In this document: positions 1-64,000 of the stretch, piece by piece
Layout: every line of letters begins with the position of its first letter
Position numbering within the stretch: the stretch's first letter is position 1
Assembly: GCA_963844035.1 (NCBI GenBank)
Contig: CAWJMT010000005.1
Span: 203,336 to 267,335, forward strand
Source: an uncultured Gemmatimonadales bacterium
GTDB taxonomy: Bacteria; Gemmatimonadota; Gemmatimonadetes; Gemmatimonadales; GWC2-71-9
Reading direction: 5' to 3'
DNA length: 64,000 nucleotides
Program-made: the position numbers and the translations under genes
The notes under the pieces: model-generated
Database searches by the model: none
Told to the model about the DNA's origin: nothing
Seen by the model: only the letters and a program-made list of their open reading frames with translations

Positions 1-5
1 GTCCG

Positions 6-515
6 GTGATCTTCGTCCCGTTCCGGCTCCCCAACGTGGCGACGCCGGACGTGGTGCAGCGGTTCGGGTACATCTTCCGGCGCACGCTGCTCGACCGCGG
101 CATGGTGCCGGATCTCGAGCGGTTGCTGAACGGCGAAAGCGCGGGGAGCGGGAGAAACCGGCTGCTCGAGCACGTCGAGGCGAATCTGCTGTACTACTCG
201 ACCGCGATCATCGCGGCCGGCGACCACGCGGCGCGCCATTCGGCACTCTCGAAGGTGCGCGACGCGTCGGGTGTGCCGCTGACCGACCTGGTCGAGAACA
301 CGGTGCTGGGGCGGGTGGGGAGCGCGATCGCCATGCCGCTGCGCTCGCTGGCGCAGCTGCCGCGGGAGTGGCGTGAGGCGCTCGCGGCCTACACGACGCG
401 TCCCCCGCGGCTCACCGAGGAATTCAGCGTCAACATCCCCCACCCGGGCGTGTGGGTCACCGCTCAACCGCACGCGCCGATGCAAAGCTCGGCGACGGAG
501 AGCGCCGCAGGCTGA
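6..515 (+). CDS. hypothetical protein, probably 5'-truncated by the window edge
   Basis: ORF with GC3-rich codon usage; no recognised motif. Confidence 0.55.
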   Translation: MIFVPFRLPNVATPDVVQRFGYIFRRTLLDRGMVPDLERLLNGESAGSGRNRLLEHVEANLLYYSTAIIAAGDHAARHSALSKVRDASGVPLTDLVENTVLGRVGSAIAMPLRSLAQLPREWREALAAYTTRPPRLTEEFSVNIPHPGVWVTAQPHAPMQSSATESAAG

Positions 516-530
516 TCTCCCTCGGGCGGG

Positions 531-1747
531 TCAGGTACGGATGCGGTTCCGCCCGTCTTCCTTCGCACGATACAGCGCCTGATCGGCGGCCCGGATCACC
601 TGATCCGGCAGGCCGTGGCGACTGTTCCGCTCGGCCACGCCGATGCTGACGGTGATCGCCGCCTGGCGGCGCTTGCCTTTGCTCTTCTCGCGCTTGCGCG
701 CGACACGGATGCGGCCGCGGATCGTGAAGGCGGTGTCCGCGATCGCTTCGCGCACGGCTTCGAGGTGGGGCAGGGATTCGTCCACCGACTTGCCCGGGAA
801 CAGGATCGAGAACTCCTCCCCGCCGTAGCGGTACGCGCTTGCCCGCCGCCCTCGACGTGGGCCAGCTTCGCCGCCACCATCTTCAATACGTGATCGCCCA
901 CGTCGTGTCCGTACTCGTCGTTGAAGCGCTTGAAGTGATCCACGTCCACCATCGCGATCGCATACTGGCCGCCGAGGCGCTGCATCGCTTCGGTCAGAGC
1001 ACGGCGGGTCGGCAGCTGGGTGAGCCCGTCCTGATAGGCCAGGAGGTAGGAGGCTTCAATGACCGAGACGACGAGCACCAACCCGGCGGTGCCGAGGTAG
1101 ATCGCCGCCCCGGGGCCGGGGCGGTACGCGGTGAGGGCGAGAAACGCCGCCAGGATGGCCCAGAGGAATCCGCGCAGTGTGGCGTTGGTCTCGAACAGCA
1201 GCGGCGTGACCACGGCGCCCAGGGCGAGCGCGAACGCGAACAGCGCCGGCTGCCGCAGCGGCGCCCACGCCAGCAGCTTCGCCGGGAGCATCGGGTGCGC
1301 CAGCAGCGCCGCGGTCGCGGCCGGCGCGGTGCGGCTGAACATCACCACCAGGGTCACCTGCACCACGATGGCGCCGAGGCGCAGCAGGCCGATCGGCGTG
1401 AGCGTGCCGCGGTCGGGGAGCAGCGCGAGCGCGGCGAGGTTCAGGGGCAGGAGCACCGCGGTGGCGCGGATAATCACCTGGACCGTCGATCCGCGACCGG
1501 GCGAGCCGAGGGCGAGCGGTGGCGAGGGCCAGCACGACCAGGGCGAGCAGCAGGCGGTTGCGCTCGAACCGCCACGCCAGCAGCGCGCCCACCACGAACA
1601 CGGCGTAGGGATAGAAGCGCGCGAAGGCGGGCAGCCGTCGCGCAGCGCATCGAGCTGCAGCACGACCACGGCCGCGAGCAGCAGCACCCCGTCGGGTGCT
1701 ACCAGCGACAGCACTCGTTTCCACCAGCTGGCTTTCGCGCGTGCCAT
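531..1747 (-). CDS. membrane-bound GGDEF diguanylate cyclase (frameshifted)
   Basis: Hydrophobic N-terminus, then DGLTQL, DVDHFKRFNDEYGHDVGD, RYGGEEF (~812-832) and SIGVA...ADQALYRAK spread over two frames. Confidence 0.88.
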
Positions 1748-1884
1748 GGGTTCGCGGTTGCGGTGGCCATAAGGGTACGCAAGACGGCGTGACAGGTCAA
1801 CACAGGGGAGGCGGGCACGCGGGTTGCGTGCTCCCGCGGCGGGTGGTGATATTCAGCCCGCCGGCTCCTCTCCGGCCGAGCTAC

Positions 1885-1957
1885 GGCGGTATCGTCTAGG
1901 GGACTAGGACGGAGCCCTCTCAAGGCTCAAACACGGGTTCGAATCCCGTTACCGCTA
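1885..1957 (+). tRNA. tRNA-Glu (CTC)
   Basis: Cloverleaf: acceptor GGCGGTA/TACCGCT, anticodon arm GAGCC-CTCTCAA-GGCTC, T-loop TTCGAAT. Confidence 0.95.
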
Positions 1958-1977
1958 CTGTCAGCGCTCGCGTTTCC

Positions 1978-2049
1978 GCCCCCATCGTCTAACGGTTAGG
2001 ACACCACTCTTTCAAGGTGGGAACAGGGGTTCGATTCCCCTTGGGGGCA
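1978..2049 (+). tRNA. tRNA-Glu (TTC)
   Basis: Acceptor GCCCCCA/TGGGGGC, anticodon arm CCACT-CTTTCAA-GGTGG, T-loop TTCGATT. Confidence 0.95.
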
Positions 2050-2095
2050 CTAAGAAAGAGGGAAGAGGGAAGGGGGAAGGGGGAAGGGTAGGAGG

Positions 2096-2488
2096 GTGCC
2101 GCCGTCGGCTGTCCAGGTCGAACAGATTGCGATCATCGTGCACGACGTGGACCGGGCTGTGACGTTCTACCGCGACGTGCTCGGCCTGCCGTTCCTGTTT
2201 CAGGTCCCGAACATGGCGTTCTTCCAGTGCGGTGAAGTGCGTCTCATGCTCGGGATCCCGTCAGCGCCCGAGTTCGATCATCCCTCCTCTATCATCTACT
2301 TCAGGGTTGCCGACATCGAGGCAGCGCACCAGGCGCTGGTGACCCGCGGCGCCAGCTTTCGCAGCGCGCCGCATCTGGTGCACCGTGCTGCGGATCACGA
2401 GCTGTGGATGGCGGAATTCCAGGATCCCGACCGCAACAACCTCGCGCTGATGAGCCGCAAGGCGCCGGGATCGCCAAGGGTTGCCTAA
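2096..2488 (+). CDS. VOC/glyoxalase family protein
   Basis: QIAIIVHDVDRAVTFYRDVLGL, YFRVADI, FQDPDRN motifs. Confidence 0.88.
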   Translation: MPPSAVQVEQIAIIVHDVDRAVTFYRDVLGLPFLFQVPNMAFFQCGEVRLMLGIPSAPEFDHPSSIIYFRVADIEAAHQALVTRGASFRSAPHLVHRAADHELWMAEFQDPDRNNLALMSRKAPGSPRVA

Positions 2489-2517
2489 CGTTTTGTGGGT
2501 AGCGATGTTTCCGCCGC

Positions 2518-2590
2518 GCGCCGATAGCTCAATTGGTAGAGCAAATGACTCTTAATCATTAGGTTCTCGGTTCGATTCCGAGTCGGCGCA
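2518..2590 (+). tRNA. tRNA-Lys (CTT)
   Basis: Acceptor GCGCCGA/TCGGCGC, anticodon arm AATGA-CTCTTAA-TCATT. Confidence 0.95.
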
Positions 2591-2672
2591 TGACGTCGTT
2601 CCAACCCCCCGGGCCTCCCACTCGGGGGACCTCCTGCTGCCAAATTGCCTGGGAGCATCGCAGCGTCCTCCT

Positions 2673-3025
2673 CTAATAGCCCTGCGGCGCTTCCACTAAC
2701 GCCCTGGCGAACAAGGCTAGAACGAAGATGCCGAGCGCGAGCCCGATCGTTCTTCCAGCATCGACCTGGTGGATCGCGACCTGTATGACGTCCGAGACCG
2801 CGACCTTAGATGGCGTTCCGTGGAGGACCCCCGCTACGCTGTCGCCCGCAGCGATTCGGGGCTCAAGGAGATCCATCGCGAGCCGTCGGCCAGGGTCAGG
2901 CGCACGGCAGTGGGGTGCTTGGTGGAGATCATCTGCGACGGGCTGACCCCCTTCTCGACGTGCCACGTGGTGCACGCGGCGAGATACCAGAGGAGGAGCG
3001 CACAGGCGATCGGTCGGCGCAGCAT
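2673..3025 (-). CDS. small hypothetical lipoprotein (frameshifted)
   Basis: GGAG SD then MLRRPIACALLLWYLAAC lipobox; continues in a second frame to a C-terminal hydrophobic segment. Confidence 0.55.
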
Positions 3026-3222
3026 GGGTGACTCCCTTGTGGGTTCGCCAGCAATAGACGCTCGCGCTCTCAAGCGAGAATCAAGGAAGCCAGACCGCGC
3101 GACTCACCCCATCGGGCGATCTCCCTACTCCACCCCTCCACCGAACGAGGCATGCCTATTGAGCCCCGCCCCTTACATGTTGCAGCAGGCCGGTCGTACG
3201 CCGTCGTCCACTGGAGGTTTCC

Positions 3223-3938
3223 GTGAAACGCTTCTGGGTATTCGTACTCTTGATCGTGGTTGCCTGTACCAGACACGTCGGGCCCGTCCACCGTGCCCGT
3301 GACAATCGTTGTCACGAACGACCTGATCGACCCCGTCACCATCAATGTGAATGGACATAGCCGTAGGGATTACTGCAGCGAGCGCTACTCAGCAGGTGAC
3401 CGTCAACGTTGCCGGGAGCCTCACGGTTTCCTTCGATCTGAACCGTCCCACGACCACCGGGGGAACTCCGCTTGGTGAGCAGATGTTCGGCGACTTTGAG
3501 ACAATCTCGAACCCCAGCGGCACCTACACGTTCACCGTGGACAACTTTGTAGGCACGCAAGAATACTTCTCCCCGTTGATTTCAAACTCCGGCGCATATC
3601 CAATCCTCATGGCAGTCAACTGGGGTCTCGTTTCAGAAAACTGGTGCAATTGCACCGCTCCTTCGGGTGGGTTGGACATCAACATCGGATACTATCGCTT
3701 GTTCGCCAACACCGAAGTCAGAGGTTATGGGACCGTGAGCGGCTATGGAAACGGCACCTATGCCTTCTGGAACGTTTCAACCTTTGGTCCCGACGTAGAG
3801 GTCGGAACCGGCGTCGTGCTGCTCGCCAATAGCTCGAACATCCTGTCGCCGCCGATCGGGGTGGCGGGAGTTGCCGGAACGGTCACAAGAGGGACAGGTC
3901 GCCCAACATTGGGTCGGGCACTGACGAATACGCCGTAA
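3223..3938 (+). CDS. hypothetical lipoprotein (frameshifted), lower GC than flanks
   Basis: GGAGG SD, GTG start MKRFWVFVLLIVVAC; joins ORFs 3260 and 3351. Confidence 0.55.
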
Positions 3939-4103
3939 GCCGCATTCTTGGAGCGGACCCGGGCACCTAGCCCGGGGGAATGGCGCGTTCCGAGTGGGCC
4001 GCGTTCCCTGCTTCATGAAGACCCCTTCCTTGACAGACTGCAGACCGCCAGCAGCTTAGCCCCTCATCGACAACGAGCACCCTCCAGCCCGGGAGATCCA
4101 ACC

Positions 4104-4557
4104 ATGCGTCGCACGTTCGCTTCTCCACTCATTGGCATGGCGTTGGTCGCAGTCGTCTGTGCTCCCGTGGGAGCCCAGGCGAAGGGGAAGTCGCTTACGT
4201 CCGGCTCGGGGGCAAGACGGCCATCACCGCCGTGGTCAACGAATTTGTTTCCGGGTGGGCGCCGACAACCGCATCAACAGGTTCTTCGCGGCCACGGTGG
4301 CCGACACCGCTCGGTTGGCGGCCCTCAAGGGAAAGCTCGTGGATCAGATTTGCCAGGCGACCGGCGACCACTGCCACTACATGGGGAAGGACATGAAGAC
4401 CGCCCATGCAGGCATGGGAATCACGCACGCCGACTTCGCCGCGCTGGTCGAGGATCTGTCGGGCGCGCTGGACAGTTACAATGTGGCGCCGGCGGACAAG
4501 GCCGAGCTTCTCGGCGCGCTCGCACCAATGGAAGAGGACATCGTCGAGGGCACCTGA
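4104..4557 (+). CDS. group 1 truncated hemoglobin with N-terminal signal peptide (frameshifted)
   Basis: RLGGKTAITAVV, DNRINRFF, LVDQICQATG, YMGKDMKTAHAGMGITHADF are GlbN-type motifs; signal ends ...AQA. Confidence 0.88.
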
Positions 4558-4794
4558 CAGCCCGGGAACCCCTCGGCCGAGTGGGCGCCCTGGTGGACGA
4601 CCCCCGGCCTGACCTGTAGCTTGTCGGGTCTCTTCCAATTCGGCCCATCAATTGACGGATCGTGGCACCGCACGACCTACAGTCTGACGATCTCGACCCC
4701 GCACGCGGAGTCCTGACTGGCGTCCTCCTGGGCCTCGGGCTGTGGGCGCTGCTGATCGCCACCTGTTTCGCGGTGAGAAGGGGCTAGCCCCGCA

Positions 4795-5974
<1,180 letters not shown>

Positions 5975-5998
5975 GGCTACCAAGCGAAGGATTCGACG

Positions 5999-7732
<1,734 letters not shown>

Positions 7733-7763
7733 GGCTACCAAGCTAAGGGTGGTGCCGCGTCAG

Positions 7764-9959
7764 TTACCGGTCAGAAATCACACGAACGACGGTCCCTGTA
7801 CGCATCCACCACATAGATGGGACCACGGCGGATGTCGTTACCCAGGGAGAGTGGCGGGGCGCCGCCCGTGCGGCGGGGCCGTGAAGATGTGCGTGTACGT
7901 GTCCGCCGCACCGTAATTCACGGTGTAGCCGATGTCCTCCTGCGCGGCGATGGATGCGATGCTCAAGCGGGTTGCTGCCGCCGTTCACGTACCCCGTCAT
8001 CAGCTCGTTGCCGAGCACGACCTCGCGCCAATGGCCGTTGACGGTGCCGCCGCCGCACACGGGTGAGACAAAGGGCGACGTGCCGCAGTTCTCGACCGGC
8101 ACCTTGTTGCCGGCCGGAGGACTGCTGCCGCCTCCCGTGTAGGTCGTGCCGCCTACGGAGTCGAAGGCGGCGCGCGCCTTGGGACAGCTGAAGTAGGTGT
8201 CCTGAATCGTGCCCGGCGGGCTGGACGGCGAGCGCCAGCAGGCGTTGGGCGACTGGTCCCACAGGGTTCCGAACCCGAGCACGTGGCCCATCTCGTGCAG
8301 GATGACCGTGTTCGAGCTGGCCGTTGCCGATCAAGCGTGGCGACGTCGGCCGAATCGAAGACCATGACGCCCGACCACGGTCAGGCCGTTGGACATCCTG
8401 ATGAAGCACGGACCCGCCTGGCCCAGGATCTGGCCGGGTCCGTCGATCGAATCGAACTTCGCCAGGATCAGGAGGTCGGTCACGGTCTGGTTGATCGGCC
8501 GGCTCTCCGGCGCCGCACTGCGTCCCGCTGCATCGGTGACCGACGACCGGCGGACCGACGTGGCGGTAGATGATGGACTGCCACTTGGCGACCGCGGAGG
8601 TCGAACGCGGCCTGTCGCCCGCGGCGACGGCGTGGGACCGTAGTACTGGATCTGATGGTGTAACTGCGCCGCCACCCCCGTGTCCGCGAAGGTGACGGGA
8701 TTGCCGGAGATCCCGCTCCCCGTGACGGTCGCGGTCATGGTATTGGTCGCCGGCGCCGCTGCCGAGCGTCCAGCTGCCCACCTGCGCCACGCCATTGGAG
8801 TTCGTGGTCGTCGTGCCCAGGGTGAGGCTGCCGCCGCCCGTCGCGACCGCGAAGGTGACGGCGGCGCCCGGGATGGGGTTGCTGCCGCCGTCCGTGACGC
8901 GCACCGCCGGCCGCGTGTTGACCGGATAGCCCACCAACCCCACCTGGTTGTTGCCCGACGAACGCGGCCACGATGGCTGACTGCGACGTGGCGGTGAAGA
9001 TGGCAGGATTGCCGGTGATGCCCGTTCCAGTGACGGTTGCGGTCAACGTGTCTTCCCCGGCGTTGCCGAGCGTCCAACTGCCCACGGTCGCGATACCGAG
9101 GGCGTTGGTGGTCTGACTCGCCCCGGTCACCACGCCGTGACCAACGCCCGCGGCGAACGTCACCGTGGCGCCCGGCTTCACATTGTTGAACGCATCCTTG
9201 ACGAGCACCGCGGGACGGACCGGGACCACCTGGCCGCTGAGACCCGTCTGCCCGTCTCCCGCCTGCTTCGTAACACTGGCGGGTGGGCCCGCGGTCGCGG
9301 TCGCGGTGAACGTTTGCGCCGGACTCGTACCCACGGTCGCGGTTGCCGACTGGTTGCCCGCGGTCTGGCCGAGGGTCCACGTGGTCTGCGCTTGTCCGGT
9401 CCCGTCCGCCGTTACGGACGCAGTCGCCACGCTCCCCGATCCGGTGGCTGACGGCGAAGGTGACGGTCGCGCCCGCAACCGGGTGCCCGGTCGCGTCGCG
9501 CGCCTGCACGACGATCGGCTGAGGGAGCGTCTGCGCGACGGTGTCGGTCTGCAGGTCCCCGGAAACCTTGAAGACCTGCGAGGCGGTCTGCACGACGGTG
9601 ACGGCGACGTTCGCCGACGCGCTCCCCGACGTCACGCTCAGCTGCGCGGTGCCGTTCGCGACCGCCGTGGCGAGGCCGGTCGAGCTCACGGTGACTACGC
9701 CTGCGTTGTTGGTCGTCCACGCGACGCTGGCGCCCGTGATCGGGGTGCCGGTTTGGTCCTTGACGACAGCGGTGAGCTGCTGGGAGCCGCCGATCGCGGT
9801 GAGGGTGATGGCGGCCGATGGTGCGACGTCGATGGTGGTGGGGGCGGGCGGCTCGGAGCTTTCTTCGCAGGTGCTGAGGACCAGCGGGAGCGCGATCAAG
9901 ACGGCGCCCAACCGAAGGGGGTAACGGCACAGCGTTATCACACGGGAATAATAGGTCAC
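7764..9959 (-). CDS. secreted multi-Ig-domain zinc metalloprotease (leishmanolysin/M8-like), frameshifted
   Basis: Signal/lipobox, repeated Ig modules, IDGPGQILGQAGPC, ILHEMGHVLGFG, HWRE..LGNELMTG. Confidence 0.8.
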
Positions 9960-10025
9960 GTCCTCACCACACCCAAATAGCTAGATCATCCGACGCATGA
10001 TGCGGTGCCGCCGCACCCCAATTAG

Positions 10026-10082
10026 GTAAATCCACTTTCATCCCGCCGACGGATGTACCCCGGCGCCCAGCGCGGACAGCTT
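10026..10082 (+). promoter_or_regulatory. shared promoter motif copy 1 (upstream of ice-binding gene 1)
   Basis: GTAAATCCACTTTCATCC-N7-GGATG-N21-CAGCTT. Confidence 0.75.
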
Positions 10083-10121
10083 GTAAGGAATCTCTGTTCA
10101 CATCAACCGCTGGGAGCAACC

Positions 10122-11093
10122 ATGTATTCTCTGCCACGACTGACGGCCCGACTCGCCGTCGCTGCCTCGTTTGCCGCGCTGCTGACCGCAGCGTGTAGCC
10201 CCGACTCCAAAGACGTCTCCTCACTTTCCGGCCCAACCCTGTCCGCGGCCCGCCAGGCCGGCGGTGGGGCAGCGGCGTCGGACTTCGTGGTGCTCGCAAA
10301 CGCTGGGGTGACCTGCACCGACGGGACCATTAACGGCAGCGTGGGCACCTTCCTCGCTCCGCCGACCGGTGCGTTCACCAATACCCGGTGCGTGATCACG
10401 GGGACGAGTCACCTCGGCGACGCAGCGGCCGTCGCGGCCTACAACGCCTATCGCACCGAGTACGCAGCGCTCGCGCCCGTACTGGGGGACTGCGACGCCG
10501 CCCATACCTTGCCGAGCACGATCGCGGCCTCCCTGACGCTGGCGCCCGGTGTCTACTGCACCGGTGCGGCATTGACGGCAACGGACGTCACGTTGACCCT
10601 TGACGCGGGTGGTAACCCCAACGCGACCTGGCTGTTCAAGATCGGGTCGAGCGGCACGGCCGGCACGGGCGCCCTCACGGGCACCAACTTTTCGGTGATC
10701 ATGGCCGGCGGCGGGCAGGCGTGCAACGTGACGTGGTGGGTCTCTCAGGCCGCGACGATCACGACGAGCATCGCCACTCCGACGACCTTCTCGGGCAACA
10801 TTCTGGCGGGAGCGGCTATCACCCTGACCCAGGAGATCTTCAACGGCAACGCGTGGGCAGGAGCTTCCGGGGTCGGCGACGTGACGATGACCGGCACGAC
10901 GATCAACGGCTGTGCGGACGGCGCCGCTGACAACGGCAAAGACTGCCATAGGAAGGGCCACCACCACAAGAACCATCACGACAAGGGCCACCACCACGAC
11001 AAGCACCACGACAAGCACCACGATTCCAAGGGCCACGACTCCAAGGGCCACGACTCCAAGGGCCACGACTCCAAGCACTCGGGCCGCTACTAG
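10122..11093 (+). CDS. DUF3494 ice-binding-like lipoprotein with His/Lys/Asp-rich C-terminal tail
   Basis: Lipobox LTAAC; LAPGVYC, LTLDAGGNPNATWLFKIG, NVTWWV, FSGNILA. Confidence 0.85.
   Translation: MYSLPRLTARLAVAASFAALLTAACSPDSKDVSSLSGPTLSAARQAGGGAAASDFVVLANAGVTCTDGTINGSVGTFLAPPTGAFTNTRCVITGTSHLGDAAAVAAYNAYRTEYAALAPVLGDCDAAHTLPSTIAASLTLAPGVYCTGAALTATDVTLTLDAGGNPNATWLFKIGSSGTAGTGALTGTNFSVIMAGGGQACNVTWWVSQAATITTSIATPTTFSGNILAGAAITLTQEIFNGNAWAGASGVGDVTMTGTTINGCADGAADNGKDCHRKGHHHKNHHDKGHHHDKHHDKHHDSKGHDSKGHDSKGHDSKHSGRY
10953..11078 (+). repeat. coding tandem repeats (12-nt CACGACAAGCAC and 15-nt TCCAAGGGCCACGAC) encoding a His-rich tail
   Basis: KGHHHKNHHDKGHHHDKHHDKHHD(SKGHD)3SKH. Confidence 0.85.
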
Positions 11094-11109
11094 CCCCCGC
11101 GGAGAACGA

Positions 11110-11138
11110 CGCGGAGGGGCGCAGTCCCGCCCCTCCGC
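11110..11138 (+). terminator. GC-rich hairpin after ice-binding gene 1
   Basis: GCGGAGGGGCG-CAGTCC-CGCCCCTCCGC; no U-tract. Confidence 0.45.
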
Positions 11139-11168
11139 GGCACTCCAGGCCTGACGTTGGGAGGACGC

Positions 11169-11264
11169 ATGAGTGATCCCAGGAAAACTTTCATGCTCTA
11201 CGCCCTGATCCTCGTCATTATGTCGATCGGCGCGGTGGTGTCCGCGTCCGCCTGGCGGTGGTGA
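11169..11264 (+). CDS. 31-aa single-pass membrane peptide (not in ORF track)
   Basis: GGAGG SD, MSDPRKTFMLYALILVIMSIGAVVSASAWRW*. Confidence 0.55.
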   Translation: MSDPRKTFMLYALILVIMSIGAVVSASAWRW

Positions 11265-11441
11265 TGACGGATGGTACACGAGCCCCGGCGCACCCCTCAG
11301 GTTGCCCGGTTGTTGGGAGGAGGTGGGCGGCCAAGACCGCCCTCTTTCTTTTCAACCGGCAGGGATGACACAGGGAGACACCTACCTCAAAGGAGCTAGT
11401 GCGTTCGGGCGACAACCGTCTCGCGGCGTCGCCCTTCGTTT

Positions 11442-11498
11442 CTAAATCCTCTTTCGTCCGCCTGAGGGATGGGCGCTGAAGCACGCGCCAGCGAGGTT
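11442..11498 (+). promoter_or_regulatory. shared promoter motif copy 2 (upstream of ice-binding gene 2 / ompA)
   Basis: CTAAATCCTCTTTCGTCC-N7-GGATG-N21-GAGGTT. Confidence 0.75.
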
Positions 11499-11584
11499 TG
11501 AGACACTTGGGCGAGGAAGTTTCCGACCGCCACACGGATCCCGGGATGTATTGGCAGGGACACGAAATACTTCGGAGGCAGCAA

Positions 11585-12580
11585 ATGTTCACTCTTTCCC
11601 GACACATGGCTCGACTCCTCGTCATCGTCCCGCTCGCCGTGGCGCTTGCCGCTGCGTGCGAGCACACCGAAGGCCCACCGGTTGCCGGTCAATTGCTGGC
11701 CATCACGGTCACGCCCAACCCGGTCACCCTGCCCCCCAGCGGCCCCCAGCAGTTCGCTGCCGCGGGCACCGACATCACGGGCGCGGTCGTTTCCATAACG
11801 CCGGTGACCTGGTCCGTCGTGGCGAGCGGGGGAACCATCAACAGCAGCTCGGGTTTGTTCACCGCGGGTGCGACGCTCGCGACGTTCCCCAGTACGGTGC
11901 GGGCGTGCAATAGCCTCGGTGACACGTGTGGCTTCGCGACCGTGATCGTAGCCAACACCGCCCCGGTCGGGCCAACCCTGGGAACGGCGGCGACCTACGG
12001 GATCCTGGCCGGCGCGTCGGTCACCTGTGCCGGCGCTCCGGGCACCATCAACGCCGATGTGGGCATCAGCCCGGGCAACACGCTCACGGGCTTCCCGCCG
12101 TGCACGATCACCGGCGTCCAGCACCTCGGGGACGCGACCGCGCTCACGGCGCAGAACGACCTCACCGCGAACTACAACGCGCTCGTCGCCCTGAATTGCA
12201 CCAGCACCATTGTCGCCGATCTGGGCGGCACGACGATCACGCCGGGTGTGTATTGCGGCTCGTCGTCGGTGGCAGTGACGGGCACCCTGACGCTCGACGG
12301 CCAGGGCAACGCCAACGCGCTGTTCGTGATCAAGGCCGGGTCCACGCTCACGACCGGCACGGGCGCGAATATCGCGCTCACCAATGGCACCCAGGCGAAG
12401 AACGTGTGGTGGCAGGTCAGCAGCTCCGCGACGCTCGGGACCGGCACGACGTTCCGAGGCAACATTATCGCGTTAACGACCATCACCCTCGCCGGCACCG
12501 CCAACATGACCGGCAGGGCCTTGGCGCGTAACGGGTCCGTGAGTTTGGCGGCCACCGGCAACACCATCACACTGCCGTAG
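11585..12580 (+). CDS. Ig-like plus DUF3494 ice-binding-like lipoprotein
   Basis: GGAGG SD; LAAAC lipobox; LGTAATYGILAG, DLGGTTITPGVY, LTLDGQGNANALFVIK, KNVWWQVSSSATLG, GRALARNGSVSL. Confidence 0.9.
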   Translation: MFTLSRHMARLLVIVPLAVALAAACEHTEGPPVAGQLLAITVTPNPVTLPPSGPQQFAAAGTDITGAVVSITPVTWSVVASGGTINSSSGLFTAGATLATFPSTVRACNSLGDTCGFATVIVANTAPVGPTLGTAATYGILAGASVTCAGAPGTINADVGISPGNTLTGFPPCTITGVQHLGDATALTAQNDLTANYNALVALNCTSTIVADLGGTTITPGVYCGSSSVAVTGTLTLDGQGNANALFVIKAGSTLTTGTGANIALTNGTQAKNVWWQVSSSATLGTGTTFRGNIIALTTITLAGTANMTGRALARNGSVSLAATGNTITLP

Positions 12581-12679
12581 GCGTCCGTTCGCACGCTGGC
12601 GCGGGAGCCGGAGACCAATCCGGTCGCCGTCTCCCGCACCCGCCGGAAGCCGTGACTTTACACAGATTGGGGAGAAGAC

Positions 12680-13725
12680 ATGCGTGATCAAATGCTGAAG
12701 AGTGTGCGAACGCTGGCGGCGTTCCTGCCGGTGCTGGTGCTGGCGCAGCCGGTGGCGGCCCAGCAGGCGGCCCATCGCGAAGGCAGCTGGGAATTCAGCC
12801 TGGGCGGCGGCGCGATGTTCGCTCGACAACGGACCTCGCGACCTATCTCGGGAGCGCAGGGTTCGCCGACAACGCCGACCCGAGTGGCACCGTGCCCGGC
12901 GGGGTGGTGCGCTTGGGCTACAACATCGACAAGCACCTCGGGTTCAGCGGCGGTGCCGGATTTGGCACCGGGTCCGGCGTGAAGTACCTGACGCCGTTCG
13001 GCGACTTCACCTACACGATCAACCTGAACGCGAAGACGAGCCCCTTCCTCACCGGCGGCACGCAGTTCACCCGCATCACCGGCAACGACCGCGTCACACA
13101 CCCCGTCTGGGGCGGGCGCGTCGGCCTCGGTGTCCGGCACATGCTCAGCGAGAACCTGGCGCTGCGGCTCGAGGCCCGGGCGGGGTTCGAGCACTACGCG
13201 GAGATTGCCGGGACCCAGATGAACCCTGTCGTGACGCTGGGCATCTCGTACTTCACCGCCGGCCGCCAGCCCCCGGTCGCCGTGGTGCCGCCGCCGTGTC
13301 CGGTGTGTGCGCACGCGCGGGTGGATACCGTGTGGCGGACGACGCCGGCGCCGGCCCCCATCACCATCGTGCTTCGCGATACGCTGGTGCTCGAGGGCGT
13401 CAACTTCGACTTCGACTCCTCGGCCCTGACGCCCGAGTCCCACTGGGTGCTCGACCGCGTGGCGCAGGAGATGCTCAAGCCCGAGTGGGTGAACACCCGC
13501 TGGGAGATCGCGGGTCACACGAGTAGCATCGGCACGCACGAGTACAACATGGCGCTGTCGCAGCGCCGGGCTGAGGCCGTGCGGGCGTACCTCGTGTCGC
13601 GCGGTGTCCCGAACACCCGGCTGACCCCGAAAGGGTACGGCGAGACGAGCCCCATGTACCCGAACGACAATGAGGGGCGCAACTGGCGGAACCGGCGCGT
13701 GGAGCTGCGGCGCATCAAACCGTAA
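12680..13725 (+). CDS. OmpA family outer-membrane protein (beta-barrel plus OmpA_C), frameshifted
   Basis: GVNFDFDSS, IAGHTSSIG..YNMALSQRRAEAV, GYGETSP, NRRVE. Confidence 0.9.
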
Positions 13726-13746
13726 CGCCCAACGCAGTCTGATCGA

Positions 13747-13786
13747 CGTCGAGCCTCGTTCCGGACCATCGGAACGAGGCTCGATG
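13747..13786 (+). terminator. 17-bp inverted repeat between ompA and kaiC
   Basis: CGTCGAGCCTCGTTCCG-GACCAT-CGGAACGAGGCTCGATG. Confidence 0.55.
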
Positions 13787-13856
13787 TATGTTCGGGGTGG
13801 GGGCGCTACCGTTCGAGGACCACCATTTGTTAGGGCCACTGTGCGCTGGTGAGTGC

Positions 13857-15429
13857 ATGACCGACAACCGTTCGTAGCCGCACGCCGACGCCGACGCAAC
13901 GAGCCGGAAACGGGAGCCGGTCTCCCAGGCGCCCGCTCGCCAAGGCCCCGACCGGCATCCCGGGGCTCGATGAGATCACCAACGGAGGCCTGCCCCGCGG
14001 GCGGCCCACGCTGGTGTGCGGCGGCGCCGGCTGCGGCAAGACGCTGCTCGCCATGGAATTCCTCGTGCGCGGCGCGCTCGACTACAACGAGCCGGGCGTC
14101 TTCATGTCGTTTGAGGAGACCGCCGAAGACCTGGTGGAAAACGCCCGGTCGCTCGGTTTCGACCTGCAGCGGCTGAGCGCCCGCCGGCGGCTGCTGCTCG
14201 ATCACGTGCGCCTCGAGCGCACCCAGCTGACGGAGGCCGGCGAATACGATCTCGAGGGGTTGTTCATCCGGCTGGGCCACGCGATCGATTCGATCCGCGC
14301 CAAGCGGGTCGTCCTGGACACCATCGAGCTGCTCTTCTCCGGGCTCTCCGACGCGTCTGTGCTGCGCGCCGAGCTGGCCCGGCTGTTTCGGTGGCTCAAG
14401 GCGAAGAAGGTCACGGCCATTGTGACGGGCGAGCGGGCGGGCGATCGCCTGACGCGCCACGGTCTCGAGGAGTTCGTTTCCGACTGCGTGATCGTGCTCG
14501 ATCACCGGGTGACCGAGCAGAGCGCCACCCGGCGGTTGCGTATCGTCAAGTATCGCGGCTCGGGGCACGGCGGCAACGAGATGCCGTTCCTGATTGACGA
14601 CCATGGCGTGTCGGTACTGCCGATCACTTCGCTGGGACTCGCGCACCAGGCGTCCACCGCACACGTGTCCACCGGGGTGGCCGGGTTGGACGGGATGTTT
14701 GGAAAGAAGGGATACTTTCGCGGCAACAGCGTGCTCGCGTCGGGAACGGCGGGCACCGGCAAGTCCAGCTTGGCGGCCCACTTTGTGGCGGCCGCGTGCC
14801 GGCGCGGAGAGCGCTGTCTGTACTTCGCCTTCGAGGAATCGCCGAGCCAGATCATGCGCAACATGCGGTCGATCGGCATCGCCCTCGAGCCCTGGATACG
14901 CCGCGGCCTGCTGCGCGTGCACGCCGAGCGGCCGACGGCCCTCGGCCTGGAAGCGCACCTGGTGGCGATGCACCGGCTCATCGACCAATGGCAACCCCGG
15001 GTAGTCATCGTGGACCCGGTCACCAACCTGATCGCGGTCGGCAGCGAGCTCGAAGTGAAGGCGATGCTCGCGCGGCTCATCGATTTCATGAAGCTGCGGC
15101 AGATCACCGCGCTCTTTACCTCCCTGACCGAGGGCGGCGGCGCGGCCGAACGCACCGACCTGGGCGTGTCGTCGTTGATGGACATCTGGATGCTGCTCGG
15201 GAACCCGGAGGCGAACGGCGAGCGCAACCGGACGATCCAGATCGTCAAGGCCCGCGGCATGGCGCACTCGAACCAGGTCCGCGAGTTCGTGATGAGCGAC
15301 CGCGGCATCACGCTGGTGGACATCAGCCGCCGCGCCGACGGGAGCGTAGCCATCGGGGCGGCCCGCGGTGCGCAACAACAAGCGCGTGCCGGCGATCCCA
15401 AGCCCAGGCGCGGGCGCCGGGTCGAATGA
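13857..15429 (+). CDS. kaiC: circadian clock protein KaiC-family double-domain ATPase (indel just after ATG)
   Basis: [14 protein letters not shown], Walker A GGAGCGKT and [38 protein letters not shown] at the phosphosite position. Confidence 0.93.
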
Positions 15430-15728
15430 AGAACGGAGCGCGCCGGACTTGGCGGCTGCGGCTGTACGTGGCGGGGCAGACGCCAAAATCGATCGCCGCC
15501 CTGGCCAATCTGACGCGCCTGTGCGAGGGCCACCTCGCCGGCCTATACCGCATCGAAGTGATCGACCTGGTGAAGCAGCCACACCTGGCGCGCCGGGACG
15601 ACATCGTCGTGCTCCCGACCCTGGTGCGACAGCTGCCGCCGCCGATCCGCAAGATCATCGGCGATCTGTCGAACGAGGAGCGGGTGCTAGTCGCGTTGGA
15701 GATGCTGCCGCATGATGACACGAAGTAG
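15426..15728 (+). CDS. kaiB: circadian clock protein KaiB
   Basis: [49 protein letters not shown] overlap with kaiC. Confidence 0.93.
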
Positions 15729-15740
15729 GCAACGCTCGCC

Positions 15741-16910
15741 GTGACGAAGAGACGCAAGGCGCCGCGCCGCCGCTCTCCGGCTCGACTGGCCAAGCTGCAG
15801 ACCCGGCTCCGAGCGGCCGAGGACACCCTGCGTGCCCTCCGCGTCGGAGACGTCGATGCGCTGGTGACCACCCGCGGCGGGGACGAGCATGTGATCACGC
15901 TCGATGGTGCCGACCTCCCCTACCGCATTCTGCTGGACCAGATGTTCGCCGGCGCGGTCACGCTGACGCCGGACGGTGTCGTCATCTACTGCAATACCCG
16001 GTTTGCCGACATCGTGCGGACGCCAATTGCACGCGTCCTCGGCTCGGCGATGAGCCGCTTTGTGCCGCCCTCTGAGCGGCCAACCCTCGAGGCGCTGCTC
16101 GCACGGGGGCTGGAGGGCCGCGCGGGGAGCGAGCTGGAGCTCCGGGTTGGCGATGGCGCCCGGGTGGCGGTCTCGGTCACTTTCGCTCCCCTGCGGTTGG
16201 CGGGGAGCGCCGGGGTCAGCGGCGTGATCGGCGTGGTCGTGGATGCGACCGAGCGGAAACAGCAGGAGGATCTCCGTTCCCGGCTGATCGAGCAGGTGAT
16301 GACCGCGCAGGACGAGGAGCGGCGGCGGATCGCCCGTGAGCTCCACGATGAGACCGGGCAGTCGCTCACCGCGATGTTGGTGGGGCTGCGGACGATCGAG
16401 GAGTGCAGGACCGCAGCGGAGGCAGCCGGGCTGGCGCAGCACCTGCGCGCGGTCGTCGCCCAAACGCTCGTGGACGTCGGGCGGCTCGCGCGGGGACTGC
16501 ACCCGAGCGTCCTCGACGATCTGGGGCTCGCCGCGGCCGTGACCAACCAGGCGCACGATCTCGAGGAAATGCACGGAATCGCCGTGGACGTGCGCATCGA
16601 GGGACTCGATGCCGAAGCGTTGCCGCCCCTGCTGCAGACGACGGTGTACCGCCTCGTCCAGGAGGCGCTGACCAATGTGGCACGACATGCCAAGGCACGG
16701 CGGGCGACAGTGCGGCTGGTGCGAGACGAGGCGACGGTCGAGCTGCGCGTGCAGGATGACGGCATCGGCTTCGCTGCGCGAAATCAACGGGGCCTCGGCC
16801 TGCAAGGCATGCGGGAGCGCGCCGCCCTGCTCGGCGGCTCGGTCGCGATCGAGTCGCCCCCGGGAGGCGGGACGACCGTCGCGGTCCGCTTTCCCGTGCG
16901 CGGCGTCTAG
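15741..16910 (+). CDS. PAS-domain sensor histidine kinase (HisKA_3/NarX type)
   Basis: PAS domain, ERRRIARELHDETGQ, QEALTNVARHA, DDGIGF, GLGLQGMRER. Confidence 0.92.
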   Translation: MTKRRKAPRRRSPARLAKLQTRLRAAEDTLRALRVGDVDALVTTRGGDEHVITLDGADLPYRILLDQMFAGAVTLTPDGVVIYCNTRFADIVRTPIARVLGSAMSRFVPPSERPTLEALLARGLEGRAGSELELRVGDGARVAVSVTFAPLRLAGSAGVSGVIGVVVDATERKQQEDLRSRLIEQVMTAQDEERRRIARELHDETGQSLTAMLVGLRTIEECRTAAEAAGLAQHLRAVVAQTLVDVGRLARGLHPSVLDDLGLAAAVTNQAHDLEEMHGIAVDVRIEGLDAEALPPLLQTTVYRLVQEALTNVARHAKARRATVRLVRDEATVELRVQDDGIGFAARNQRGLGLQGMRERAALLGGSVAIESPPGGGTTVAVRFPVRGV

Positions 16911-16915
16911 CACGC

Positions 16916-17578
16916 ATGCCGAAAATCCGCGTGCTCGTCGCCGACGACCACACCGTCCTCCGGGCCGGCCTGACGCTGCTCATCAACGCTCAGTCCGATA
17001 TGGAAGTGGTGGGCGAAGCCGCCGACGGCGCCGAAACGGTGAGCCGGGCGCGGGACCTCGGGTGCGACGTCGTCCTCCTGGACCTCACCATGCCCGGCTC
17101 CTCCAGCACCGCGGTCATCGGATGGCTGAGGCGACTGGACCCAATGCCGCGCATTCTCGTGCTCACCGGGCACGACGATCCGGCCTACCTGCGCTCCGCG
17201 CTCCGGGCCGGCGCGTCCGGTTACATCGTCAAGAGCGTGGCGGACGTCGACCTGTTGGCCGCGATCCGCGTTGTTTACGACGGCGGCAGTTTCGTACGGT
17301 TGACGCGTTTCGGCGAACCGACGGGGGGGGATGTGGTCCGGCGTGGCTCCGGCGACTCGCCGGCTGTTGCGCCGTCCCGGCCGCTCAGCCGGCGGGAGGT
17401 CGAGGTGCTGCGACTCCTGGCGCAAGGGCATACGAATCAAGAGGTTGCGGATCGGTTGACCGTGAGTACCAAGACCGTCGAAACGCACCGCCGGCGCCTG
17501 ACCGACAAGCTGGGGCTCAAGAGCCGCGCCGAGCTGTTCAGCTTTGCCGTCGAGGCTGGCCTGTTCGAGAAGTCGTAG
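16916..17578 (+). CDS. NarL/LuxR family response regulator (RR1)
   Basis: ADDH, VLLDLTMP, LTG, IVK, LSRREVEVL...KTVETH HTH. Confidence 0.93.
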   Translation: MPKIRVLVADDHTVLRAGLTLLINAQSDMEVVGEAADGAETVSRARDLGCDVVLLDLTMPGSSSTAVIGWLRRLDPMPRILVLTGHDDPAYLRSALRAGASGYIVKSVADVDLLAAIRVVYDGGSFVRLTRFGEPTGGDVVRRGSGDSPAVAPSRPLSRREVEVLRLLAQGHTNQEVADRLTVSTKTVETHRRRLTDKLGLKSRAELFSFAVEAGLFEKS

Positions 17579-17708
17579 CGGCTCGACGGTGTCAGGGATT
17601 TTCCCGACGCCTGTCTCTATCGCGTTACAGTTCCCCTATACCCACCGCCCCCCAGTTTGCTGTAGTATTCATGCTCTGTGAGCGCGTGTCACGCGGGCCG
17701 CGCCCGAA

Positions 17709-18425
17709 TTGCCCCGCGAAGATCACTCAAGGATCCTGCAACTGCCGAAACGCCCTCAGGTCGAACGCATCCAGGTGGTGGTCATCGACGACAACCGCCT
17801 CGTACGCGAGGGGCTCAAGGCCCTGCTCGATGCGATGCCAGACTTGAAAGTTGTGGCGACCGCGGAAGATGTGACCGACGGACTGCGCCAGGTGCGGGAG
17901 TTGACACCCCAGGTCGTGCTGCTGGATGCGACGATGGACAACGGCGACACCGCTCGCTGCGTGGAAACGCTCCGCAAGACCACCCCGACAGCCAAGGTGA
18001 TCGTGATGGACCTGCTGGCCGGGCCTGAAGACGTGATCGAGTTCGTCAAGGCGGGGGCCAACGGATTCGTCATGAAGGACGCGACGCTCGACGATCTCGT
18101 GCGCACGATTCGATCGGTCGCCGAGGGAGCGGACGTGGTTCCCCCCGCCTTGACCGGGACGCTGCTGTCGCACATCGCGCAACAGGCGGTGACCCGTCAT
18201 CTGCCGGGCGTCGAGCAGGCCGTGCGCATGACGAAGCGTGAGCGGCAGATCATGGATTTGATTGCGGAGGGTCTGAGCAACAAGGAGATCGCGCAGCGGC
18301 TCAACATTGCGACCTACACGGTCAAGAGCCACGTGCACAACATTCTGGAAAAGCTGGCGTTGCACAGCCGGCTGCAGATCGCCGCGTATACCCACAAGGC
18401 CGGAGCTGTTCCCGCCGCGACGTAG
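17709..18425 (+). CDS. NarL/LuxR family response regulator (RR2)
   Basis: IDDN, VLLDA, MTKRERQIMDLIAEGLSNKEIAQRLNIATYTVKSHVHNIL. Confidence 0.92.
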   Translation: MPREDHSRILQLPKRPQVERIQVVVIDDNRLVREGLKALLDAMPDLKVVATAEDVTDGLRQVRELTPQVVLLDATMDNGDTARCVETLRKTTPTAKVIVMDLLAGPEDVIEFVKAGANGFVMKDATLDDLVRTIRSVAEGADVVPPALTGTLLSHIAQQAVTRHLPGVEQAVRMTKRERQIMDLIAEGLSNKEIAQRLNIATYTVKSHVHNILEKLALHSRLQIAAYTHKAGAVPAAT

Positions 18426-18462
18426 TCCCCTTCGATTGGCCGACTGTACTGCGAACGCGCGG

Positions 18463-18881
18463 GTCAGGCCCCGCGTGGGCCGCCGTTTGCGGCAACGACT
18501 TTTTTCGCCGTGCGTGGGCCACCGTTTGCGGATGCGACTTTTCGCCGTGCGACTGCCTGCCCGGGCAACGGGTAACGCAAACGAAAACTTCGCAGGTCCC
18601 GTGAGGGCGAAGTCCATGTTCAGCTGCTTCAGCTGCGTCTCGATCGCCCGATCGACGTCGGGCACCTGCGCGGGGTTGTCGGTGACGACAAGGATGTGGG
18701 TGATGTTGGTTTCGAGCACGATCCGGCCGGTCCACAGGCGTCCTCCACGCAGCGCCGCCGACTGGGCCCGGCGGAGCAGGGCCTTGATCTTCTTGAACCG
18801 CATCTCGGGCTGAGGCGGATTGAGCTCATAGGCGTAGACCCAGCGGGTCTTGGCCGCTCGCCGCGGTCGCTTGAGAACCAT
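18463..18881 (-). CDS. hypothetical basic protein (indel in a poly-A run within its C-terminal repeat)
   Basis: AGGAGG SD before ATG; C-terminal duplicated (K)V(A/V)(S/A)ANGGPR repeat ends at TGA in a shifted frame. Confidence 0.55.
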
Positions 18882-19121
18882 CGAACTCCTCCTTCTCGTA
18901 TTCATCAGCTATTCATCAGCCGCGCACTTCCGGCGTAATGCTGTCAGTACTCGCAGTACGCGCGCAGCATCGCAGCCTCTCCTACCAGATCGCAACCTAT
19001 CGCGCCCGTGTTGTGTGGCGCCATCCATCATGAGGACGACACTCACCTCGGTCGAATAGACCTCCATCCTACGACGTAGTCCGTTCGATGCGCAGTGACC
19101 CCGTCCGCTCGGCAAAAATCT

Positions 19122-19178
19122 CTAACTCATTTCTCATCCCATCTGGGGATGTTCCCCGCGGGCCGGCATGCGCAGGTT
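19122..19178 (+). promoter_or_regulatory. shared promoter motif copy 3
   Basis: CTAACTCATTTCTCATCC-N7-GGATG-N21-CAGGTT. Confidence 0.75.
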
Positions 19179-19286
19179 GCGTGCAGGGATTTGGCAGTCC
19201 ACAGCGGGACGAATTGCGGGAGCACACATGAACCCCATCACACAGAGCAGCAGCACGGGAACGATGCTGTACGCGGGAGACCGGGT

Positions 19287-19508
19287 ATGAAGCCGTTAGC
19301 GCTGGCGGGAATCGTCCTGGCGGTACTTGGCGGCTTCATCGTGTTCAGAGGCATGAGCTACGGCTCTGAGCACAACGTGATGAAGGTCGGCGACCTGCAG
19401 GTCTCCACCAAAGAGCAGCACACAATTCCCGCCTGGATGGGCGGCGTAGCACTCGTTGCCGGCGTGCTGTTGGTCGCCGCCGGCGTTGGCAGACGGCGTA
19501 GCGCATAG
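19287..19508 (+). CDS. small two-TM membrane protein (DUF3185-like)
   Basis: MKPLALAGIVLAVLGG...VGDLQV...IPAWMGGVALVAGVLL. Confidence 0.7.
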   Translation: MKPLALAGIVLAVLGGFIVFRGMSYGSEHNVMKVGDLQVSTKEQHTIPAWMGGVALVAGVLLVAAGVGRRRSA

Positions 19509-19520
19509 GGAGATAAGAAC

Positions 19521-19670
19521 ATGATTTGGACACTCGCACTCGTCTTGGTCATTCTCTGGGCCCTTGGCCTGGTGACGTCGTACACGTTCGGGGGAATGAT
19601 TCACCTGCTCCTGGTCGTGGCGCTCGTGGTGATCGTCATTCGTGCCCTCCAAGGTCGAAGGGTTGTGTAG
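19521..19670 (+). CDS. lmo0937-family small membrane protein (49 aa, not in ORF track)
   Basis: GGGAG SD; MIWTLALVLVILWALGLVTSYTFGGMIHLLLVVALVVIVIRALQGRRVV*. Confidence 0.85.
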   Translation: MIWTLALVLVILWALGLVTSYTFGGMIHLLLVVALVVIVIRALQGRRVV

Positions 19671-19689
19671 GTCTCCGGACGGAGGACGT

Positions 19690-20319
19690 ATGTCGAAGAC
19701 ATTGCTCACAGCGGTCCTGGTGCTTGGCGTTGCGGCGTGTTCGCCCGCCTCCGGCAAGAATGCGGAGGGCGGCGGCGCGTCCGCGTCACGCACCCTGGTC
19801 GAGGGGACGCGGATCGAAGCGACGACTGGGGATGCGCTGTCCTCGCGCCACAACGAGGCGGGCGAGACGCTCGCGGCAACCGTGAGCGCTGACGTCGAGG
19901 ATGGGAGCGGCCACGTGGTCATTCCCGCGGGTTCCGCGGTGGCACTGCGGATCGTGCAGCTCGAACCGGCCACCAACAAGAGTCAGGACGATGGGAAGAT
20001 CGCGCTCGAGGCGACTGCTGTGACGGTCCGCGGGCAGGTCTATAGCATGAACGCGCGGCTCGACCCCGTCACGCACCAGCTGCACGGGCGGGGTGTCACG
20101 ACCGGCGAAGCCGAGAAGGTTGGTGCTGGCGCGGCGATCGGAGCGGTGGCGGGTCGGGTGTTTGGCGGCGACACCAAGGGCGCGGTGATCGGCGGCGCGA
20201 TCGGCGCCGGTGCGGGAACGGCCGTGGCCGTGCATTGGGCGAGCCGGGACGTGGTCGTCCCGGTTGGGACGCGCGTCACGTTTTCGCTGCCGCAGTCGCT
20301 CACCATATCGACTCGTTAG
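19690..20319 (+). CDS. glycine-zipper lipoprotein
   Basis: GGAGG SD, VAAC lipobox, GAGAAIGAVAG...GAVIGGAIGAGAG. Confidence 0.8.
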   Translation: MSKTLLTAVLVLGVAACSPASGKNAEGGGASASRTLVEGTRIEATTGDALSSRHNEAGETLAATVSADVEDGSGHVVIPAGSAVALRIVQLEPATNKSQDDGKIALEATAVTVRGQVYSMNARLDPVTHQLHGRGVTTGEAEKVGAGAAIGAVAGRVFGGDTKGAVIGGAIGAGAGTAVAVHWASRDVVVPVGTRVTFSLPQSLTISTR

Positions 20320-20352
20320 AGCGAATCTCTCATCCAATCAAGGGAAGACGTC

Positions 20353-20655
20353 ATGATCCGTGTTGCAACGATCTTGCTGGCCGCGCTGTGCACCGCCGGC
20401 GCCACGCAGCTCCTGGGTCAACAGCCCATCCTCGCACCGGTGGTGGAAGGGCGCATTCCGCAGGCGAGCGCGCCCGGCGCACCGTTGCCCGGCCCGCGTC
20501 TCGCGCCGGAGTTGCGCAGCTACGAGCCGACCTTTGCCGACAACCGCGCCACGGGGCAGCCGTTGCTCATGAGCAGCGGTTCCAATAACACCTTCGTGAT
20601 CTCGACGCTGTCGCTCGTGCTGATCGCCGTCATCGTGGTGCTGCTGGTGGCGTAG
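20353..20655 (+). CDS. small secreted/membrane-anchored hypothetical protein
   Basis: Signal peptide plus C-terminal TM helix. Confidence 0.65.
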   Translation: MIRVATILLAALCTAGATQLLGQQPILAPVVEGRIPQASAPGAPLPGPRLAPELRSYEPTFADNRATGQPLLMSSGSNNTFVISTLSLVLIAVIVVLLVA

Positions 20656-20708
20656 TCGGAGCGGGGCGTGCCGGTTGAACGCCCCGATCGCACACTAACC
20701 CATTGGTA

Positions 20709-20765
20709 CTAAGTCGAATTTCATCCTGCCGGGCGATGTGCGTTTGCCGCGTACGCGGGCAGATT
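20709..20765 (+). promoter_or_regulatory. shared promoter motif copy 4 (upstream of ice-binding gene 3)
   Basis: CTAAGTCGAATTTCATCC-N7-CGATG-N21-CAGATT. Confidence 0.75.
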
Positions 20766-20853
20766 TGCATCAGGCGGTGAACTCGGAGACAGAGTTCCCG
20801 GGTTAGCTGCATGACTCTCGCAGTCTTCATCAAGCAGTTGAAGGAGGAACCCC

Positions 20854-21675
20854 ATGAACAAACTTCAGAACGCTTCGCGGGTGTTGTTGAGCGCGCTACT
20901 CCTGGCCGGGTTTGCGGCCGCATGTGGCGACGACGACACAACCGCCCCAACCAACCCATCCCCAACCACCCCGGGCGCAGGCCCAGGCACGGGCGGCGGC
21001 GGCCATGGTCCAGCGCCCGTCGTTCTGGGAGCGGCCGGCACGTATGTGATTCTGGCAAAGTCCGGAGTCTCCAACGTTCCGACGTCCGCGATTACCGGGA
21101 ATATTGGCTTGAGTCCGGCCGCGGCGAGCTTCATCACCGGGCTGCCACTCACCATTGACGCGGGCGGGACCTTTGCGACCACGCCGCAGGTGACGGGGAA
21201 CGTCTACGCAGCCGACTATACCTCTCCAACTCCGTCGAACCTCACGACGGCGGTCAGCGATATGCAAACCGCATACACCGACGCCGCCGGACGACCGACG
21301 CCTGATCACACGGAGCTGGCGAGTGGCAACATTGGCGGGCTGACGCTCCCGCCCGGCCTCTACAAATGGTCGAACACGGTTCTCATCCCGACCAACGTCA
21401 CGCTTACCGGTGGCGCCAACGATACCTGGATCTTCCAGATCGCGGGCGGTCTGACCCAGTCCTCCGCAGCGCAGGTTATCCTGAGCGGTGGCGCACAGGC
21501 CCAGAACGTGGTCTGGCAGGTCTTCGGTGCGGTGGATATCGGAACGACCGGGCACATGGAAGGTCGGATCCTGTCGCAAACGTCGATCGTGTTGCGCACT
21601 GGCGCGGTGGCCAACGGCAAGCTGTTGGCACAGACCGCGGTCACGCTGGCCGGTAACACGGTTGTAAACAAGTAG
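20854..21675 (+). CDS. DUF3494 ice-binding-like lipoprotein
   Basis: AGGAGG SD; FAAAC lipobox; LGAAGTYVILAKSGVS, AVSDMQTAYTDAAGR, IGGLTLPPGLYKW, WIFQIAG, NVVWQV, GKLLAQTAVTL. Confidence 0.93.
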   Translation: MNKLQNASRVLLSALLLAGFAAACGDDDTTAPTNPSPTTPGAGPGTGGGGHGPAPVVLGAAGTYVILAKSGVSNVPTSAITGNIGLSPAAASFITGLPLTIDAGGTFATTPQVTGNVYAADYTSPTPSNLTTAVSDMQTAYTDAAGRPTPDHTELASGNIGGLTLPPGLYKWSNTVLIPTNVTLTGGANDTWIFQIAGGLTQSSAAQVILSGGAQAQNVVWQVFGAVDIGTTGHMEGRILSQTSIVLRTGAVANGKLLAQTAVTLAGNTVVNK

Positions 21676-21732
21676 GCACGATCGGTAGAACCTGCTCCCG
21701 CAGGGGATGCAGCTTGATGGGGAGCAGCTAAG

Positions 21733-21759
21733 GAGGCCGTCGCGAGACGGCCTCTTTTT
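21733..21759 (+). terminator. intrinsic terminator
   Basis: GAGGCCGTC-GCGA-GACGGCCTC-TTTTT. Confidence 0.85.
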
Positions 21760-21789
21760 GTTGCTGGAAACCTCCCCACACCAAAGTAG

Positions 21790-21846
21790 CTAAGTCGCAA
21801 TTCACTCCGCTGGCCGATGTTCCCCCGGTGCACCGGCAGGCACATT
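21790..21846 (+). promoter_or_regulatory. shared promoter motif copy 5
   Basis: CTAAGTCGCAATTCACTC-N7-CGATG-N21-CACATT, ATG 5 nt later. Confidence 0.72.
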
Positions 21847-21851
21847 GGTGC

Positions 21852-22364
21852 ATGACGCGCAATGGCGATTGGCTGCTCTGGCCCGTGAGGACGCTGCTTG
21901 CGGGAATGCTGGGTCTGGGCCTGGTGGCGTGCACCAGTGCCGTCGCACGGGTGCCTGAGGGTCCTGACGCCGTCCGCACGACGGGCGGCATTCGCGCTGT
22001 GGACCGGACGCTGGTGGCGGGCACGCTGGTCGAGGCGACCATCACCCGCACGCTGTCCTGGCGCCGCAACACGCCGGGCGAGCCGCTGACGGCGATCGTG
22101 AGCGCGGACGTCCGCAATGCGCGCCGCTGGGTGGTGATTCCGGCCGGAAGCGCGCTGGCGCTGAGGGTCCCGCGCCGGCCGTCGACGACGATGCAGCTGG
22201 ATGTGGTGTCCGTGACGGTCCGGGGGCGGGCGAATCCAGTGCGCGCCACGATGGACGTCGCGCCGGCGCCGGCCGGTGACGTGGCGGTGGAATCGGGGGC
22301 GCGAGTCCTGTTCGTCCTGCCGGAGGGGTTCACGGCGGCGGTGCGGCACGAGACCATCCCATGA
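21852..22364 (+). CDS. hypothetical lipoprotein, paralog of 19690-20319 without the glycine zipper
   Basis: LVAC lipobox; shares RTLV.GT..EAT, VSADV, VVIPAGS.ALR, VTVRG. Confidence 0.7.
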   Translation: MTRNGDWLLWPVRTLLAGMLGLGLVACTSAVARVPEGPDAVRTTGGIRAVDRTLVAGTLVEATITRTLSWRRNTPGEPLTAIVSADVRNARRWVVIPAGSALALRVPRRPSTTMQLDVVSVTVRGRANPVRATMDVAPAPAGDVAVESGARVLFVLPEGFTAAVRHETIP

Positions 22365-22606
22365 ATTTCAGACGCCTGATGTCGCTGGTGGGTGTGGTGC
22401 TCACCTCGCTGCTGATGATCGCGCAGACGGTGCAAAGCTTCGTGCTCATCGCGTCCGATGCGAAAGCGGCGAAGCAAGCGGAGAAGGTGCGCAAGCCGAA
22501 TCGCCGCCTTCCTCCGAAGACGCTAGTTCATCTCACTGCTCGTTACGACGAATGGAGGGCGTTATGTCAGGCAGGATGCTCACGGGGGTGCTCGCGCTGG
22601 GTCTGA
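22361..22606 (+). CDS. small hypothetical membrane protein (end uncertain)
   Basis: ATGA overlap with upstream gene; N-terminal hydrophobic helix. Confidence 0.4.
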   Translation: MNFRRLMSLVGVVLTSLLMIAQTVQSFVLIASDAKAAKQAEKVRKPNRRLPPKTLVHLTARYDEWRALCQAGCSRGCSRWV

Positions 22607-23074
22607 TGGCGTGTTCACGTGCCCCGGTCAAGGAGAACGTTGTCGTCGACGCAGCCTGTGGTCGAGACGCAGAGTCTTGCCGTGTCCGCCGCGGTGCTCA
22701 CGACGCTGCAGGCGCTGATCCACTTCGCCGATAACCAGGCGGGCTTGAGCGATTCGGCGCGGACGATCCTGGACGACAAGGTCGCCGTGTTCCGGGCGAA
22801 CCCGAAACTGCGGATCGTCATCGTGGGGTACGCGAGCCAGCCCGGCACCGAGGCCTACAACCTCAAGCTCGGCACCCGGCGCGCCGAATCGGCCAGGAGC
22901 CACCTGGTGGCACAGGGTATCGCCGAGGACCGGATCGATATCGAGACCCAGGGCGAGAGCCAGCGGTTGGTTGAGGGCTCCGGGGAGGCGGCCGACGCGG
23001 AGAACCGCCGCGACCAGTTCCAGGTGATGGCCCTCACGCACAGCGACGTGTTTCTGGCGTCGCCCGAGAAATAG
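22564..23074 (+). CDS. Pal-like OmpA_C lipoprotein (frameshifted)
   Basis: GGAGG SD, LMAC lipobox; IHFADNQAGL, GTEAYNLKLGTRRA, GES, NRRD. Confidence 0.8.
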
Positions 23075-23215
23075 CGACTGCCACGTGCTCCGGGATCCGG
23101 ATATCCCCGCCGTGCTCGCCTTGCTGCGGGACGACGACATGGACTGCTGTGACGTCTGCGCCATTCCCGCCCATCGAGAGTGACGCTCGACACTCGCCTG
23201 CGGCGCTGAGATTCC

Positions 23216-24458
23216 ATGAAGGGTTCGGCTCAGGACAACACCGTCGTCCGGTTTGAGATCGCCCCGCGCTCGATCGCGTGGATCCTGGCGACGATCGCGG
23301 GCGTGTGGTTGTTCTTCCAGCTCCGGGTGATCGTGCTGCTGGTGGTGGTCGCGCTCGTCCTCGCGGGCACCTTCAATCCGGTGGTCGAGTGGCTGGAGCG
23401 CCGCGGGCTCAAGCGGATCTACGGGCTCGTGCTGGTCTTTGTCGCGCTGCTGGTCGTTCACCTGCCTGCTCATCTTTTTCATGGTCCCGCCCCTCACCGA
23501 GCAGCTCACCCAGATTGTGAGCGACGCTCCGCAGCATCGCGAACGGTTGATCGCGTTGCTCCAGCAGCGCGATGCCACCGCTCCCCTCGCCCGAGCGATG
23601 CAGCACGCAGATCTCGCGAAGACGATCGCCCGCCTCGAGACGTACCTGGTGGAGTACGTGCCCCGCGCCGCCGTCGGGCTGGGATACGCGGTGACCACCC
23701 TGGTGCTGGCGTTCTATATCCTGGCGGACGGCAAGCGGACCCAGGGCACGCTGTACGCCATCGTGCCGCGCGGCTACCACATGCGGCTGGCGCGCATCAT
23801 CCAGAACATGGAGGTGATCGTCGGCGGCTACATGCGAGGCCAGCTCATCACGTCCGCGGCGGTCGGCGTGGTGACCTTTGTGCTCCTGGTGGCGTGCAAG
23901 GTCCCGAATGCATTGTCCCTCGCGCTGTTCGCAGCCCTGGTGGACGTGATCCCGTTCGTCGGCGCGGTGCTGGCGAGCGGTCCGGCCGTCCTGTCGGCGC
24001 TGTCCGTCAGCGTGCCCGTGGGCATGGTGGTGCTGGTGGTCCTGTTCGTCTACCAGGAATTCGAGAATCGCATCCTGGTTCCGAAGATCTATGGACGCGC
24101 GCTGCGGCTCTCACCAACGGTGGTCATTCTCGCGCTGCTGGCCGGCGGCATGCTGCTCGGCATCATCGGGGCGCTGCTCGCCCTGCCCATCGCGGCGGGG
24201 CTGCAGATGATGGTGGCGGAGCTGCGGGTGGACTTGCCTGGCGACGACAGTGACGACCGGGTGGCGCACGCCCGCGATGCGCAGACCGAGGCGACCTACG
24301 AACGCATGAGTGCCGGCGCCACGGCCCCGGAAGCCGGACGGATCGCGCGGAACCTCGCGCACGACATCCGGGACGCGGACGTCGTGGATGCCGCGAAGGA
24401 GATGGACGCGGCGAAGGCAAGGGAAAAGGAAATGGAAGCGGAGGGTGTTGGGCCATGA
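23216..24458 (+). CDS. AI-2E family transporter (frameshifted)
   Basis: Multi-TM; GGYMRGQL, DVIPFVG, QEFENRILVPKIYG, GALLALPIAA. Confidence 0.88.
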
Positions 24459-26582
24459 CCACCACCGCACGCGCCCCGAGGGCCAAGACCGGCCGGCGGG
24501 TGGAGGTCATCACCGACCTGAAGACCGGCGCCCTCCAGGATGCCATTCTCAACAGCGCCAACTTCTCGAGTATCGCCACCGACGCGAAGGGCGTGATCCA
24601 GATCTTCAACGTCGGCGCCGAGCGGATGCTGGGCTATGCGGCGGCCGAGGTGATCAACAAAATCACGCCGGCCGATATTTCCGATCCGCAGGAAGTGATC
24701 GCCCGCGCCAAGGCGCTCAGCGTCGAGCTGGGCACGCCGATTACGCCGGGCTTCGAGGCGTTGGTGTTCAAGGCCTCGCGCGGCATCGAGGACATCTACG
24801 AGCTGACCTATATCCGCAAGGACGGCAGCCGGTTCCCGGCAGTGGTGTCGGTCACGGCGCTGCGGGACGCCCAGGACGCCATCATCGGCTATCTGCTGAT
24901 CGGCACCGACAACACCGCGCGCAAACAGGCGGAAGAGGCGTTGCTCAAAGCGGGCGCCCTGCAGAGCGCGATCTTCCACAGCGCCAACTTCTCCAGTATC
25001 GCGACGGACGCGAAGGGCGTGATCCAGATCTTCAACGTCGGCGCCGAGCGGATGCTGGGCTATGCGGCGGCCGAGGTGATGAACCAGATCACGCCGGCCG
25101 ACATTTCCGATCCGCAGGAAGTGATCGCCCGCGCCAAGGCGCTCAGCGTCGAGCTGGGCACCCCGATTACGCCGGGGTTCGAGGCCCTGGTCCACAAGGC
25201 GTCGCGCGGCATCGAGGACATCTATGAGCTGACCTACGTCCGCAAGGACGGGAGCCGGTTCCCGGCGGTCGTGTCGGTCACGGCGCTGCGCGATGCGCAG
25301 GACGCCATCATCGGCTATCTGTTGATCGGCACCGACAACAGCGCGCGCAAGGAGGTCGAAGAGGAGCGCGAGCGCCTGGATCAGGTGCTGCGGGAGAAGA
25401 ACATCGAGCTGGAGAGCTCCAAGTCCGTGGCGGAAAAGGCCAACCGCGCGAAATCGGAGTTTCTGTCCAGCATGAGCCATGAGCTGCGCTCACCGCTCAA
25501 TGCGATCCTCGGGTTCGCCCAGCTGATGGAATCCGACGCCACGCCGGCCACGCCGTCCCAGAAAACGAGCATCGACGAGATTCTTCGCGCGGGCTGGTAT
25601 CTCCTGGAGCTGATCAACGAGATTCTCGACCTGGCGCAGATCGAGTCCGGAAAGCTGTCATTGTCGCGGGAGCCGACGTCACTGGCCGACGTGATGCTCG
25701 AATGCCAGGCCATGATCGAGCCGCAGGCGCAAAAGCACGGCATCCGCATGACCTTCCCGCCGTTCGACGTCCCGTTGTTCGTTCAGGCCGATCGCACGCG
25801 GTTGAAGCAGGTGCTCATCAACCTCCTGTCCAACGCGGTCAAATACAACCAGCCGGGGGGAACGGTGGTGGTGGACTGCGTCGCCGCTACCCCGGACCGG
25901 GTTCGGATCAACGTCCGGGATACGGGCGCAGGGTTGCCTCCGGAGAAGCTGGCGCAGCTGTTCCAGCCGTTCAACCGCCTGGGCCAGGAGCGGGGCGCCG
26001 AGCAGGGGACCGGCATCGGCCTGGTGATGAGCAAGCGGCTGGTCGAGCTGATGGGCGGCGTGCTCGGTGTGGAGAGCAGCGTGGGAGTCGGCAGCGTGTT
26101 CTGGTGCGAGCTGGAGCGCGGCGGCGGCGCCGGAGATCGACGAGACGACACAGGCCCCCGCGGCCGCCGCCGGCGCGCAGGCTCAGCCCGGCGCGCCCGT
26201 GCACACGCTGCTGTACGTCGAGGACAACCCGGCGAACCTGAAGCTGGTCGAGCAGCTGATCGCCCGCCGCCCCACGCTGCGCCTGCTGACCGCGGTGGAC
26301 GGCAACCAGGGGATCCAGCTGGCGCGCGCCAATCTGCCGGAGGTGATCCTGATGGACATCAATCTGCCCGGCATCAGCGGTCTCGAAGCCCTGAAGATCC
26401 TGCGCGACGACCCGGCGACCGCGCACATTCCCATCGTCGCCCTCAGCGCCAATGCGATGCCACGCGACATCGAGAAGGGTCTCGAGGCGGGATTCTTCTC
26501 GTATCTCACCAAGCCGATCAAGATCAAAGAGTTCATGGAGGCGCTCGACGCGGCGCTGGAATCCGGGCACGCGCATGCTTGA
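24455..26582 (+). CDS. hybrid sensor kinase PAS-PAS-HisKA-HATPase-REC (frameshift near 26120)
   Basis: Two PAS repeats, MSHELRSPLN, NLLSNAVKY, DTGAG, GTGIGL; REC VEDN..LMDINLP..TKP in the next frame. Confidence 0.9.
24527..25348 (+). repeat. intragenic tandem duplication, 426-nt period (two near-identical PAS/PAC modules)
   Basis: AGCGCCAACTTCTC at 24554 and 24980; long identical stretches. Confidence 0.9.
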
Positions 26583-27714
26583 GGCGTCCGAGATCCTCAA
26601 GGCCAGGATCCTGGTGGTCGACGATCAGCAGGCCAACGTCCTGCTGCTCGAGACCCTGCTGGCCGGCGCGGGCTATACGTCCATCACCTCCACGCTCGAT
26701 CCCCGCGCCGTGTACGCGCTGCACGAGAAGCATCGCTTCGACCTGATCCTGCTCGATCTCCAGATGCCCGGAATGGACGGGTTCGAAGTCATGGAAGGCC
26801 TGAAGCCTCTTGAAACGGACGGGGTCCTGCCGGTCCTGGTGATCACCGCCCAGCCCGATCACAAGCTTCGGGCGCTCCGGGCCGGGGCGAGGGATTTCAT
26901 CAGCAAGCCGTTCGAGGTCGCCGAGGTGCTGATGCGCGTCCACAACATGCTCGAAGTGCGGCTGATGGCCGCCGAGATCAGCCGCAAGAACGACGAGCTG
27001 AAGAAGCTGTTCGATCAGGTCGTGGCGGAGCGCAAGGTGTCGGAGCGGCTGGCCCTGCATGTGCCCCCGGACTCGATTGCCGCGCGGTTGCAGGCACGCC
27101 CGGATGTGGCGGCGGACAGCTTTACGGACGTGACCGTATTGATCGCGGACATCGTCGGGTTCACGGACCTCACACCGGCCGTGAGCGCTGAGCGACTGGC
27201 GCTCCTCCTGGATGGGATCTTCGTCACCTTCGACGGCCTGGCGCAGGAGCGCGGTCTCAAGAAGGTCAAAACATTGGGGAATTCGTACATGGCCGTCGCC
27301 GGCGTGCCCGACGCGGCGAGCGATCACGCGGTGCGGGCGGCGCACCTGGCGCTCGACATGATCGCCGGGCTGGAGCGCTTCAATGAGCGCAGCGAACACT
27401 CGCTGCAGGTGCGCATCGGGATCGCCAGCGGACCGGTGGTGGCCGGCGTCATCGGCAAGCGGAGGTACCTCTACGATGTGTGGGGGGACGCGGTGAACAC
27501 CGCCAGCCGGATGGAATCCCACGGGGTGGCCGGACGGGTGCAGGTGTCGGAGAGCACCCGGCTGCTGCTGGGCGAACCCTTCGTGCTCGAGGAGCGCGGG
27601 GTGATCGAGGTCGAGGGCAAGGGCGAGCTCAAGACGTGGTTCGTCAGCGGACGGGATGGGGCGTCGCACGAAGGAAGGCGCGAGTCGTCGGAGCACGCAC
27701 AGATCGCTTCGTGA
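26575..27714 (+). CDS. response regulator fused to class III adenylate/guanylate cyclase
   Basis: VDDQ..LLDLQMP..SKP; IADIVGFT, KVKTLGNSYM, RIGIASG, YDVWGDAVNTASRMES. Confidence 0.9.
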   Translation: MLEASEILKARILVVDDQQANVLLLETLLAGAGYTSITSTLDPRAVYALHEKHRFDLILLDLQMPGMDGFEVMEGLKPLETDGVLPVLVITAQPDHKLRALRAGARDFISKPFEVAEVLMRVHNMLEVRLMAAEISRKNDELKKLFDQVVAERKVSERLALHVPPDSIAARLQARPDVAADSFTDVTVLIADIVGFTDLTPAVSAERLALLLDGIFVTFDGLAQERGLKKVKTLGNSYMAVAGVPDAASDHAVRAAHLALDMIAGLERFNERSEHSLQVRIGIASGPVVAGVIGKRRYLYDVWGDAVNTASRMESHGVAGRVQVSESTRLLLGEPFVLEERGVIEVEGKGELKTWFVSGRDGASHEGRRESSEHAQIAS

Positions 27715-28508
27715 GGGCGGCGTTCCGCGCCGCACGGCGAGCTGGAGAATGGGCGATGGTGGCGGCGCTGAGCGTTGCGGCGCTTCCAGCCCAACAGCCT
27801 CAGCAGGGACCGCAACCGCCATGCGGAACGGAACCCGTTCCGGCCTATCCTGGTCTTGGTGAGTCGGCCATCGTGACGTCGTGGAGTAAGGCGGATTTCG
27901 GCCGCGACTGGCGACCACCCGCCTGCACCGGTTGGGTTGCGGTGGGCTTTACCACGTTGGTGACCACCGTGGCGCGATTTCGCCATACGTCGGGCGCTGA
28001 GGGCTTGCTGCGCCACGTTGGGGCCATTTCCGAGCTCGCGGGCATGCGCTACTGGTCCACCTCCCACAAACGGTGGCAAACCCTGATGGTAGACGCCTCC
28101 GCCCTGACCGACTCGCAGCCCGGTCAACGCCGCAGCGACTTCACGCCCGATGAAATGACGGAAGGCAAGGTGCTCTACCTCGAGCAGGTCGATAACCTCT
28201 CAGGCAAAGCCATCTACCGAATGCACATTGCCGAGGCTTCGGCGAGCCGCCTCGTCTTCACCGTCGAGAATGTCAGCGCGATACGCTATCGCTTGCTGCG
28301 GATCTTTCACCCGGGCGAGATGCAGTCGCTGTACTGTCTGGATCGCGAATCGGATGGCGTCTGGCGCTACTACAGCATCGTGCGCACGGGGAAGAACGCC
28401 AACCACCTGATCGCGGGACATGGACCCGCATCCGTCAACCGGGCGGTTGCGTTCTATCGCCATCTGGTCGGCATTCCCACCGACCAGGAGCCGCCGGCGG
28501 CGCGATGA
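27711..28508 (+). CDS. secreted hypothetical protein (DUF6675-like)
   Basis: Signal-like N-terminus, ISELAGMRYWSTS; GTGA overlap with upstream gene. Confidence 0.6.
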   Translation: MRAAFRAARRAGEWAMVAALSVAALPAQQPQQGPQPPCGTEPVPAYPGLGESAIVTSWSKADFGRDWRPPACTGWVAVGFTTLVTTVARFRHTSGAEGLLRHVGAISELAGMRYWSTSHKRWQTLMVDASALTDSQPGQRRSDFTPDEMTEGKVLYLEQVDNLSGKAIYRMHIAEASASRLVFTVENVSAIRYRLLRIFHPGEMQSLYCLDRESDGVWRYYSIVRTGKNANHLIAGHGPASVNRAVAFYRHLVGIPTDQEPPAAR

Positions 28509-30201
28509 AGGCAGCGTGGTGGAGTGTGTTGCTCATCGCCGTCGCCTTCGCGGGATGCGGGCCGTCGCCCCGGACGGATGCCGGGCGGACCGAATCCTCC
28601 CGGCGAGCTCGTTGCGGAGCGCATCCGGACGCGCATCGAAAACGCCGGCGTCGTCACGGAGCTCCGCGCGGCGGGCGAGCCCGTGTACGAAAGCGTGGTG
28701 CTTCCCAGCTTCTACGAGCGGCGACTCTACCGCCCGGCATGGAGCGACCAGCGCGGCCCCACCCGGCTGGCCCGATGACCTGGTTGGCGCGCTGCGCCGG
28801 GCGGATCTCGAGGGGCTGCGATCCGAGGACTACCACCTCGCCGGCATCGAGGCCCTGCTTGCGGCGGTGCGTGCCGACGCCAAGCGCGGCCCGGCGATCG
28901 CCCCGGACCGATGGGCGGAGCTCGATCTCCTGCTCACGGACGCGTTCCTGGTCTACGGGGCCCATCTCCTCGCGGGGCGGGTGAATCCCGAAACCCTCCG
29001 TCCGGAGTGGCTGGCGAACCGGCGCAGCGCCGATATCGCCGCGGTGTTGGAGACAGCCCTCGCGTCGCGCAACATCGCCGGCGCGCTCGAGACGCTCGTC
29101 CCACCTGCGGGAAGGCTACCGGCGGTTGCGCGAGGCGCTGGCGCGCTACCGCGGCGTGGCGGCAACGGGCGGCTGGCCCAGCGATCCCGGACGGGGCGAC
29201 GCTGGCGCGGGGCGACCACGGCCCTCGCCGTGGCGGCGCTACGCGAGCGGCTACGCCTCGAGGGCGACCTCGGACCGGCGGGGGAACCGGACGCGGCGCT
29301 GTACGACGAGCCGCTCGAACAGGCCGTGAAGAAGTTCCAGCGGCGCCACGGCCTTACGGCAGACGGCGCGGTGCGGGCCAGGACCCGCGCCGACCTCAAC
29401 GTGCGCGTGGAACGTCGCGTCGAGCAGTTGGAGCTGAACCTCGAGCGCTGGCGCTGGCTGCCCAAGGACCTGGGACACCGGCACATCATCGTGAACATCG
29501 CGAACTTCGAGCTGGACGTGGTGGAGGGGGATTCGGTCGTACTGGCGATGCGGGTCGTCGTGGGACGCCTCTACAACCGCACACCGGTGCTGAGCGATAC
29601 CGTGCGGTATCTCGTTCTCAATCCCTACTGGCACGTGCCCCGCAACATCGCGGCGGGAGAGTTGCTCCTGAAAGCCCGGCACGACCCGTCGTACTTTGCG
29701 CGAAACAAACTGCGGGTCTTCAGGAACTCGGGCTCGGACGCTCGAGAGGTCGATCCCAGAACGGTCGATTGGTCGGCGATCACCCCCGCCGCATTCCCCT
29801 TCCGCTTGCGTCAAGATCCGGGCCCGCTCAACGCCCTCGGGCGGGTCAAGTTCATGTTCCTCAACAAGTACAACGTCTATCTCCACGACACGCCGGCTCG
29901 CCCGCTGTTCGAGGAAACGCAGCGGGACTTCAGCCATGGATGCATCCGGATCCAGCAACCGATCGGGCTGGCCGTGTATCTCCTCCGGCAGGATCCGCGC
30001 TGGAATCGCGACTCGCTCCTGCACGCGCTCGACGACGCGGTGGACCGAACCGTGCCACTCCCGGAACCGATGCCGATCCACTTGCTCTACTGGACTGCCT
30101 GGGCCGACTGGGACGGTACGATCCAGTTCCGCCGGGACATCCACGGTCGCGACGCACCCCTCTTGAAGGCCTTGCGAGCACCCCCACCCACCACCCCGTA
30201 G
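28505..30201 (+). CDS. L,D-transpeptidase, YcbB/LdtD type (frameshifted)
   Basis: PG-binding AVKKFQRRHGL..DG, VNIANF, NPYWHVP, QDPGPLNALG.VKF, YLHDTP, SHGCIR. Confidence 0.9.
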
Positions 30202-30229
30202 CCTCAGCACCCGTCCCAGGGCTTGCATC

Positions 30230-30269
30230 AAAGGGATGAGTACGCCTACACTAAAAGGATGAGTACGCC
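30230..30269 (+). repeat. intergenic direct repeat AAA(G)GGATGAGTACGCC x2
   Basis: Two copies 23 nt apart before the M15 peptidase gene. Confidence 0.7.
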
Positions 30270-30290
30270 AGCCCGACACGCCACACCTTC

Positions 30291-31238
30291 TTGACACGCC
30301 TCGCATACCTGGGGCTGGCGCTCGGCGCGCTCACCGTCGCCGTCGCTGGATCCGTCAGGCCACCCGCTGCGGCGGCGGGGTTCTCAGTACGATACCGGAA
30401 CGTGAGCGTGTCCGAACGGGTGCGGGCGTTGACCGCGCTCCCAGGCGAGACCGTGACGTTCGAAGTGGCGAACCGCGGCCCGGGATCGGGCTACGTGGCG
30501 CGGCCGGCGGCCGGCCGGCTCGTGCCGCTCGGCACGGAACGCTGGGCATGGACGGCGCCCCCCGAGCCGGGCCTCTATCCCATCCAGGTGCATGCCCCAC
30601 ACGGGCGTGACTCGGTCACGCTGCAAGCGTTCGTGGTCGTCCCCTACGACCGACTCCAGGGGGGCGAATTCCTGAACGGCTATCGGATCGGCCGCTACCC
30701 CGAGCAGCCGCTCCGTGGGCTCGCCGGCTCGGGGCCGCCGGCCGGGTTCGTCGAGGTCACGCGAGCGAACGAAGACGTCCTCGTCTCCCCCCACTTCCGA
30801 CTCAAGCAGTTCCTGTGCAAGCAGCCGGGGGGCTCCCGGAAGTACGTCGTCCTGAACGAGCGGCTCTTGCTCGCCCTCGAGTATCTCCTCGACCGGGTGG
30901 ATGAGGCCGGCTATCGGGCGACCACCTTCTACATCATGAGCGGGTATCGCACCCCGGCCTACAACCGGTCGCTCGGCAACGTCCGCTACAGCCAGCATCA
31001 GTGTGGCACGGCCGCGGACATCTTCATCGACGAGAATGGCGACGGCAGGATGGACGACCTGAATGGCGACGGCCGGAGCGATATCCGCGATGCCGAGGTG
31101 CTCTATCGGCTGATCGACGGCGCCGCAGCCCGACCGGAGGCTCAGGGGCTGATCGGAGGGCTGGGCAAGTATCGCTCGACGGCGGCGCACGGTCCCTTTG
31201 TCCACGTCGACGTTCGGGACCGCAAGGCACGGTGGTGA
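30291..31238 (+). CDS. secreted peptidase M15A (YcbK/MepK-like)
   Basis: SPHFRL, MSGYRTPAYN, SQHQCGTAAD, FVHVDVR. Confidence 0.85.
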   Translation: MTRLAYLGLALGALTVAVAGSVRPPAAAAGFSVRYRNVSVSERVRALTALPGETVTFEVANRGPGSGYVARPAAGRLVPLGTERWAWTAPPEPGLYPIQVHAPHGRDSVTLQAFVVVPYDRLQGGEFLNGYRIGRYPEQPLRGLAGSGPPAGFVEVTRANEDVLVSPHFRLKQFLCKQPGGSRKYVVLNERLLLALEYLLDRVDEAGYRATTFYIMSGYRTPAYNRSLGNVRYSQHQCGTAADIFIDENGDGRMDDLNGDGRSDIRDAEVLYRLIDGAAARPEAQGLIGGLGKYRSTAAHGPFVHVDVRDRKARW

Positions 31239-31260
31239 TTATCGGTCTTACCTTCAACCA

Positions 31261-31967
31261 TCAGGCTTGACGCGCCACAGGTCCGGTGCACGGGTCGGCG
31301 CTCCGGGCAAACGTGTGCGCGGCGATCTGAAGCCGGCTGTGCAACGCCAGCTTTTCCAGAATGTTGTGCACGTGGCTCTTGACGGTGTACGTCGCGATAT
31401 TGAGCCGCTGGGCCATCTCCTTGTTGCTCAGACCCTCTGCAATCAAGTCCATGATCTGCCGCTCACGCCTCGTCATGTGCACGCGCCTGCTCGATGCCCG
31501 GCATGTGGTGCGTCACCGCCTGCTGCGCAATGTGCGACAGCAGCGTCCCGGTCAACGCGGGGGGGGCCACGTCCGCTCCCTGGCCGACCGATCGAACGGT
31601 GCGCAAGAGATCGTCCACCGTCGCGTCCTTCAGGATGAACCCGGTCGCTCCCGCCTTGATGAACGCGATGACGTCGTCCTGCACGGCATGCACGTCCATT
31701 AGGACCACCCGAGTCTCAGGCGCCAAGTCCTTGATTCTCTTGAGAGCGTCCCCCTTACCCAGGGCTGCGTTGACCACCGTGGCATGCGGCTGAGTCTCCC
31801 GAACCGAAGCCAGCCCCAATGTGACGCAGGCGGCGGTCGCGGCGACCTTGAAGTCCGGGTGCCCGTCCAGCAGGGCGGCGAGTCGCTCGCGCGCCAGACG
31901 ATTATCCTCGATCACCACCACGCGAACGGGTCCGGCCCCGAATGGTGAGGTCGTCTGACGAGTTCAT
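31261..31967 (-). CDS. NarL family regulator RR3, paralog of RR2 (frameshifted)
   Basis: IEDNRL, ALTGTLLSHIAQQAV, MTRRERQIMDLIAEGLSNKEMAQRLNIATYTVKSHVHNILEKL. Confidence 0.88.
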
Positions 31968-32140
31968 GGGCTGCCGGCCGTTGGGGGCGCGTCCCGACCG
32001 ACGAATGCGTCCCCAGGGAGATCCTTGGCGTCATCTTTGCCTATCACTGGGCCGCCTCCTTAGCGGTTGCCAGTATGAGTAACTGTTGCTGGATGAAGGA
32101 AAAATGAATCGGCCGTGACGAAATAACGTGGCTACCGGAC

Positions 32141-32428
32141 CTAGGAGTCCCCCGACCGCCGCCCCGTGAACCTGCGGTGCTCACGGACCGGAGACAAATC
32201 GATCAGCAGCGCCACCACGAGGCCCGCAATGGGCCAGACCGTCCAGGCGCCGCCGAACCAGCGTTGGACCGCCGAGTACCAGAGCAGCGTCGTGGGCAAG
32301 AAGACGAAGCCGATGACCGGCCAGAGCAGGGTGGGGAAGAGGCCGCCAAACCAGGAAGTGAAGAACCAGAGGACGGCGACGGCGAGGCGCGGTGTGAAGA
32401 GCGCCAGGGCAACGAGGAAGCAGGGCAT
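32141..32428 (-). CDS. small membrane protein
   Basis: GGAG SD; MPCFLVALALFTPRL...GFVFLPTTLLWY, three TM segments. Confidence 0.75.
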   Translation of the reverse strand: MPCFLVALALFTPRLAVAVLWFFTSWFGGLFPTLLWPVIGFVFLPTTLLWYSAVQRWFGGAWTVWPIAGLVVALLIDLSPVREHRRFTGRRSGDS

Positions 32429-32479
32429 TGGATCCTCCCGATCCGCGATTACGCGCTTGAACTGATTGGCTCAGCCAGC

Positions 32480-32503
32480 AAAAAGGCCGTCGTGAAGACG
32501 GCC
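32480..32503 (-). terminator. intrinsic terminator
   Basis: Minus strand GGCCGTC-TTCAC-GACGGCC-TTTTT. Confidence 0.7.
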
Positions 32504-32537
32504 CCTCTGGTTCCTGCACATCACGGCACCGTGCCGT

Positions 32538-32657
32538 TTAGCTCTTCATGATCTTCAGGCCGGCTTTCCGTTTCTTGACGGGACCGCGTCCACCAGCCGA
32601 CTTGGAAGCACGCCGCTTGGCTGCGGTCATTCTGCCGCCTCTGCTCTTCTTTGCCAT
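32538..32657 (-). CDS. 39-aa highly basic peptide (not in ORF track)
   Basis: AAGGAGG SD; MAKKSRGGRMTAAKRRASKSAGGRGPVKKRKAGLKIMKS*; followed by a terminator. Confidence 0.7.
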   Translation of the reverse strand: MAKKSRGGRMTAAKRRASKSAGGRGPVKKRKAGLKIMKS

Positions 32658-32760
32658 AGTGAAATCCTCCTTCATTTGTTCGGGTGTCAACTTCCCAGAA
32701 CAATGCCTCCGTGGGCCGCAGGGCGGTATCGTCCCGAAGGATGGAAAAGGACGTAACTCG

Positions 32761-33000
32761 TCAGCGCTTCTTCACAACGCCGGCGAATCCCACAAGAACA
32801 CCAGCAACGATCGCGACCCAGCCGAATACCACCGGAACCGTGCTCTGGGCGTGGACTTTACTCTTGAAGGGGCCGACATGGACGACTCCCTCGGACTGAA
32901 CGCGCGGTCCTTGCAACACAACGAACACGCCAAGTGCGACAATCAAGACTCCCGTGACCGTCAGGAGTCTCATGCCAGTGATTATGGTTGGACGCTTCAT
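32761..33000 (-). CDS. small two-TM membrane protein, paralog of 19287-19508
   Basis: GVLIVALGVFVV..VHVGPFK..TVPVVFGWVAIVAGVL. Confidence 0.7.
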   Translation of the reverse strand: MKRPTIITGMRLLTVTGVLIVALGVFVVLQGPRVQSEGVVHVGPFKSKVHAQSTVPVVFGWVAIVAGVLVGFAGVVKKR

Positions 33001-33034
33001 ACACAGTCTCCAAAGTGTTGGGGTTCCGTCACGC

Positions 33035-34795
33035 CTACTGTTTGATGACCGATAGCAGTCCGCCGCGTACGCTGTGCCAGAGAAACGCGATCAGCGATTC
33101 CCGGCGCAGGTAGATGTGGTTGATCGCACCGGTGAGTGGTGGGTTTGTCCCATCGGGATTGTCGTTGCGCACCATCAACTGGTTCGCCGCAAACGACGCG
33201 ATGCCCCGCGCGGCGCCGCCGAAGAGCCCGCCGTTGCCCAGGATCCCCGTGGACCCCTTGCGGGTGATCGATACCGACAGGTTGCTGAATAGCGGCGTGA
33301 TGCTCCCGGATGCCACGCCGTTCTTGACGACGATGCTGAAGGTCCCCCCGGCCACCTCGCCGTTCTCGATCCGCACGCCGCCGAGCTGCGCGACGAACGG
33401 GTTGAAGTCCAGCGCCGACATCGGGCCCAGGGTGCCGCGGAGACGCATGTCGAACTGTGGCGCGTCGAGGGGTATTGAGACCCGCAGATCCAATTGCCCC
33501 GCGTGCTGGACCTGGGCCCTGACGCTGAGGGTCATGGGATCCTCGGTCGTCCGCCGCCCGACGAAGTGGCTCACGTTGGCCCCGGCCGCCTCGATGCTCG
33601 TGAAGCTGATCACTCCGGGGCGCACCCGGCCGACGGCGTGCTGGCGGTAGATCACCGCGCCATTCCGCACCCGGAGCGAGTCCACGCTGACGGTCTCGTC
33701 CAGATCCGCGATCCAGCGCTGCGGGGTGCGGTGCGCGGAGCCGGGGGTGAAATCCGGCAAACGCTTGTCGCTGGTCACATCGATCCGGAACGAGTCCACT
33801 TCCACGCGCCGCGCCCGTACCCCCTGGCCGAAGAACAACGCGCCGAAATCGATCCCGTCCGCGGTGATCCGGCCGACGGCGAGCTTGATGAGGGCGTGGC
33901 GGTCCCGCCGCCCCCGTCTGAACGCGGCCCCGCTCTCGCTCGGCTCGAACGTGACGTTGCGGATCTCCATGGTCGAGTCGGTGAGGCTGGTTCGCAGCAG
34001 GCCGACGCGTACCGCCGTGGCGCGGTCCGGGTGCGTGACGAAGTTGCTCGCCCCCAGCTCGATCCTGCGGCTGAACAGCGGCCGAGACGCTGCGCTGCTG
34101 TCGCTGGGATCGATCACCACGTCTGTCATGCTCCACTCGAGATGCTCGAGCTCGAGCCCGATCGCCCCAATGGCTGTCCGCGGCAGCCGAATGTCGAGGG
34201 CGAGGCGCGGAAACACGACCTGCGCGAGGCGGATGCGCGGCGCGTACGACGGCAACCGGACGGCCTGCTGGATTACGAGAAAGGCCTCCCGCTCTTGGAA
34301 ATCGAGCTTGGCCCGCGCAACCACGCGCGCGCCCGGCACGACGCGAGGACGGCGCGGCATCTGGACCATGAGGGTCCCCGACTCGCACCCGAACGATTCG
34401 GCGATGAGGCCGCCGCTGAACACCAGGGCGAAGAAATCGACCCCCGTGATGCCGCAGCGGTACAGCGCCAGGCGCAGGCCCGGGAGTGGTTGCGTCCGGT
34501 GCTCGTTGAGGGCGCGCCGCGTCGCGAGCGCGAGGGAGTCCACCGCGATGCCGGGGGGGATCGTCCAGTCAAAATGCACCTGCCCCATCCGCAGCTGGTA
34601 CACGCCGCCCGACCCCTGGTCGATCGCTCCCACGACCCAGTTGTGCAACAGTTTCCTGCCGATCCAGGTGGCGCGCCACACGAGGCCCCCGGCGGAAATG
34701 GCCACGAGCAGCACGGCGATGATGGCGAGGTCGATGGACTTGCGCCGTCCGAACACCAGCCGGAGCCAGCGGCGCGCCGTGATCGTTCTGGTCAT
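33035..34795 (-). CDS. membrane-anchored AsmA/DUF748-like protein
   Basis: 586-aa intact ORF, single N-terminal TM, beta-rich body. Confidence 0.6.
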   Translation of the reverse strand: MTRTITARRWLRLVFGRRKSIDLAIIAVLLVAISAGGLVWRATWIGRKLLHNWVVGAIDQGSGGVYQLRMGQVHFDWTIPPGIAVDSLALATRRALNEHRTQPLPGLRLALYRCGITGVDFFALVFSGGLIAESFGCESGTLMVQMPRRPRVVPGARVVARAKLDFQEREAFLVIQQAVRLPSYAPRIRLAQVVFPRLALDIRLPRTAIGAIGLELEHLEWSMTDVVIDPSDSSAASRPLFSRRIELGASNFVTHPDRATAVRVGLLRTSLTDSTMEIRNVTFEPSESGAAFRRGRRDRHALIKLAVGRITADGIDFGALFFGQGVRARRVEVDSFRIDVTSDKRLPDFTPGSAHRTPQRWIADLDETVSVDSLRVRNGAVIYRQHAVGRVRPGVISFTSIEAAGANVSHFVGRRTTEDPMTLSVRAQVQHAGQLDLRVSIPLDAPQFDMRLRGTLGPMSALDFNPFVAQLGGVRIENGEVAGGTFSIVVKNGVASGSITPLFSNLSVSITRKGSTGILGNGGLFGGAARGIASFAANQLMVRNDNPDGTNPPLTGAINHIYLRRESLIAFLWHSVRGGLLSVIKQ

Positions 34796-34976
34796 CTGAT
34801 CCTGCTGGGCAGAGTTCTCGACATTACGTATAGGTATGTCCGAACCACCCCCGGCAGGTATCGCTCAATGGGGGAATGGCCGAGCGACGTAGTCACTCGA
34901 ACGAAGTAGTTCTTCATGGCGAGGCGTCGCGACTATTATTGAAGCGGCGATCGCTATCCCCCTCTAGGAGGTCTGC

Positions 34977-36972
34977 GTGCGAAACGTTGCGCCCATTCTC
35001 GTGGGGGCCCTGCTCGCGACGGCACCGCTCGTCGTGGCGCGTGCGCAATCGCGTCCCGCCCCCACGGCGGACCCCACGGGGACGGCGACGGGAGCGCGCC
35101 CGATCCCCGGGCCCGTGTATGAGTCGCCGGGATTCAGCCGCGCCGTGAAGCGCGGCACCCGCACCCGCAGCGGCGCACCCGGTCCCAAGTACTGGGTGCA
35201 GCATCCGCGCTACGAGATCGAGGCGACGCTGGACGTGGGAACCCACGTCGTGACGGGCCGCGAGACCGTGGTGTACCGCAACTACTCGCCCGACACCTTA
35301 GACCGGCTCGCCGTGCATCTGCGCCAGAACGCCTTCGCCGCAGGCAGCCCGCATCGCGACCCCGCGCCGATCACGGGGGGCGTGAAACTGGAACGAGTCG
35401 TGGTGAATGAACGCGCCGTGGTGCCGGTCGCAGGCGTAAAGCGGCCGCGCAATCCCGGTGAGTACGCGGTGGACGCCACCGTCATGTGGATCGCGCTCGC
35501 CACGCCGCTCCTCCCGGGCGACAGCCTGCGCTTCGAGACCGCCTGGTCCTACACGCCGCCGCTCGTCGCCGTCGGACGGCCGCCAGGGGCGCGAGGACCA
35601 CCTGTATTTGATGGGTTACTGGTATCCGCAGATCGCCGTGTACGACGACGTGGACGGCTGGGTGGCGGAGCCCTACCTGCTCGAGGCGGAGTTCTACATG
35701 GATCCCGCCGACTACGACGTGCGGGTGACCGTGCCGCGCGGCTGGGTGGTCGGCGCCACCGGCACGCTGCGCAATCCCGCGGACCTCCTGACGCCGGCGG
35801 CGCGCGACAGTCTCGCCGCCGCGAGGGCGTCGGGACGTGTGGTCCGCATCGTCACGCCTGACTCGAGCGCGCGCCCACGCCTTCGCGCGCGGCGCCGGCG
35901 ACCAGGCGACGTGGCACTTCACCGCCACCGACGTGCGAGACTTCGCGTGGGGGACGAGCGATCGCTACGCGTGGGACGCGACGCGAGCGCTGGTCGGCGT
36001 CCGACACGGTCGCGATCCACAGCTTCTTCCGCCTGTCGGCGCCCGCCGCGGCGTGGGCGCGGGGGGGCGCGCGCTTCACGCGCGACGCGGTGCAGCAGCT
36101 GTCGGCCGAGCTCTGGGCGTATCCGTATCCCCAAATGACGTCGATGGAGGGCGTGCTCGACGGGGGCGGGATGGAGTACCCGATGCTGACGATCATGCAG
36201 CCGTGGTCCGACACGATGTCGCTCGCCGGCGACCTGATGCACGAGACCGGGCACATGTGGTTCCCGATGCAGGTCGGATCGAACGAGACCCGCTACCCGT
36301 GGATGGACGAGGGGTTCACGCAGTACAACACGGCGCAGGCGATGCGGGTGTTGTACCATGAGCCCCGCGTCGGGGGCCGGGTCAACGATGCCGAGCCGGG
36401 GCAACGCGCCACGTACCTCCGGGCGGCGCGCGCCGGCGCGGAAATGCCCCTGATGGTACATGGAGACGACTACCCGCCGTCGCTGTACTACATCATGTAC
36501 TACAACAAGACGGCGCAGGTGCTCGCGGCGCTGCGCGGGGTCATCGGCCCCAAGGTGTTTCATCAGGCCTTTGTCGAGTACGGCCGCCGCTGGATCGGCC
36601 GGCACCCCGAGCCGTGGGACTTCTTCAACACCATCGCCACTGCGGCGGGGCGCGATCTCTCGTGGTTCTGGGCCACCTGGTTCTATCAACCGTGGTCACT
36701 CGACCAGGCGATCGACTCCGTCAAGTCCGCCGGCGACTCGGTGACGATCACCATCGCCGACCGCGGCCTCGCCCCGATGCCCGTACTGCTCGCGGTGACG
36801 CGCGCTGACGGCAGCGTGCAGCGCCGCCTGCTCCCGGCCACTGTCTGGCTGCGCGGCGAGCGGCGCGTGCGGGTGCGGGTGGCGCGCGCCCCCAAGATCG
36901 TGCGGATCGAGATCGATCCCACGAGCGCGTTCCCGGACCTGGACCACGACAACCAGGTCGTGGGTGCCATGA
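34977..36972 (+). CDS. secreted M1 family aminopeptidase (frameshifted)
   Basis: AGGAGG SD, GPKYWVQ, WYPQIAVYDD, GGMEYP, HETGHMWF...WMDEG. Confidence 0.88.
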
Positions 36973-37671
36973 AGGTCGTCCTGTTCGGCGCGACGGGCAT
37001 GGTGGGGCAGGGCGTGTTGCGCGAATGCCTGCTGGCCCCGGACGTGGAGCGGGTCCTCAGCGTCGTGCGCCGCGCCACCGGGCAGCGACACGCGAAGCTC
37101 GTGGAGCTCGTGCACGAGAACTTTGCCAATTTCGATGCGCGTCGCGTCGCAGCTCACGGGCTACGACGCCTGCTTTTTCTGTCTCGGCGTGGCGTCGGCG
37201 GGAATGACCGAGGATGCCTACGCGCGGGTGACCCTCGACATCACCGTTGCGGCCGGGACCACGCTCGTCAGGCTCAACCCGGGGATGACGTTCGTGTTCG
37301 TATCCGGCGCCGGCACCGATTCGAGTGAGCGGGGGAGCAGGATGTGGGCGCGAGTGAAAGGGAAAGCCGAGAACGCGCTGCTCGCCATGCCGTTCAAGGC
37401 CGCGTACATGTTTCGGCCGGGATTGATCCAGCCGCTGCACGGCATCTCGTCCCGGACCAAGGCGTACCGGATGTTCTATGCCGTGTTCGGGCCGCTGTTT
37501 CCCGTGGCGCGGGCGCTGTTTCCGAGCTCCGTCACCACCACCGAGCAGATCGGGCGCGCCATGCTCCGGGTGGCGCGGGAGGGGGCGCCCAACCGGGTGC
37601 CCAAGCAGGTGTTTGAAGCCCGCGACATCATCGCGCTCGGGCGTCGAACGGAGACGGTCGCAGGGCATTGA
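36969..37671 (+). CDS. NAD(P)-binding epimerase/SDR-like protein (frameshifted)
   Basis: LFGATGMVGQG, DACFFCLG, WARVKGKAEN. Confidence 0.85.
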
Positions 37672-37681
37672 AGCCTGAGCC

Positions 37682-39757
37682 ATGTGTTGTTGCGGTCGCG
37701 GGGCTGCTCGCCGCGTTGAGTCTGATCCCCCCCCGCGCGCGGTGGCGGCGCAAGCGTGCCCTGCGCGGGTGACGGCGCTGGTGCTCTCGGGTGGCAGCGC
37801 GCGCGGACTGGCTCACATCGGCGTGCTCCAGGTGCTCGACAGCCTCGGCGTGCGACCCGATCTCATCGTCGGCACCAGCATGGGTGCCGTCGTCGGGGCG
37901 CTCTACGCCTCGGGCTTCAGGGCGACGCAAGTCGACTCGATCATCCGCGCGGCCAACCTGGGCCACCTGTTTCAACGCTACACCCCGCGCCGGCCGCAGG
38001 GGTTCGGCGGCACGCAACCGCTGGTGATGTGGTCCCGGGCGGCGGGGGGGATCACGCTGGCCGCGAATCCGGTTCAGAGCGCCGAGCTCAACGCCAAAGT
38101 GGCCGGTCTCATGCTGCGCGGGAATCTCCTGGCGCGCGGCGACTTCGATCGGTTGCCGATTCCGTTTCGCGCCGTCGCGACGCGGCTCAACGACGGGACC
38201 GGGGTGGTGTTCCGGGGCGGCGACCTGGGCCGGGCGGTGCGGGCGAGCATGTCCATTCCCATTGTGTTCGAGCCCGTATCGGTCAACGGCGTCCGCATGG
38301 TCGATGGGGGCCTCGTCGCGAACGTACCGGTCGGGTACGCGCGCGCCGAGGGCGCCGAGCAGGTGATCGTCTCCGACGTGTCGGAGGGTCTGGCCGATAC
38401 GGTCGGACTCGCCGGCTCGGCACCGCCGGTGCGGGTCATCACCCACCTGGTGAGCCTGTTGTCGAGTCAGCCCCCCGACTCCCTGGGGCCTGACGACGCG
38501 ATGGTGCGTATGACCCTCATGCACTATCCCATGCTTGATTTCGCGGACGCCAAGATTTCGGCGCTCATCGCGGAAGGGCGACACGCCGCCACGCAGGCGC
38601 TGGCGGGCGCGCGCTGCCTGCCTCGCGGTGAGCGGAGGGCTTCCGCCACCCAGCTCCCCACGACGATCGGCGCCGTTCACGTCGACAGCGTTGACGAACA
38701 GGTCGCGCACGAGTTCACGCGCATGCTCGGGCTGACCCCCGGCGAGCCGCTCGATCCCGGCAAATTGCGAGAAGAGCTGCTCGCCTTCCCCGTGCTGACG
38801 GATGCGCGAGCGATCTGGCTCTCGCCCACCGGGGGCGGCGACACGGTCGACTTCCGAGTCACGATCGAACGGCCCCATGACCTCGTGGTGGGGCTGGGCC
38901 TGGCCTACGATTACGATCAAGGTGGCCGTCTCTGGCTGGGGAGCGGCGGCCGGCTGCCGATCGCCGGAGGCATCACCGCCTGGTCGTGGCTTGCCGCCGA
39001 CCGCTTCAAGCAGGCGCTCGCGATCGGATTCGCGCACAGCAGCCTGTGGCGCGGGGGCGTCCTGTCGCTGGGCCTGAACGCGCGCGGCACGAGCGAGCAG
39101 ATCCGCGTATTCGACAGCGACGGTCTGGAAGGCGGTCCGCTGCAAACCAATGAGCTGCTCTGGTTCGCCGGCGTCGAGCCGCAGCTGAGCGAGCACTGGC
39201 AGGGCGCGCTCGGTCTGGAGGCTCGGAGCTGGAGCGAGCCCGGTCGCACGACCTCGGGTGGGGGCGCGCGGGTGCGGCTGCAGCAGGTGGACGGCAACGG
39301 GGCGCCGCTGGTGCAGATTGAGGCGAATATCACCAACGCCTACCAGCGGGTCAGTGCGACCGGTGAATTGCACGCGAAAGTGCTCGCGAGCGGCCGCCTC
39401 GAGGCGGTGCCATTCGGGCGCTACGGGTGGGGCGAGGACCTGCCGCTCCAGGCGACGTTCCCCCTGGGCGGCACCGATGGGTTCCCCGGCCTGGTCCTGG
39501 GCGAGCGGCGGGGGAGCCGCGAGGTGCTGGCGGGTCTGCGCCTGCAGTACGCGCTGGGCGGCGGGCTGTTCGCGGAGCTGAGCGGTCAGGGCGGCGCCAC
39601 CGCCGATGAGGGGGGCGCCATACCGGATTCGATGTGGGTGTGGGGTGGCAGGCTGGGGTTCCGCGTCGACACCCCGGTGGGAAGCCTGCGCTTCGCCTAC
39701 GGGCACAACTCGCTCGGCCGCGGCAACGCCTTCGTGCGCGTCGGCTCCTGGTGGTGA
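37682..39757 (+). CDS. patatin-like phospholipase with C-terminal Omp85-type barrel (PlpD-like); start uncertain
   Basis: LSGGSARGLAHIG, GTSMG, DGG; C-terminal DTPVGSLRFAYG...VRVGSWW. Confidence 0.85.
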   Translation: MCCCGRGAARRVESDPPPRAVAAQACPARVTALVLSGGSARGLAHIGVLQVLDSLGVRPDLIVGTSMGAVVGALYASGFRATQVDSIIRAANLGHLFQRYTPRRPQGFGGTQPLVMWSRAAGGITLAANPVQSAELNAKVAGLMLRGNLLARGDFDRLPIPFRAVATRLNDGTGVVFRGGDLGRAVRASMSIPIVFEPVSVNGVRMVDGGLVANVPVGYARAEGAEQVIVSDVSEGLADTVGLAGSAPPVRVITHLVSLLSSQPPDSLGPDDAMVRMTLMHYPMLDFADAKISALIAEGRHAATQALAGARCLPRGERRASATQLPTTIGAVHVDSVDEQVAHEFTRMLGLTPGEPLDPGKLREELLAFPVLTDARAIWLSPTGGGDTVDFRVTIERPHDLVVGLGLAYDYDQGGRLWLGSGGRLPIAGGITAWSWLAADRFKQALAIGFAHSSLWRGGVLSLGLNARGTSEQIRVFDSDGLEGGPLQTNELLWFAGVEPQLSEHWQGALGLEARSWSEPGRTTSGGGARVRLQQVDGNGAPLVQIEANITNAYQRVSATGELHAKVLASGRLEAVPFGRYGWGEDLPLQATFPLGGTDGFPGLVLGERRGSREVLAGLRLQYALGGGLFAELSGQGGATADEGGAIPDSMWVWGGRLGFRVDTPVGSLRFAYGHNSLGRGNAFVRVGSWW

Positions 39758-39761
39758 TCCC

Positions 39762-40343
39762 CTAGGCGGGCCTCCCGGCCTCCGTCGCTTCCCGAATCTC
39801 GTTCAGACGTCCGGTCTTCACGTCGAAGATGTACCCGTAGATCGTCACCTTCCGGGAGACCAGTGGATGGTTGCGAATGCGGCGCACGTCCGCGGTCACG
39901 CTTTCCGTTTGATTCTTGATCGTGAGCCAGTCGATGTAGCCACCTTCCGCTGACCCCGGGCCGTTCCCCACATCGTGAAAGCCGTCCGGCTGGAGCGTCG
40001 CCGTCTCGAGGCTCTGGGCCAGGAGGGCGCGCATCGTTTCGTCGGTGAAGTACTCCTGGCCGCAATTCGTGTGGTGAATGACGAACCATTCCCGTGTGCC
40101 CTGCAGCTTGTACGAAATCACCAGGGAGCGGATCGCGTCATCGCTGGCTCGGCCGCCGGCATTGCGGATCACATGGGCGTCGCCTTCAGCCAGCCCGGCG
40201 AATTTCGCCGGATCCATACGCGCGTCCATGCAGGTCAGGATCGCAAAGCGACGGGCCGGCGGCATCGGGAGATTGGCCCGGTCCCCAAAGCTTGCGGCAT
40301 AACGAGCGTTTGCCGCCAGGACTTCGTCGAGCACCTTGCTCAC
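39762..40343 (-). CDS. beta-class carbonic anhydrase
   Basis: CMDAR, RNAGGR, HHTNCG zinc ligands. Confidence 0.92.
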
Positions 40344-40467
40344 GTATCATCTCCCTTGGGTGACGTTGCACGATTCGCCAGCGCGGTCGCGAATCTACGC
40401 AGGGAGGAGTTTGTCGGACAAGGCGTCGAAACCGGCTGGCTGCGGGCGTCCGTATGGCGTCACACCT

Positions 40468-41353
40468 ATGCGACCCTTCTTCACTATCTCGTGTGCCGCC
40501 GCTCTGCTCGTGTGGGGAGCCCTCGGCACTCCGGCAGCTGCGCAGGACACCGCGACCGTCGCGGAGCTCAACACCTTCCTGGATCGCTGGCATCACGCCG
40601 CGGCGATCGCCGATGAAGCGGCCTACTTCGAGGCGCTCGACTCGACCGCGGTGTACCTGGGGACGGACCCCGAGGAGCGGTGGTCGAAGCAGGCGTTCCG
40701 CGAGTGGGCCAAGCCGCAGTTCGCGAAGAGCTCCGCCTGGGACCTCACGCCCTTACGACCGCCACGTCACGCTCGGGCCCGGCGCCGACTTGGCCTGGTT
40801 CGACGAGAAGATCAAGTGGTTCGACAAGCGGCTCAATACCTGGATGGGGACCTGGCGGGGGACGGGAGTGGTCCACCGCACCGCGGCGGGATGGCGAATC
40901 CTGCAATACAACCTGACCATGGAGCTACCGAACGACCGGCTCGGCGACGTTGTCCATCTGCTGCGCGTATCCCGCGCCGTGGACCCGGGCGACCGGAAAG
41001 ACATCTTAGCGGTCACCCATGAATACCTCCAGGCGCGCGAGACGCAGAATCCGGTGCGGCTGGGGAAGGTGATGGCCCCGGACGCGCGCGTGGGGCTCGT
41101 CAGGGGCGATTCGATCGCCCGGAAGGGTTGGCCCTTTGCCATGCGAGTGGCGCGCGACTCCATCCCCGAGGTCACCGTGCTCGGCGACGGCACCGTCGCC
41201 GTCGTCTGGGCGCCATTTTCGTCCTATGAGGGGGCGAAGGTCACGGGGTGCGGACTGGCGCAGTTCCAGCTGATGAAAACACCGCCGGGGTGGCGCATCG
41301 CGTCGATCCTGGTGCATCAGCGCGAGGCGTGCGGCGGGTCCGAAAAGAAGTGA
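40468..41353 (+). CDS. secreted tandem SnoaL/NTF2-like protein (frameshifted)
   Basis: WHHAAA, LGTDPEERW, AWFDE, GWRILQYNL; second NTF2 domain VWAPF...GWRIAS. Confidence 0.75.
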
Positions 41354-41380
41354 ATGAGTGTTAGACGAAGAGGTTGTTCA

Positions 41381-41455
41381 CGATTACGCACGCCGGCCGA
41401 AGCGCGCGAGTAAACTCGCGGCTCGGCCGCTGCCCGTAAACGGGCGTAGTAACCG
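41381..41455. repeat. structured palindromic intergenic element (REP-like)
   Basis: Nested hairpins CGCGAG-TAAA-CTCGCG inside CGGCCGA..TCGGCCG, plus GCCCG-TAAA-CGGGC. Confidence 0.55.
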
Positions 41456-41477
41456 GTCGCTCGATCATCAATAAGAC

Positions 41478-42374
41478 CTAGCGGAAGTGGAGCCCGATCC
41501 CTACGTACGAGATCGACTCGAAGAAGAACTGACCCCACGGCGTGGGTCCCTTGAATGCTTCGAGCAGCAGGCTCCAGGTCCGGCCCAGTCCCTGATGCGC
41601 CGGTCCCGGGGGCCCGAGCTCGACGCCCGCCCGCACGCTCCACGACAGCTGCAAATCCGGCTCTTGCCACGACTGCACGTCGAGCGCCGCGACCACGCGC
41701 GCCGCTTCGCGGACCCCGGCGTGAAACAGCGGCTGGTGACGGCGGTACTCCACGCCGGCCTGGAACACGCCGTCTTTCATCGGCTGGGGCGCGTGCACGA
41801 ACACGTAGTCGCCGCCCGCGTACAGCCTCCAGTCCGCGAGGTTGTGCGACAGGAGCAGTTGAATGCCGTCGTATGACACGTTGAGCCGCTCGGGGTTTTC
41901 CCGCAGCAGGTATTCGTCGCCCAGGTGCGAGCTTTGATGGTGCAGCGCGAGGCGCGCGGAGAAGCTCCCACGCCGGTAGGTGACCGGAAGACCGACCACG
42001 TAGTCCGCGTTGACGAGGTCGGTGGACTGTGTCCCAATCTCGAACTGCGAGAACACCCCTCCCGACAGGTCGATCTGCCAGCCGTCGCCGGGCCGGCGGC
42101 CAGGCCACCGCACCAGGCCGAACGTCTCACCCGAGTCCGATGGCCCCGATCTGCCGGTCGAGCACGGGTGAATCGGTCCCCAGGTAGCTGGCCTGGAACT
42201 GCGGCTCTTTCAGATCGGCGATGAGGGGGGTGAACATGTAGCCCACGGGGAGAATTTCGGCCCCTCGCGGTGGAGCGCTGTCGGTGCCCAACGCAACGCC
42301 CTGCGCCGCAGCGCGGGGAGGAGCAGGCACGAGAGCAGGGCGAGGGCAAGCACGGCACCCTCCCCGCGCGTCAC
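41478..42374 (-). CDS. DUF1207-like outer-membrane protein (frameshifted)
   Basis: PLIADLKEP, DLVNADYVVG, HQSSHLGDEY, C-terminal GIGLHFR. Confidence 0.75.
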
Positions 42375-43600
42375 GGCCGCTTGGTCACTTTGCCGATGGC
42401 GTTGATCAGGTCGCCCAAGTCGTACGGCTTGAGGACCGACGGCTGGCCGCACTCCTCCAGAAAGCGGCGGGTCTCATCGCGCGCGCGGTCGCCGGTGACA
42501 AACACGAAGCGGCGCGCGAGCTGGGGCCGCTCGTCCACCAGCTGCTCCCACAGGGCCCGGCCGCCGAGGCGGGGCATCTGGAGGTCGGTGACCACCGCGT
42601 CGAATCCCGCGGTGGTGGGCCCGAGCCGCTCGACCGCCTCGAGGCCGTTTTCCACCGCCACCACCTCATGACCTTCGCGCTCGAGCAGCAGGCGCATGGC
42701 CTGGCGGTTCACCGCGTCGTCGTCCACCACGAGGATCCGGAGCTTGGGCAGCGACGGCGTGGTGGCGGTCGTCTGGGCCAGCGGCGAGAGCACGCTCTTC
42801 GGGAGGGTGACGATCACCTCCGCGTTGCCGATCGCACGCGGCCGCAGCCGCAGCGTGCCGCCGGCCGACTGCGCCAGCGCGCGCGCCAGCGCGAACTCGA
42901 TCTCCCCGCCGCCGCCCTGGGTGAACCGGAACGGCGACACGAGCCGCTGCTCCGCCTCGACGGAGAGGGGCGCGCCCGAGTCGGACAGCCCGATCGTGAG
43001 GGATTGCCCGATATCCACCACGGCCACCCGCAGCTCGCGCGGCGGTTGGCTGTCCCGCAGGCGGCGGAGCGAGAAGTCGAGCAGGCGGGTGAACATCTCG
43101 GTGAGCTGCGCCATCGGGCAGGCGACCATCGGGAGGTCGTGGGGGATGCTCCGGTCGAGCTTCACCCCCAGCTCGCGCAGCGTCACCTCGCGCTCGGCCA
43201 GCACGCCGTTCAGCACCACCGCCGCGTCGGACGGCTCCGCCGCGCCGATCGGATGCTCGGCCAGCTCCAGGAAGTGCTGCGTGATCTCCGCCGCACGGCG
43301 GACCTCGCCGTGCAGCATCATCAGGGCGCGGGCCCGCTCCGGATCGAGCGGGCTGCCGTGCAGCAGGTCCGCCAGCGCGCCGATGGCCGCCAGGCGGTTG
43401 TTCAGCGCGTTCAGCACGTTGGCCGACCCCTCATCCAGCGCGACGCGCTTCACCTCTACGGGTGGGGCGGGACGGGTGGGCGCGGGTTTGGGGAGCGTGG
43501 GTCCGGTGGGGCGCCGCGCGCTCGCGCGCTGGCGCCCGACCAGGAAGCCGAGCACCCCGCACACCAGGCCGCCGAATGCGAACGAAATCCAGAGTTCCAT
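42371..43600 (-). CDS. degenerate (pseudo) histidine kinase fused to a receiver domain
   Basis: N-terminal TM, HisKA/HATPase-like spacing with altered boxes; REC VDDD..TDLQMP..TG..KP. Confidence 0.8.
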   Translation of the reverse strand: MELWISFAFGGLVCGVLGFLVGRQRASARRPTGPTLPKPAPTRPAPPVEVKRVALDEGSANVLNALNNRLAAIGALADLLHGSPLDPERARALMMLHGEVRRAAEITQHFLELAEHPIGAAEPSDAAVVLNGVLAEREVTLRELGVKLDRSIPHDLPMVACPMAQLTEMFTRLLDFSLRRLRDSQPPRELRVAVVDIGQSLTIGLSDSGAPLSVEAEQRLVSPFRFTQGGGGEIEFALARALAQSAGGTLRLRPRAIGNAEVIVTLPKSVLSPLAQTTATTPSLPKLRILVVDDDAVNRQAMRLLLEREGHEVVAVENGLEAVERLGPTTAGFDAVVTDLQMPRLGGRALWEQLVDERPQLARRFVFVTGDRARDETRRFLEECGQPSVLKPYDLGDLINAIGKVTKRP

Positions 43601-43695
43601 GGCCACCTAAGCTACGCATCTTGGGACCGCGCGTCCAACAGCAAGCAGGCGATCGGCTTGAAATGGGGGGACCGGCGCTCTAGGTTTCTCGGCCC

Positions 43696-43777
43696 GCCCT
43701 GGTGGTGAAATTGGTAGACACGCTGTCTTGAGGGGGCAGTGGCGCAAGCCGTCCCGGTTCGAGTCCGGGCCAGGGCA
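43696..43777 (+). tRNA. tRNA-Leu (GAG)
   Basis: Acceptor GCCCTGG/CCAGGGC, anticodon CTGTC-TTGAGGG-GGCAG, long variable arm. Confidence 0.95.
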
Positions 43778-43784
43778 TTCCCAA

Positions 43785-45188
43785 ATGACCGATCTCGGCA
43801 GCCCTTCGCGCCCGCCGGCGAATCGCCTCGGTGTGCTCGCCTACTTGCTGCTCGCCATCGGTGCCCTGGTGGGCGCGATCGGGTGGATCGCCGGCTCATC
43901 CCGCCGTCGGGTTCGTCGGCCGCTGGACCGGGCTGGTGGGGCTGGGGTTGTACGCCTGGCGGCGGCGGTCGCTGACGGCCTGGATCCTCGTATCGATGGC
44001 GGTCGGCGCCGAGGTCGGCCACGACTGGCCCGCCGTCGGCCAGTCGGCGCGGGTGTTGAGCCAGATTTTCCTCCGTCTCATCAAGACCATCATCGCTCCG
44101 CTGCTGTTTGCCACGCTCGTCGTGGGGATCGCGGGCCATTCAAACCTGCGCCAGGTGGGGCGCATGGGGCTCAAGGCGATCATCTATTTCGAAGTCGTGA
44201 CCACGATCGCGCTGTTCATCGGGCTCGCGGCGATCAACCTGTCGCGCGCCGGGGTCGGCGTCACGGTACCCGCCATGGTCGAATCCGCGGGGGTGACCGC
44301 CAAGCCGCAGACCGCCGCGGAAGCGATCCTGCACGCGTTTCCGGAGAATGTCGCCAAGGCCGTGGCCGAGGGGCACGTGCTGCAGATCGTCGTGTTCAGC
44401 ATTCTGTTCGCCATCTGCCCTGGCGCTCGTGACGGAGTCGAAGCGCCAGCCGGTGCTGGTGTTCTGCGAGGGGCTGGCCGAGGTGATGTTCAAGTTCACC
44501 AAGCTGGTGATGTACTTCGCGCCCATCGGGTGTCGGAGCGGCGATCGCGTACACCGTCGGGCATATGGGTCTCGGGATCCTCGTCAATCTGTTCAAGCTG
44601 CTCGCGACGCTGTACGTCGCCCTCATCGCGTTCCTCGTGCTCGTCCTGCTGCCGATCGCGTTGATCGCGCGGGTGCCGCTGCGGCGGTTCGCGCAGGCGA
44701 TCGCCGAGCCGGTGTCGATTGCCTTCGCCACGACGAGCTCGGAGGCGGCGCTGCCGCTGGCGATGCAGCGGATGGAGCAGCTGGGGGTGCCGCGCCAGAT
44801 CGTGGCGTTCGTGATGCCGACCGGGTACAGCTTCAACCTCGATGGGTCCACGCTCTATCTGTCGCTCGCCGCCATTTTCGTGGCGCAGGCCGCCGGGATC
44901 CACCTGTCCTTCGGGCAGCAGCTCGGGATCGTGTTCACCCTCATGCTCACGAGTAAGGGCGTGGCCGGCGTGCCGCGCGCGACGCTCGTGATCCTGCTCG
45001 CCACGGCGGCGTCGTTCGGCCTGCCCGAGTGGCCCATCCTCGCCATCCTCGGCATCGACGAGCTGATGGACATGGCGCGCACGTCGGTCAACGTGATCGG
45101 CAACTGCCTCGCGACGGTGGTGATCGCGCGCTGGGAGGGGGAGTTCCCGGCCGCCGCGACTCCCTCCGCTAGGCGTGCAGCACCTTGA
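43785..45188 (+). CDS. dicarboxylate/amino acid:cation symporter (GltP/DctA family), frameshifted
   Basis: FLRLIKTIIAPL, FATTSSEAALP, PTGYSFNLDGS, SKGVAGVP, DMARTSVNVIGN. Confidence 0.9.
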
Positions 45189-45812
45189 AGGCGTGCGTCC
45201 ATTCGTTGCGCAGGAATCCGGGGATGCACCAGAGGATGCAGAGCGGCTCGATCGCGCGCGCGGCCTCCACGCTCCCCATGTCGAGTGATTCCCACCCGAA
45301 CTGATCGAGCACGCCCGATCACCGTCTGCTTGGCCGCGGCGTCGTTGCCGCAGATGAACATCGTGGGGCGCCCGGCCGCAAAGGTCGGATTCACCATCCG
45401 CGCATTGCCCACCGAGCTGAACGCCTTCACGAAGCGGACGTTCGGGTAGGTCTTCTGAAGCCGCTCCATCAGGGACTCGTCGAGCGTAGGTGAAGAATTT
45501 CAGCACGCCGTTCACCGGGGGCGCGGCGGCGATAGGGTTGGTCGCGTCGATCACGACCTTGCCGGCGAGCGCCGGCGCACCGGCCAGGCCAACCACGTCG
45601 ACGGCCACGTCGCCTTTGACCGCGAGCACGACGATTTCGCCGAATTTCGCCGCGTCCGCGAACGAGCCGATTCTGGCGCTGGGATGCTTCGCTTGCCACT
45701 CCGTGAGCTTCGTCGCGTCGCGCGTGGCGAGCAGGACGGCGTGACCGTGCTTGAGGAAGCCGGCGCCGAGGGTCTTCGCCACGTCGCCTGAGCCCAAGAT
45801 TCCTACTTTCAT
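45169..45812 (-). CDS. NADP oxidoreductase / F420-dependent NADP reductase family (frameshifted)
   Basis: ILGSGDVA, IDATNP, VKAFSSVG, FICGND, AIEPLC. Confidence 0.85.
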
Positions 45813-46810
45813 GATTGACGCTCGCTGTCGAGGATTCGCATCTGGTGCGCATCATAACGCGTGCCCGCGACCGCCCCGACGGGGACGGCCGCTTCTATCC
45901 TAACCATGTCGCTGGGGGACAGCCGCACCTCAAGGGCGCCCAGGGCCTCGGTGAGCTGAGCGCGCTTCCGGGCGCCAATCAGCGGGACGATGCCGGGTCC
46001 TTTCGCCAGCACCCACGCGATGGCGAGCTGGGTCGCGGTGCATCCGAGCTCCGCGGCGATCGTGCGGAGGTCGGCAACGACCTGCTGGTTGCGCTCGAGG
46101 TTCCCCGCGGTGAAGCGCGGTAGGTGGCCGCGGAAGTCCCGGGCACCGCCCGGGCGTGATCCCGCGAGGAGTCCGCGGGACAGCACGCCATAGGCGGTGA
46201 CCCCGACCCCGAGGTCGGCCAGGGCGGGAAAGATCTTCGCCTCGGGCCCGCGACTGATGAGGGAGTACTCAATCTGGAGATCGGCGACGGGGTGTACCTT
46301 GTGGGCGCGGCGCACCGTGTCAGCTCCCACCTCCGAGAGCCCGATGGCCCGCACATACCCCGCCGTCACCATCTCGCCGATGGCGCCGATCGTGTCTTCG
46401 ATCGGGACGGCTGGATCGAATCGGCCGGGGCGATAGATGTCGATGTGGTCCACGCCCAGGCGCTTGAGGCTGTACGCGAGCGAGGTCTTCACGGCGGCGG
46501 GGCGGAGATCGAAGCCCAGCCATGCGCCGTCGGGGCCGCGCAGCGCGCCGAACTTCACCGAAAGCAGCGCTCGACCCGGCCGGTCGCGCAGCGCGCGGGC
46601 GATCAGCAGCTCGTTGGCCCCGGCGCCGTAGTAGTCGCCCGTATCGAGCAGCGTGATCCCGGCGTCCAGGGCGGCGTGGATCGTCGCGATGCTCTCGCGC
46701 TCGTCGGCGGGACCGTAGAAATCGGACATACCCATGCAGCCGAGGCCGATCGGAAAGACCTCGGGGCCGGTGCCGAGGCGGCGGGGAGCGGGCGCTGGTG
46801 GAGTGGTCAT
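45809..46810 (-). CDS. aldo/keto reductase
   Basis: GLGCMGMS, DTGDYYG, IGLSE, LQIEYSL. Confidence 0.93.
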   Translation of the reverse strand: MTTPPAPAPRRLGTGPEVFPIGLGCMGMSDFYGPADERESIATIHAALDAGITLLDTGDYYGAGANELLIARALRDRPGRALLSVKFGALRGPDGAWLGFDLRPAAVKTSLAYSLKRLGVDHIDIYRPGRFDPAVPIEDTIGAIGEMVTAGYVRAIGLSEVGADTVRRAHKVHPVADLQIEYSLISRGPEAKIFPALADLGVGVTAYGVLSRGLLAGSRPGGARDFRGHLPRFTAGNLERNQQVVADLRTIAAELGCTATQLAIAWVLAKGPGIVPLIGARKRAQLTEALGALEVRLSPSDMVRIEAAVPVGAVAGTRYDAHQMRILDSERQS

Positions 46811-46853
46811 GGGGCGATGTTGTATTGTAACCTAGTCGCGCAGCTTGGCGCCC

Positions 46854-47901
46854 TCACCTCGCTTGTAGCGAACGCCCGCGTCGCGGTTCAAGCCCGCCCT
46901 CCTGCTGCTTGGCGGGCGAGGTGCCAGGAATCGGGAACCCCAGCGCCATGCGCAGCCCGCGCCATTTCGTCTTGAGATCGGCGATGAAGTGGGACGGTGG
47001 CCGGTAGCCGTAGGCCCGGTACTGTCCCGGCTGCACCTTGCCCTTGCCGGCGACGTGTTGGGCGAAGCGGTCGGTCCACTCGTCGAAATCGCGCAGCAAT
47101 CCTGGCTGGTCTGCCATGTGCTCGGCCTGGTTGTCGCTGTACTTCGTCCCGCGGCCGAACTCCACGTAGCGCCAGAGCGCGTCCGGCACCTCGATCCCGC
47201 TGTAGCGGCATTGCCAGACGATCGGGCCGTAGCGCATCGCGCATGTCCTCGAACGGCTCCTGGTCTGGATCGAACCACGCGTCGTGTTGCAGGATCTTGG
47301 GACGGCCGGCGTCGTCGAGCTCGTCTCCCCCTCCGTCCCCGTAACAGAAGAACGCGGCGGACCGTCCTTCGAGGTGATTCTGGCTGAGCTTGGTCCACTC
47401 GGGCGAATGCTCGAGCTGGATGGCGAGCGCGGGGTCCTTGTGACCGATCAGGTCCTCGCGCGGATTCCCGCCGTTCATGCACACCAGCCGGTCGAACATC
47501 GCCTTGAGGTTGCTGCTGGGCGCGTACCAGTTCACCGGGCCGATGATCGCCCACGCATCCGCCAGGTCGAGCCGGGCGTAGAGGTCGAGGTTCCACATCA
47601 GGTCCGGCTGGCCGTAGTTGTGTTTTTCGTAGCAGTTGCACGGCCAGACACACAACGCCATCGAGGTCGACACGCACCCGTTGCAGGTGCGGATCTGCTC
47701 GCGGTTCCAGACGTTGCCGAGATCCTCGACGTCGATTTCCCACTCCTGTGGCAAGCGATCGGCCATGCGGAACATCAGGGTGCGGGCTTTGGAGTCGGCG
47801 CCGGGGCAGTCGTACTGGCGGCGGTCCGATCCGGCGATGAGGAGCACGCGAAATGGCCGGTCCTCGGGTGCGCGGGCGCCGTTCGCATCGTTGGGTTTCA
47901 T
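46854..47901 (-). CDS. flavodoxin-like NAD(P)H-dependent oxidoreductase with Cys cluster (frameshifted)
   Basis: IAGS, CNGCVSTSMALCVWPCNCY, PVNWYAPSSNLKAMFDRL. Confidence 0.8.
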
Positions 47902-47949
47902 GACTCTCGTACCCACCTAGATGCGCTTCGGCTGCGTGGCGCTCGTGCC

Positions 47950-48846
47950 TCAGTGCTGCTGGAACACCCGGATGTAGTCGACTTCGAGCTGCCGGACCAG
48001 CGTAGGATCCAGTAATCCCTTGTTCCACGAGCGCTGCCAGGTGTTGTCGACCATCACGTCCAGAATGATCTGCATCGGACCGTTTTCGATCGTGGACGCA
48101 TCGCCGTCGAACTGCGCGCAGCGCACGCCGTCGATGTACCACGCCACGTGGGTGGGTTGCCAGTCCACGCCGAAGCGGTGGAAGTCGGTGGTGTAGTCCA
48201 GCGCCGGACAGGCTCCGTTGTTGCCGACTCCGCTGTTCACGGCGTAGGACGAGCTCCGGTCATTGTAGTGATACGTCATGAACATCGTTACGGGATCGTG
48301 CCCGAGGTGCTCGAGGATATCGATCTCGGTCCGATAGACGTACGTCGGGTCGGCGGGCAGCATCCAGAATGCGGTGAAGAAACCCTGCGTGCCGATCAGC
48401 TTCAGCCGTGCTTCCACATACCCGTACGTGAACTTGTAGAGATAGCCGGATCCGTTGTCTGCCCGCGGGCGCGCGGTGGACAGCAACCCGGAGCGGTAGG
48501 TGCATGCTCCATTCTGGCAGGCGTTGGACGGGATCGCGGGGCTCACGGGCTCGGCGACGAGCCGGGCGACCCCGCCACTCACACGGATCTGCGAGGGGGC
48601 GTACTGCTCGCGTCCCTGGTTGAACGACGCGGTGCAGCCGCCGTAGTTCCAATCGAAGCAGGGTGTGAGCTTCACCGGATCGTAGCTCGTGCCCGCGAAT
48701 TCTTCGGAGAAGGCGAGCTGCCAGGTGCGCCCCGCCGCCGCAGGCGGGAGCCACGAATTGCAGTCCACACACCCATTTGCCTCAGGCCCCGGCGGGGGAT
48801 TACATGCCGCGACCGCCACCGCGACGAGTGTGAGCAGCCGGATCAT
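47950..48846 (-). CDS. GH16 glycoside hydrolase lipoprotein
   Basis: VAAC lipobox, FSEEF, FTYGYVEAR, AFWML, EIDILE catalytic motif. Confidence 0.9.
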   Translation of the reverse strand: MIRLLTLVAVAVAACNPPPGPEANGCVDCNSWLPPAAAGRTWQLAFSEEFAGTSYDPVKLTPCFDWNYGGCTASFNQGREQYAPSQIRVSGGVARLVAEPVSPAIPSNACQNGACTYRSGLLSTARPRADNGSGYLYKFTYGYVEARLKLIGTQGFFTAFWMLPADPTYVYRTEIDILEHLGHDPVTMFMTYHYNDRSSSYAVNSGVGNNGACPALDYTTDFHRFGVDWQPTHVAWYIDGVRCAQFDGDASTIENGPMQIILDVMVDNTWQRSWNKGLLDPTLVRQLEVDYIRVFQQH

Positions 48847-48983
48847 AGGCCTGAACCTCGGGCGCGTGGCGACCGGGTGCCGTGTCCGACATCACGCGGT
48901 CCGGGGCCGCTGTGCAAGTGCTTTCACTGTGTGGAGGTTGCACAGTACCGCGCTGAGCGGCACGCCGCTAAGTTAGGGGCCGC

Positions 48984-49056
48984 GCCACCGTAGCTCAGTC
49001 GGTAGAGCACCGCATTCGTAATGCGGGGGTCGTCGGTTCAAATCCGACCGGTGGCT
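48984..49056 (+). tRNA. tRNA-Thr (CGT)
   Basis: Acceptor GCCACCG/CGGTGGC, anticodon CCGCA-TTCGTAA-TGCGG. Confidence 0.95.
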
Positions 49057-49154
49057 CCTAGACTGTGAAGGCGGGCAAGGCGGGCAGGCGGTCAGTGACA
49101 GCTGCTCGCCGACCGCCGCTTCTGACCGCCTGACCGCCCGACCGCCTCCCGCCT

Positions 49155-49715
49155 CTACTTCATCTGATTCGGATTCTGATACACCATCAGGTGCGCGTAC
49201 GGCGTGCCCGCGAACATGATGTAGACGCCGCTCGGGTTCTCCTTCGTCGGCAAGCCGGTCGTCGCCGCATCGAAGCCCCACATCAACATCCAATGCGGCG
49301 GCTCCTTGACCATGTGCGTGTTGGCGCCGGGTGCCATCACCGACTCGCCCCCCGGGACCTGGAGCTGATTGCCACCCATCGCCATGTAGGCGATGCCAGG
49401 CTCCGTGTTGGGCGGCTTGGGGAGGCCGGACGCGGCTGCGACGATCCACGCCAACCCGTTCTTGTCCGCGCAGAACGGGGATTCCGGGTCACCCGGGACG
49501 CCGACCACGCAGGTGAAGCCGTTCGTGCCAGGCCGGATCACCGTCACCGCGCCCTTGGCGTCGATGCGGGCGATGGCGGCCTTGCTGCCGATCGCCGGCG
49601 CAGCCCCGGACTCGGCGACCTTGGTGTACTGCGCGTCGCTCATCGCGGGCGCCTGCGCAGCGGCCAGTGCCGGTGCCAGGAACGCCGCGCCACAAACTGC
49701 TGCAAGGAAACGCAT
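49155..49715 (-). CDS. secreted hypothetical protein
   Basis: GGAG SD, signal peptide, GTNGFTC..C..PPHWM..GTPYAHLM. Confidence 0.75.
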   Translation of the reverse strand: MRFLAAVCGAAFLAPALAAAQAPAMSDAQYTKVAESGAAPAIGSKAAIARIDAKGAVTVIRPGTNGFTCVVGVPGDPESPFCADKNGLAWIVAAASGLPKPPNTEPGIAYMAMGGNQLQVPGGESVMAPGANTHMVKEPPHWMLMWGFDAATTGLPTKENPSGVYIMFAGTPYAHLMVYQNPNQMK

Positions 49716-49791
49716 GGCTTGCTCCGAGGGTGTAGGGTAGGGGAAGATTCTACGCCGTTGACAGGAGACGGGGAAGAAGGGACGTCCAGTA

Positions 49792-50952
49792 TTAGAACGC
49801 CTCGCCCACGGAGAAATACAGCAGCCCGCCGTCACGCCCCCAGGCATAGTCGAGCCGCATATGCATGGGGTACTTGTTGGTGAGCTGGAATCGCAGGCCC
49901 AGGCCTCCCGCCGGGAGCACCTTCGCGCTGAAGATATCTGACAGAGCGGGAGCGACCTGTCCAAAGCCGCCGAAAACCGCACCGCCGACGCGCCCGTTCG
50001 TATGACCGCGCAACTCAAACTGCACGACGTTCCCATAGTGATCGCGGTAGCGTCCCTGGGTGTAGCCACGCAGTACGTAGCGGCCCGAGCCAAGAGCACA
50101 CAGTCCGTAGAACGGCGGGTCGCCCGGCGCGGCGCAGGCGTTGATATTGGTGGCGAGCACGAGCGATCGACCGCGGAGCGTATTGAACCAGGACCACGCC
50201 AGCTGGTAGCGTTGAAAGGTCCCCGACGTTCCGGTCTGCGTCGAAAAGAACCGCGCCTTCAGCTCAGCCAGCGATCCGTGGTATGGCCAGTAATCGTTGT
50301 CCCGGGTGTCGAGCTCGCCTTGTATTCCGGGCGCGAGGAGGACTGCCTTCGACTGATTGGGAACGGCGGGTGCGCCCGGCACCGAGTCGCGTAAGGCGAC
50401 CGTGGTTTCCATCCGGACGATCGATGCGCCGAGGTAGAGGGGCCCGAACACGCGCCGCAATACGGCGCCGCCGGCCATGAACAGCGTCTGGTCGAGCGGT
50501 ACCGCCTGTCCCGATTCCCCCGCGTCGACACCGATGCCATAGAAGTCGTAGTGGAGGTCCAGGTACGATAGCATGCCGCGCACCCGCCACTTGTCGCTCG
50601 CGAATCGCGCCATTTCCATTCCCATCACGCCCCAACTGCCGTTCTCGCTCGCCAATGCGGCGATCGCGCCGGTGGACGGTTTGACGCTCGTGTCGGCGTC
50701 CAATCGGTGAATCAAGCCGAGCATCAGGACTCCACCCCATCCGAGCTGGGAATTCTTGAATGGAACTGGAGCAATGAGCGGGGTCACGCCCCGGCCGGTC
50801 TTGCGACTGGTCCCGTCGCCCGGTTCATCGGTGGGATCGAGTGACGGCACGTTCGCCGCTGTGGGGTCGAGGACCGGCTCGGAGACGCCTTGGGCCCGAG
50901 TCACGGTAACCATCCCCACAGTGCACACAACGATCAGCAGCGCGAGCCGCAT
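49792..50952 (-). CDS. BamA/TamA (Omp85) family outer-membrane protein
   Basis: DTRDN, LRGYTQGRYRD, RLDYAWG, C-terminal GEAF. Confidence 0.85.
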   Translation of the reverse strand: MRLALLIVVCTVGMVTVTRAQGVSEPVLDPTAANVPSLDPTDEPGDGTSRKTGRGVTPLIAPVPFKNSQLGWGGVLMLGLIHRLDADTSVKPSTGAIAALASENGSWGVMGMEMARFASDKWRVRGMLSYLDLHYDFYGIGVDAGESGQAVPLDQTLFMAGGAVLRRVFGPLYLGASIVRMETTVALRDSVPGAPAVPNQSKAVLLAPGIQGELDTRDNDYWPYHGSLAELKARFFSTQTGTSGTFQRYQLAWSWFNTLRGRSLVLATNINACAAPGDPPFYGLCALGSGRYVLRGYTQGRYRDHYGNVVQFELRGHTNGRVGGAVFGGFGQVAPALSDIFSAKVLPAGGLGLRFQLTNKYPMHMRLDYAWGRDGGLLYFSVGEAF

Positions 50953-51105
50953 GCGAGAATCCCGCAGGCCGAGGAAGCTGCACACTCGCCGCTCCGCTAC
51001 TTCATGTGCCAGTAGTACTTTTGGGAGGGGTGGTCAGGCGTCATTGCTGCCCGCCCAACCGACCTCCTCACTAACCGTCTGACCGCCTAACCGCCTAGTT
51101 GTTAG

Positions 51106-51134
51106 TTGACACCGCAGCGCTCAGTTGCTACCGT
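51106..51134 (+). promoter_or_regulatory. sigma70 promoter of the aroF leader
   Basis: TTGACA-17 nt-TACCGT, ATG 6 nt downstream. Confidence 0.85.
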
Positions 51135-51140
51135 ACTCCC

Positions 51141-51230
51141 ATGCCGCGCACGAACTATTATTTCGGGTTTTTTTGGTTCGGCCCCACGGGGTCGTCAGGT
51201 TCGTGCGCACGGGCGGCAGTGACCGATTGA
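51141..51230 (+). CDS. aromatic-amino-acid attenuator leader peptide (29 aa, not in ORF track)
   Basis: MPRTNYYFGFFWFGPTGSSGSCARAAVTD*: 7 aromatic codons in 8. Confidence 0.85.
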   Translation: MPRTNYYFGFFWFGPTGSSGSCARAAVTD

Positions 51231-51254
51231 ACTGACCCGAGAGCGAAATGAACC

Positions 51255-51289
51255 GACGGCCCCGGCAAACTCCCGGGGCCGTTCGTTTT
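51255..51289 (+). terminator. attenuator terminator hairpin
   Basis: GACGGCCCCGG-CAAACTC-CCGGGGCCGTT-CGTTTT. Confidence 0.85.
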
Positions 51290-51313
51290 CCGGACCGTCT
51301 TGAGGAGCAGCCC

Positions 51314-52354
51314 ATGATCATCGTCCTACGTCCGCACGTTACGGAGGAAGAGCTCACCCGCGTGGTGGAACAGGTGCGCGCGCTCGGGCTCACGCCGCAT
51401 GTGTCGCGCGGCGCGACGCGCACCATCGTCGGATGCATCGGCGACGAGGACCGGCTGCGCGAGGTCCCGCTGATGTCCTTCCCGGCGGTCGAATCGGTCC
51501 TGCCGATCGAAAAGGCGTACAAGCTGGCGGCCCGGGAGTTCGCGGCCGGGGACACGCTGGTCCAGCTGGGTCAGGCCGCCATCGGCGACGGGGCCGTGCA
51601 CGTGATTGCCGGGCCGTGCTCCGTCGAAGGTCCCGAGATGCTGCTGCAGACCGCCGAATCGGTGAAAGCGGCCGGGGCGATTGGGTTACGGGGCGGCGCC
51701 TTCAAGCCGCGCACCTCGCCCTACTCGTTCCATGGGCTGGGCAGCGGCGCGCTCGACATGCTCGCCGACGTGCGGGCGGCCACGGGCCTGCCGGTGATCA
51801 CCGAGACGCTCGATACGCGCCACGTCGCCGCGGTCGCCGCCAAGGTCGACTGCGTGCAGGTGGGCGCGCGCAACATGCAGAACTTCGCGCTGCTCAACGA
51901 AGTGGGATCGTGCGGCAAGCCGGTGCTGCTCAAGCGGGGCATGTCGGCGACCCTCGAAGACCTGCTGCTCGCCGCCGAGTACATCCTGGCGCGGGGCAAC
52001 TCCCAGGTAATGCTGTGCGAGCGGGGCATCCGCACCTTCGACCGCACCCTGCGCAACACCCTCGACATCAACGCCGTGCCCTATCTCAAGCGTGAGACGC
52101 ACCTGCCGGTGCTCGTGGATCCGAGTCACGCGTGCGGGCGGCGTGACCTGGTCCCCGCGCTCGCGCTCGCGGCGATCTGCGCCGGCGCGGATGGTCTGGT
52201 GATCGAGGTGCACCCCGATCCCGATCATGCGCTCTCCGACGGGGACCAGTCGATGTCGCTCGAGGGGTTCGCCGAGCTGATGGAGCGGGTGCGGGACGTG
52301 GCGCAGGCGCTGGGGCGCGGCGTGGCGGAGACGTCGACGCCGGCGCGGCGCTAG
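51314..52354 (+). CDS. aroF: 3-deoxy-7-phosphoheptulonate (DAHP) synthase, type I-beta with N-terminal regulatory domain
   Basis: GAGGAG SD; IAGPCSVE, GGAFKPRTSPYSF, GARNMQNF, CERGIRTF, DPSH. Confidence 0.95.
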   Translation: MIIVLRPHVTEEELTRVVEQVRALGLTPHVSRGATRTIVGCIGDEDRLREVPLMSFPAVESVLPIEKAYKLAAREFAAGDTLVQLGQAAIGDGAVHVIAGPCSVEGPEMLLQTAESVKAAGAIGLRGGAFKPRTSPYSFHGLGSGALDMLADVRAATGLPVITETLDTRHVAAVAAKVDCVQVGARNMQNFALLNEVGSCGKPVLLKRGMSATLEDLLLAAEYILARGNSQVMLCERGIRTFDRTLRNTLDINAVPYLKRETHLPVLVDPSHACGRRDLVPALALAAICAGADGLVIEVHPDPDHALSDGDQSMSLEGFAELMERVRDVAQALGRGVAETSTPARR

Positions 52355-52382
52355 ACGGCGCCTAGACGGCGCCTAGACGGCG
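52351..52382. repeat. 11-nt tandem repeat CTAGACGGCGC x3 between convergent genes
   Basis: Three units; first holds the aroF stop, last holds the pilT stop. Confidence 0.8.
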
Positions 52383-53968
52383 AGAGAAAGCTTGTGGCCC
52401 TTGGCCTTGAGTGACGCGACCAGGCCCGCCTTCTCCATCGACCGCATGTAGGCCTCGTCGGGCGTGACGAGCTTCTTCTCCACCAGCTCGAGCAGCGCGT
52501 CGTTCAACGTGATCATGCCGATCTGCTTGCTGGTCTGCATGATCGACGGGATCTGGAAGATCTTCGACTCACGGATCAGGTTGGAGACCGCGGGCGTGGT
52601 GATCAGGATCTCGCGCGCCGCGACCCGTCCGCCGCCGATCTTCTTGCACAGCGTCTGACACGACCACCCCCCGCAGCGATTCCGACAGCATCACGCGGAT
52701 CTGTGACTGGCGGTCGGCCGGGAACTGATCGATGATGCGGTCCACGGTGGACGCCGCCGTGGTGGTGTGCAGCGTGCCGAACACGAGGTGCCCCGTCTCC
52801 GCCGTTTCGATCGCGATCGCGATCGTCTCGAGGTCGCGCATCTCGCCCACCAGCACGATATCCGGATCTTCGCGCAGCGCGGCGCGCAGCGCCGACTTGA
52901 AGCTGTCGGTGTGCAGCCCCACCTGGCGCTGCGTGATCACGCACTTCTTGTTCTCGTGCACGAACTCGATCGGATCTTCGATCGTGATGATGTGGTCGGT
53001 GCGCGTGCGGTTGATGAGGTCGATCAGACCGCTCAAGCGTGGTGGACTTCCCCGAGCCGGTCGGGCCCGTCACCAGCACCAGCCCCTTGGTGAGGTAGCA
53101 CAGCGCCTGCACTTCCTTCGTGATCTCGAGCTGGTCGGCCGTCATCACCTGCGCCGGGATCACCCGGAGCACCGCCAAGGGACCCTTGCGGTCGCGGCCC
53201 GCGTTGACGCGGAACCGCGCCAGGCCCGCCACCTCGTACGCGAAGTCCGCGTCGCCGGTGTTGTTCCAGGAGGTGCGGTCCCGGTCCGCCATGATGGAGA
53301 GCAGGGTCATCTCGAGCTGGTCAGCCGTGATCGCCGGCATGGCGGGCTGGCGCTTCATTTCGCCGTGCGTGCGGAAGATCGGCGGCTCGCCCACCCGCAG
53401 GTGCAGGTCGGAGGATCCCGATGACACGAGCAGTTTGAGCAGCTCACCCAGGGCTCGCGCCGCGAGCTTGAAATCGCTAGCTGCCGAACTCGGCCGGGAT
53501 CGCCGCCGGGGGCGGCGCGGAGGCCTTCGTCTCCGCCGCCGCGCGCTGCGCGGCCTTGACCGCCTGCGGGATCGCGCTCTCGGGCATAGGGGAGGACGCC
53601 ATCGTGGCAGCCCCTTTGGCTGGTGCGCGCCCCATCGACGCCACCGCCGCGGCCGCGGCGGTGCGCTCTCCCGGCGAGATCACCGCGGTGAGGCGCCCAT
53701 TGTCGGGCACCACGCGCACCTGCACGAGGCCCCGGTCGGCCACGTAATCGAACGCCGTCTCGGCCATCTTGTCGATCTGATCGGCGGAATCGGATGGCGC
53801 GACCTCGACGAGCAGCGAGTAGATGTGCTTGTCGGTGAGCGGCTGGCGGCTCACTTTGCGCGGCTTGCCGTCCTTCACCATCGTCACCGGCTCGTCCGGC
53901 AGCAAGTACAGCTGGTCGCCCCCTTCACGCAGGAGCACGTCCACGAACGGATCGAGGCTGGTCGGCAT
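52373..53968 (-). CDS. pilT: type IV pilus retraction ATPase with an extra N-terminal PilT-like domain (frameshifted)
   Basis: SDLHL, GPTGSGKSTT, TIEDPIE, ALREDPD, GEMRDLET, TGHLVFGTLHT. Confidence 0.9.
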
Positions 53969-53972
53969 TAGG

Positions 53973-54443
53973 CTAGTCCAGGGGGCGGGCGTACAACACA
54001 TGCGCCCGATTGATGTAGTGCGTGGCCGCGTGCGTCCAGACCGCGAAGAACCGATCCTGCGTGGAGTTGAGATAGTCGAGCAGGCGCGCCTGTTCGGGCG
54101 GCAGCTCGGCGCTCGCCCAGCCGTTGAACATTGTTCCCCCGGCAAGCACCACTTCGATTCCCAGCAGCTTCGCCGCCGAGAGGCGGGCGGGATCGGCCAT
54201 CGGCGCCTGCCGGTCCAGGGTCACCGCCATGGTGTGCAGCTTCGCGATGAGCATCACGTCCGTGCCGGGCTCAGGCCGGAAGGCGAAGAACGCCTGCGGC
54301 CGGTTCAGCATCTCGAGCACGGATTCCGAGCCTTCGTGCTGAGGGACCCGCTCCATGACGTACAGCTCCCCAGCATGGGCCGCGCCCTCGGTCAGGAGGA
54401 CGCGGGTCGGGACGGCGGTGCGGGGAAGGGCGAAGACTGACAC
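53973..54443 (-). CDS. hypothetical protein with two similar halves
   Basis: GTG start 7 nt after TAAGTT; halves EMLNRPQAFF and DYLNSTQDRFF. Confidence 0.65.
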   Translation of the reverse strand: MSVFALPRTAVPTRVLLTEGAAHAGELYVMERVPQHEGSESVLEMLNRPQAFFAFRPEPGTDVMLIAKLHTMAVTLDRQAPMADPARLSAAKLLGIEVVLAGGTMFNGWASAELPPEQARLLDYLNSTQDRFFAVWTHAATHYINRAHVLYARPLD

Positions 54444-54484
54444 GGGGAACAACTTACAAGCATTGGCCGGAGGAATCCACGAAA

Positions 54485-54754
54485 TTAGTGCGGACGGCAC
54501 TCCGCGGTCGCCGGAGGGATGCGGCCGCATTCGATTTGCTGGTCCATGCCCGAGGCGATCGGGCCGCACGCGGTGCTCTGCGCGCCTTCGTGCGCCTCCC
54601 GCTCGCTCGATCCGACCGCGGTAGCGCAGTTCGCGCGCCCGTGATAGTCCATGCAGACCTTGCACTCGACCTTCGCGCGCGCGGTCGTCATGAAGAAGAA
54701 GAGCGCCGCGACGGCGAGGACCGCAGCGATTCCGTAGAGGGTCGAGCGCTTCAC
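54485..54754 (-). CDS. small exported Cys-rich protein
   Basis: TM/signal segment then 6 Cys. Confidence 0.65.
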   Translation of the reverse strand: MKRSTLYGIAAVLAVAALFFFMTTARAKVECKVCMDYHGRANCATAVGSSEREAHEGAQSTACGPIASGMDQQIECGRIPPATAECRPH

Positions 54755-54912
54755 GCGGGCTAAGCTAGTCACCCAAAGGAGGTTGTCAACGCACTCAGGG
54801 ATTCCCTGATTGTGGCGCGCCCGCCACTATTGCGGTCCGTCCAATCGGCGCGCACGTTTTTTCCATCCGCTTCCCGTGGCTCCTCACTCTTCAAGCTGTG
54901 GAGGAATGTCCC

Positions 54913-56454
54913 ATGAAATCTCTTGCCGTCACCTCTGTGGTCCTGGCCGGCGCGCTCGTGCTGGGCAGCTGCCTAGACAATACGGTCGTCGCCCCCGCGA
55001 GCCGGCCATCGCTCGCATTGTCGTCTTCGACGCATGCCGCCGGCAGGACCGGCCGGCACATCGTTTCCTTCAGTGGCCAGGTGCCGGCGGCCTTCGCCGC
55101 GCAGGTCATCGGGTTGGGCGGGAAGGTCCAGTGGGTGTCGTCGGGGAGCGGCCTCGCGGTGGTAAGCGGCCTCTCGGACGCGGCGGCGCTTAGCCTGGCC
55201 GCCAAACAGGGTGTGTCGGCGGTGGACGCCGACGAGGCGATCTCGCTCGAAATGCCGAAACTCAGCGCCGTGGATGCGGGCACGGACGCCGGCGCCACGA
55301 GCATCGACGATCCGACCACCGCGGTCCGCTACGCGCGCCAGTGGAACATGCGCGCCGTGCAGGCCGACGTGGCGTGGGCCCGCGGGTTCCTCGGCTCCCC
55401 GAGCGTATCGATCTTCATGCTCGATAGCGGCATCGACTATCTCCATGCGGATCTGGTGGGACGAGTGGACCTGACCCGCTCGGTGGACCTGCTCGGCACG
55501 TTCGATGCCGAAGTGGTCGAGGGGACGGACACAACCTTCGTGCCCTTCACCGAAGCGGATACGATCGCGATGTATTTCCCCGGTCTCGCGCCGTTCGGCG
55601 ATCTGCTGTTCCACGGTACCCACACGGGCGCGACGGTGAGCAGCAACGCGGTGCGAGCGGCGGGCGTCACCTCCAAGACGAATCTCGTGGCCGTGAAGGT
55701 GTGCGCCTATCTCAACCAGTGTCCCTTCAGCTCCATCTTGAACGGCGTGATCTACGCCGCCGATCACGGCGCCGACGTCATGAACCTGAGCCTGGGCGGT
55801 GCGTTCCCGAAGCGGGGCAACCGGGCCCTCATCCGGCTCATCAACGCGACCTTCAACTACGCCCGGAACAAGGGTGTCACGATTGTGGTGTCGGCCGGGA
55901 ACGAGGCCACGGACCTGGATCACGACTTCGGCATGTACGCTTCGTTCTGTGACACGCCGGGCGTGATCTGTGTGTCGGCCACCGGTCCGCTCGCCGACGC
56001 GACCGCGACTGACCCCGTCAATCCGCGCACCGGGCCGTGGACCGCGGTGGATGCGCCGGCCTATTACACCAACTTCGGGCGCCGCGCCATCGACGTCGCC
56101 GCGCCGGGAGGCAACAGCTCCTTCGGCGACCCGCTGCCCGCGCCGGCCGGCAGAGATACCTATGTCTGGGCCGCCTGCAGCCAGACGAGCGTGCTGATCG
56201 ATTGCTCCGCGCTTCCAATATTCATCGTCGGTGCCCAGGGGACGAGCATGGCGGCGCCGCACGTCGCCGGCACCGCCGCGTTGCTCGTGTCGAAGCTGGG
56301 ACGGCATCCGGGCCTGATCAAACAGCGCATCGAAGACACGGCTGACGAGATCAAGGGCAAAGGCCTGGCGCAGTTCTACGGTCACGGCCGGATCAACGTC
56401 GCCCGGGCGGTCGGTGCGCTGCACGAGCACTGGAAAGAGCACGCATCACGATAG
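54913..56454 (+). CDS. S8 subtilisin-like serine protease, lipoprotein
   Basis: LDSGID, HGTHTG, SAGN, GTSMAAPHVAG. Confidence 0.93.
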   Translation: MKSLAVTSVVLAGALVLGSCLDNTVVAPASRPSLALSSSTHAAGRTGRHIVSFSGQVPAAFAAQVIGLGGKVQWVSSGSGLAVVSGLSDAAALSLAAKQGVSAVDADEAISLEMPKLSAVDAGTDAGATSIDDPTTAVRYARQWNMRAVQADVAWARGFLGSPSVSIFMLDSGIDYLHADLVGRVDLTRSVDLLGTFDAEVVEGTDTTFVPFTEADTIAMYFPGLAPFGDLLFHGTHTGATVSSNAVRAAGVTSKTNLVAVKVCAYLNQCPFSSILNGVIYAADHGADVMNLSLGGAFPKRGNRALIRLINATFNYARNKGVTIVVSAGNEATDLDHDFGMYASFCDTPGVICVSATGPLADATATDPVNPRTGPWTAVDAPAYYTNFGRRAIDVAAPGGNSSFGDPLPAPAGRDTYVWAACSQTSVLIDCSALPIFIVGAQGTSMAAPHVAGTAALLVSKLGRHPGLIKQRIEDTADEIKGKGLAQFYGHGRINVARAVGALHEHWKEHASR

Positions 56455-56456
56455 GA

Positions 56457-56562
56457 CCTCACCCCCTGACCCCCTCTCCACCGACGTGGAGAGGGGGGAC
56501 GTGATCCCGGGACCTCCCGTTCCCCCTCTCCGCATTAGCGGAGAGGGGGTGAGGGGGTGAGG
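56457..56562. repeat. REP/REPIN-like inverted doublet
   Basis: CCTCACCCCC..CCCCCTCTCC..GGAGAGGGGG, spacer, CCCCCTCTCCGC..GCGGAGAGGGGG..GGGGGTGAGG. Confidence 0.75.
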
Positions 56563-56597
56563 TACACGAACCCGGCGGGCGGGCATAGCTTGGTCCC

Positions 56598-57197
56598 ATG
56601 CCGTTCGCCTTGATCGGTACCGCGCTGTGCTCGCTGCTCCTCGCCCTCTGGGCGTTCGTGGTCGCGTGGGGGGTGTTGCGTCGACGCCACTGGCTCAAGT
56701 GTGGTATAGCTGCGACGGGTGGTGTGCTGCTGCTCGGCCTCGCGGCGCTGGCCGGCACCATCGCGCTCGCCACGAGGGGATATCGCGTGCTCGCCGCCGA
56801 ACAGCTGGCGGCGACGCTCCGCACCGAGCCCCTGCCGAACAAACACTTCCACGCGACGATCGTGCTGCCGGGGCAGCCGGTCGCGATGTACGATCTTGCG
56901 GGGGACCTGTTCTCGATCGATGCCCATATTCTCAGGTGGCACCCGATCCTGAGCATCTGGGGACTGGGGACGGCGTACAAGCTCAACCGGGTCACGGGTC
57001 GCAAGCAGGAGGTGGCGTACTCACTCGCGCCGCCCGAGGGCCTCGACATGTTCCGCCTCGTCAAGGCGTTTCCTTTGCTGGCGCTGCTGGTGGACGCCGA
57101 CGAGCGGTCGGCGAGCGTCACCGCCGCGGGGCGGCCGGCCAACTTCGATGTGCTGGTTTCCGCTACCGGCCTGGTGATTCGACCGGCCGCACCGTGA
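56598..57197 (+). CDS. membrane hypothetical protein
   Basis: Two N-terminal TM helices. Confidence 0.7.
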   Translation: MPFALIGTALCSLLLALWAFVVAWGVLRRRHWLKCGIAATGGVLLLGLAALAGTIALATRGYRVLAAEQLAATLRTEPLPNKHFHATIVLPGQPVAMYDLAGDLFSIDAHILRWHPILSIWGLGTAYKLNRVTGRKQEVAYSLAPPEGLDMFRLVKAFPLLALLVDADERSASVTAAGRPANFDVLVSATGLVIRPAAP

Positions 57198-57215
57198 GCG
57201 CGGCCGGTCGCGAGG

Positions 57216-58529
57216 TCATTTCACCGGCGTGTGGAACTGTGCCTTCTCGGTGGACCCCTCCATCGCGAGCGTGGCCGACGTGCCGTTGGTCGCGACCTGC
57301 GTGACCTCGTCGAAGTAGCCAACCCCCACGAAGTCCTGGTGACGCACCGCCGCGTAGCCGTGCGGCTCGGCGGCGAACTCCTCCTGCTGCAATGCGGAAT
57401 AGGCCGCCATCCCGCGCGCCTGGTAGTCCCGCGCCAGCTCGAACATGCTGAGGTTCAAGGCGTGGAACGCCGAGAGGGTCACGAACTGGAATTTGTATTG
57501 CATCGCGCCCAGCTCGCGCTGGAATGACGCGATCTCGGCTTCGGTCAAGTGCAGCTTCCAGTTGAACGACGGAGAGCAGTTGTAGGCCAGCAGCTTCCCG
57601 GGGAACTTGGCGTGAATCGCCTCGGCGAACTGCCGGGCTTCCGCCATATCGGGCTTGGACGTCTCGAACCACAGCAGATCGGCGTGTGGGGCATAGGCCA
57701 GGGCGCGCGCGATCGCGGCCTCGATCCCGTCCCGGATCACGAAGAATCCCTCCGTGGTCCGCTCGCCCGTGAGGAACCGCCGGTCGTACTCGTCCGAGTC
57801 GTTGGTGAGCAGGGTGGCGCTGTTGGCGTCGGTGCGCGCGATCAGGACCGTGTCCACGCCGCACACGTCCGCGGCGAGCCGGGCCGCGACGAGCTTGGTG
57901 ATGAACTCGCTCGTCGGCACCAGCACCTTGCCTCCCAGATGGCCGCATTTCTTGACCGACGCGAGCTGGTCTTCGAAGTGCACCCCCGCGGCCCCCGCCG
58001 CGATCATGTTCTTCATGATCTCGAACGCGTGCAGCGCGCCCCCGAACCCGGCCTCGGCGTCGGCGACGAGCGGCGCGAACCAGTAGGTCGAGTGGTTGTC
58101 CTTCAGGTGAGAGATCTCGTCGGCGCGCTTCAGCGCATTATTGATGCGGCGCAACACCATCGGGACGCTGTCCGAGGGGTACAGGCTCTGGTCGGGGTAC
58201 ATCTCGAGGGCATGATTCGCATCCGCCGCCACCTGCCAACCGCTCACGTAGATCGCCTGCAATCCCGCCTGCACTTGCTGGATCGCCTGGTTGCCGGTGA
58301 TAGCGCTCAGGACCGCGAGATACGGCTCGTCGGCGAACAGCTGCCACAGCCGTGCGGCACCGTAGCGCGCCAGCGAATGCTCGATCTCGATCGAGCCACG
58401 CAGCCGGTACACATCCGCTGCGGTGTAGGGACGCGTGACCCCGGCCCAGCGGCGGTCGTTGGCCCATTCCCGTTCGAGGGTGGCAATGAAATGTTGGCGG
58501 TTGGGGGGGACGCTACGTGATGCGGTCAT
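57216..58529 (-). CDS. aceA: isocitrate lyase
   Basis: [32 protein letters not shown]. Confidence 0.96.
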
Positions 58530-58658
58530 GTGTTCGGTCCTCCTGAGGCGACCTCGGCCCGAAACGGGTCCATCCGTGGCGCAGCTATCGATCGGACCGT
58601 TGCAAAAATGATACCCCCGGGTCGCCCCTTCGGGCCGTTGGGCGTAGCTTGAGCCCGC

Positions 58659-59489
58659 ATGAGCACCGGCGGGGGGGTGTTGGTCACGGGAGCGAGCCCC
58701 GGGATCGGGGCCGCAGTGGCGCTGGAGTTGGCGCAGCGAGGATTCGTGGTATTCGGCTCCATCCGCCGGCCCGAGGATGCCGCCGCGCTCCTGGCTGCCG
58801 GCGTCGTGCCCGTGCGGATGGACGTCACTGACGCTGTGAGCATCGCCGCGGCGCGCACTGAGGTCGAGCGCGCGCTGGGCGGCCGACCCCTCGCCGGCCT
58901 CGTCAACAACGCCGGTATCCCGGCTGCCGGTCCGCTCGAGTTCGTCCCCATCGCCGACCTGCGACGAGTCCTCGAAGTCAACCTGATCGGTGCCGTCGCC
59001 GTCACCCAGGCGTTCTTGCCGCTGCTCAGGATTTCGCGGGGCCGCATCGTGAATATCAGCTCGATCGCCGGGCTCGCGGCCATGCCGTTCGTGGGACCGT
59101 ACGCCGCGTCCAAGTTCGGGCTCGAGGCGGTTTCCGACAGCTTACGACGGGAGTTATTGCCGTTCGGTGTGGGGGTGATCGTGATCGAGCCGGGCAACAT
59201 CGAGAGCAAGATCTGGGACAAGGTCGAAGCGATGGATGTGAGCCGCTACCGCGGGACCCCCTACGGCCCGGTGCTCGAGCGATTCCGTAATGATGCGCTG
59301 CGCCGCGGCCGCCGGGCTCCACCCGCCTCACTCGTGGCGCGCGCGGTGCTACGGGCGCTCACCGCCCGCCGGCCACCGACGCGCACGGTCGTGTCCAACC
59401 ATCCGTGGATCGAACGGATTGTGCGGCGGCTTCCGGACAAGGCTTTGGATTGGTTGGTTGAGCGAAAGGTCTGGAAGGATCTCAGGTGA
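58659..59489 (+). CDS. SDR oxidoreductase
   Basis: [17 protein letters not shown]. Confidence 0.92.
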
Positions 59490-60471
59490 TGTATTCCTCG
59501 CCATACATCTTCAACAGCTCAAAGAAGTACGACAGCGCGAGCGGGCCGATGAGCAGTCCCAGCAGCCCGAAGTAGGGTACGCCGGCGAGCGCGCCGACGA
59601 GCGTGATCAGCGGGTGGATGTTGGCCCAGCGCCGGAACACCATCGGCCGGATCACGAAATCCACGTTCCCCACCACGATCACACCCCACAGCCCGATGCC
59701 CAGCGCGGTCCCATAGCGATGGTCGAGGAACAGGATCAGCGCCGCCGGTCCCCAGATCAGCGCGCTGCCCACCACCGGCAGGATAGAGGCCACCATCGTC
59801 ACGACTGCCCAGAAGACGGCCCCAGGGATTCCTGCGACCCAGAACGAGAGGCCGAGCAGCGCTCCCTGGGCGACGGCGGTGAGGCCGGTGCCGATGACGG
59901 TCGAAGTCGTCACGTCGCGAAACCGCACCCGCAGCGTCTCGGCGTTTTTGGCGGAGAAGGGGATGTGGGGTTGCACGGCCGCCCACGTGTCCCCGGGCTC
60001 CAACAACAAGTAGAAGAGGCCGAACAGCGAGATGATGAGATTCAGCACCCCGCGCGTGGCGGTGCCGATCATGCCGAACGCGTTCTGGCCGATCCACGAG
60101 ACGATCCTGCTTCCCGCGTCCGCGGCCTGCGCGCCGATGTCCATCCCCCTGATACGCAGCTCCGACAGGCGGATGAGCAGCGTGCTCTCGCGCACGCTGG
60201 CGACAATCCCCTGCGCCTCATTCACGACCAACCCCGCGAAGGAGGCGCCCGGCACGAGGATCACGAACACCACGAGGACTATGACGAGCGTCGCGGCGAG
60301 CTTGGCCCCTACGTGCTGTCGCAGCCAGGCGTGGGCCGGCGCGAACACGACATAGAGGACCGGGATGCCGATCAAGCCGGTGGCGTACGGGAAGAGGCCG
60401 ACCAGCAGAATCAGCGCCAGTACAATCAGCAGCACGCCGGCGCGCTCTTTATTCGTGGCGAAGACGGGCAT
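59482..60471 (-). CDS. AI-2E family transporter
   Basis: ILPVVGSALIW, DFVIRP, FGLLGLLIGP. Confidence 0.88.
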   Translation of the reverse strand: MPVFATNKERAGVLLIVLALILLVGLFPYATGLIGIPVLYVVFAPAHAWLRQHVGAKLAATLVIVLVVFVILVPGASFAGLVVNEAQGIVASVRESTLLIRLSELRIRGMDIGAQAADAGSRIVSWIGQNAFGMIGTATRGVLNLIISLFGLFYLLLEPGDTWAAVQPHIPFSAKNAETLRVRFRDVTTSTVIGTGLTAVAQGALLGLSFWVAGIPGAVFWAVVTMVASILPVVGSALIWGPAALILFLDHRYGTALGIGLWGVIVVGNVDFVIRPMVFRRWANIHPLITLVGALAGVPYFGLLGLLIGPLALSYFFELLKMYGEEYIT

Positions 60472-60557
60472 GGGTTGCGAAAGTGTACCGGTGGCGCACC
60501 GGGTGCGCCAGAGATGCACAGGGCGCCTGACGGAGCCGGGGCGGGATATATTGGGTG

Positions 60558-61988
60558 ATGATTTCCTCAAAACGAACATTCTCCCTGCGGATCCTGTTGC
60601 TCATAGTCTCGGCGCTGTGCGCGGTGAGCGCCTGTGCCCCGAATCCGACCCCCGAGATCTCCAAGCCGGCCCCGGTCACCGAGGCGGACGAGATCGAGAT
60701 GGGGCAGGAAATCGATCGCTCCCTGATGGCCTCCCGTCGGTTCTACAACGATTCCGCCCTGGAGCGCTACGTATACGAGCTTGGCATGCGCCTCGTGGCC
60801 GGGAGCGGTCGAACGAAATTGCCGTGGACGTTCCGGGTACTGGACGACCCGGGCACCAACGCCTTCGCGTTCCCCGGGGGATTCGTCTACATCACGCGCG
60901 GGATGCTCGCGTTCCTGAACTCCGAGGCGCAGCTCGCGGCCGTCCTGGGGCACGAGATCGGGCACGTGGCGGCCGGACATGCCGTAGAGCGGGGTAAGCG
61001 GCTCGGCATCACCGGACAAGGGCTCGTGGTCGGCACGGTCGGGGGCACGATGACGCCGGTGTACGGCAGCATCGACCGGTTGCAGGCGCTGCTGCTCGCA
61101 CACTCCCGCCAGTCGGAGCAGCAGGCCGACAGTCTCGGCCTGTACTTCATGTCCGCGGCGGGCTACGAGCCGAGGGAGATGCTCGTCGTGCTGCACAGCC
61201 TCCAGTTCACGGTCGGTGGCCCTGCGTGGCTGGCGTCGCATCCCAGTCCCGAGAACCGGGTCGCGAACCTCACCCACGCCTGGTCTGCCTTGCAAACTCC
61301 CGGTACCCTCGTCGAGCGCCGGGGATATCTGGCGCACGTCGATGGATTGGTCTTCGGGGTGGACCGGCGTCAGGGGTACCTCGCCGGCCGCCGGTTGGTC
61401 GTGCCCGACCGAGGATTTCAGTTCACCTTTCCTGAGGGCTGGACGTTGAGCCGCGACGGCCCGGCGGTCCGTGCGGTGAGCCCGGGACAGGACGCAACCG
61501 TCGAGCTGACGACCACGGGCCAGACGACGCTGGACAGCGCGGCGCGCCACTTTTTTTCGAAGGTCGGCAAGGCACGGACGCCGCCCATGCGGGACAACGT
61601 GAATGGCAACCCCGTGGTCACGGCGACGTTTTCGGCCCTGCCGCTCGAGATCAAGATGGGTGGGTCGGTCCGGCTCATCGAGCTGCGGGGACGCGTGTAC
61701 CGGGTGATAGGCTACTGCCGAGACGACTTGTGGCCCGCCTATCGCGATCTGGTCGACACCACCCTGCTGACGTTCGAGGCGGTCCCCGATGCCGAGCTTC
61801 GGCGCGCGGAGCCGCTCCACGTGACGCTCGTCTCCCTCAAGGAGCCGAAGTCGGTCGTCGCACTTCGCATCGCGCGACCGTCCCCGCTGGGGCCCGCGGA
61901 GCTGGCGGGGCTCAACCAGGTTGGGGCCGATTCCGTCCTCCCGGCCGGGCAGGTCGTCAAATGGGTGGTGGGCCCGCCGACCCAATGA
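60558..61988 (+). CDS. M48 family metalloprotease lipoprotein
   Basis: NAFAFPGG, HEIGH, EQQAD, SHP. Confidence 0.9.
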   Translation: MISSKRTFSLRILLLIVSALCAVSACAPNPTPEISKPAPVTEADEIEMGQEIDRSLMASRRFYNDSALERYVYELGMRLVAGSGRTKLPWTFRVLDDPGTNAFAFPGGFVYITRGMLAFLNSEAQLAAVLGHEIGHVAAGHAVERGKRLGITGQGLVVGTVGGTMTPVYGSIDRLQALLLAHSRQSEQQADSLGLYFMSAAGYEPREMLVVLHSLQFTVGGPAWLASHPSPENRVANLTHAWSALQTPGTLVERRGYLAHVDGLVFGVDRRQGYLAGRRLVVPDRGFQFTFPEGWTLSRDGPAVRAVSPGQDATVELTTTGQTTLDSAARHFFSKVGKARTPPMRDNVNGNPVVTATFSALPLEIKMGGSVRLIELRGRVYRVIGYCRDDLWPAYRDLVDTTLLTFEAVPDAELRRAEPLHVTLVSLKEPKSVVALRIARPSPLGPAELAGLNQVGADSVLPAGQVVKWVVGPPTQ

Positions 61989-62048
61989 CGTGTCCGGGGG
62001 TATCTCAAACCCGGAAGCCTTCGCACCTAATTGAGGAAAGAGGACACC

Positions 62049-62603
62049 ATGCGGAAGATGAACGCAGTAGCCGTGATGCTGCTGCTCGGCGCCGCCTCGC
62101 TGCTCAATGCGCAGGGCAAGCCCCCGGCGGACAGCGACCGGGCGGCGAAGATGCAGAACATGGAAGCCCAGGTGAAGAAGGATCTGGGCTTGACCGACGA
62201 CCAGGCTACGAAGTTCCACGCCACCCACGAGCGTTTCCATAACCAGCGCCGCGATATCATGCAGAAGGGGCGGACGATTCACGACGCGCTCCGCGGCCAG
62301 CTGCAGCCCGGCGTGGCGGCGAACGCGGACAGCGTCCGCAAGCTGCTGGACGGGTGGTACCAGAACCGGGCTGCGCTGCTGCAGGTCGAGCGGGATACCG
62401 ACAAGGAGTTGGCGGCATATCTGACGCCGGTCCAGCGCGCGCGCTTGACGATGATGTATGGGCACATGATGATGCGCGGCCGGATGCACGGCCACGGTGA
62501 GGGAATGGACGACATGGACGGTATGGGTGGGCATATGGGCGACCCGCATCACGGGGACATGCATCACAAGGGCGAGGGTGGGGCACCGCCTCCGCGTTCG
62601 TAG
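62049..62603 (+). CDS. Spy/CpxP-like periplasmic protein with His/Met-rich tail
   Basis: Signal peptide, LGLTDDQ and LTPVQ motifs. Confidence 0.75.
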   Translation: MRKMNAVAVMLLLGAASLLNAQGKPPADSDRAAKMQNMEAQVKKDLGLTDDQATKFHATHERFHNQRRDIMQKGRTIHDALRGQLQPGVAANADSVRKLLDGWYQNRAALLQVERDTDKELAAYLTPVQRARLTMMYGHMMMRGRMHGHGEGMDDMDGMGGHMGDPHHGDMHHKGEGGAPPPRS

Positions 62604-62626
62604 CAGCCGTCCTTTGCCGGACAACC

Positions 62627-63258
62627 ATGCGCCGCTACACCGCGTAGCGGCGTGTGTTTTTGCAGTAGCCGCCACCCTCTTGGCCCCGGGTGCGGGTCTC
62701 GCACAGACGGTGGATCTCGGGGGCCACGCTGGCTTCCATCTCCCAGTCGGGTCGCTGGTGGAGGGCCCGCCGATTGAGAAGCGCCTCCTGGCCTCGCTCA
62801 GTGTCGGCCTGGACGCGTTCTCGTGGGTGACGGGACGGGTTGGCTTCGCCGCCAAGGTTTCGTACTCGTCGGCTCGCGTCGCGGTCACCCAGCCGGGCAA
62901 TGTGCAGGATCGGGATGCCTCGGTGATCCTTGCCAACGCGCGCATGCTCTTCGCCGTCACGCCGCTCACGCTGGCCGACGGCACCATGCCCCCGATGGCG
63001 TTCTTTATCGGTGCCGGCGCCGGGCTAGTGAATCGCAGCGGAGCGATCTGGGCGTATGAGTCGGGGCTCACGTCACCCGCGCTCGTGCTGAACGTGGGCG
63101 TGCAGACCCCGGCCGGGCCGCGGATGGTGATGCGGATCGAGGTGGAAGACTACATTTCAACCGCGCAGTTCAACGTTGGGGAGCCGAGCCAAACCGCAGC
63201 ACAAACGCACCATGACGTCACGCTTTCCCTGTCGCTGTGCTACCGGGTGCTGCACTAG
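62627..63258 (+). CDS. outer-membrane beta-barrel-like hypothetical protein (indel near start)
   Basis: Signal peptide, alternating beta strands. Confidence 0.55.
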
Positions 63259-63324
63259 CGGCGCACTTCTTTTTGCCTGTCGGGCCGCTACATTTCCCGC
63301 TCCTCAACGGGGCACAGGGGTGGC

Positions 63325-63843
63325 ATGCTTGATCCGAAAGTTCACGCAGCGTTGAACGAGCAGATTCAGCATGAGATGACATCGGCCTATTTGTACCTGG
63401 CCATGTCGGCGTACTTCGAGGCGGCCAACCTGGTCGGCTCCGCTAAGTGGATGCGCCGCCAGGCCAAGGAAGAAGTTGGCCACGCCATGAAGTTCTTCGA
63501 CTATGTGAACGACCGGGATGCGCGCGTGACCCTGGGGGCCCTGCCGGCTCCCAAAGCGGAGTATGCCTCGGCGGTTGAGGTATGGGAGCAGGCCCTGGCG
63601 CACGAGCAGAAGGTGACGGGCTTGATCAACAAGTTGGTCAGCGCGTCGCAGGCTGCCGGTGACCACGCGACCACCGCCATGTTGCAGTGGTTCGTGACGG
63701 AGCAGGTAGAGGAAGAGAAGACGGCGCGGACGATCCTCGAGGAGGCCCAGCGGCTCGGCGTCTCGAGCACCGCGATTTACTTCCTGGATCGGCATTTGGG
63801 TAAGGAAGCGGATAAGAAGGAGAAGGAAGGGGCAGGGGAGTAG
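63325..63843 (+). CDS. non-heme ferritin
   Basis: LNEQIQHE, YLAMS, EEVGHAMK, LQWFVTEQVEEE. Confidence 0.93.
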   Translation: MLDPKVHAALNEQIQHEMTSAYLYLAMSAYFEAANLVGSAKWMRRQAKEEVGHAMKFFDYVNDRDARVTLGALPAPKAEYASAVEVWEQALAHEQKVTGLINKLVSASQAAGDHATTAMLQWFVTEQVEEEKTARTILEEAQRLGVSSTAIYFLDRHLGKEADKKEKEGAGE

Positions 63844-63932
63844 AAGGGGCGGGACAGTCTGTCCTGAGTACTAGGGACTGAGTACCGCCATCCGTCTATT
63901 ACCTGCACCTGTTGACCATTGACCAGCTTTGA

Positions 63933-64000
63933 CGGGACGTAGCGCAGTCCGGTAGCGCACCTGAATGGGGTTCAGGGGGTCGCGGGTTCAAATCCCGCCG
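63933..64000 (+). tRNA. tRNA-Pro (GGG), truncated by window end
   Basis: CGGGACG start, CCTGA-ATGGGGT-TCAGG, T-loop TTCAAAT. Confidence 0.9.

Follow-up and report, generated by a model that had tools for sequence, protein, structure and literature searches.

The locus described here raises the question of what a long and rigidly spaced intergenic signature does, which protein reads it and which genes respond to it. In the window, by which we mean the whole stretch of 64,000 nucleotides of an uncultured Gemmatimonadales bacterium that was analysed, a preliminary description had placed five copies with identical spacings at 10026, 11442, 19122, 20709 and 21790 on the forward strand, and both the coordinates and the spacing are confirmed. 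A check on frequency bears this out, as a scan of both strands across all 39 contigs of the genome (3.47 Mb) finds the full pattern exactly five times, each time in this locus, and leave-one-out matrices place each held-out copy among only five genome positions reaching its score. Two weaker copies had been overlooked, one in the window at 32756 on the reverse strand (28 bits) and one at C37:268919 (21 bits). The element reaches about 14 nt further upstream than the pattern first drawn, giving a whole signature of about 70 bases. The copies were said to be intergenic and upstream of all three DUF3494 genes, and this holds because the likely starts of these genes are 10122, 11585 and 20854; copy 1 overlaps an in-frame ATG at 10053, upstream of the likely start. 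For copy 5, the last hexamer does lie 5 nt before the ATG at 21852, as described, though this ATG may not be the real start. A search of 9500-35500 against Rfam returned nothing at gathering score, and its one sub-threshold match (27 versus 50 bits) lies off the sites.

Table 1. Sites, genes and predicted promoter elements of the locus (window coordinates).
Feature	Position	Strand	Remarks
Site 1	10012..10082	+	activator element 10012-10055; predicted -35 10054-10059, -10 10077-10082; 40.8 bits
Site 1 transcription start	near 10089	+	predicted
DUF3494 (PF11999) lipoprotein-like protein 1	10122..11093	+	His-rich tail
Site 2	11428..11498	+	predicted -35 11470-11475, -10 11493-11498; 37.8 bits
DUF3494 (PF11999) protein 2	11585..12580	+	
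OmpA-family protein	12680..13725	+	frameshifted in assembly; probably co-transcribed from site 2
KaiC-like double ATPase	14014..15429	+	PF06745; true start probably further upstream
KaiB-like protein	15426..15728	+	PF07689
PAS / HisKA_3 histidine kinase	15741..16910	+	
RR1, canonical NarL/LuxR-type response regulator	16916..17578	+	not the likely reader
Second dyad GTCRGG-N6-CCYGAC	17591..17608	+	upstream of RR2
RR2, NarL/LuxR-family, pseudo-receiver	17709..18425	+	exact start codon uncertain
Site 3	19108..19178	+	predicted -35 19150-19155, -10 19173-19178; 34.5 bits
Predicted target operon after site 3	19287..20655	+	
73-aa membrane protein	19287-19508	+	no curated family
lmo0937-family protein	19521-19670	+	
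Gly-zipper lipoprotein	19690-20319	+	
100-aa protein	20353-20655	+	
Site 4	20695..20765	+	predicted -35 20737-20742, -10 20760-20765; 45.9 bits
DUF3494 (PF11999) protein 3	20854..21675	+	
Site 5	21776..21846	+	predicted -35 21818-21823, -10 21841-21846; 40.5 bits
Predicted targets after site 5	21852..23074	+	lipoprotein-like ORF (to 22364), OmpA-domain ORF (22619-23074)
RR3, RR2 paralog	31261..31921	-	split over two frames in assembly
39-aa Lys/Arg-rich ORF	32657-32538	-	downstream of site 6
Site 6	32700..32770	-	predicted -10 32705-32700; 28.3 bits

The downstream end of the signature resembles a housekeeping promoter. The last hexamer had been given a -10 role, and a sigma-70 -10 is what the wider comparison predicts: of 80 distinct sites taken from 79 motif-first metagenome loci (79 of the 133 metagenome stretches), 67 have TANNNT at the predicted, untrained offset, and in the two site sets, GC-rich and AT-richer, untrained position 53 is A in 88% and 75% and untrained position 57 is T in 96% and 88%. 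The -35 element lies 17 bp upstream of the -10 and reads TTG in AT-rich sites, with T, T and G at positions 29-31 in 98, 91 and 52% of the AT-richer set and a literal TTGACA-17-TANNNT in genomes G472 and G506. In this window the -35 shows only T-G-like remnants and the -10 is weak (CANNNT or GANNNT, the first base being C or G instead of T). The proximal dyad has its centres at motif positions 20.5-22, which corresponds to about -43.5 to -42, and the predicted -10, the -35 spacing and this proximal centre together match the geometry of a class II sigma-70 promoter. On sequence grounds, this supports the earlier proposal that a site of activator type lies across the -35 of promoters whose -10 is weak. 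The alternative sigma factor that had also been considered is disfavored, since in AT-rich genomes these downstream elements take on the canonical form TTG(ACA)-17-TANNNT. Taken together with the idea that an unlinked regulator sharing the distribution of RR2 reads the motif, we regard it as very improbable; the unusual first base of the -10 and the 15 sigma-70 region 2 matches in this genome speak for it, as does the restriction of the co-occurrence screen to linked regulators, but conservation extends to about -77, past sigma contacts, and 0 of the 15 sigma matches lie on contig C5.

The activator half is less regular. The dyad CATCC-N7-GGATG, previously seen as its frequent core, is perfect in only two of the five copies, and its inner C-G pair is kept in 40% of the 57 sites of the GC-rich set and 9% of the 65 sites of the AT-richer set, so it is not a conserved core. 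The columns show TCCTTT repeated directly at a distance of 10 bp in the AT-richer set, TCAYCC repeated at 25 bp and an inverted TCATCC-N4-GRNSGA arrangement, a mixture of direct and inverted units in which no single half-site accounts for all columns and which fits no clean single repeat. The upstream unit reads GG(A/T)-N5-TCC in the column table; a DosR-type dyad was considered for it and dropped on spacing, the DosR box having a GGA-N6-TCC core. The NarL 7-2-7 box does not describe the element either, as its best inverted units are spaced otherwise and its sequence is not that of the yeaR site.

As far as sequence matches define it, conservation of the element spans Gemmatimonadota and Ignavibacteria, where it co-occurs with RR2. 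With the refined matrix, 30 of 56 GC-rich RR2 loci yield a total of 57 sites (0.33 in shuffled DNA) and 18 of 22 AT-richer RR2 loci yield 65 (0 in shuffled DNA), and 112 of the 122 sites share orientation with RR2; in 30 of the 78 RR2 loci no site was present in the locus DNA scanned. Within the phylum, 34 of 62 RR2-positive genomes contain a pattern match versus 11 of 238 RR2-negative ones, and at least two matches occur in 19 of 62 versus 0 of 238. In the window's family the figures are 30 of 43 versus 0 of 82, and a replicate in the class Ignavibacteria gave the motif in 22 of 35 RR2-positive and 3 of 115 RR2-negative genomes. The 28 RR2-positive genomes of the 62 without an exact match are to be read with the pattern's recovery of only 27 of 57 known sites. 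The 11 RR2-negative phylum genomes have one match each, which exceeds the 3 of 301 in a reversed-pattern control, and the three RR2-negative Ignavibacteria-class genomes carry real-looking sites. Fisher P values for these counts overstate the association because related genomes are not independent and motif and RR2 may co-occur in part through the joint transfer of a single island. Approached from the motif, the full set of 161 motif-first loci contains an RR2-family ORF in 29 cases and RR1 in 0, and no other transcription factor was recognised among their 45 commonest clusters. An adjacent NarL-type reader, RR2 or RR3, had been anticipated; co-occurrence makes the RR2 family the likely reader, while RR3 proves here to be a frameshifted RR2 paralog.

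The same counts bear on RR1, the canonical partner of the PAS kinase next to it. RR1 has a complete receiver and is a neighbor of RR2 here, as it is, with at least 57% identity, in 10 of the 78 RR2 loci. It was found in only 8 of 34 motif genomes, however, and the RR1 clade is accompanied by another dyad, located upstream of RR2, which makes RR1 hardly credible as reader of the element. The strict form of that second dyad, GTCRGG-N6-CCYGAC, occurs at one place in the genome, and its relaxed form in 9 of 119 regions upstream of RR2, where shuffles give 2.5; we infer that the dyad at 17591..17608 is a candidate RR1 box.

RR2 combines a PF00072 receiver with a PF00196 GerE helix-turn-helix (E 5.9e-34 to NarL), its best solved relative is E. 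coli NarL (PDB 1a04), and its recognition helix TVKSHVHN is near-invariant across phyla. The canonical five-residue receiver set (DD, D, T/S, K) is incomplete: none of 120 RR2-family rows has Thr or Ser at the position aligned to the conserved Ser of NarL, and this T position is Asp in 78% and Gly in 20% of 122 rows (two of them RR1-type rows that carry Thr), with Asp in the RR2 of the window. By its residues, RR2 is thus a pseudo-receiver, or atypical response regulator, though it may still be phosphorylated, as the phospho-acceptor Asp and the Lys are each kept in 97% of rows. Of 8,000 scored candidates, 7,368 resemble RR2 at E <= 1e-50 (not all verified as RR2-type); the plasmid collection gave 18 records at about 40% identity or less and no RR2 ortholog. 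Many genomes hold two to five RR2 paralogs, often in tandem, whose last helix reads RLQ or RLE and whose receiver T position is either Asp or Gly. This divergence and the mixed units of the site suggest that a heterodimer, or two different paralogs, rather than homomeric RR2, might read the asymmetric element, with a precedent in BldM-WhiI (PMC4125116). We consider this unlikely, as several motif-bearing genomes have a single RR2 match (G068 with 3 sites, G478 with 8) and the recognition helices of the paralogs are nearly identical.

The predicted targets include CsbD, YtxH, transglycosylase-associated, ferritin-like, Bfr (bacterioferritin), sll1863-family, lmo0937, KaiC and OmpA families. CsbD and YtxH are linked to sigma-B/RpoS. 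In Listeria, lmo0937 is sigma-B-dependent (PMC2813243 and PMC7690807). A dedicated cold or ice response, as in the preliminary description, would account for the site before each of the three DUF3494 genes of the window, for the sites preceding three DUF3494 genes in G365, a genome of the class Ignavibacteria, and for the higher frequency of DUF3494 in RR2-positive than in RR2-negative genomes (27 of 62 against 12 of 238). Yet DUF3494 genes occur in 19 of the 34 genomes with motif and RR2, leaving 15 without a match, most targets belong to other families, and the ice binding of DUF3494 proteins is only putative; we therefore judge such a response distinctly improbable. From the other side, RR2 has no match in 12 of the 39 genomes with DUF3494. 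Beside motif-first sites the RR2, lmo0937, CsbD and OmpA families outnumber DUF3494, whose cluster appears in 12 of 161 motif-first loci and which is found in 7 of 78 RR2 loci (two of three DUF3494 queries only). An ice-binding-protein regulon is too narrow a description, and a general-stress-like regulon appears likelier, a label that rests on guilt by association of gene families. The label DUF3185 for the 73-aa membrane protein was dropped as unsupported by Pfam or NCBIfam. The 21 RNA runs, in the form of contigs, hold at most 0.29 of words; in the four compared, pieces span several target genes, the contigs carrying no starts, strand or level, and runs X2 and X3 seem to be the same data.

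The reading that we favor, with a probability of roughly 0.7, is that a composite site of about 44 bp abuts a predicted sigma-70 promoter, is bound by RR2 and activates a general-stress-like regulon of which DUF3494 genes are an optional part. RR2 oligomers would occupy the TCC/GGA half-sites that recur between about -77 and -34, and the promoter-proximal unit at about -42 to -43.5 would recruit RNA polymerase in class II fashion, offsetting the weak -10 (CANNNT in this genome). RR2 output may be set mainly by its own transcription, driven in this clade by KaiC/KaiB, the PAS kinase and RR1 at dyad 17591, and in another clade by an ECF-type promoter. A tentative extension, against which the odds lean somewhat, is that RR2, as a NarL-type pseudo-receiver acting without phosphorylation, is the master switch of a general stress response so far undescribed in Gemmatimonadota and Ignavibacteria. 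It would take the role of sigma-B/RpoS by directing housekeeping polymerase to as many as 17 or more promoters in a genome, with interchangeable inputs (a KaiC/KaiB-kinase-RR1 relay or an ECF sigma) and with DUF3494 proteins as general stress proteins.

For two abundant and almost unstudied bacterial groups, our findings predict a regulator, its binding site and the geometry of the promoters, and give the exact bases for mutation. They link many conserved proteins of unknown function (CsbD, lmo0937, YtxH, DUF4398 and several unnamed small membrane proteins), suggest a candidate output for non-cyanobacterial KaiC/KaiB, and advise caution in taking DUF3494 clusters as a sign of ice adaptation. 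The RR2-like candidates also offer a large natural family for studying how Thr-less pseudo-receivers switch.

Comparison with known systems places the element between familiar categories. E. coli NarL at yeaR shares the fold family of RR2, and its site near -43.5 abuts a sigma-70 -35 in class II-like activation, as predicted here, but NarL recognises a 16-bp 7-2-7 palindrome and depends on phosphorylation by NarX (PMC10853779), whereas the present element is about 44 bp long with another sequence and the conserved Ser/Thr is missing from RR2. B. subtilis ComA is likewise of the NarL family and activates from a composite of inverted and direct repeats whose proximal unit drives class II activation (PMC4797271), an arrangement that the present element may resemble; it differs in being a quorum-sensing regulator and in its half-site, TTGCGG against the TCC/GGA-based units here, and it is absent among the structural matches of RR2. 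Atypical response regulators of the WhiI-BldM type (PMC12632262 and PMC4125116) resemble RR2 in missing one of five conserved residues, in a bulky Leu/Met at T+1, in usually having no adjacent kinase and in paralogs that could pair; RR2 differs in keeping D, DD and K, in its Asp or Gly at T, and in its phyla, site and targets. The sigma-B and RpoS regulons share CsbD, YtxH, lmo0937, ferritin-like and small membrane proteins as target families, but the promoters here resemble those of housekeeping sigma-70 with an added activator site rather than those of an alternative sigma factor.

The element, about 44 bp of conserved activator-type sequence followed by a predicted -35 and -10, occurs in five copies whose pattern, as set out in the preliminary description, held exactly when coordinates and spacing were rechecked in the sequence. 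The full pattern matches five times in the 3.47-Mb genome, every time inside the window locus, and with leave-one-out matrices the held-out copy ranked within the top five genome positions each time. A matrix built on the initial 31 bases of these copies was applied to 78 loci carrying RR2, the Thr-less NarL-family regulator of the window (1.07 Mb, drawn from Gemmatimonadota, Ignavibacteria/Bacteroidota and a small number of further groups), and gave 88 matches against 3.7 in shuffles. With refined matrices, 30 of 56 GC-rich loci carried sites, 57 in all (0.33 in shuffles), as did 18 of 22 AT-richer loci, with 65 (0 in shuffles). The consensus, (C)TCNYCC-N(A)AA-GG(A/T)-NTARNTCC-TTT-TTCATCC-N4-GRNSGAT, reaches 14 bases further upstream than first given, and symmetry analysis identified TCAYCC units spaced 25 bp, an inverted TCATCC-N4-GRNSGA and, in the AT-richer set, direct TCCTTT units 10 bp apart. 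The dyad CATCC-N7-GGATG, initially described as often forming the core, is perfect in two of the five copies; its inner pair holds in only 40% (GC-rich) and 9% (AT-richer) of sites. The refined matrix added a sixth copy, 5' of a 39-aa basic ORF, and a seventh, unlinked copy on another contig, flanked by a gene named CsbD-like by eye and by a small membrane-protein ORF resembling one that follows a site in the relative locus L038. No description of element or regulator was found in the full-text literature of mostly non-subscription journals, nor of the element in the available parts of PMC8510549 and PMC9957290; Rfam gave no match for it. We conclude that this is a real cis-element spanning two distant groups, previously undescribed as far as searched.

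The promoter model first proposed also stands. At positions on which the matrices were not trained, A53 and T57 are conserved in both sets and T52 in 72% of the AT-richer set, where positions 29-31 read TTG; some Ignavibacteria-class sites carry TTGACA-17-TANNNT. In a metagenome scan for the element irrespective of RR2 (motif-first; at least 133 stretches), TANNNT lay at the predicted offset in 67 of 80 distinct sites (79 loci, among the matches listed). Because TANNNT recurs at this untrained offset with TTG or TTGACA 17 bp upstream, the last hexamer is predicted to be a sigma-70 -10, the role originally assigned to it. The window copies lack the first T of the -10, as would be expected of activator-dependent promoters. 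The GAT of the element would abut the predicted -35, centering its proximal unit at approximately -42 to -43.5. Fifteen sigma region-2 matches were found, none on the window's contig.

Co-occurrence makes RR2 a well-supported candidate regulator of the element. Among 300 other genomes of the phylum, 62 matched the RR2 search and 45 the exact motif; the motif was present in 34 of 62 RR2-positive versus 11 of 238 RR2-negative genomes (related, hence not independent), and at least twice in 19 versus 0. Within the window's family the figures are 30/43 and 0/82, with patchy presence within genera, and in the class of G365 (150 genomes) 22/35 and 3/115. G365, which holds an Ignavibacteriaceae locus (L080), has 17 strict sites; in two islands of ~30-35 kb in this Ignavibacteria-class genome (L301-L304) almost all operons are preceded by a site, among them those for PAS/CheR-type kinases, for KaiC and for an RR2 paralog. 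The co-occurrence of motif and RR2 may partly reflect an island effect. RR2-family ORFs, the commonest protein cluster, were present in 29 of 161 motif-first loci, a partly redundant set of 381 kb, and the canonical NarL/LuxR-type regulator RR1 in none; RR1 occurs in 8 of 34 motif genomes. No site was seen in 30 of 78 RR2 loci, and 28 RR2-positive genomes lack an exact match, the pattern's per-site sensitivity being 27/57. The 11 RR2-negative genomes with lone matches exceed the 3 obtained with a reversed control pattern.

The recognition helix of RR2 is near-invariant across phyla. Its closest relatives, 75-80% identical, come from Gemmatimonadales genomes, making this the most probable order for the window. 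RR2 retains the acidic pair, the phospho-acceptor Asp (97%) and Lys (97%), and at the position aligned to the conserved Ser of NarL it has Asp (78%) or Gly (20%), Thr appearing there in only 2 of 122 rows, both RR1-type. On these residues RR2 is a pseudo-receiver as defined in the accessible portion of PMC12632262, where such substitutions need not abolish phosphorylation. Paralog heterodimers could possibly read the element, by analogy to BldM-WhiI, a heterodimer precedent in the excerpted PMC4125116. For RR2 itself, control appears to be mainly transcriptional. Homologs of the window kinase occur in 10 of 78 RR2 loci, each time beside an RR1-like gene. The dyad GTCRGG-N6-CCYGAC, found at one place in the genome, lies ahead of RR2 in 9 of the 119 regions compared (2.5 in shuffles); all nine belong to the closest relatives of RR2, usually with RR1 present, and a second partial copy lies ~25-45 nt downstream in relatives. 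If this is an RR1 box, a kinase-RR1-RR2 cascade would follow. In another clade, GGAACC-N15/16-GACTAA, presumably an ECF-like promoter by its consensus, precedes RR2 in 18 of 119 regions (0.2 in shuffles), and RR2 there often has no nearby site, or one before an M48 protease. The element itself lies 5' of RR2-family genes in 8 of 119 regions (1.8 in shuffles), mostly second paralogs.

First genes, chosen by a simple start-codon score at 121 of 122 sites, were assigned to families in scans of 54 hand-picked first genes plus seven window ORFs and, separately, 43 proteins. Among them are CsbD, YtxH, transglycosylase-associated proteins, lmo0937, bacterioferritin, the sll1863-family stress protein, B12 radical-SAM enzymes, M48 proteases, glycosyltransferases, Mla transporters, KaiC, RR2 paralogs and DUF3494 (PF11999, 'ice-binding'), with ferritin-like and OmpA genes deeper within site-led operons. 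CsbD and YtxH we take to be tied to stress. In Listeria, lmo0937 is sigma-B-dependent (PMC2813243 and PMC7690807, in part). DUF3494 occurs in 27 of 62 RR2-positive versus 12 of 238 RR2-negative genomes. Just 19 of the 34 motif genomes have a DUF3494 match, and many targets belong to other families; the predicted regulon is therefore broader than ice binding, and the label of ice-binding-protein regulon is not retained. The window locus holds three PF11999 genes, OmpA, KaiC, KaiB, a PAS/HisKA_3 kinase, RR1, RR2, its frameshifted paralog RR3 and small membrane proteins, one of the lmo0937 family. The assembly is 84% complete, and the frameshifts in several locus genes may be assembly errors.

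Features of the window and of related loci
Feature	Position	Strand	Remark
DUF3494 protein 1, C-terminal His/Asp/Lys-rich repeat tail	10940-11090		possibly binds metal
OmpA	12680-13725		frameshifted
GTCRGG-N6-CCYGAC dyad	17591-17608		between RR1 and RR2; candidate RR1 box
Two near-identical ~40-nt repeats	18475-18560		directly past RR2 stop codon
WAYAY-family frame	18905 downward	minus	opposite strand; reads on through RR2
AI-2E transporter	23216-24458		frameshifted
PAS hybrid kinase	24455-26582		frameshifted
RR3	31261-31921	minus	frameshifted
Sixth copy	32756	minus	
Degenerate element-like sequence	~34850-34910	minus	below threshold; 5' of 586-aa ORF (34795-33035)
Seventh copy	G000:C37:268919		
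Unnamed ~105-115-aa family (WAYAY motif)	L034:2932-3249, L038:5004-5345		in many relatives, placed directly after RR2 and a site
GGAACC-N15/16-GACTAA	L045, L046, L049, L050, L052, L054, L056-L062, L067, L009-L011, L013		5' of RR2

The element fits neither the 7-2-7 spacing of NarL nor that of the DosR box. Its predicted mode resembles that of NarL at yeaR, which in the available text of PMC10853779 sits at -43.5, matching the position of the proximal unit, and composite inverted-plus-direct sites are likewise bound by ComA (PMC4797271, in part). By this analogy, the element would be a variant of NarL-type class II activation.

Follow-up and report, generated by a model that had tools for sequence, protein, structure and literature searches.

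The closest described relatives of the locus analysed here are the KaiC2/KaiB2 operons of Rhodobacter sphaeroides and Rhodopseudomonas palustris, for which the accessible text of the reports (PMC10076222, PMC4794148) gives the same gene order, no KaiA and a TSS phosphosite motif. Similarly, De Luca et al. (2011; PMC3164672) described a 'first kaiC context' in which kaiC (ST/SS) and kaiB are followed either by a histidine kinase or by a protein of the GGDEF/EAL type; the accessible part of that paper gives no regulators, boxes or targets for this context, and the N-terminal domain it describes belongs to a kaiB-less second context, unlike here. Environmental Pseudomonas carry modules of a KaiC-like protein beside a kinase, which it binds via the kinase's N-terminal PAS region, aiding stress resistance; as excerpted (bioRxiv 2022.01.26.477890), these modules hold no KaiB and single-domain receivers only, unlike our locus. 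Kai proteins, a kinase and a transcription factor are likewise combined in the SasA-RpaA output of cyanobacteria and with KaiA3, including a NarL-type gene beside kaiB (PMC5520375; bioRxiv 2021.07.20.453058, each in part). According to the part of a survey available to us, the output factors of non-cyanobacterial KaiB/KaiC are unknown and the cyanobacterial output genes mostly missing (PMC5520375).

The window, i.e. the whole analysed stretch of 64,000 nucleotides from an uncultured Gemmatimonadales bacterium, contains an island of stress genes in which lie a Kai-linked kinase, two regulators of the NarL type and two promoter boxes. ORF and domain annotation gives the cassette order kaiC, kaiB, PAS kinase, RR1 and RR2, all on the plus strand, and comparison with relatives' islands extends the conserved island to about 33 kb. 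The sole kaiC, the sole kaiB and all three PF11999 genes of the genome lie inside it, as judged from a genome-wide profile search. Every gene named in an earlier note on this DNA was found in its place, and the absence of kaiA reported there for the window holds for the genome, in which a profile search did not find KaiA (PF07688; assembly 84% complete). That note had passed over the frame offset in kaiC, the loss of its coiled coil, a fourth DUF3494 remnant and the reach of the island to ~33 kb. Compared with the R. sphaeroides/R. palustris operon, our locus lacks the C-terminal coiled coil, its HisKA_3 kinase is NarX-like and comes with a DNA-binding regulator encoded alongside, and it offers traceable target promoters. 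The earlier note knew of no description of a Kai cascade coupled to a freeze-thaw or adhesion programme; the kaiC-kaiB-kinase arrangement and SS phosphosites are described in the accessible parts of the above reports. The kaiC-kaiB-PAS-kinase operon itself is already in print, and what this analysis adds is the wiring. The features are as follows.

10027..10082, plus: box 2 before DUF3494 gene 1, with activator half-sites and a weak -10 (35.9 bits)
10122..11093, plus: DUF3494 lipoprotein 1, His/Asp/Lys-rich tail (PF11999 E 2e-24, lipobox Cys25)
11169..11264, plus: 31-codon remnant of a fourth DUF3494 gene, resembling the start of an intact gene at the same place in genome G015 (L037:14096)
11443..11498, plus: box 2 before DUF3494 gene 2 and ompA (26.2 bits)
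11585..12580, plus: DUF3494 lipoprotein 2 (PF11999 E 1e-46, lipobox Cys25)
12680..13725, plus: OmpA-family beta-barrel and OmpA domain protein (frameshift near 12820; OmpA domain 12892-13725)
13857..15429, plus: kaiC, KaiC2 type, SS phosphosites, no coiled-coil tail (NF006799, 645 bits against a cut-off of 408)
15426..15728, plus: kaiB, single copy (PF07689 E 8e-25)
15741..16910, plus: soluble PAS-HisKA_3-HATPase histidine kinase (Pfam domain search)
15789..15929, plus: Kai-linked N-terminal kinase segment, ~45 residues, modelled at low confidence as helix and beta-hairpin (no Pfam family)
16916..17578, plus: RR1, NarL-type, REC-LuxR, canonical receiver (domain search)
17590..17609, plus: box 1, imperfect palindrome before RR2 (the genome's top match, 23.5 bits)
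17709..18425, plus: RR2, NarL-type REC-LuxR, pseudo-receiver (domain search; start codon uncertain)
18429..18905, minus: small conserved protein of no known family (relatives' loci)
19123..19178, plus: box 2 before the small-protein operon (33.1 bits)
19287..20655, plus: 73-aa membrane protein, lmo0937-family protein, glycine-zipper lipoprotein and 100-aa protein (Pfam/NCBIfam search)
19521..19670, plus: lmo0937-family gene of that operon
19690..20319, plus: glycine-zipper protein of that operon (Pfam matches below cut-off)
20710..20765, plus: box 2 before DUF3494 gene 3 (44.9 bits)
20854..21675, plus: DUF3494 lipoprotein 3 (PF11999 E 5.5e-74; 263 bits to PDB 4NU3)
21791..21846, plus: box 2 before a glycine-zipper-like lipoprotein and the second OmpA protein (30.8 bits)
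21852..23074, plus: glycine-zipper-related lipoprotein, short ORF and OmpA/Pal-like domain (OmpA domain 22619-23074)
23216..27714, plus: AI-2E transporter, hybrid PAS kinase and receiver-adenylate cyclase (domain search)
31261..31921, minus: second RR2-type gene, frameshifted (ORF list and relatives)
32700..32755, minus: box 2 before a short basic ORF and a 95-aa membrane protein (31.9 bits)

Compared with two relatives, kaiC has one extra base near 13864, which puts its ATG at 13857 out of frame; another four frameshifts break neighbouring genes, and together these make indel errors in the assembly likely. No same-strain run covers the kaiC start, and relatives' reads do not bridge it either; among sequencing runs, the best match to part of the stretch comes from a bog metagenome (share 0.43), in the form of relatives ~88-99% identical. 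RNA contigs, which are possibly not transcripts, overlap parts of DUF3494 gene 2 and kaiC. The frameshifted genes include those for the AI-2E transporter and the hybrid PAS kinase; the trio they form with the receiver-adenylate cyclase recurs in the islands of three other genomes (G044, G087 and G092). In relatives, the gene at 18429..18905, whose product has no match in Pfam, NCBIfam or Atlas, sits behind RR2 and box 2, and it is inverted in the present genome.

KaiC consists of two domains and overlaps kaiB by 4 nt at its end. An alignment bears out the earlier statement that both Walker A motifs and an SS phosphosite are kept: both catalytic EE pairs are retained as well, and the SS aligns with S413/S414 of R. 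sphaeroides. A pattern search found SS in all 43 readable KaiCs among 65 related ones. By sequence comparison, the nearest solved structures are 8DB3/8DBA for KaiC and chain 8FWJ_M for KaiB. Behind the KxRG motif there are only 60 residues, where relatives with long tails have 115-147; the C-terminal coiled coil, which forms the dodecamer in the Rhodobacter-type hourglass, is thus absent. R. sphaeroides KaiC without its tail shows normal phosphorylation and hardly any dephosphorylation, according to the accessible text of PMC10076222. As the coiled coil is lost, a slow energy-state or dormancy switch is more likely than a daily hourglass, and by this analogy the timing role that had been proposed for KaiC is doubtful. 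The combination of short tail, one kaiB and RR1 is found in 22 loci, which a quick tree, weakly supported in its deep branches, groups into two or three lineages.

The N-terminal segment of the kinase is associated with Kai genes by position. Among the matches listed, which span phyla, 78 of 79 loci have it immediately downstream of kaiB; they are drawn from the best 80 of 121 confirmed among 600 rows of a three-sequence alignment scan, with a bias to close matches. The sole exception retains a 5' remnant of kaiC. In an unselected sample, 20 of 22 segment matches were directly behind kaiB. The segment occurs in 5,592 protein clusters, those returned by an Atlas search being unnamed, and the output domain behind it varies (n = 77: HisKA_3 31, HisKA 23, HWE 6, GGDEF 3, SpoIIE 2, HisKA_2 2). 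AlphaFold modelled the PAS domain confidently and the attached segment at a pLDDT of 40-56, which was also low when the segment was folded alone; a fold search with the joint model returned PAS domains only, and a sequence search found no solved relative of the segment (best E 0.23). The adjacency to kaiB may stem from inheritance of the operon, and the segment may serve dimerisation. At one of the 79 loci (L157), kaiB and the kinase share a reading frame, either a possible natural fusion or a sequence error. A SasA-like identity was rejected, as the kinase has no match to a KaiB-like N-terminal domain, which also sets it apart from SasA-RpaA output.

The HisKA_3 kinase adjoins a REC-LuxR regulator with intact receiver residues, as is characteristic of NarX/NarL-type pairs, and RR1 is likely its partner. 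RR2 differs in its receiver. Across 43 family members, the phosphoacceptor Asp is kept in 42, while the Thr/Ser switch position is never Thr or Ser (Asp 35, Gly 6, Asn 1, unread 1); with one of five receiver residues missing, RR2 falls under the definition of an atypical regulator in the accessible part of PMC12632262. A role of RR1 or RR2 as KaiA3 was rejected because both retain the LuxR helix-turn-helix, a difference from the KaiA3 systems; a PF07688/KaiA-like C-terminal domain was not found, both proteins ending in GerE/LuxR domains.

Box 1 is, judging from its distribution, likely the RR1 site. Its leave-one-out score was at least 17.9 bits in nine of ten loci with RR1 preceding RR2 and at 2 of 37 other RR2-type genes, both in RR1-bearing genomes. 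Outside the Gemmatimonadota, a box 1 of at least 15 bits lies behind RR1 in 16 of 20 loci, compared with 0 of 47 without RR1. In Acidobacteriota, it is found behind RR1 orthologues and a Crp/Fnr gene then follows in 16 of 17 loci, the 16 acidobacterial loci being one tight lineage. The second match in our genome, in a repeat ahead of an rRNA gene, was taken as chance.

Box 2 was described by a matrix of nine sites from three other genomes, its seed pattern having been chosen after seeing upstream regions, the window's own included. In a matrix scan, all six genome matches above 15 bits lie in the island (next best 14.7), and the reversed genome gave none. A -10 signature (A and T at a fixed distance) is present in 30 of 33 box 2 sites against 0.9 expected; these sites were found without the -10 columns, and 24 of the 27 outside the window carry it. 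Among 200 sampled genomes of the order, the strict pattern occurs in 19 (4 in the reversed control). It is missing in 34 of 50 RR2 genomes, including four of nine with the cassette, three of which were recovered by the matrix. In the fetched loci, box 2 lies within 450 nt of 13 of 34 DUF3494 gene calls and within a co-oriented 6 kb run for 22 of them. A scan of the plus strand for consensus sigma-70 promoters found no strong one, which fits activator-dependent promoters, as expected for such, without being proof. The motif had earlier been taken as the shared output of the Kai cassette; it does precede all three DUF3494 genes, but it tracks RR2 (16 of the 19 box 2 genomes) and not kaiB (5 of 19; Fisher p 0.20). 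We assign box 2 to RR2 as the likely regulator; like that of box 1 to RR1, this assignment is by co-occurrence among kin that are not independent.

All three DUF3494 proteins match PF11999 above cut-off over the full domain, as in ice-binding proteins such as PDB 4NU3, and carry a lipobox cysteine at residue 24-25. Unlike 4NU3-type proteins, these putative ice binders are lipid-anchored paralogues with one common promoter motif; the ice-binding equivalog NF045625 in NCBIfam did not reach its cut-off of 400 (best 244). Relatives' neighbouring genes encode CsbD, transglycosylase-associated, ferritin-like and YtxH proteins. The co-regulated set consists of general envelope and stress genes, so the freeze-thaw programme suggested earlier becomes one candidate trait among several.

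What is observed, namely the order of the genes and the two boxes with their positions and cross-genome distribution, points to a Kai-kinase-RR1-RR2 route, in which Kai would be one input to an RR2 envelope-stress regulon and an energy-state switch rather than a daily timer; we give this reading a probability of roughly 0.6. KaiC2 with KaiB would sense the ATP/ADP state and touch the N-terminal segment of the kinase, which would phosphorylate RR1; RR1 would then bind box 1 and turn RR2 on. With its atypical receiver, RR2 would work mainly through being expressed, binding box 2 at the -35 edge of weak housekeeping promoters and turning on DUF3494, OmpA and small stress genes. Kai appears as one input module because the RR2 regulon is present in other genomes without Kai. 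Only tentatively do we propose that the tail-less KaiC2 and one KaiB form an energy sensor docking on the 45-residue segment, which would be dedicated to this and common to thousands of Kai-linked signalling proteins, with a two-tier cascade that would equip the cell surface with functional ice-binding lipoproteins and stress proteins; the second tier would be RR2 in Gemmatimonadales and a Crp/Fnr factor in Acidobacteriota.

It is unlikely that the Kai block and the RR2 regulon merely co-travel on the island, with other signals driving RR2 and DUF3494 not under Kai. The poor coupling of box 2 to kaiB would fit this, as would the occurrence of DUF3494 in 16 of the 42 RR2 genomes that lack the cassette, its presence in the fetched DNA of just 3 of the 79 Kai loci from different phyla (among the matches listed) and a cassette that is patchy within genera, as for a block gained or lost whole. 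However, box 1 is found ahead of RR2 only in the presence of RR1, and in another phylum it is still located behind RR1, where a different transcription factor follows. Moreover, DUF3494 is present in all nine of the 200 genomes that have the cassette (in five of them within ~10 kb on the same contig), as against 5 of the 23 whose kaiB is of another type. A finding that speaks against the preferred route is genome G026 (94% complete), in which the cassette and the boxes are present and PF11999 was not found. The neighbourhood survey suggested in the earlier note thus reveals a conserved kaiBC-DUF3494 linkage; of the proposed Kai cascade to DUF3494, this linkage and the connection that box 1 makes between RR1 and the RR2 promoter are supported, while DUF3494 itself follows RR2 and not Kai.

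Quite unlikely, too, is a different wiring, in which the kinase feeds Kai, RR1 and RR2 act as a heterodimer on box 2, or the second, hybrid kinase phosphorylates RR2. The R. sphaeroides kinase has been proposed as a KaiBC input (PMC5520375) and pseudo-receiver regulators can form heterodimers (PMC12632262), according to the accessible parts of both; box 2 is asymmetric, RR2 retains its Asp and the second kinase is encoded in the island at 24455. Yet box 2 accompanies RR2 also in genomes in which no RR1 was found, and the N-terminal segment is borne by typical output enzymes. Least probable is the earlier proposal, in which a KaiA-less hourglass would set a programme of freeze-thaw or adhesion to the rhythm of day and night. 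In its favour, the hourglass proteins of R. sphaeroides are the nearest to KaiC and KaiB, DUF3494 protein 3 closely resembles ice-binding proteins of solved structure and the best-matching run is from a bog. Against it, KaiC has no coiled coil, which fast dephosphorylation requires, most of the regulon consists of general envelope and stress genes, and DUF3494 proteins are found worldwide, tropics and hot springs included (PMC7783341, as far as accessible).

The tentatively proposed two-tier cascade, if true, would be a full transcriptional output path for a non-cyanobacterial Kai system. The locus has a candidate for every step, from the putative docking segment and the kinase to the two regulators, the two boxes and a few target promoters, which likely makes it a traceable route from such a system to the genes it would switch on. 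It also offers a natural tail-less KaiC2, which bears on the parts a timer requires, and a candidate regulator for the DUF3494 genes of soil and peat bacteria.

All genes named in the earlier note were recovered by an ORF listing and family scans of the window. The assembly comprises 3.47 Mb at 84% completeness and contains one kaiC, one kaiB and three DUF3494 (PF11999) genes, all within the window. No KaiA was found in this 84%-complete assembly; the control search was positive only in Synechococcus. The kaiC ATG at 13857 lies out of frame owing to a single additional base that two relatives lack. Frameshifts relative to intact orthologues also affect four further genes of the surrounding stress-gene island. 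We read the extra base and these four frameshifts as probable assembly indels; among the sequencing runs, none from this strain spans the kaiC start. Further features of the window are listed here, box 2 being the island promoter motif.

4677-9959, minus strand: Ig-like repeat and sorbosone-dehydrogenase-like genes with many frameshifts, in line with assembly indel errors.
10940-11090: His/Asp/Lys-rich repeat tail that ends DUF3494 protein 1, possibly metal-binding.
18429-18905, minus strand: small protein with no family match, whose gene comes first after box 2 at 7 sites in relatives.
24455-27714: hybrid kinase with a near-exactly duplicated PAS unit, then a receiver-adenylate cyclase; the pair is kept in the islands of three relatives and is a possible cAMP branch.

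The PAS kinase follows kaiC and kaiB, and its residues 17-63 (approximately) matched no Pfam family in a family scan. A search with a 53-residue query free of Kai sequence yielded 79 loci from the best 80 of 121 matches, spanning Acidobacteriota, Cyanobacteriota, Actinomycetota, Chloroflexota, Myxococcota, Pseudomonadota, Verrucomicrobiota, archaea and others. Among these loci, which are biased to close matches, kaiB lies at most 700 nt upstream of the segment in 78 of 79, and kaiC is present in 72 of 79. The one locus lacking kaiB retains a 5' remnant of kaiC: in this Gemmatimonadales locus (L120:9790-10000), no more than the first codons of kaiC are left, kaiB is absent, and the kinase and the first regulator gene, RR1, are intact, a state that is due to deletion or misassembly. 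In an even sample of 200 Gemmatimonadales genomes, 20 of 22 segment matches immediately follow kaiB and the remaining two are incomplete matches; of the 32 genomes with kaiB, 20 carry the segment. The output domains behind it differ among 77 scanned proteins, which were truncated at 620 residues and exclude three short fragments. A segment profile retrieved 5,592 clusters at 50% identity and no match among solved structures; among the 150 matches listed, the segment is nearly always near the N-terminus. The same gene order occurs on one annotated plasmid. In an Acidimicrobiia genome (L157:9554-12079) a second kaiB lies in frame with the kinase, either a natural fusion or a sequence error, and some proteins (P0121, P0123) repeat the segment and PAS unit two or three times.

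KaiC scored 578-581 bits against R. sphaeroides KaiC (8DB3, 8DBA) versus about 329 against cyanobacterial structures, and its SS pair aligns to S413/S414 of the R. sphaeroides protein. SS is given as the KaiC2 hallmark in an excerpt of PMC5520375. The nearest solved chain to KaiB is chain M of 8FWJ. The KaiC tail extends 60 residues past the KxRG motif, compared with 115-147 in long-tailed relatives, and the protein therefore resembles an engineered tail-less R. sphaeroides KaiC, which according to the excerpted PMC10076222 is phosphorylated normally, is hardly dephosphorylated in ADP and dissociates upon KaiB binding. The tail was readable in 64 of the 79 loci (again from the best 80 of 121 matches): 22 of the 64 combine a short tail with one kaiB and RR1, 35 combine a long tail with at least two kaiB genes and lack RR1, and 7 show other combinations. 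In a quick tree of these 64 KaiCs, short forms are nested in several places among long ones and those linked to RR1 form two or three lineages; a single origin of the latter is possible. Most long-tailed KaiC2 operons (L085-L162) have two kaiB genes that belong to different types, and where RR1 is present the second is missing.

Behind the kinase lie two NarL-type regulator genes, RR1 and RR2, separated by a palindrome (box 1) at 17590, 11 nt behind RR1. This is the best-scoring such site in the genome and is unlike the box 2 palindrome. Box 1 reached at least 17.9 bits at 9 of 10 RR1-RR2 loci versus 2 of 37 other RR2-type genes. A matrix built from Gemmatimonadales sites alone detected it downstream of RR1 at 16 of 20 loci from other phyla, versus none of 47 loci that lack RR1. 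These counts exclude 8 loci whose sequence was too short and 4 RR1 loci of Gemmatimonadota. All 16 are Acidobacteriota of one tight lineage, in which the RR1 recognition helix is conserved. As a Crp/Fnr gene comes next in 16 of 17 acidobacterial RR1 loci, box 1 accompanies RR1 plus a second-tier transcription factor, whatever its family. A 20.2-bit box 1-like site (genome G000, C4:160230, minus strand) lies upstream of a gene that we presume, from its N-terminal motif, to be type IV pilin-like and that may be a second RR1 target. Throughout the RR2 family the Thr/Ser switch residue is missing; RR2 is a pseudo-receiver regulator by the definition in an excerpt of PMC12632262, which discusses control through expression level for such regulators.

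The seed pattern of box 2 came from comparing upstream regions of the window island and five relatives. The motif spans 56 nt and comprises a TAAGTC-like element, CATC-N9-GATG and a weak -10 hexamer 25 nt past the G. A matrix of 9 sites from three other genomes gave six matches of 26-45 bits, all in the island, although these are partly circular, since the seed was drawn after the window sites had been seen. The next-best match in the 3.47 Mb genome scored 14.7 bits, and the reversed-genome control gave none above 15 bits. The remaining tests are independent of this choice. Among sites found without the -10 columns, 30 of 33 carry A and T at -11 and -7 (0.9 expected), as do 24 of the 27 outside the window. 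Judging from the predicted -10 placement, the palindrome is centred near -42, the class II activator position. The strict pattern occurs in 19 of the 200 genomes. RR2 is present in 16 of these 19 and in 50 of the whole sample, kaiB in 5 and 32, respectively; in another box 2 genome, RR2 is cut by a contig end. The commonest first gene behind box 2 encodes DUF3494 (13 of 55 sites, at loci picked around RR2 or kaiB), and the small ORF without family, glycine-zipper lipoproteins, OmpA and CsbD are also frequent. Pfam-confirmed neighbours include CsbD, transglycosylase-associated, ferritin-like, YtxH and M48 proteins, which are tied to general stress regulons. In one genus, perfect-looking CATC-N9-GATG sites lie upstream of RR2-type genes at a separate locus (L047, L054, L057, L076), suggesting autoregulation.

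PF11999 was found in 34 of the 200 genomes: in 9 of 9 with the window's Kai cassette (which a contig end interrupts in two of them), 16 of 42 that have RR2 and no cassette, 9 of 149 lacking both and 5 of 23 whose kaiB is of another type; these are counts rather than tests, as kin are not independent. By coordinates, 14 genomes have a DUF3494 gene no more than about 12 kb from RR2, and 5 have one equally near kaiB. Among the 60 relatives of a second set, G015 shows the gene order of the window with four DUF3494 genes, and G026 has the cassette and both boxes but no DUF3494 gene. In other phyla, a DUF3494 gene directly follows kaiC-kaiB-kaiB-kinase-regulator in a Vicinamibacteria locus and lies 8 kb away in one acidobacterial locus, and an Ignavibacteriota locus has RR2 with a box 2-like site of 16.8 bits. 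The neighbourhood of kaiBC and DUF3494 seen in the earlier note recurs, but the linkage is steadier with RR2: it is RR2, and not Kai, that consistently accompanies the DUF3494 genes. DUF3494 proteins are also known from the tropics and hot springs (PMC7783341, excerpt), so ice binding is a candidate activity of the window proteins.

Excerpts of earlier reports describe a kinase gene behind kaiC-kaiB, the KaiC having ST or SS sites (PMC3164672), a kaiC-kaiB-PAS/kinase operon in purple bacteria (PMC4794148) and KaiC-kinase binding in Pseudomonas (bioRxiv 2022.01.26.477890). KaiA3, NarL-like in the excerpted bioRxiv 2021.07.20.453058, is different from the window regulators. A literature search with thin coverage of subscription journals returned no paper linking DUF3494 or ice-binding proteins with KaiC, no Gemmatimonadetes paper on kaiC and circadian behaviour and, for a downstream regulon of KaiC2, nothing or cyanobacterial clock papers alone. 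Taken together, the suggested Kai-kinase-regulator cascade is largely borne out, and any Kai input to the DUF3494 genes would pass through RR2; the ice-binding and timing parts of the suggestion are hypothetical. The locus is a real, conserved and new form of the known KaiC2-KaiB-kinase operon, notable because a path from Kai to target promoters can be traced by sequence alone.

What the first reader, a model, noticed from the sequence alone, without database searches (positions are those of the whole stretch)
51106..51313. Leaderless triple-aromatic (Tyr/Phe/Trp) attenuator controlling DAHP synthase
Seen: TTGACA-17-TACCGT promoter with ATG 6 nt later and no SD; uORF MPRTN-YYFGFFWF-GPTGSSGSCARAAVTD*. 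Mutually exclusive helices: 1:2 GCGCACGAAC (51146-55) with GTTCGTGCGC (51199-208); 2:3 antiterminator GGGGTCGTCAGGTTCGT (51188-204) with ATGAACCGACGGCCCC (51248-63); 3:4 terminator 51255-89. Known: ribosome-mediated attenuation (trpL, pheL) usually senses one amino acid. Inference: stalling on any aromatic codon masks segment 1 and allows read-through, so the first shikimate step integrates all three end products through a leaderless uORF.
Basis: partly seen in the sequence, partly recalled or inferred. Interest (0 to 1): 0.85.

Follow-up and report, generated by a model that had tools for sequence, protein, structure and literature searches.

The report
Leaderless aromatic attenuator before DAHP synthase
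A 29-codon mini-gene packed with tyrosine, phenylalanine and tryptophan codons, followed by a predicted switchable transcription stop signal, sits before the first enzyme of aromatic amino-acid synthesis and likely turns it on when these amino acids run short; the device is textbook, but across related bacteria its codon mix follows the genes it precedes.

Summary
It is very likely a classical ribosome-mediated transcription attenuator on a leaderless transcript, upstream of a stand-alone DAHP synthase I-beta in a Gemmatimonadota genome. One rule (aromatic uORF plus terminator) finds it before 141 of 170 related loci and 0 of 22 housekeeping paralogues. The reading frame is conserved in relatives, so the 7-T run is probably right. 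Correction: folding suggests the switch is mainly the ribosome covering segment 2 once it passes the last aromatic codon, not the masking of segment 1. The Trp codon tracks operon content: 51 of 61 leaders without chorismate mutase downstream have one, against 3 of 66 with it; all 10 trp-operon leaders have Trp and none Tyr. After tree correction this is only borderline (median p 0.06). Precedents exist: C. glutamicum aroR-aroF (Phe-Tyr-Phe, reported to respond to Phe only) and leaderless multi-amino-acid ilvL. The scan noted this type in 8 other genomes. A new variant of a known kind; three-way sensing is untested.

The parts
51106..51111 (+). -35 box of a predicted sigma-70-type promoter (TTGACA)
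   Evidence: invariant in 8 of 8 aligned leaders; a TTG-led box at 16-19 nt spacing in 130 of 141 leaders (promoter presence was part of the picking score)
51129..51134 (+). -10 box; predicted transcription start at 51141, the A of the uORF start codon (leaderless)
   Evidence: spacing to the start codon is 5-8 nt in 110 of 130 promoter-bearing leaders; start site inferred, not mapped
51141..51230 (+). 29-codon leader peptide frame (uORF)
   Evidence: most aromatic-dense of 20,628 short frames in the genome; most insertions/deletions among close relatives keep the frame
51156..51179 (+). control codons: 2 Tyr, 4 Phe, 1 Trp within 8 codons
   Evidence: both synonymous codons used across the family, TAC 209/TAT 161, TTT 141/TTC 110
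51146..51155 (+). segment 1, 5' arm of the predicted protector (anti-antiterminator) helix
   Evidence: pairing kept with changed letters in close relatives, weaker family-wide
   Evidence: minimum-energy folds; CCC and G-run invariant
51188..51208 (+). segment 2: pairs with segment 1 (51199-208) or segment 3 (51188-204)
51248..51265 (+). segment 3: antiterminator partner and terminator 5' arm
51255..51289 (+). predicted intrinsic terminator (11-bp stem, 7-nt loop, interrupted T tail)
   Evidence: not called on this strand by the consensus scanner
51302..51307 (+). Shine-Dalgarno sequence of the enzyme gene
51314..52354 (+). DAHP synthase type I-beta with N-terminal regulatory domain, stand-alone gene converging on a pilT-like gene
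   Evidence: NCBIfam PRK08673 over cut-off; full-length match to PDB 1RZM/3PG9, E 2e-108

Best explanation
This is likely a ribosome-mediated transcription attenuator on a predicted leaderless mRNA that would raise transcription of a stand-alone DAHP synthase gene when charged Tyr-, Phe- or Trp-tRNA runs short. Inferred steps: RNA polymerase starts at the A of the uORF ATG and a ribosome loads there without a Shine-Dalgarno sequence. With ample aromatic amino acids the ribosome crosses codons 6-13, covers segment 2 (which begins 14 nt after the first base of the Trp codon), the 3:4 hairpin forms and transcription stops near 51289. A ribosome waiting on any of codons 6-12 leaves segment 2 free and blocks its upstream partners, so the 16-bp 2:3 helix takes the terminator's 5' arm and transcription runs on. 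Without translation, or behind the ribosome, 1:2 and the local hairpin would hold segment 2 and favour termination. Shown: the sequence elements, their conservation and their pairing potential. Inferred: start site, translation, termination and response.
For: Conservation: 141 of 170 related loci pass one rule, 0 of 22 housekeeping paralogues; all 4 genus orthologues with an intact upstream region keep Tyr, Phe and Trp codons. Antiterminator: own duplex mean -18.7 against -13.7 shuffled and -15.3 with other leaders' partners; better than the shuffle mean in 137 of 141, than 95 of 100 shuffles in 86 of 141, than cross pairs in 128 of 141; core letters differ by clade with matching partners. Geometry: over 95 leaders mean P(antiterminator) is 0.92-0.94 with the ribosome 2-8 codons before the last control codon and 0.46 two codons after it; the Trp codon lies in the permissive zone in 44 of 44 leaders at footprints 10 and 12, 41 of 44 at 14. 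No SD: SD-like 4-mer before 3 of 141 uORFs against 78 of 138 enzyme genes. Codon mix follows the operon: Trp in 43 of 53 stand-alone, 8 of 8 prephenate-dehydratase-only, 3 of 66 chorismate-mutase-containing, 10 of 10 trp-operon leaders (Tyr 0 of 10); in the later batch alone 19 of 23 against 2 of 23. The genome has genes of all three branches, no leader before its trpD-C-B-A genes, and no TrpR or TRAP found (genome 84% complete).
Against: No experiment, and no RNA ends: the runs are contigs only. In full-length equilibrium the Trp codon is borderline in this leader (P(terminator) 0.44-1.0 at W12 against at most 0.1 at Y6-F8), and across 95 leaders the terminator still wins in 79 with the ribosome on the control codons, so the model needs folding order. 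In the snapshot model with upstream RNA left free, 2:3 returns when the ribosome sits at the stop codon. The Trp-operon link is borderline after tree correction: 9 independent pairs, 5.0 same way, 0.3 opposite, 3.6 no difference, median p 0.0625 (p 0.125 in the first batch). One Trp codon against six Tyr/Phe codons should give a weaker response (PMC1183508 passage). C. glutamicum aroR has a Tyr codon yet reportedly ignores Tyr. A genome-wide excess of leaderless starts was not seen (9 against 7 and 7 sites).
Confidence: 0.62

Rival explanations
1. Same attenuator, but in practice a Phe/Tyr sensor: the single Trp codon sits at the edge of the switching zone and adds little.
For: W12 is borderline in full equilibrium; only 1 Trp codon; precedent of a silent Tyr codon in C. 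glutamicum aroR; tree-corrected association not significant.
Against: The Trp codon is invariant in 8 of 8 aligned close relatives while neighbouring codons change; it appears in several separate stand-alone lineages nested among chorismate-mutase loci (tree); it is in the permissive zone of the snapshot model.
Confidence: 0.25
2. The leader mainly senses decoding speed of U-starting codons (MiaA/MiaB-type tRNA modification, for example under iron stress) or general translation rate rather than amino-acid supply.
For: All control codons start with U. Loss of MiaA overrides trp attenuation in P. aeruginosa (PMC13434334, abstract). Non-aromatic U-starting codons are 40 of 290 inside clusters against 219 of 2614 outside.
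Against: It does not explain why Trp-only, Tyr-only and Phe-rich clusters match the downstream genes. Ser inside clusters uses AGY (24) nearly as often as TCN (30). It is better seen as a modifier of the same device.
Confidence: 0.07
3. Control is at translation of the enzyme gene (hiding the Shine-Dalgarno), as in mycobacterial polycysteine leaders, or by a nascent-peptide stall as in TnaC.
For: The T tail here is interrupted and was not called by the scanner; the SD is partly paired in all equilibrium folds.
Against: 126 of 141 leaders... more exactly 127 of 141 have at least 5 T in 8 after the stem (4 were required), and the stem ends 17-117 nt before the start codon; SD pairing did not open in the stalled state; peptide sequence is not conserved beyond residue class.
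Confidence: 0.05
4. Chance arrangement or assembly artefact (the window has frameshift-like breaks nearby).
For: The neighbouring pilT-like gene is split across frames.
Confidence: 0.01

Closest known systems
Corynebacterium glutamicum aroR-aroF attenuator (Mentz 2013, PMC4046766, passages read; Neshat 2014, PMID 24910972, not held, seen only as summarised in PMC11802643 and PMC7356990 passages)
   Same: Leader peptide with mixed aromatic codons directly upstream of a DAHP synthase gene; ribosome-stalling attenuation.
   Different: aroR has Phe-Tyr-Phe, no Trp, and one review says only Phe limitation induces it (another paper words it as control by Phe and Tyr). Different phylum; I did not compare sequences, so homology is not tested. 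Here there are 7 aromatic codons including Trp and a type I-beta enzyme.
Leaderless actinobacterial attenuators ilvL, leuL, trpL (Streptomyces lividans, PMC8079986 passages; C. diphtheriae ilvB leader, PMC5784534 passages; M. tuberculosis ilvB1 uORF, PMC13236596 passages)
   Same: Leader peptide translated from the transcript's first base; ilvL combines three amino acids (Leu, Val, Ile) to control a shared first step; terminator/antiterminator switch.
   Different: Branched-chain rather than aromatic codons; start sites there are mapped, here only predicted.
Enterobacterial trpL and pheL attenuators (general knowledge; PMC11802643 passage; PMC3082878 listing and passages)
   Same: Four-segment 1:2 / 2:3 / 3:4 logic with control codons just upstream of segment 2.
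   Different: Single amino acid, SD-led leader (recalled), branch-specific operons; no Rfam model matches this leader.

Membership tests
Ribosome-mediated (classical) transcription attenuators | Short uORF enriched in codons for the pathway's end products | tested here: met
Ribosome-mediated (classical) transcription attenuators | Intrinsic terminator between uORF and structural gene | tested here: met
   hairpin -23.8 kcal/mol with T tail, conserved; consensus scanner missed it on the + strand
Ribosome-mediated (classical) transcription attenuators | Mutually exclusive antiterminator whose 5' arm lies just after the control codons | tested here: met
Ribosome-mediated (classical) transcription attenuators | Protector/pause helix 1:2 | tested here: inconclusive
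   strong in this leader (0 of 100 shuffles) but only 28 of 139 leaders beat 95 of 100 shuffles and 81 of 139 beat cross pairs; pausing not testable
Ribosome-mediated (classical) transcription attenuators | Termination falls when the cognate charged tRNA is limiting | not testable with these tools
   needs starvation and reporter experiments
Leaderless leader-peptide attenuators | Transcript starts at the uORF start codon; no SD | tested here: inconclusive
   promoter spacing and SD absence fit; start site not mapped, only contig-type RNA runs found
C. glutamicum aroR family | Sequence or structure homology to aroR | not tested
   aroR sequence not fetched; works like it, membership not claimed
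Rfam leader families (trp, phe, his, leu, thr leaders, T-box) | Match to the covariance model | tested here: not met
   no match at gathering score; only three chance-level hits, E 1.2-6.7

The most novel reading that the evidence does not exclude
Gemmatimonadota use one re-programmable leaderless attenuator before DAHP synthase whose codon mix is rewritten whenever the operon changes: Trp-only before trp operons, Tyr/Phe without Trp when chorismate mutase is co-transcribed, and a true three-input Tyr/Phe/Trp sensor when the enzyme stands alone, as here. Single Trp codons would have been gained or lost repeatedly with chorismate mutase, a natural series for how a ribosome-read sensor evolves OR-logic.
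Probability: 0.5. Interest if true: 0.6.

Novelty: new variant of a known kind. Interest (0 to 1): 0.4.

Why it matters
It adds an uncatalogued, phylum-wide leader RNA family (no Rfam model) and predicts how an abundant, mostly uncultured soil phylum controls entry to the shikimate pathway without TrpR or TRAP (not found in this 84% complete genome). The many natural variants make two questions testable: whether one Trp codon among Tyr/Phe codons gives a real third input, and how fast sensor codons follow operon rearrangement. The mechanism itself, its leaderless form and multi-amino-acid sensing are all known, and the scan has noted the type repeatedly, so surprise is moderate.

Tried and rejected
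Consensus promoter/terminator scan: no promoter and no + strand terminator called; judged a threshold effect. Rfam: nothing. Self-BLAST of the leader: no second copy in the genome. A first leader rule with a T-tail pattern missed clear cases and was replaced by a hairpin rule; that rule still misses some visible leaders (for example L185, L105, L081). Full-length equilibrium folding shows a switch in this leader but not in most relatives, so it was not used as support. Genome-wide test for leaderless starts: no excess. Sequencing runs: best share 0.21, all contigs; near-identical RNA-library contigs cover parts of the enzyme gene but cannot show starts, ends or levels. Class II DAHP synthase, TrpR, TRAP: not found in this genome. 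Neshat 2014 is not held. A search for the Thermotoga regulatory-site residues found nothing useful, so the idea that the enzyme is feedback-inhibited by Tyr/Phe rests on recall plus similarity to 1RZM/3PG9. A T-box-like motif before one DAHP synthase (L017) was not confirmed by Rfam. Literature: 'Gemmatimona' + 'attenuator' + 'leader peptide' gave 0 papers; searches showed no Tyr/Phe/Trp triple leader in listings or passages read. Comparative papers by Vitreschak 2004 and the Lyubetsky group (recalled, not seen) may hold such predictions; subscription papers are mostly outside the library.

Full report
Observation. The enzyme is a DAHP synthase I-beta matching PDB 1RZM/3PG9 over its full length. 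It stands alone, converging on a pilT-like gene. A second, 50% identical copy lies elsewhere in the genome and has no leader (L112). The uORF is the most aromatic-dense of 20,628 short ATG frames in the genome. Against this, the consensus scanner called neither the promoter nor the + strand terminator, whole-leader folding is only mildly unusual (z -2.0), and Rfam has no model.

Organism. Gemmatimonadota by inference: the best named relatives of the enzyme are titled Gemmatimonadaceae, Longimicrobiales and Gemmatimonadales, and the genome behind a locus titled Gemmatimonadetes holds a 79% identical orthologue.

Conservation. All four genus orthologues with an intact upstream region keep promoter, uORF with Tyr, Phe and Trp codons, and terminator; two more genus genomes had truncated copies. 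I then collected loci from family, order and phylum searches, chosen by similarity to this enzyme and spread over genera by hand, plus ten named loci of the 80 that looked Gemmatimonadota-like or leader-bearing. Most other loci, from other phyla, showed no such leader by eye and were left out of the counts. One rule (14-40 codons, aromatic cluster, terminator hairpin with T tail) passed 95 of 111 loci and 0 of 22 housekeeping paralogues, then 46 of 59 further loci, 141 of 170 in all, the window included. The regulated copy is patchy: 36 of 251 family genomes had a match at the threshold used, which is not proof of absence in the rest.

Translation and the T run. Most insertions and deletions among eight aligned leaders keep the frame, and the Trp codon is invariant. 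Both synonymous Tyr and Phe codons are used; Tyr codons number 379 in frame against 11 and 52 in the other frames (partly circular, since frames were picked for aromatics). The frame after the T run matches relatives, and a relative's contig spans the run with no gap. Reads of this strain were not available.

Leaderless. The ATG lies at the expected +1. A promoter pattern precedes 130 of 141 leaders, 92 of them at 6 or 7 nt; an SD-like word precedes 3 of 141 uORFs but 78 of 138 enzyme genes. The promoter was part of the picking score and no start site was mapped, so this stays a prediction.

The switch. Segment 2 is a near-copy of the terminator's 3' arm, and its letters change by clade together with the terminator. 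Own pairs beat shuffles in 137 of 141 and other leaders' partners in 128 of 141. With a ribosome modelled as a block and the transcript cut at the terminator loop, the antiterminator is available until the last control codon and drops within two codons after it, in this leader and on average over 95 leaders. So the geometry is tuned to the 3' edge of the aromatic cluster. The 1:2 helix is strong here but uneven across the family, and a local hairpin at 51179-94 adds to it. Limits: in full equilibrium this leader switches cleanly at Y6-F8 (and at F10 for footprints up to 13) but is borderline at W12, and most relatives show no switch; these are thermodynamic proxies of a kinetic process.

Is the Trp codon meaningful? 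Downstream genes were identified by Pfam and then by tblastn and a small HMM. Trp codons occur in the cluster of 43 of 53 stand-alone loci, 8 of 8 loci followed by prephenate dehydratase only, 3 of 66 loci with chorismate mutase, and 10 of 10 trp-operon loci, none of which has Tyr (2 truncated and 2 unclassified loci apart). All three residues occur in 29 of 53 stand-alone leaders. I formed this idea on the first batch; the later batch gave 19 of 23 against 2 of 23. The logic is sensible (inference): chorismate mutase drains chorismate away from Trp, so Trp starvation should not induce it. Kin are not independent: on the enzyme tree of 125 loci, 9 independent pairs gave 5.0 concordant, 0.3 discordant, 3.6 unchanged, median p 0.0625. 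Suggestive, not proven. In this genome the trpD-C-B-A genes have no leader, all three branches are encoded, and TrpR and TRAP were not found (84% complete).

Known systems. C. glutamicum has a Phe-Tyr-Phe leader before its DAHP synthase aroF (PMC4046766, passages); a review says Phe but not Tyr limitation induces it (PMC11802643, passages), while PMC7356990 words it as control by both (passages). The primary paper was not held. Leaderless leaders, including the three-amino-acid ilvL, are mapped in Streptomyces and Corynebacterium (PMC8079986, PMC5784534, passages), and a multi-codon ilvB1 attenuator is described in M. tuberculosis (PMC13236596, passages). Predicted attenuators before aroA/aroF-tyrA operons are listed in PMC1173090 and PMC2659441 (passages). 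From bioRxiv 10.1101/834739 I saw the title, start of abstract and a null term search. My searches showed no Gemmatimonadota report and no Tyr/Phe/Trp triple leader; no supplements were read, and they or subscription papers could hold one. The scan's own notes list the same type in 8 other genomes, 3 of them Gemmatimonadota; these were leads, not support.

Verdict. Real, conserved, almost certainly a classical attenuator (about 0.9), likely with three inputs (about 0.6). New variant of a known kind; interest 0.4.

Noticed in passing
window 51071-51097 and 52346-52382: Short tandem repeats flank the gene: an 8-nt unit (3.4 copies) just upstream of the promoter and an 11-nt unit (3.5 copies) across the stop codon; the upstream stretch has short matches at many places in the genome.
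   Followed up: partly
window 52380-54150 (- strand): The convergent pilT-like ATPase gene is split over several frames, suggesting assembly frameshifts in this window.
   Followed up: no
L017 (G003, same genus), upstream of a 54% identical DAHP synthase: A T-box-like antiterminator motif and terminator instead of a leader peptide; Rfam did not confirm a T-box at gathering score.
   Followed up: partly
L085, L081: Outside the phylum: a Tyr/Trp/Phe leader before DAHP synthase in a Phycisphaerales record, and a Trp-Trp-Trp leader before a DAHP synthase-trpEG operon in Ferrimonas.
   Followed up: partly
L125, L131: Two close orthologues in the family lack the leader; L125 has a -10-like box near the enzyme start, L131 keeps G/C-rich remnants. 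Possible losses of attenuation.
   Followed up: no
L159, L160, L162: The same leader type precedes DAHP synthases lacking the usual N-terminal regulatory domain match.
   Followed up: no
L222 7750-10829 (G000:C12): A HEAT-repeat gene and an HD-domain gene sit between trpB and trpA in the genome's trp cluster; the two chorismate-binding genes lie on other contigs.
   Followed up: no
L155, L126: nadA (and nadC in L155) directly follow the attenuated DAHP synthase gene on the same strand; co-transcription not examined.
   Followed up: no
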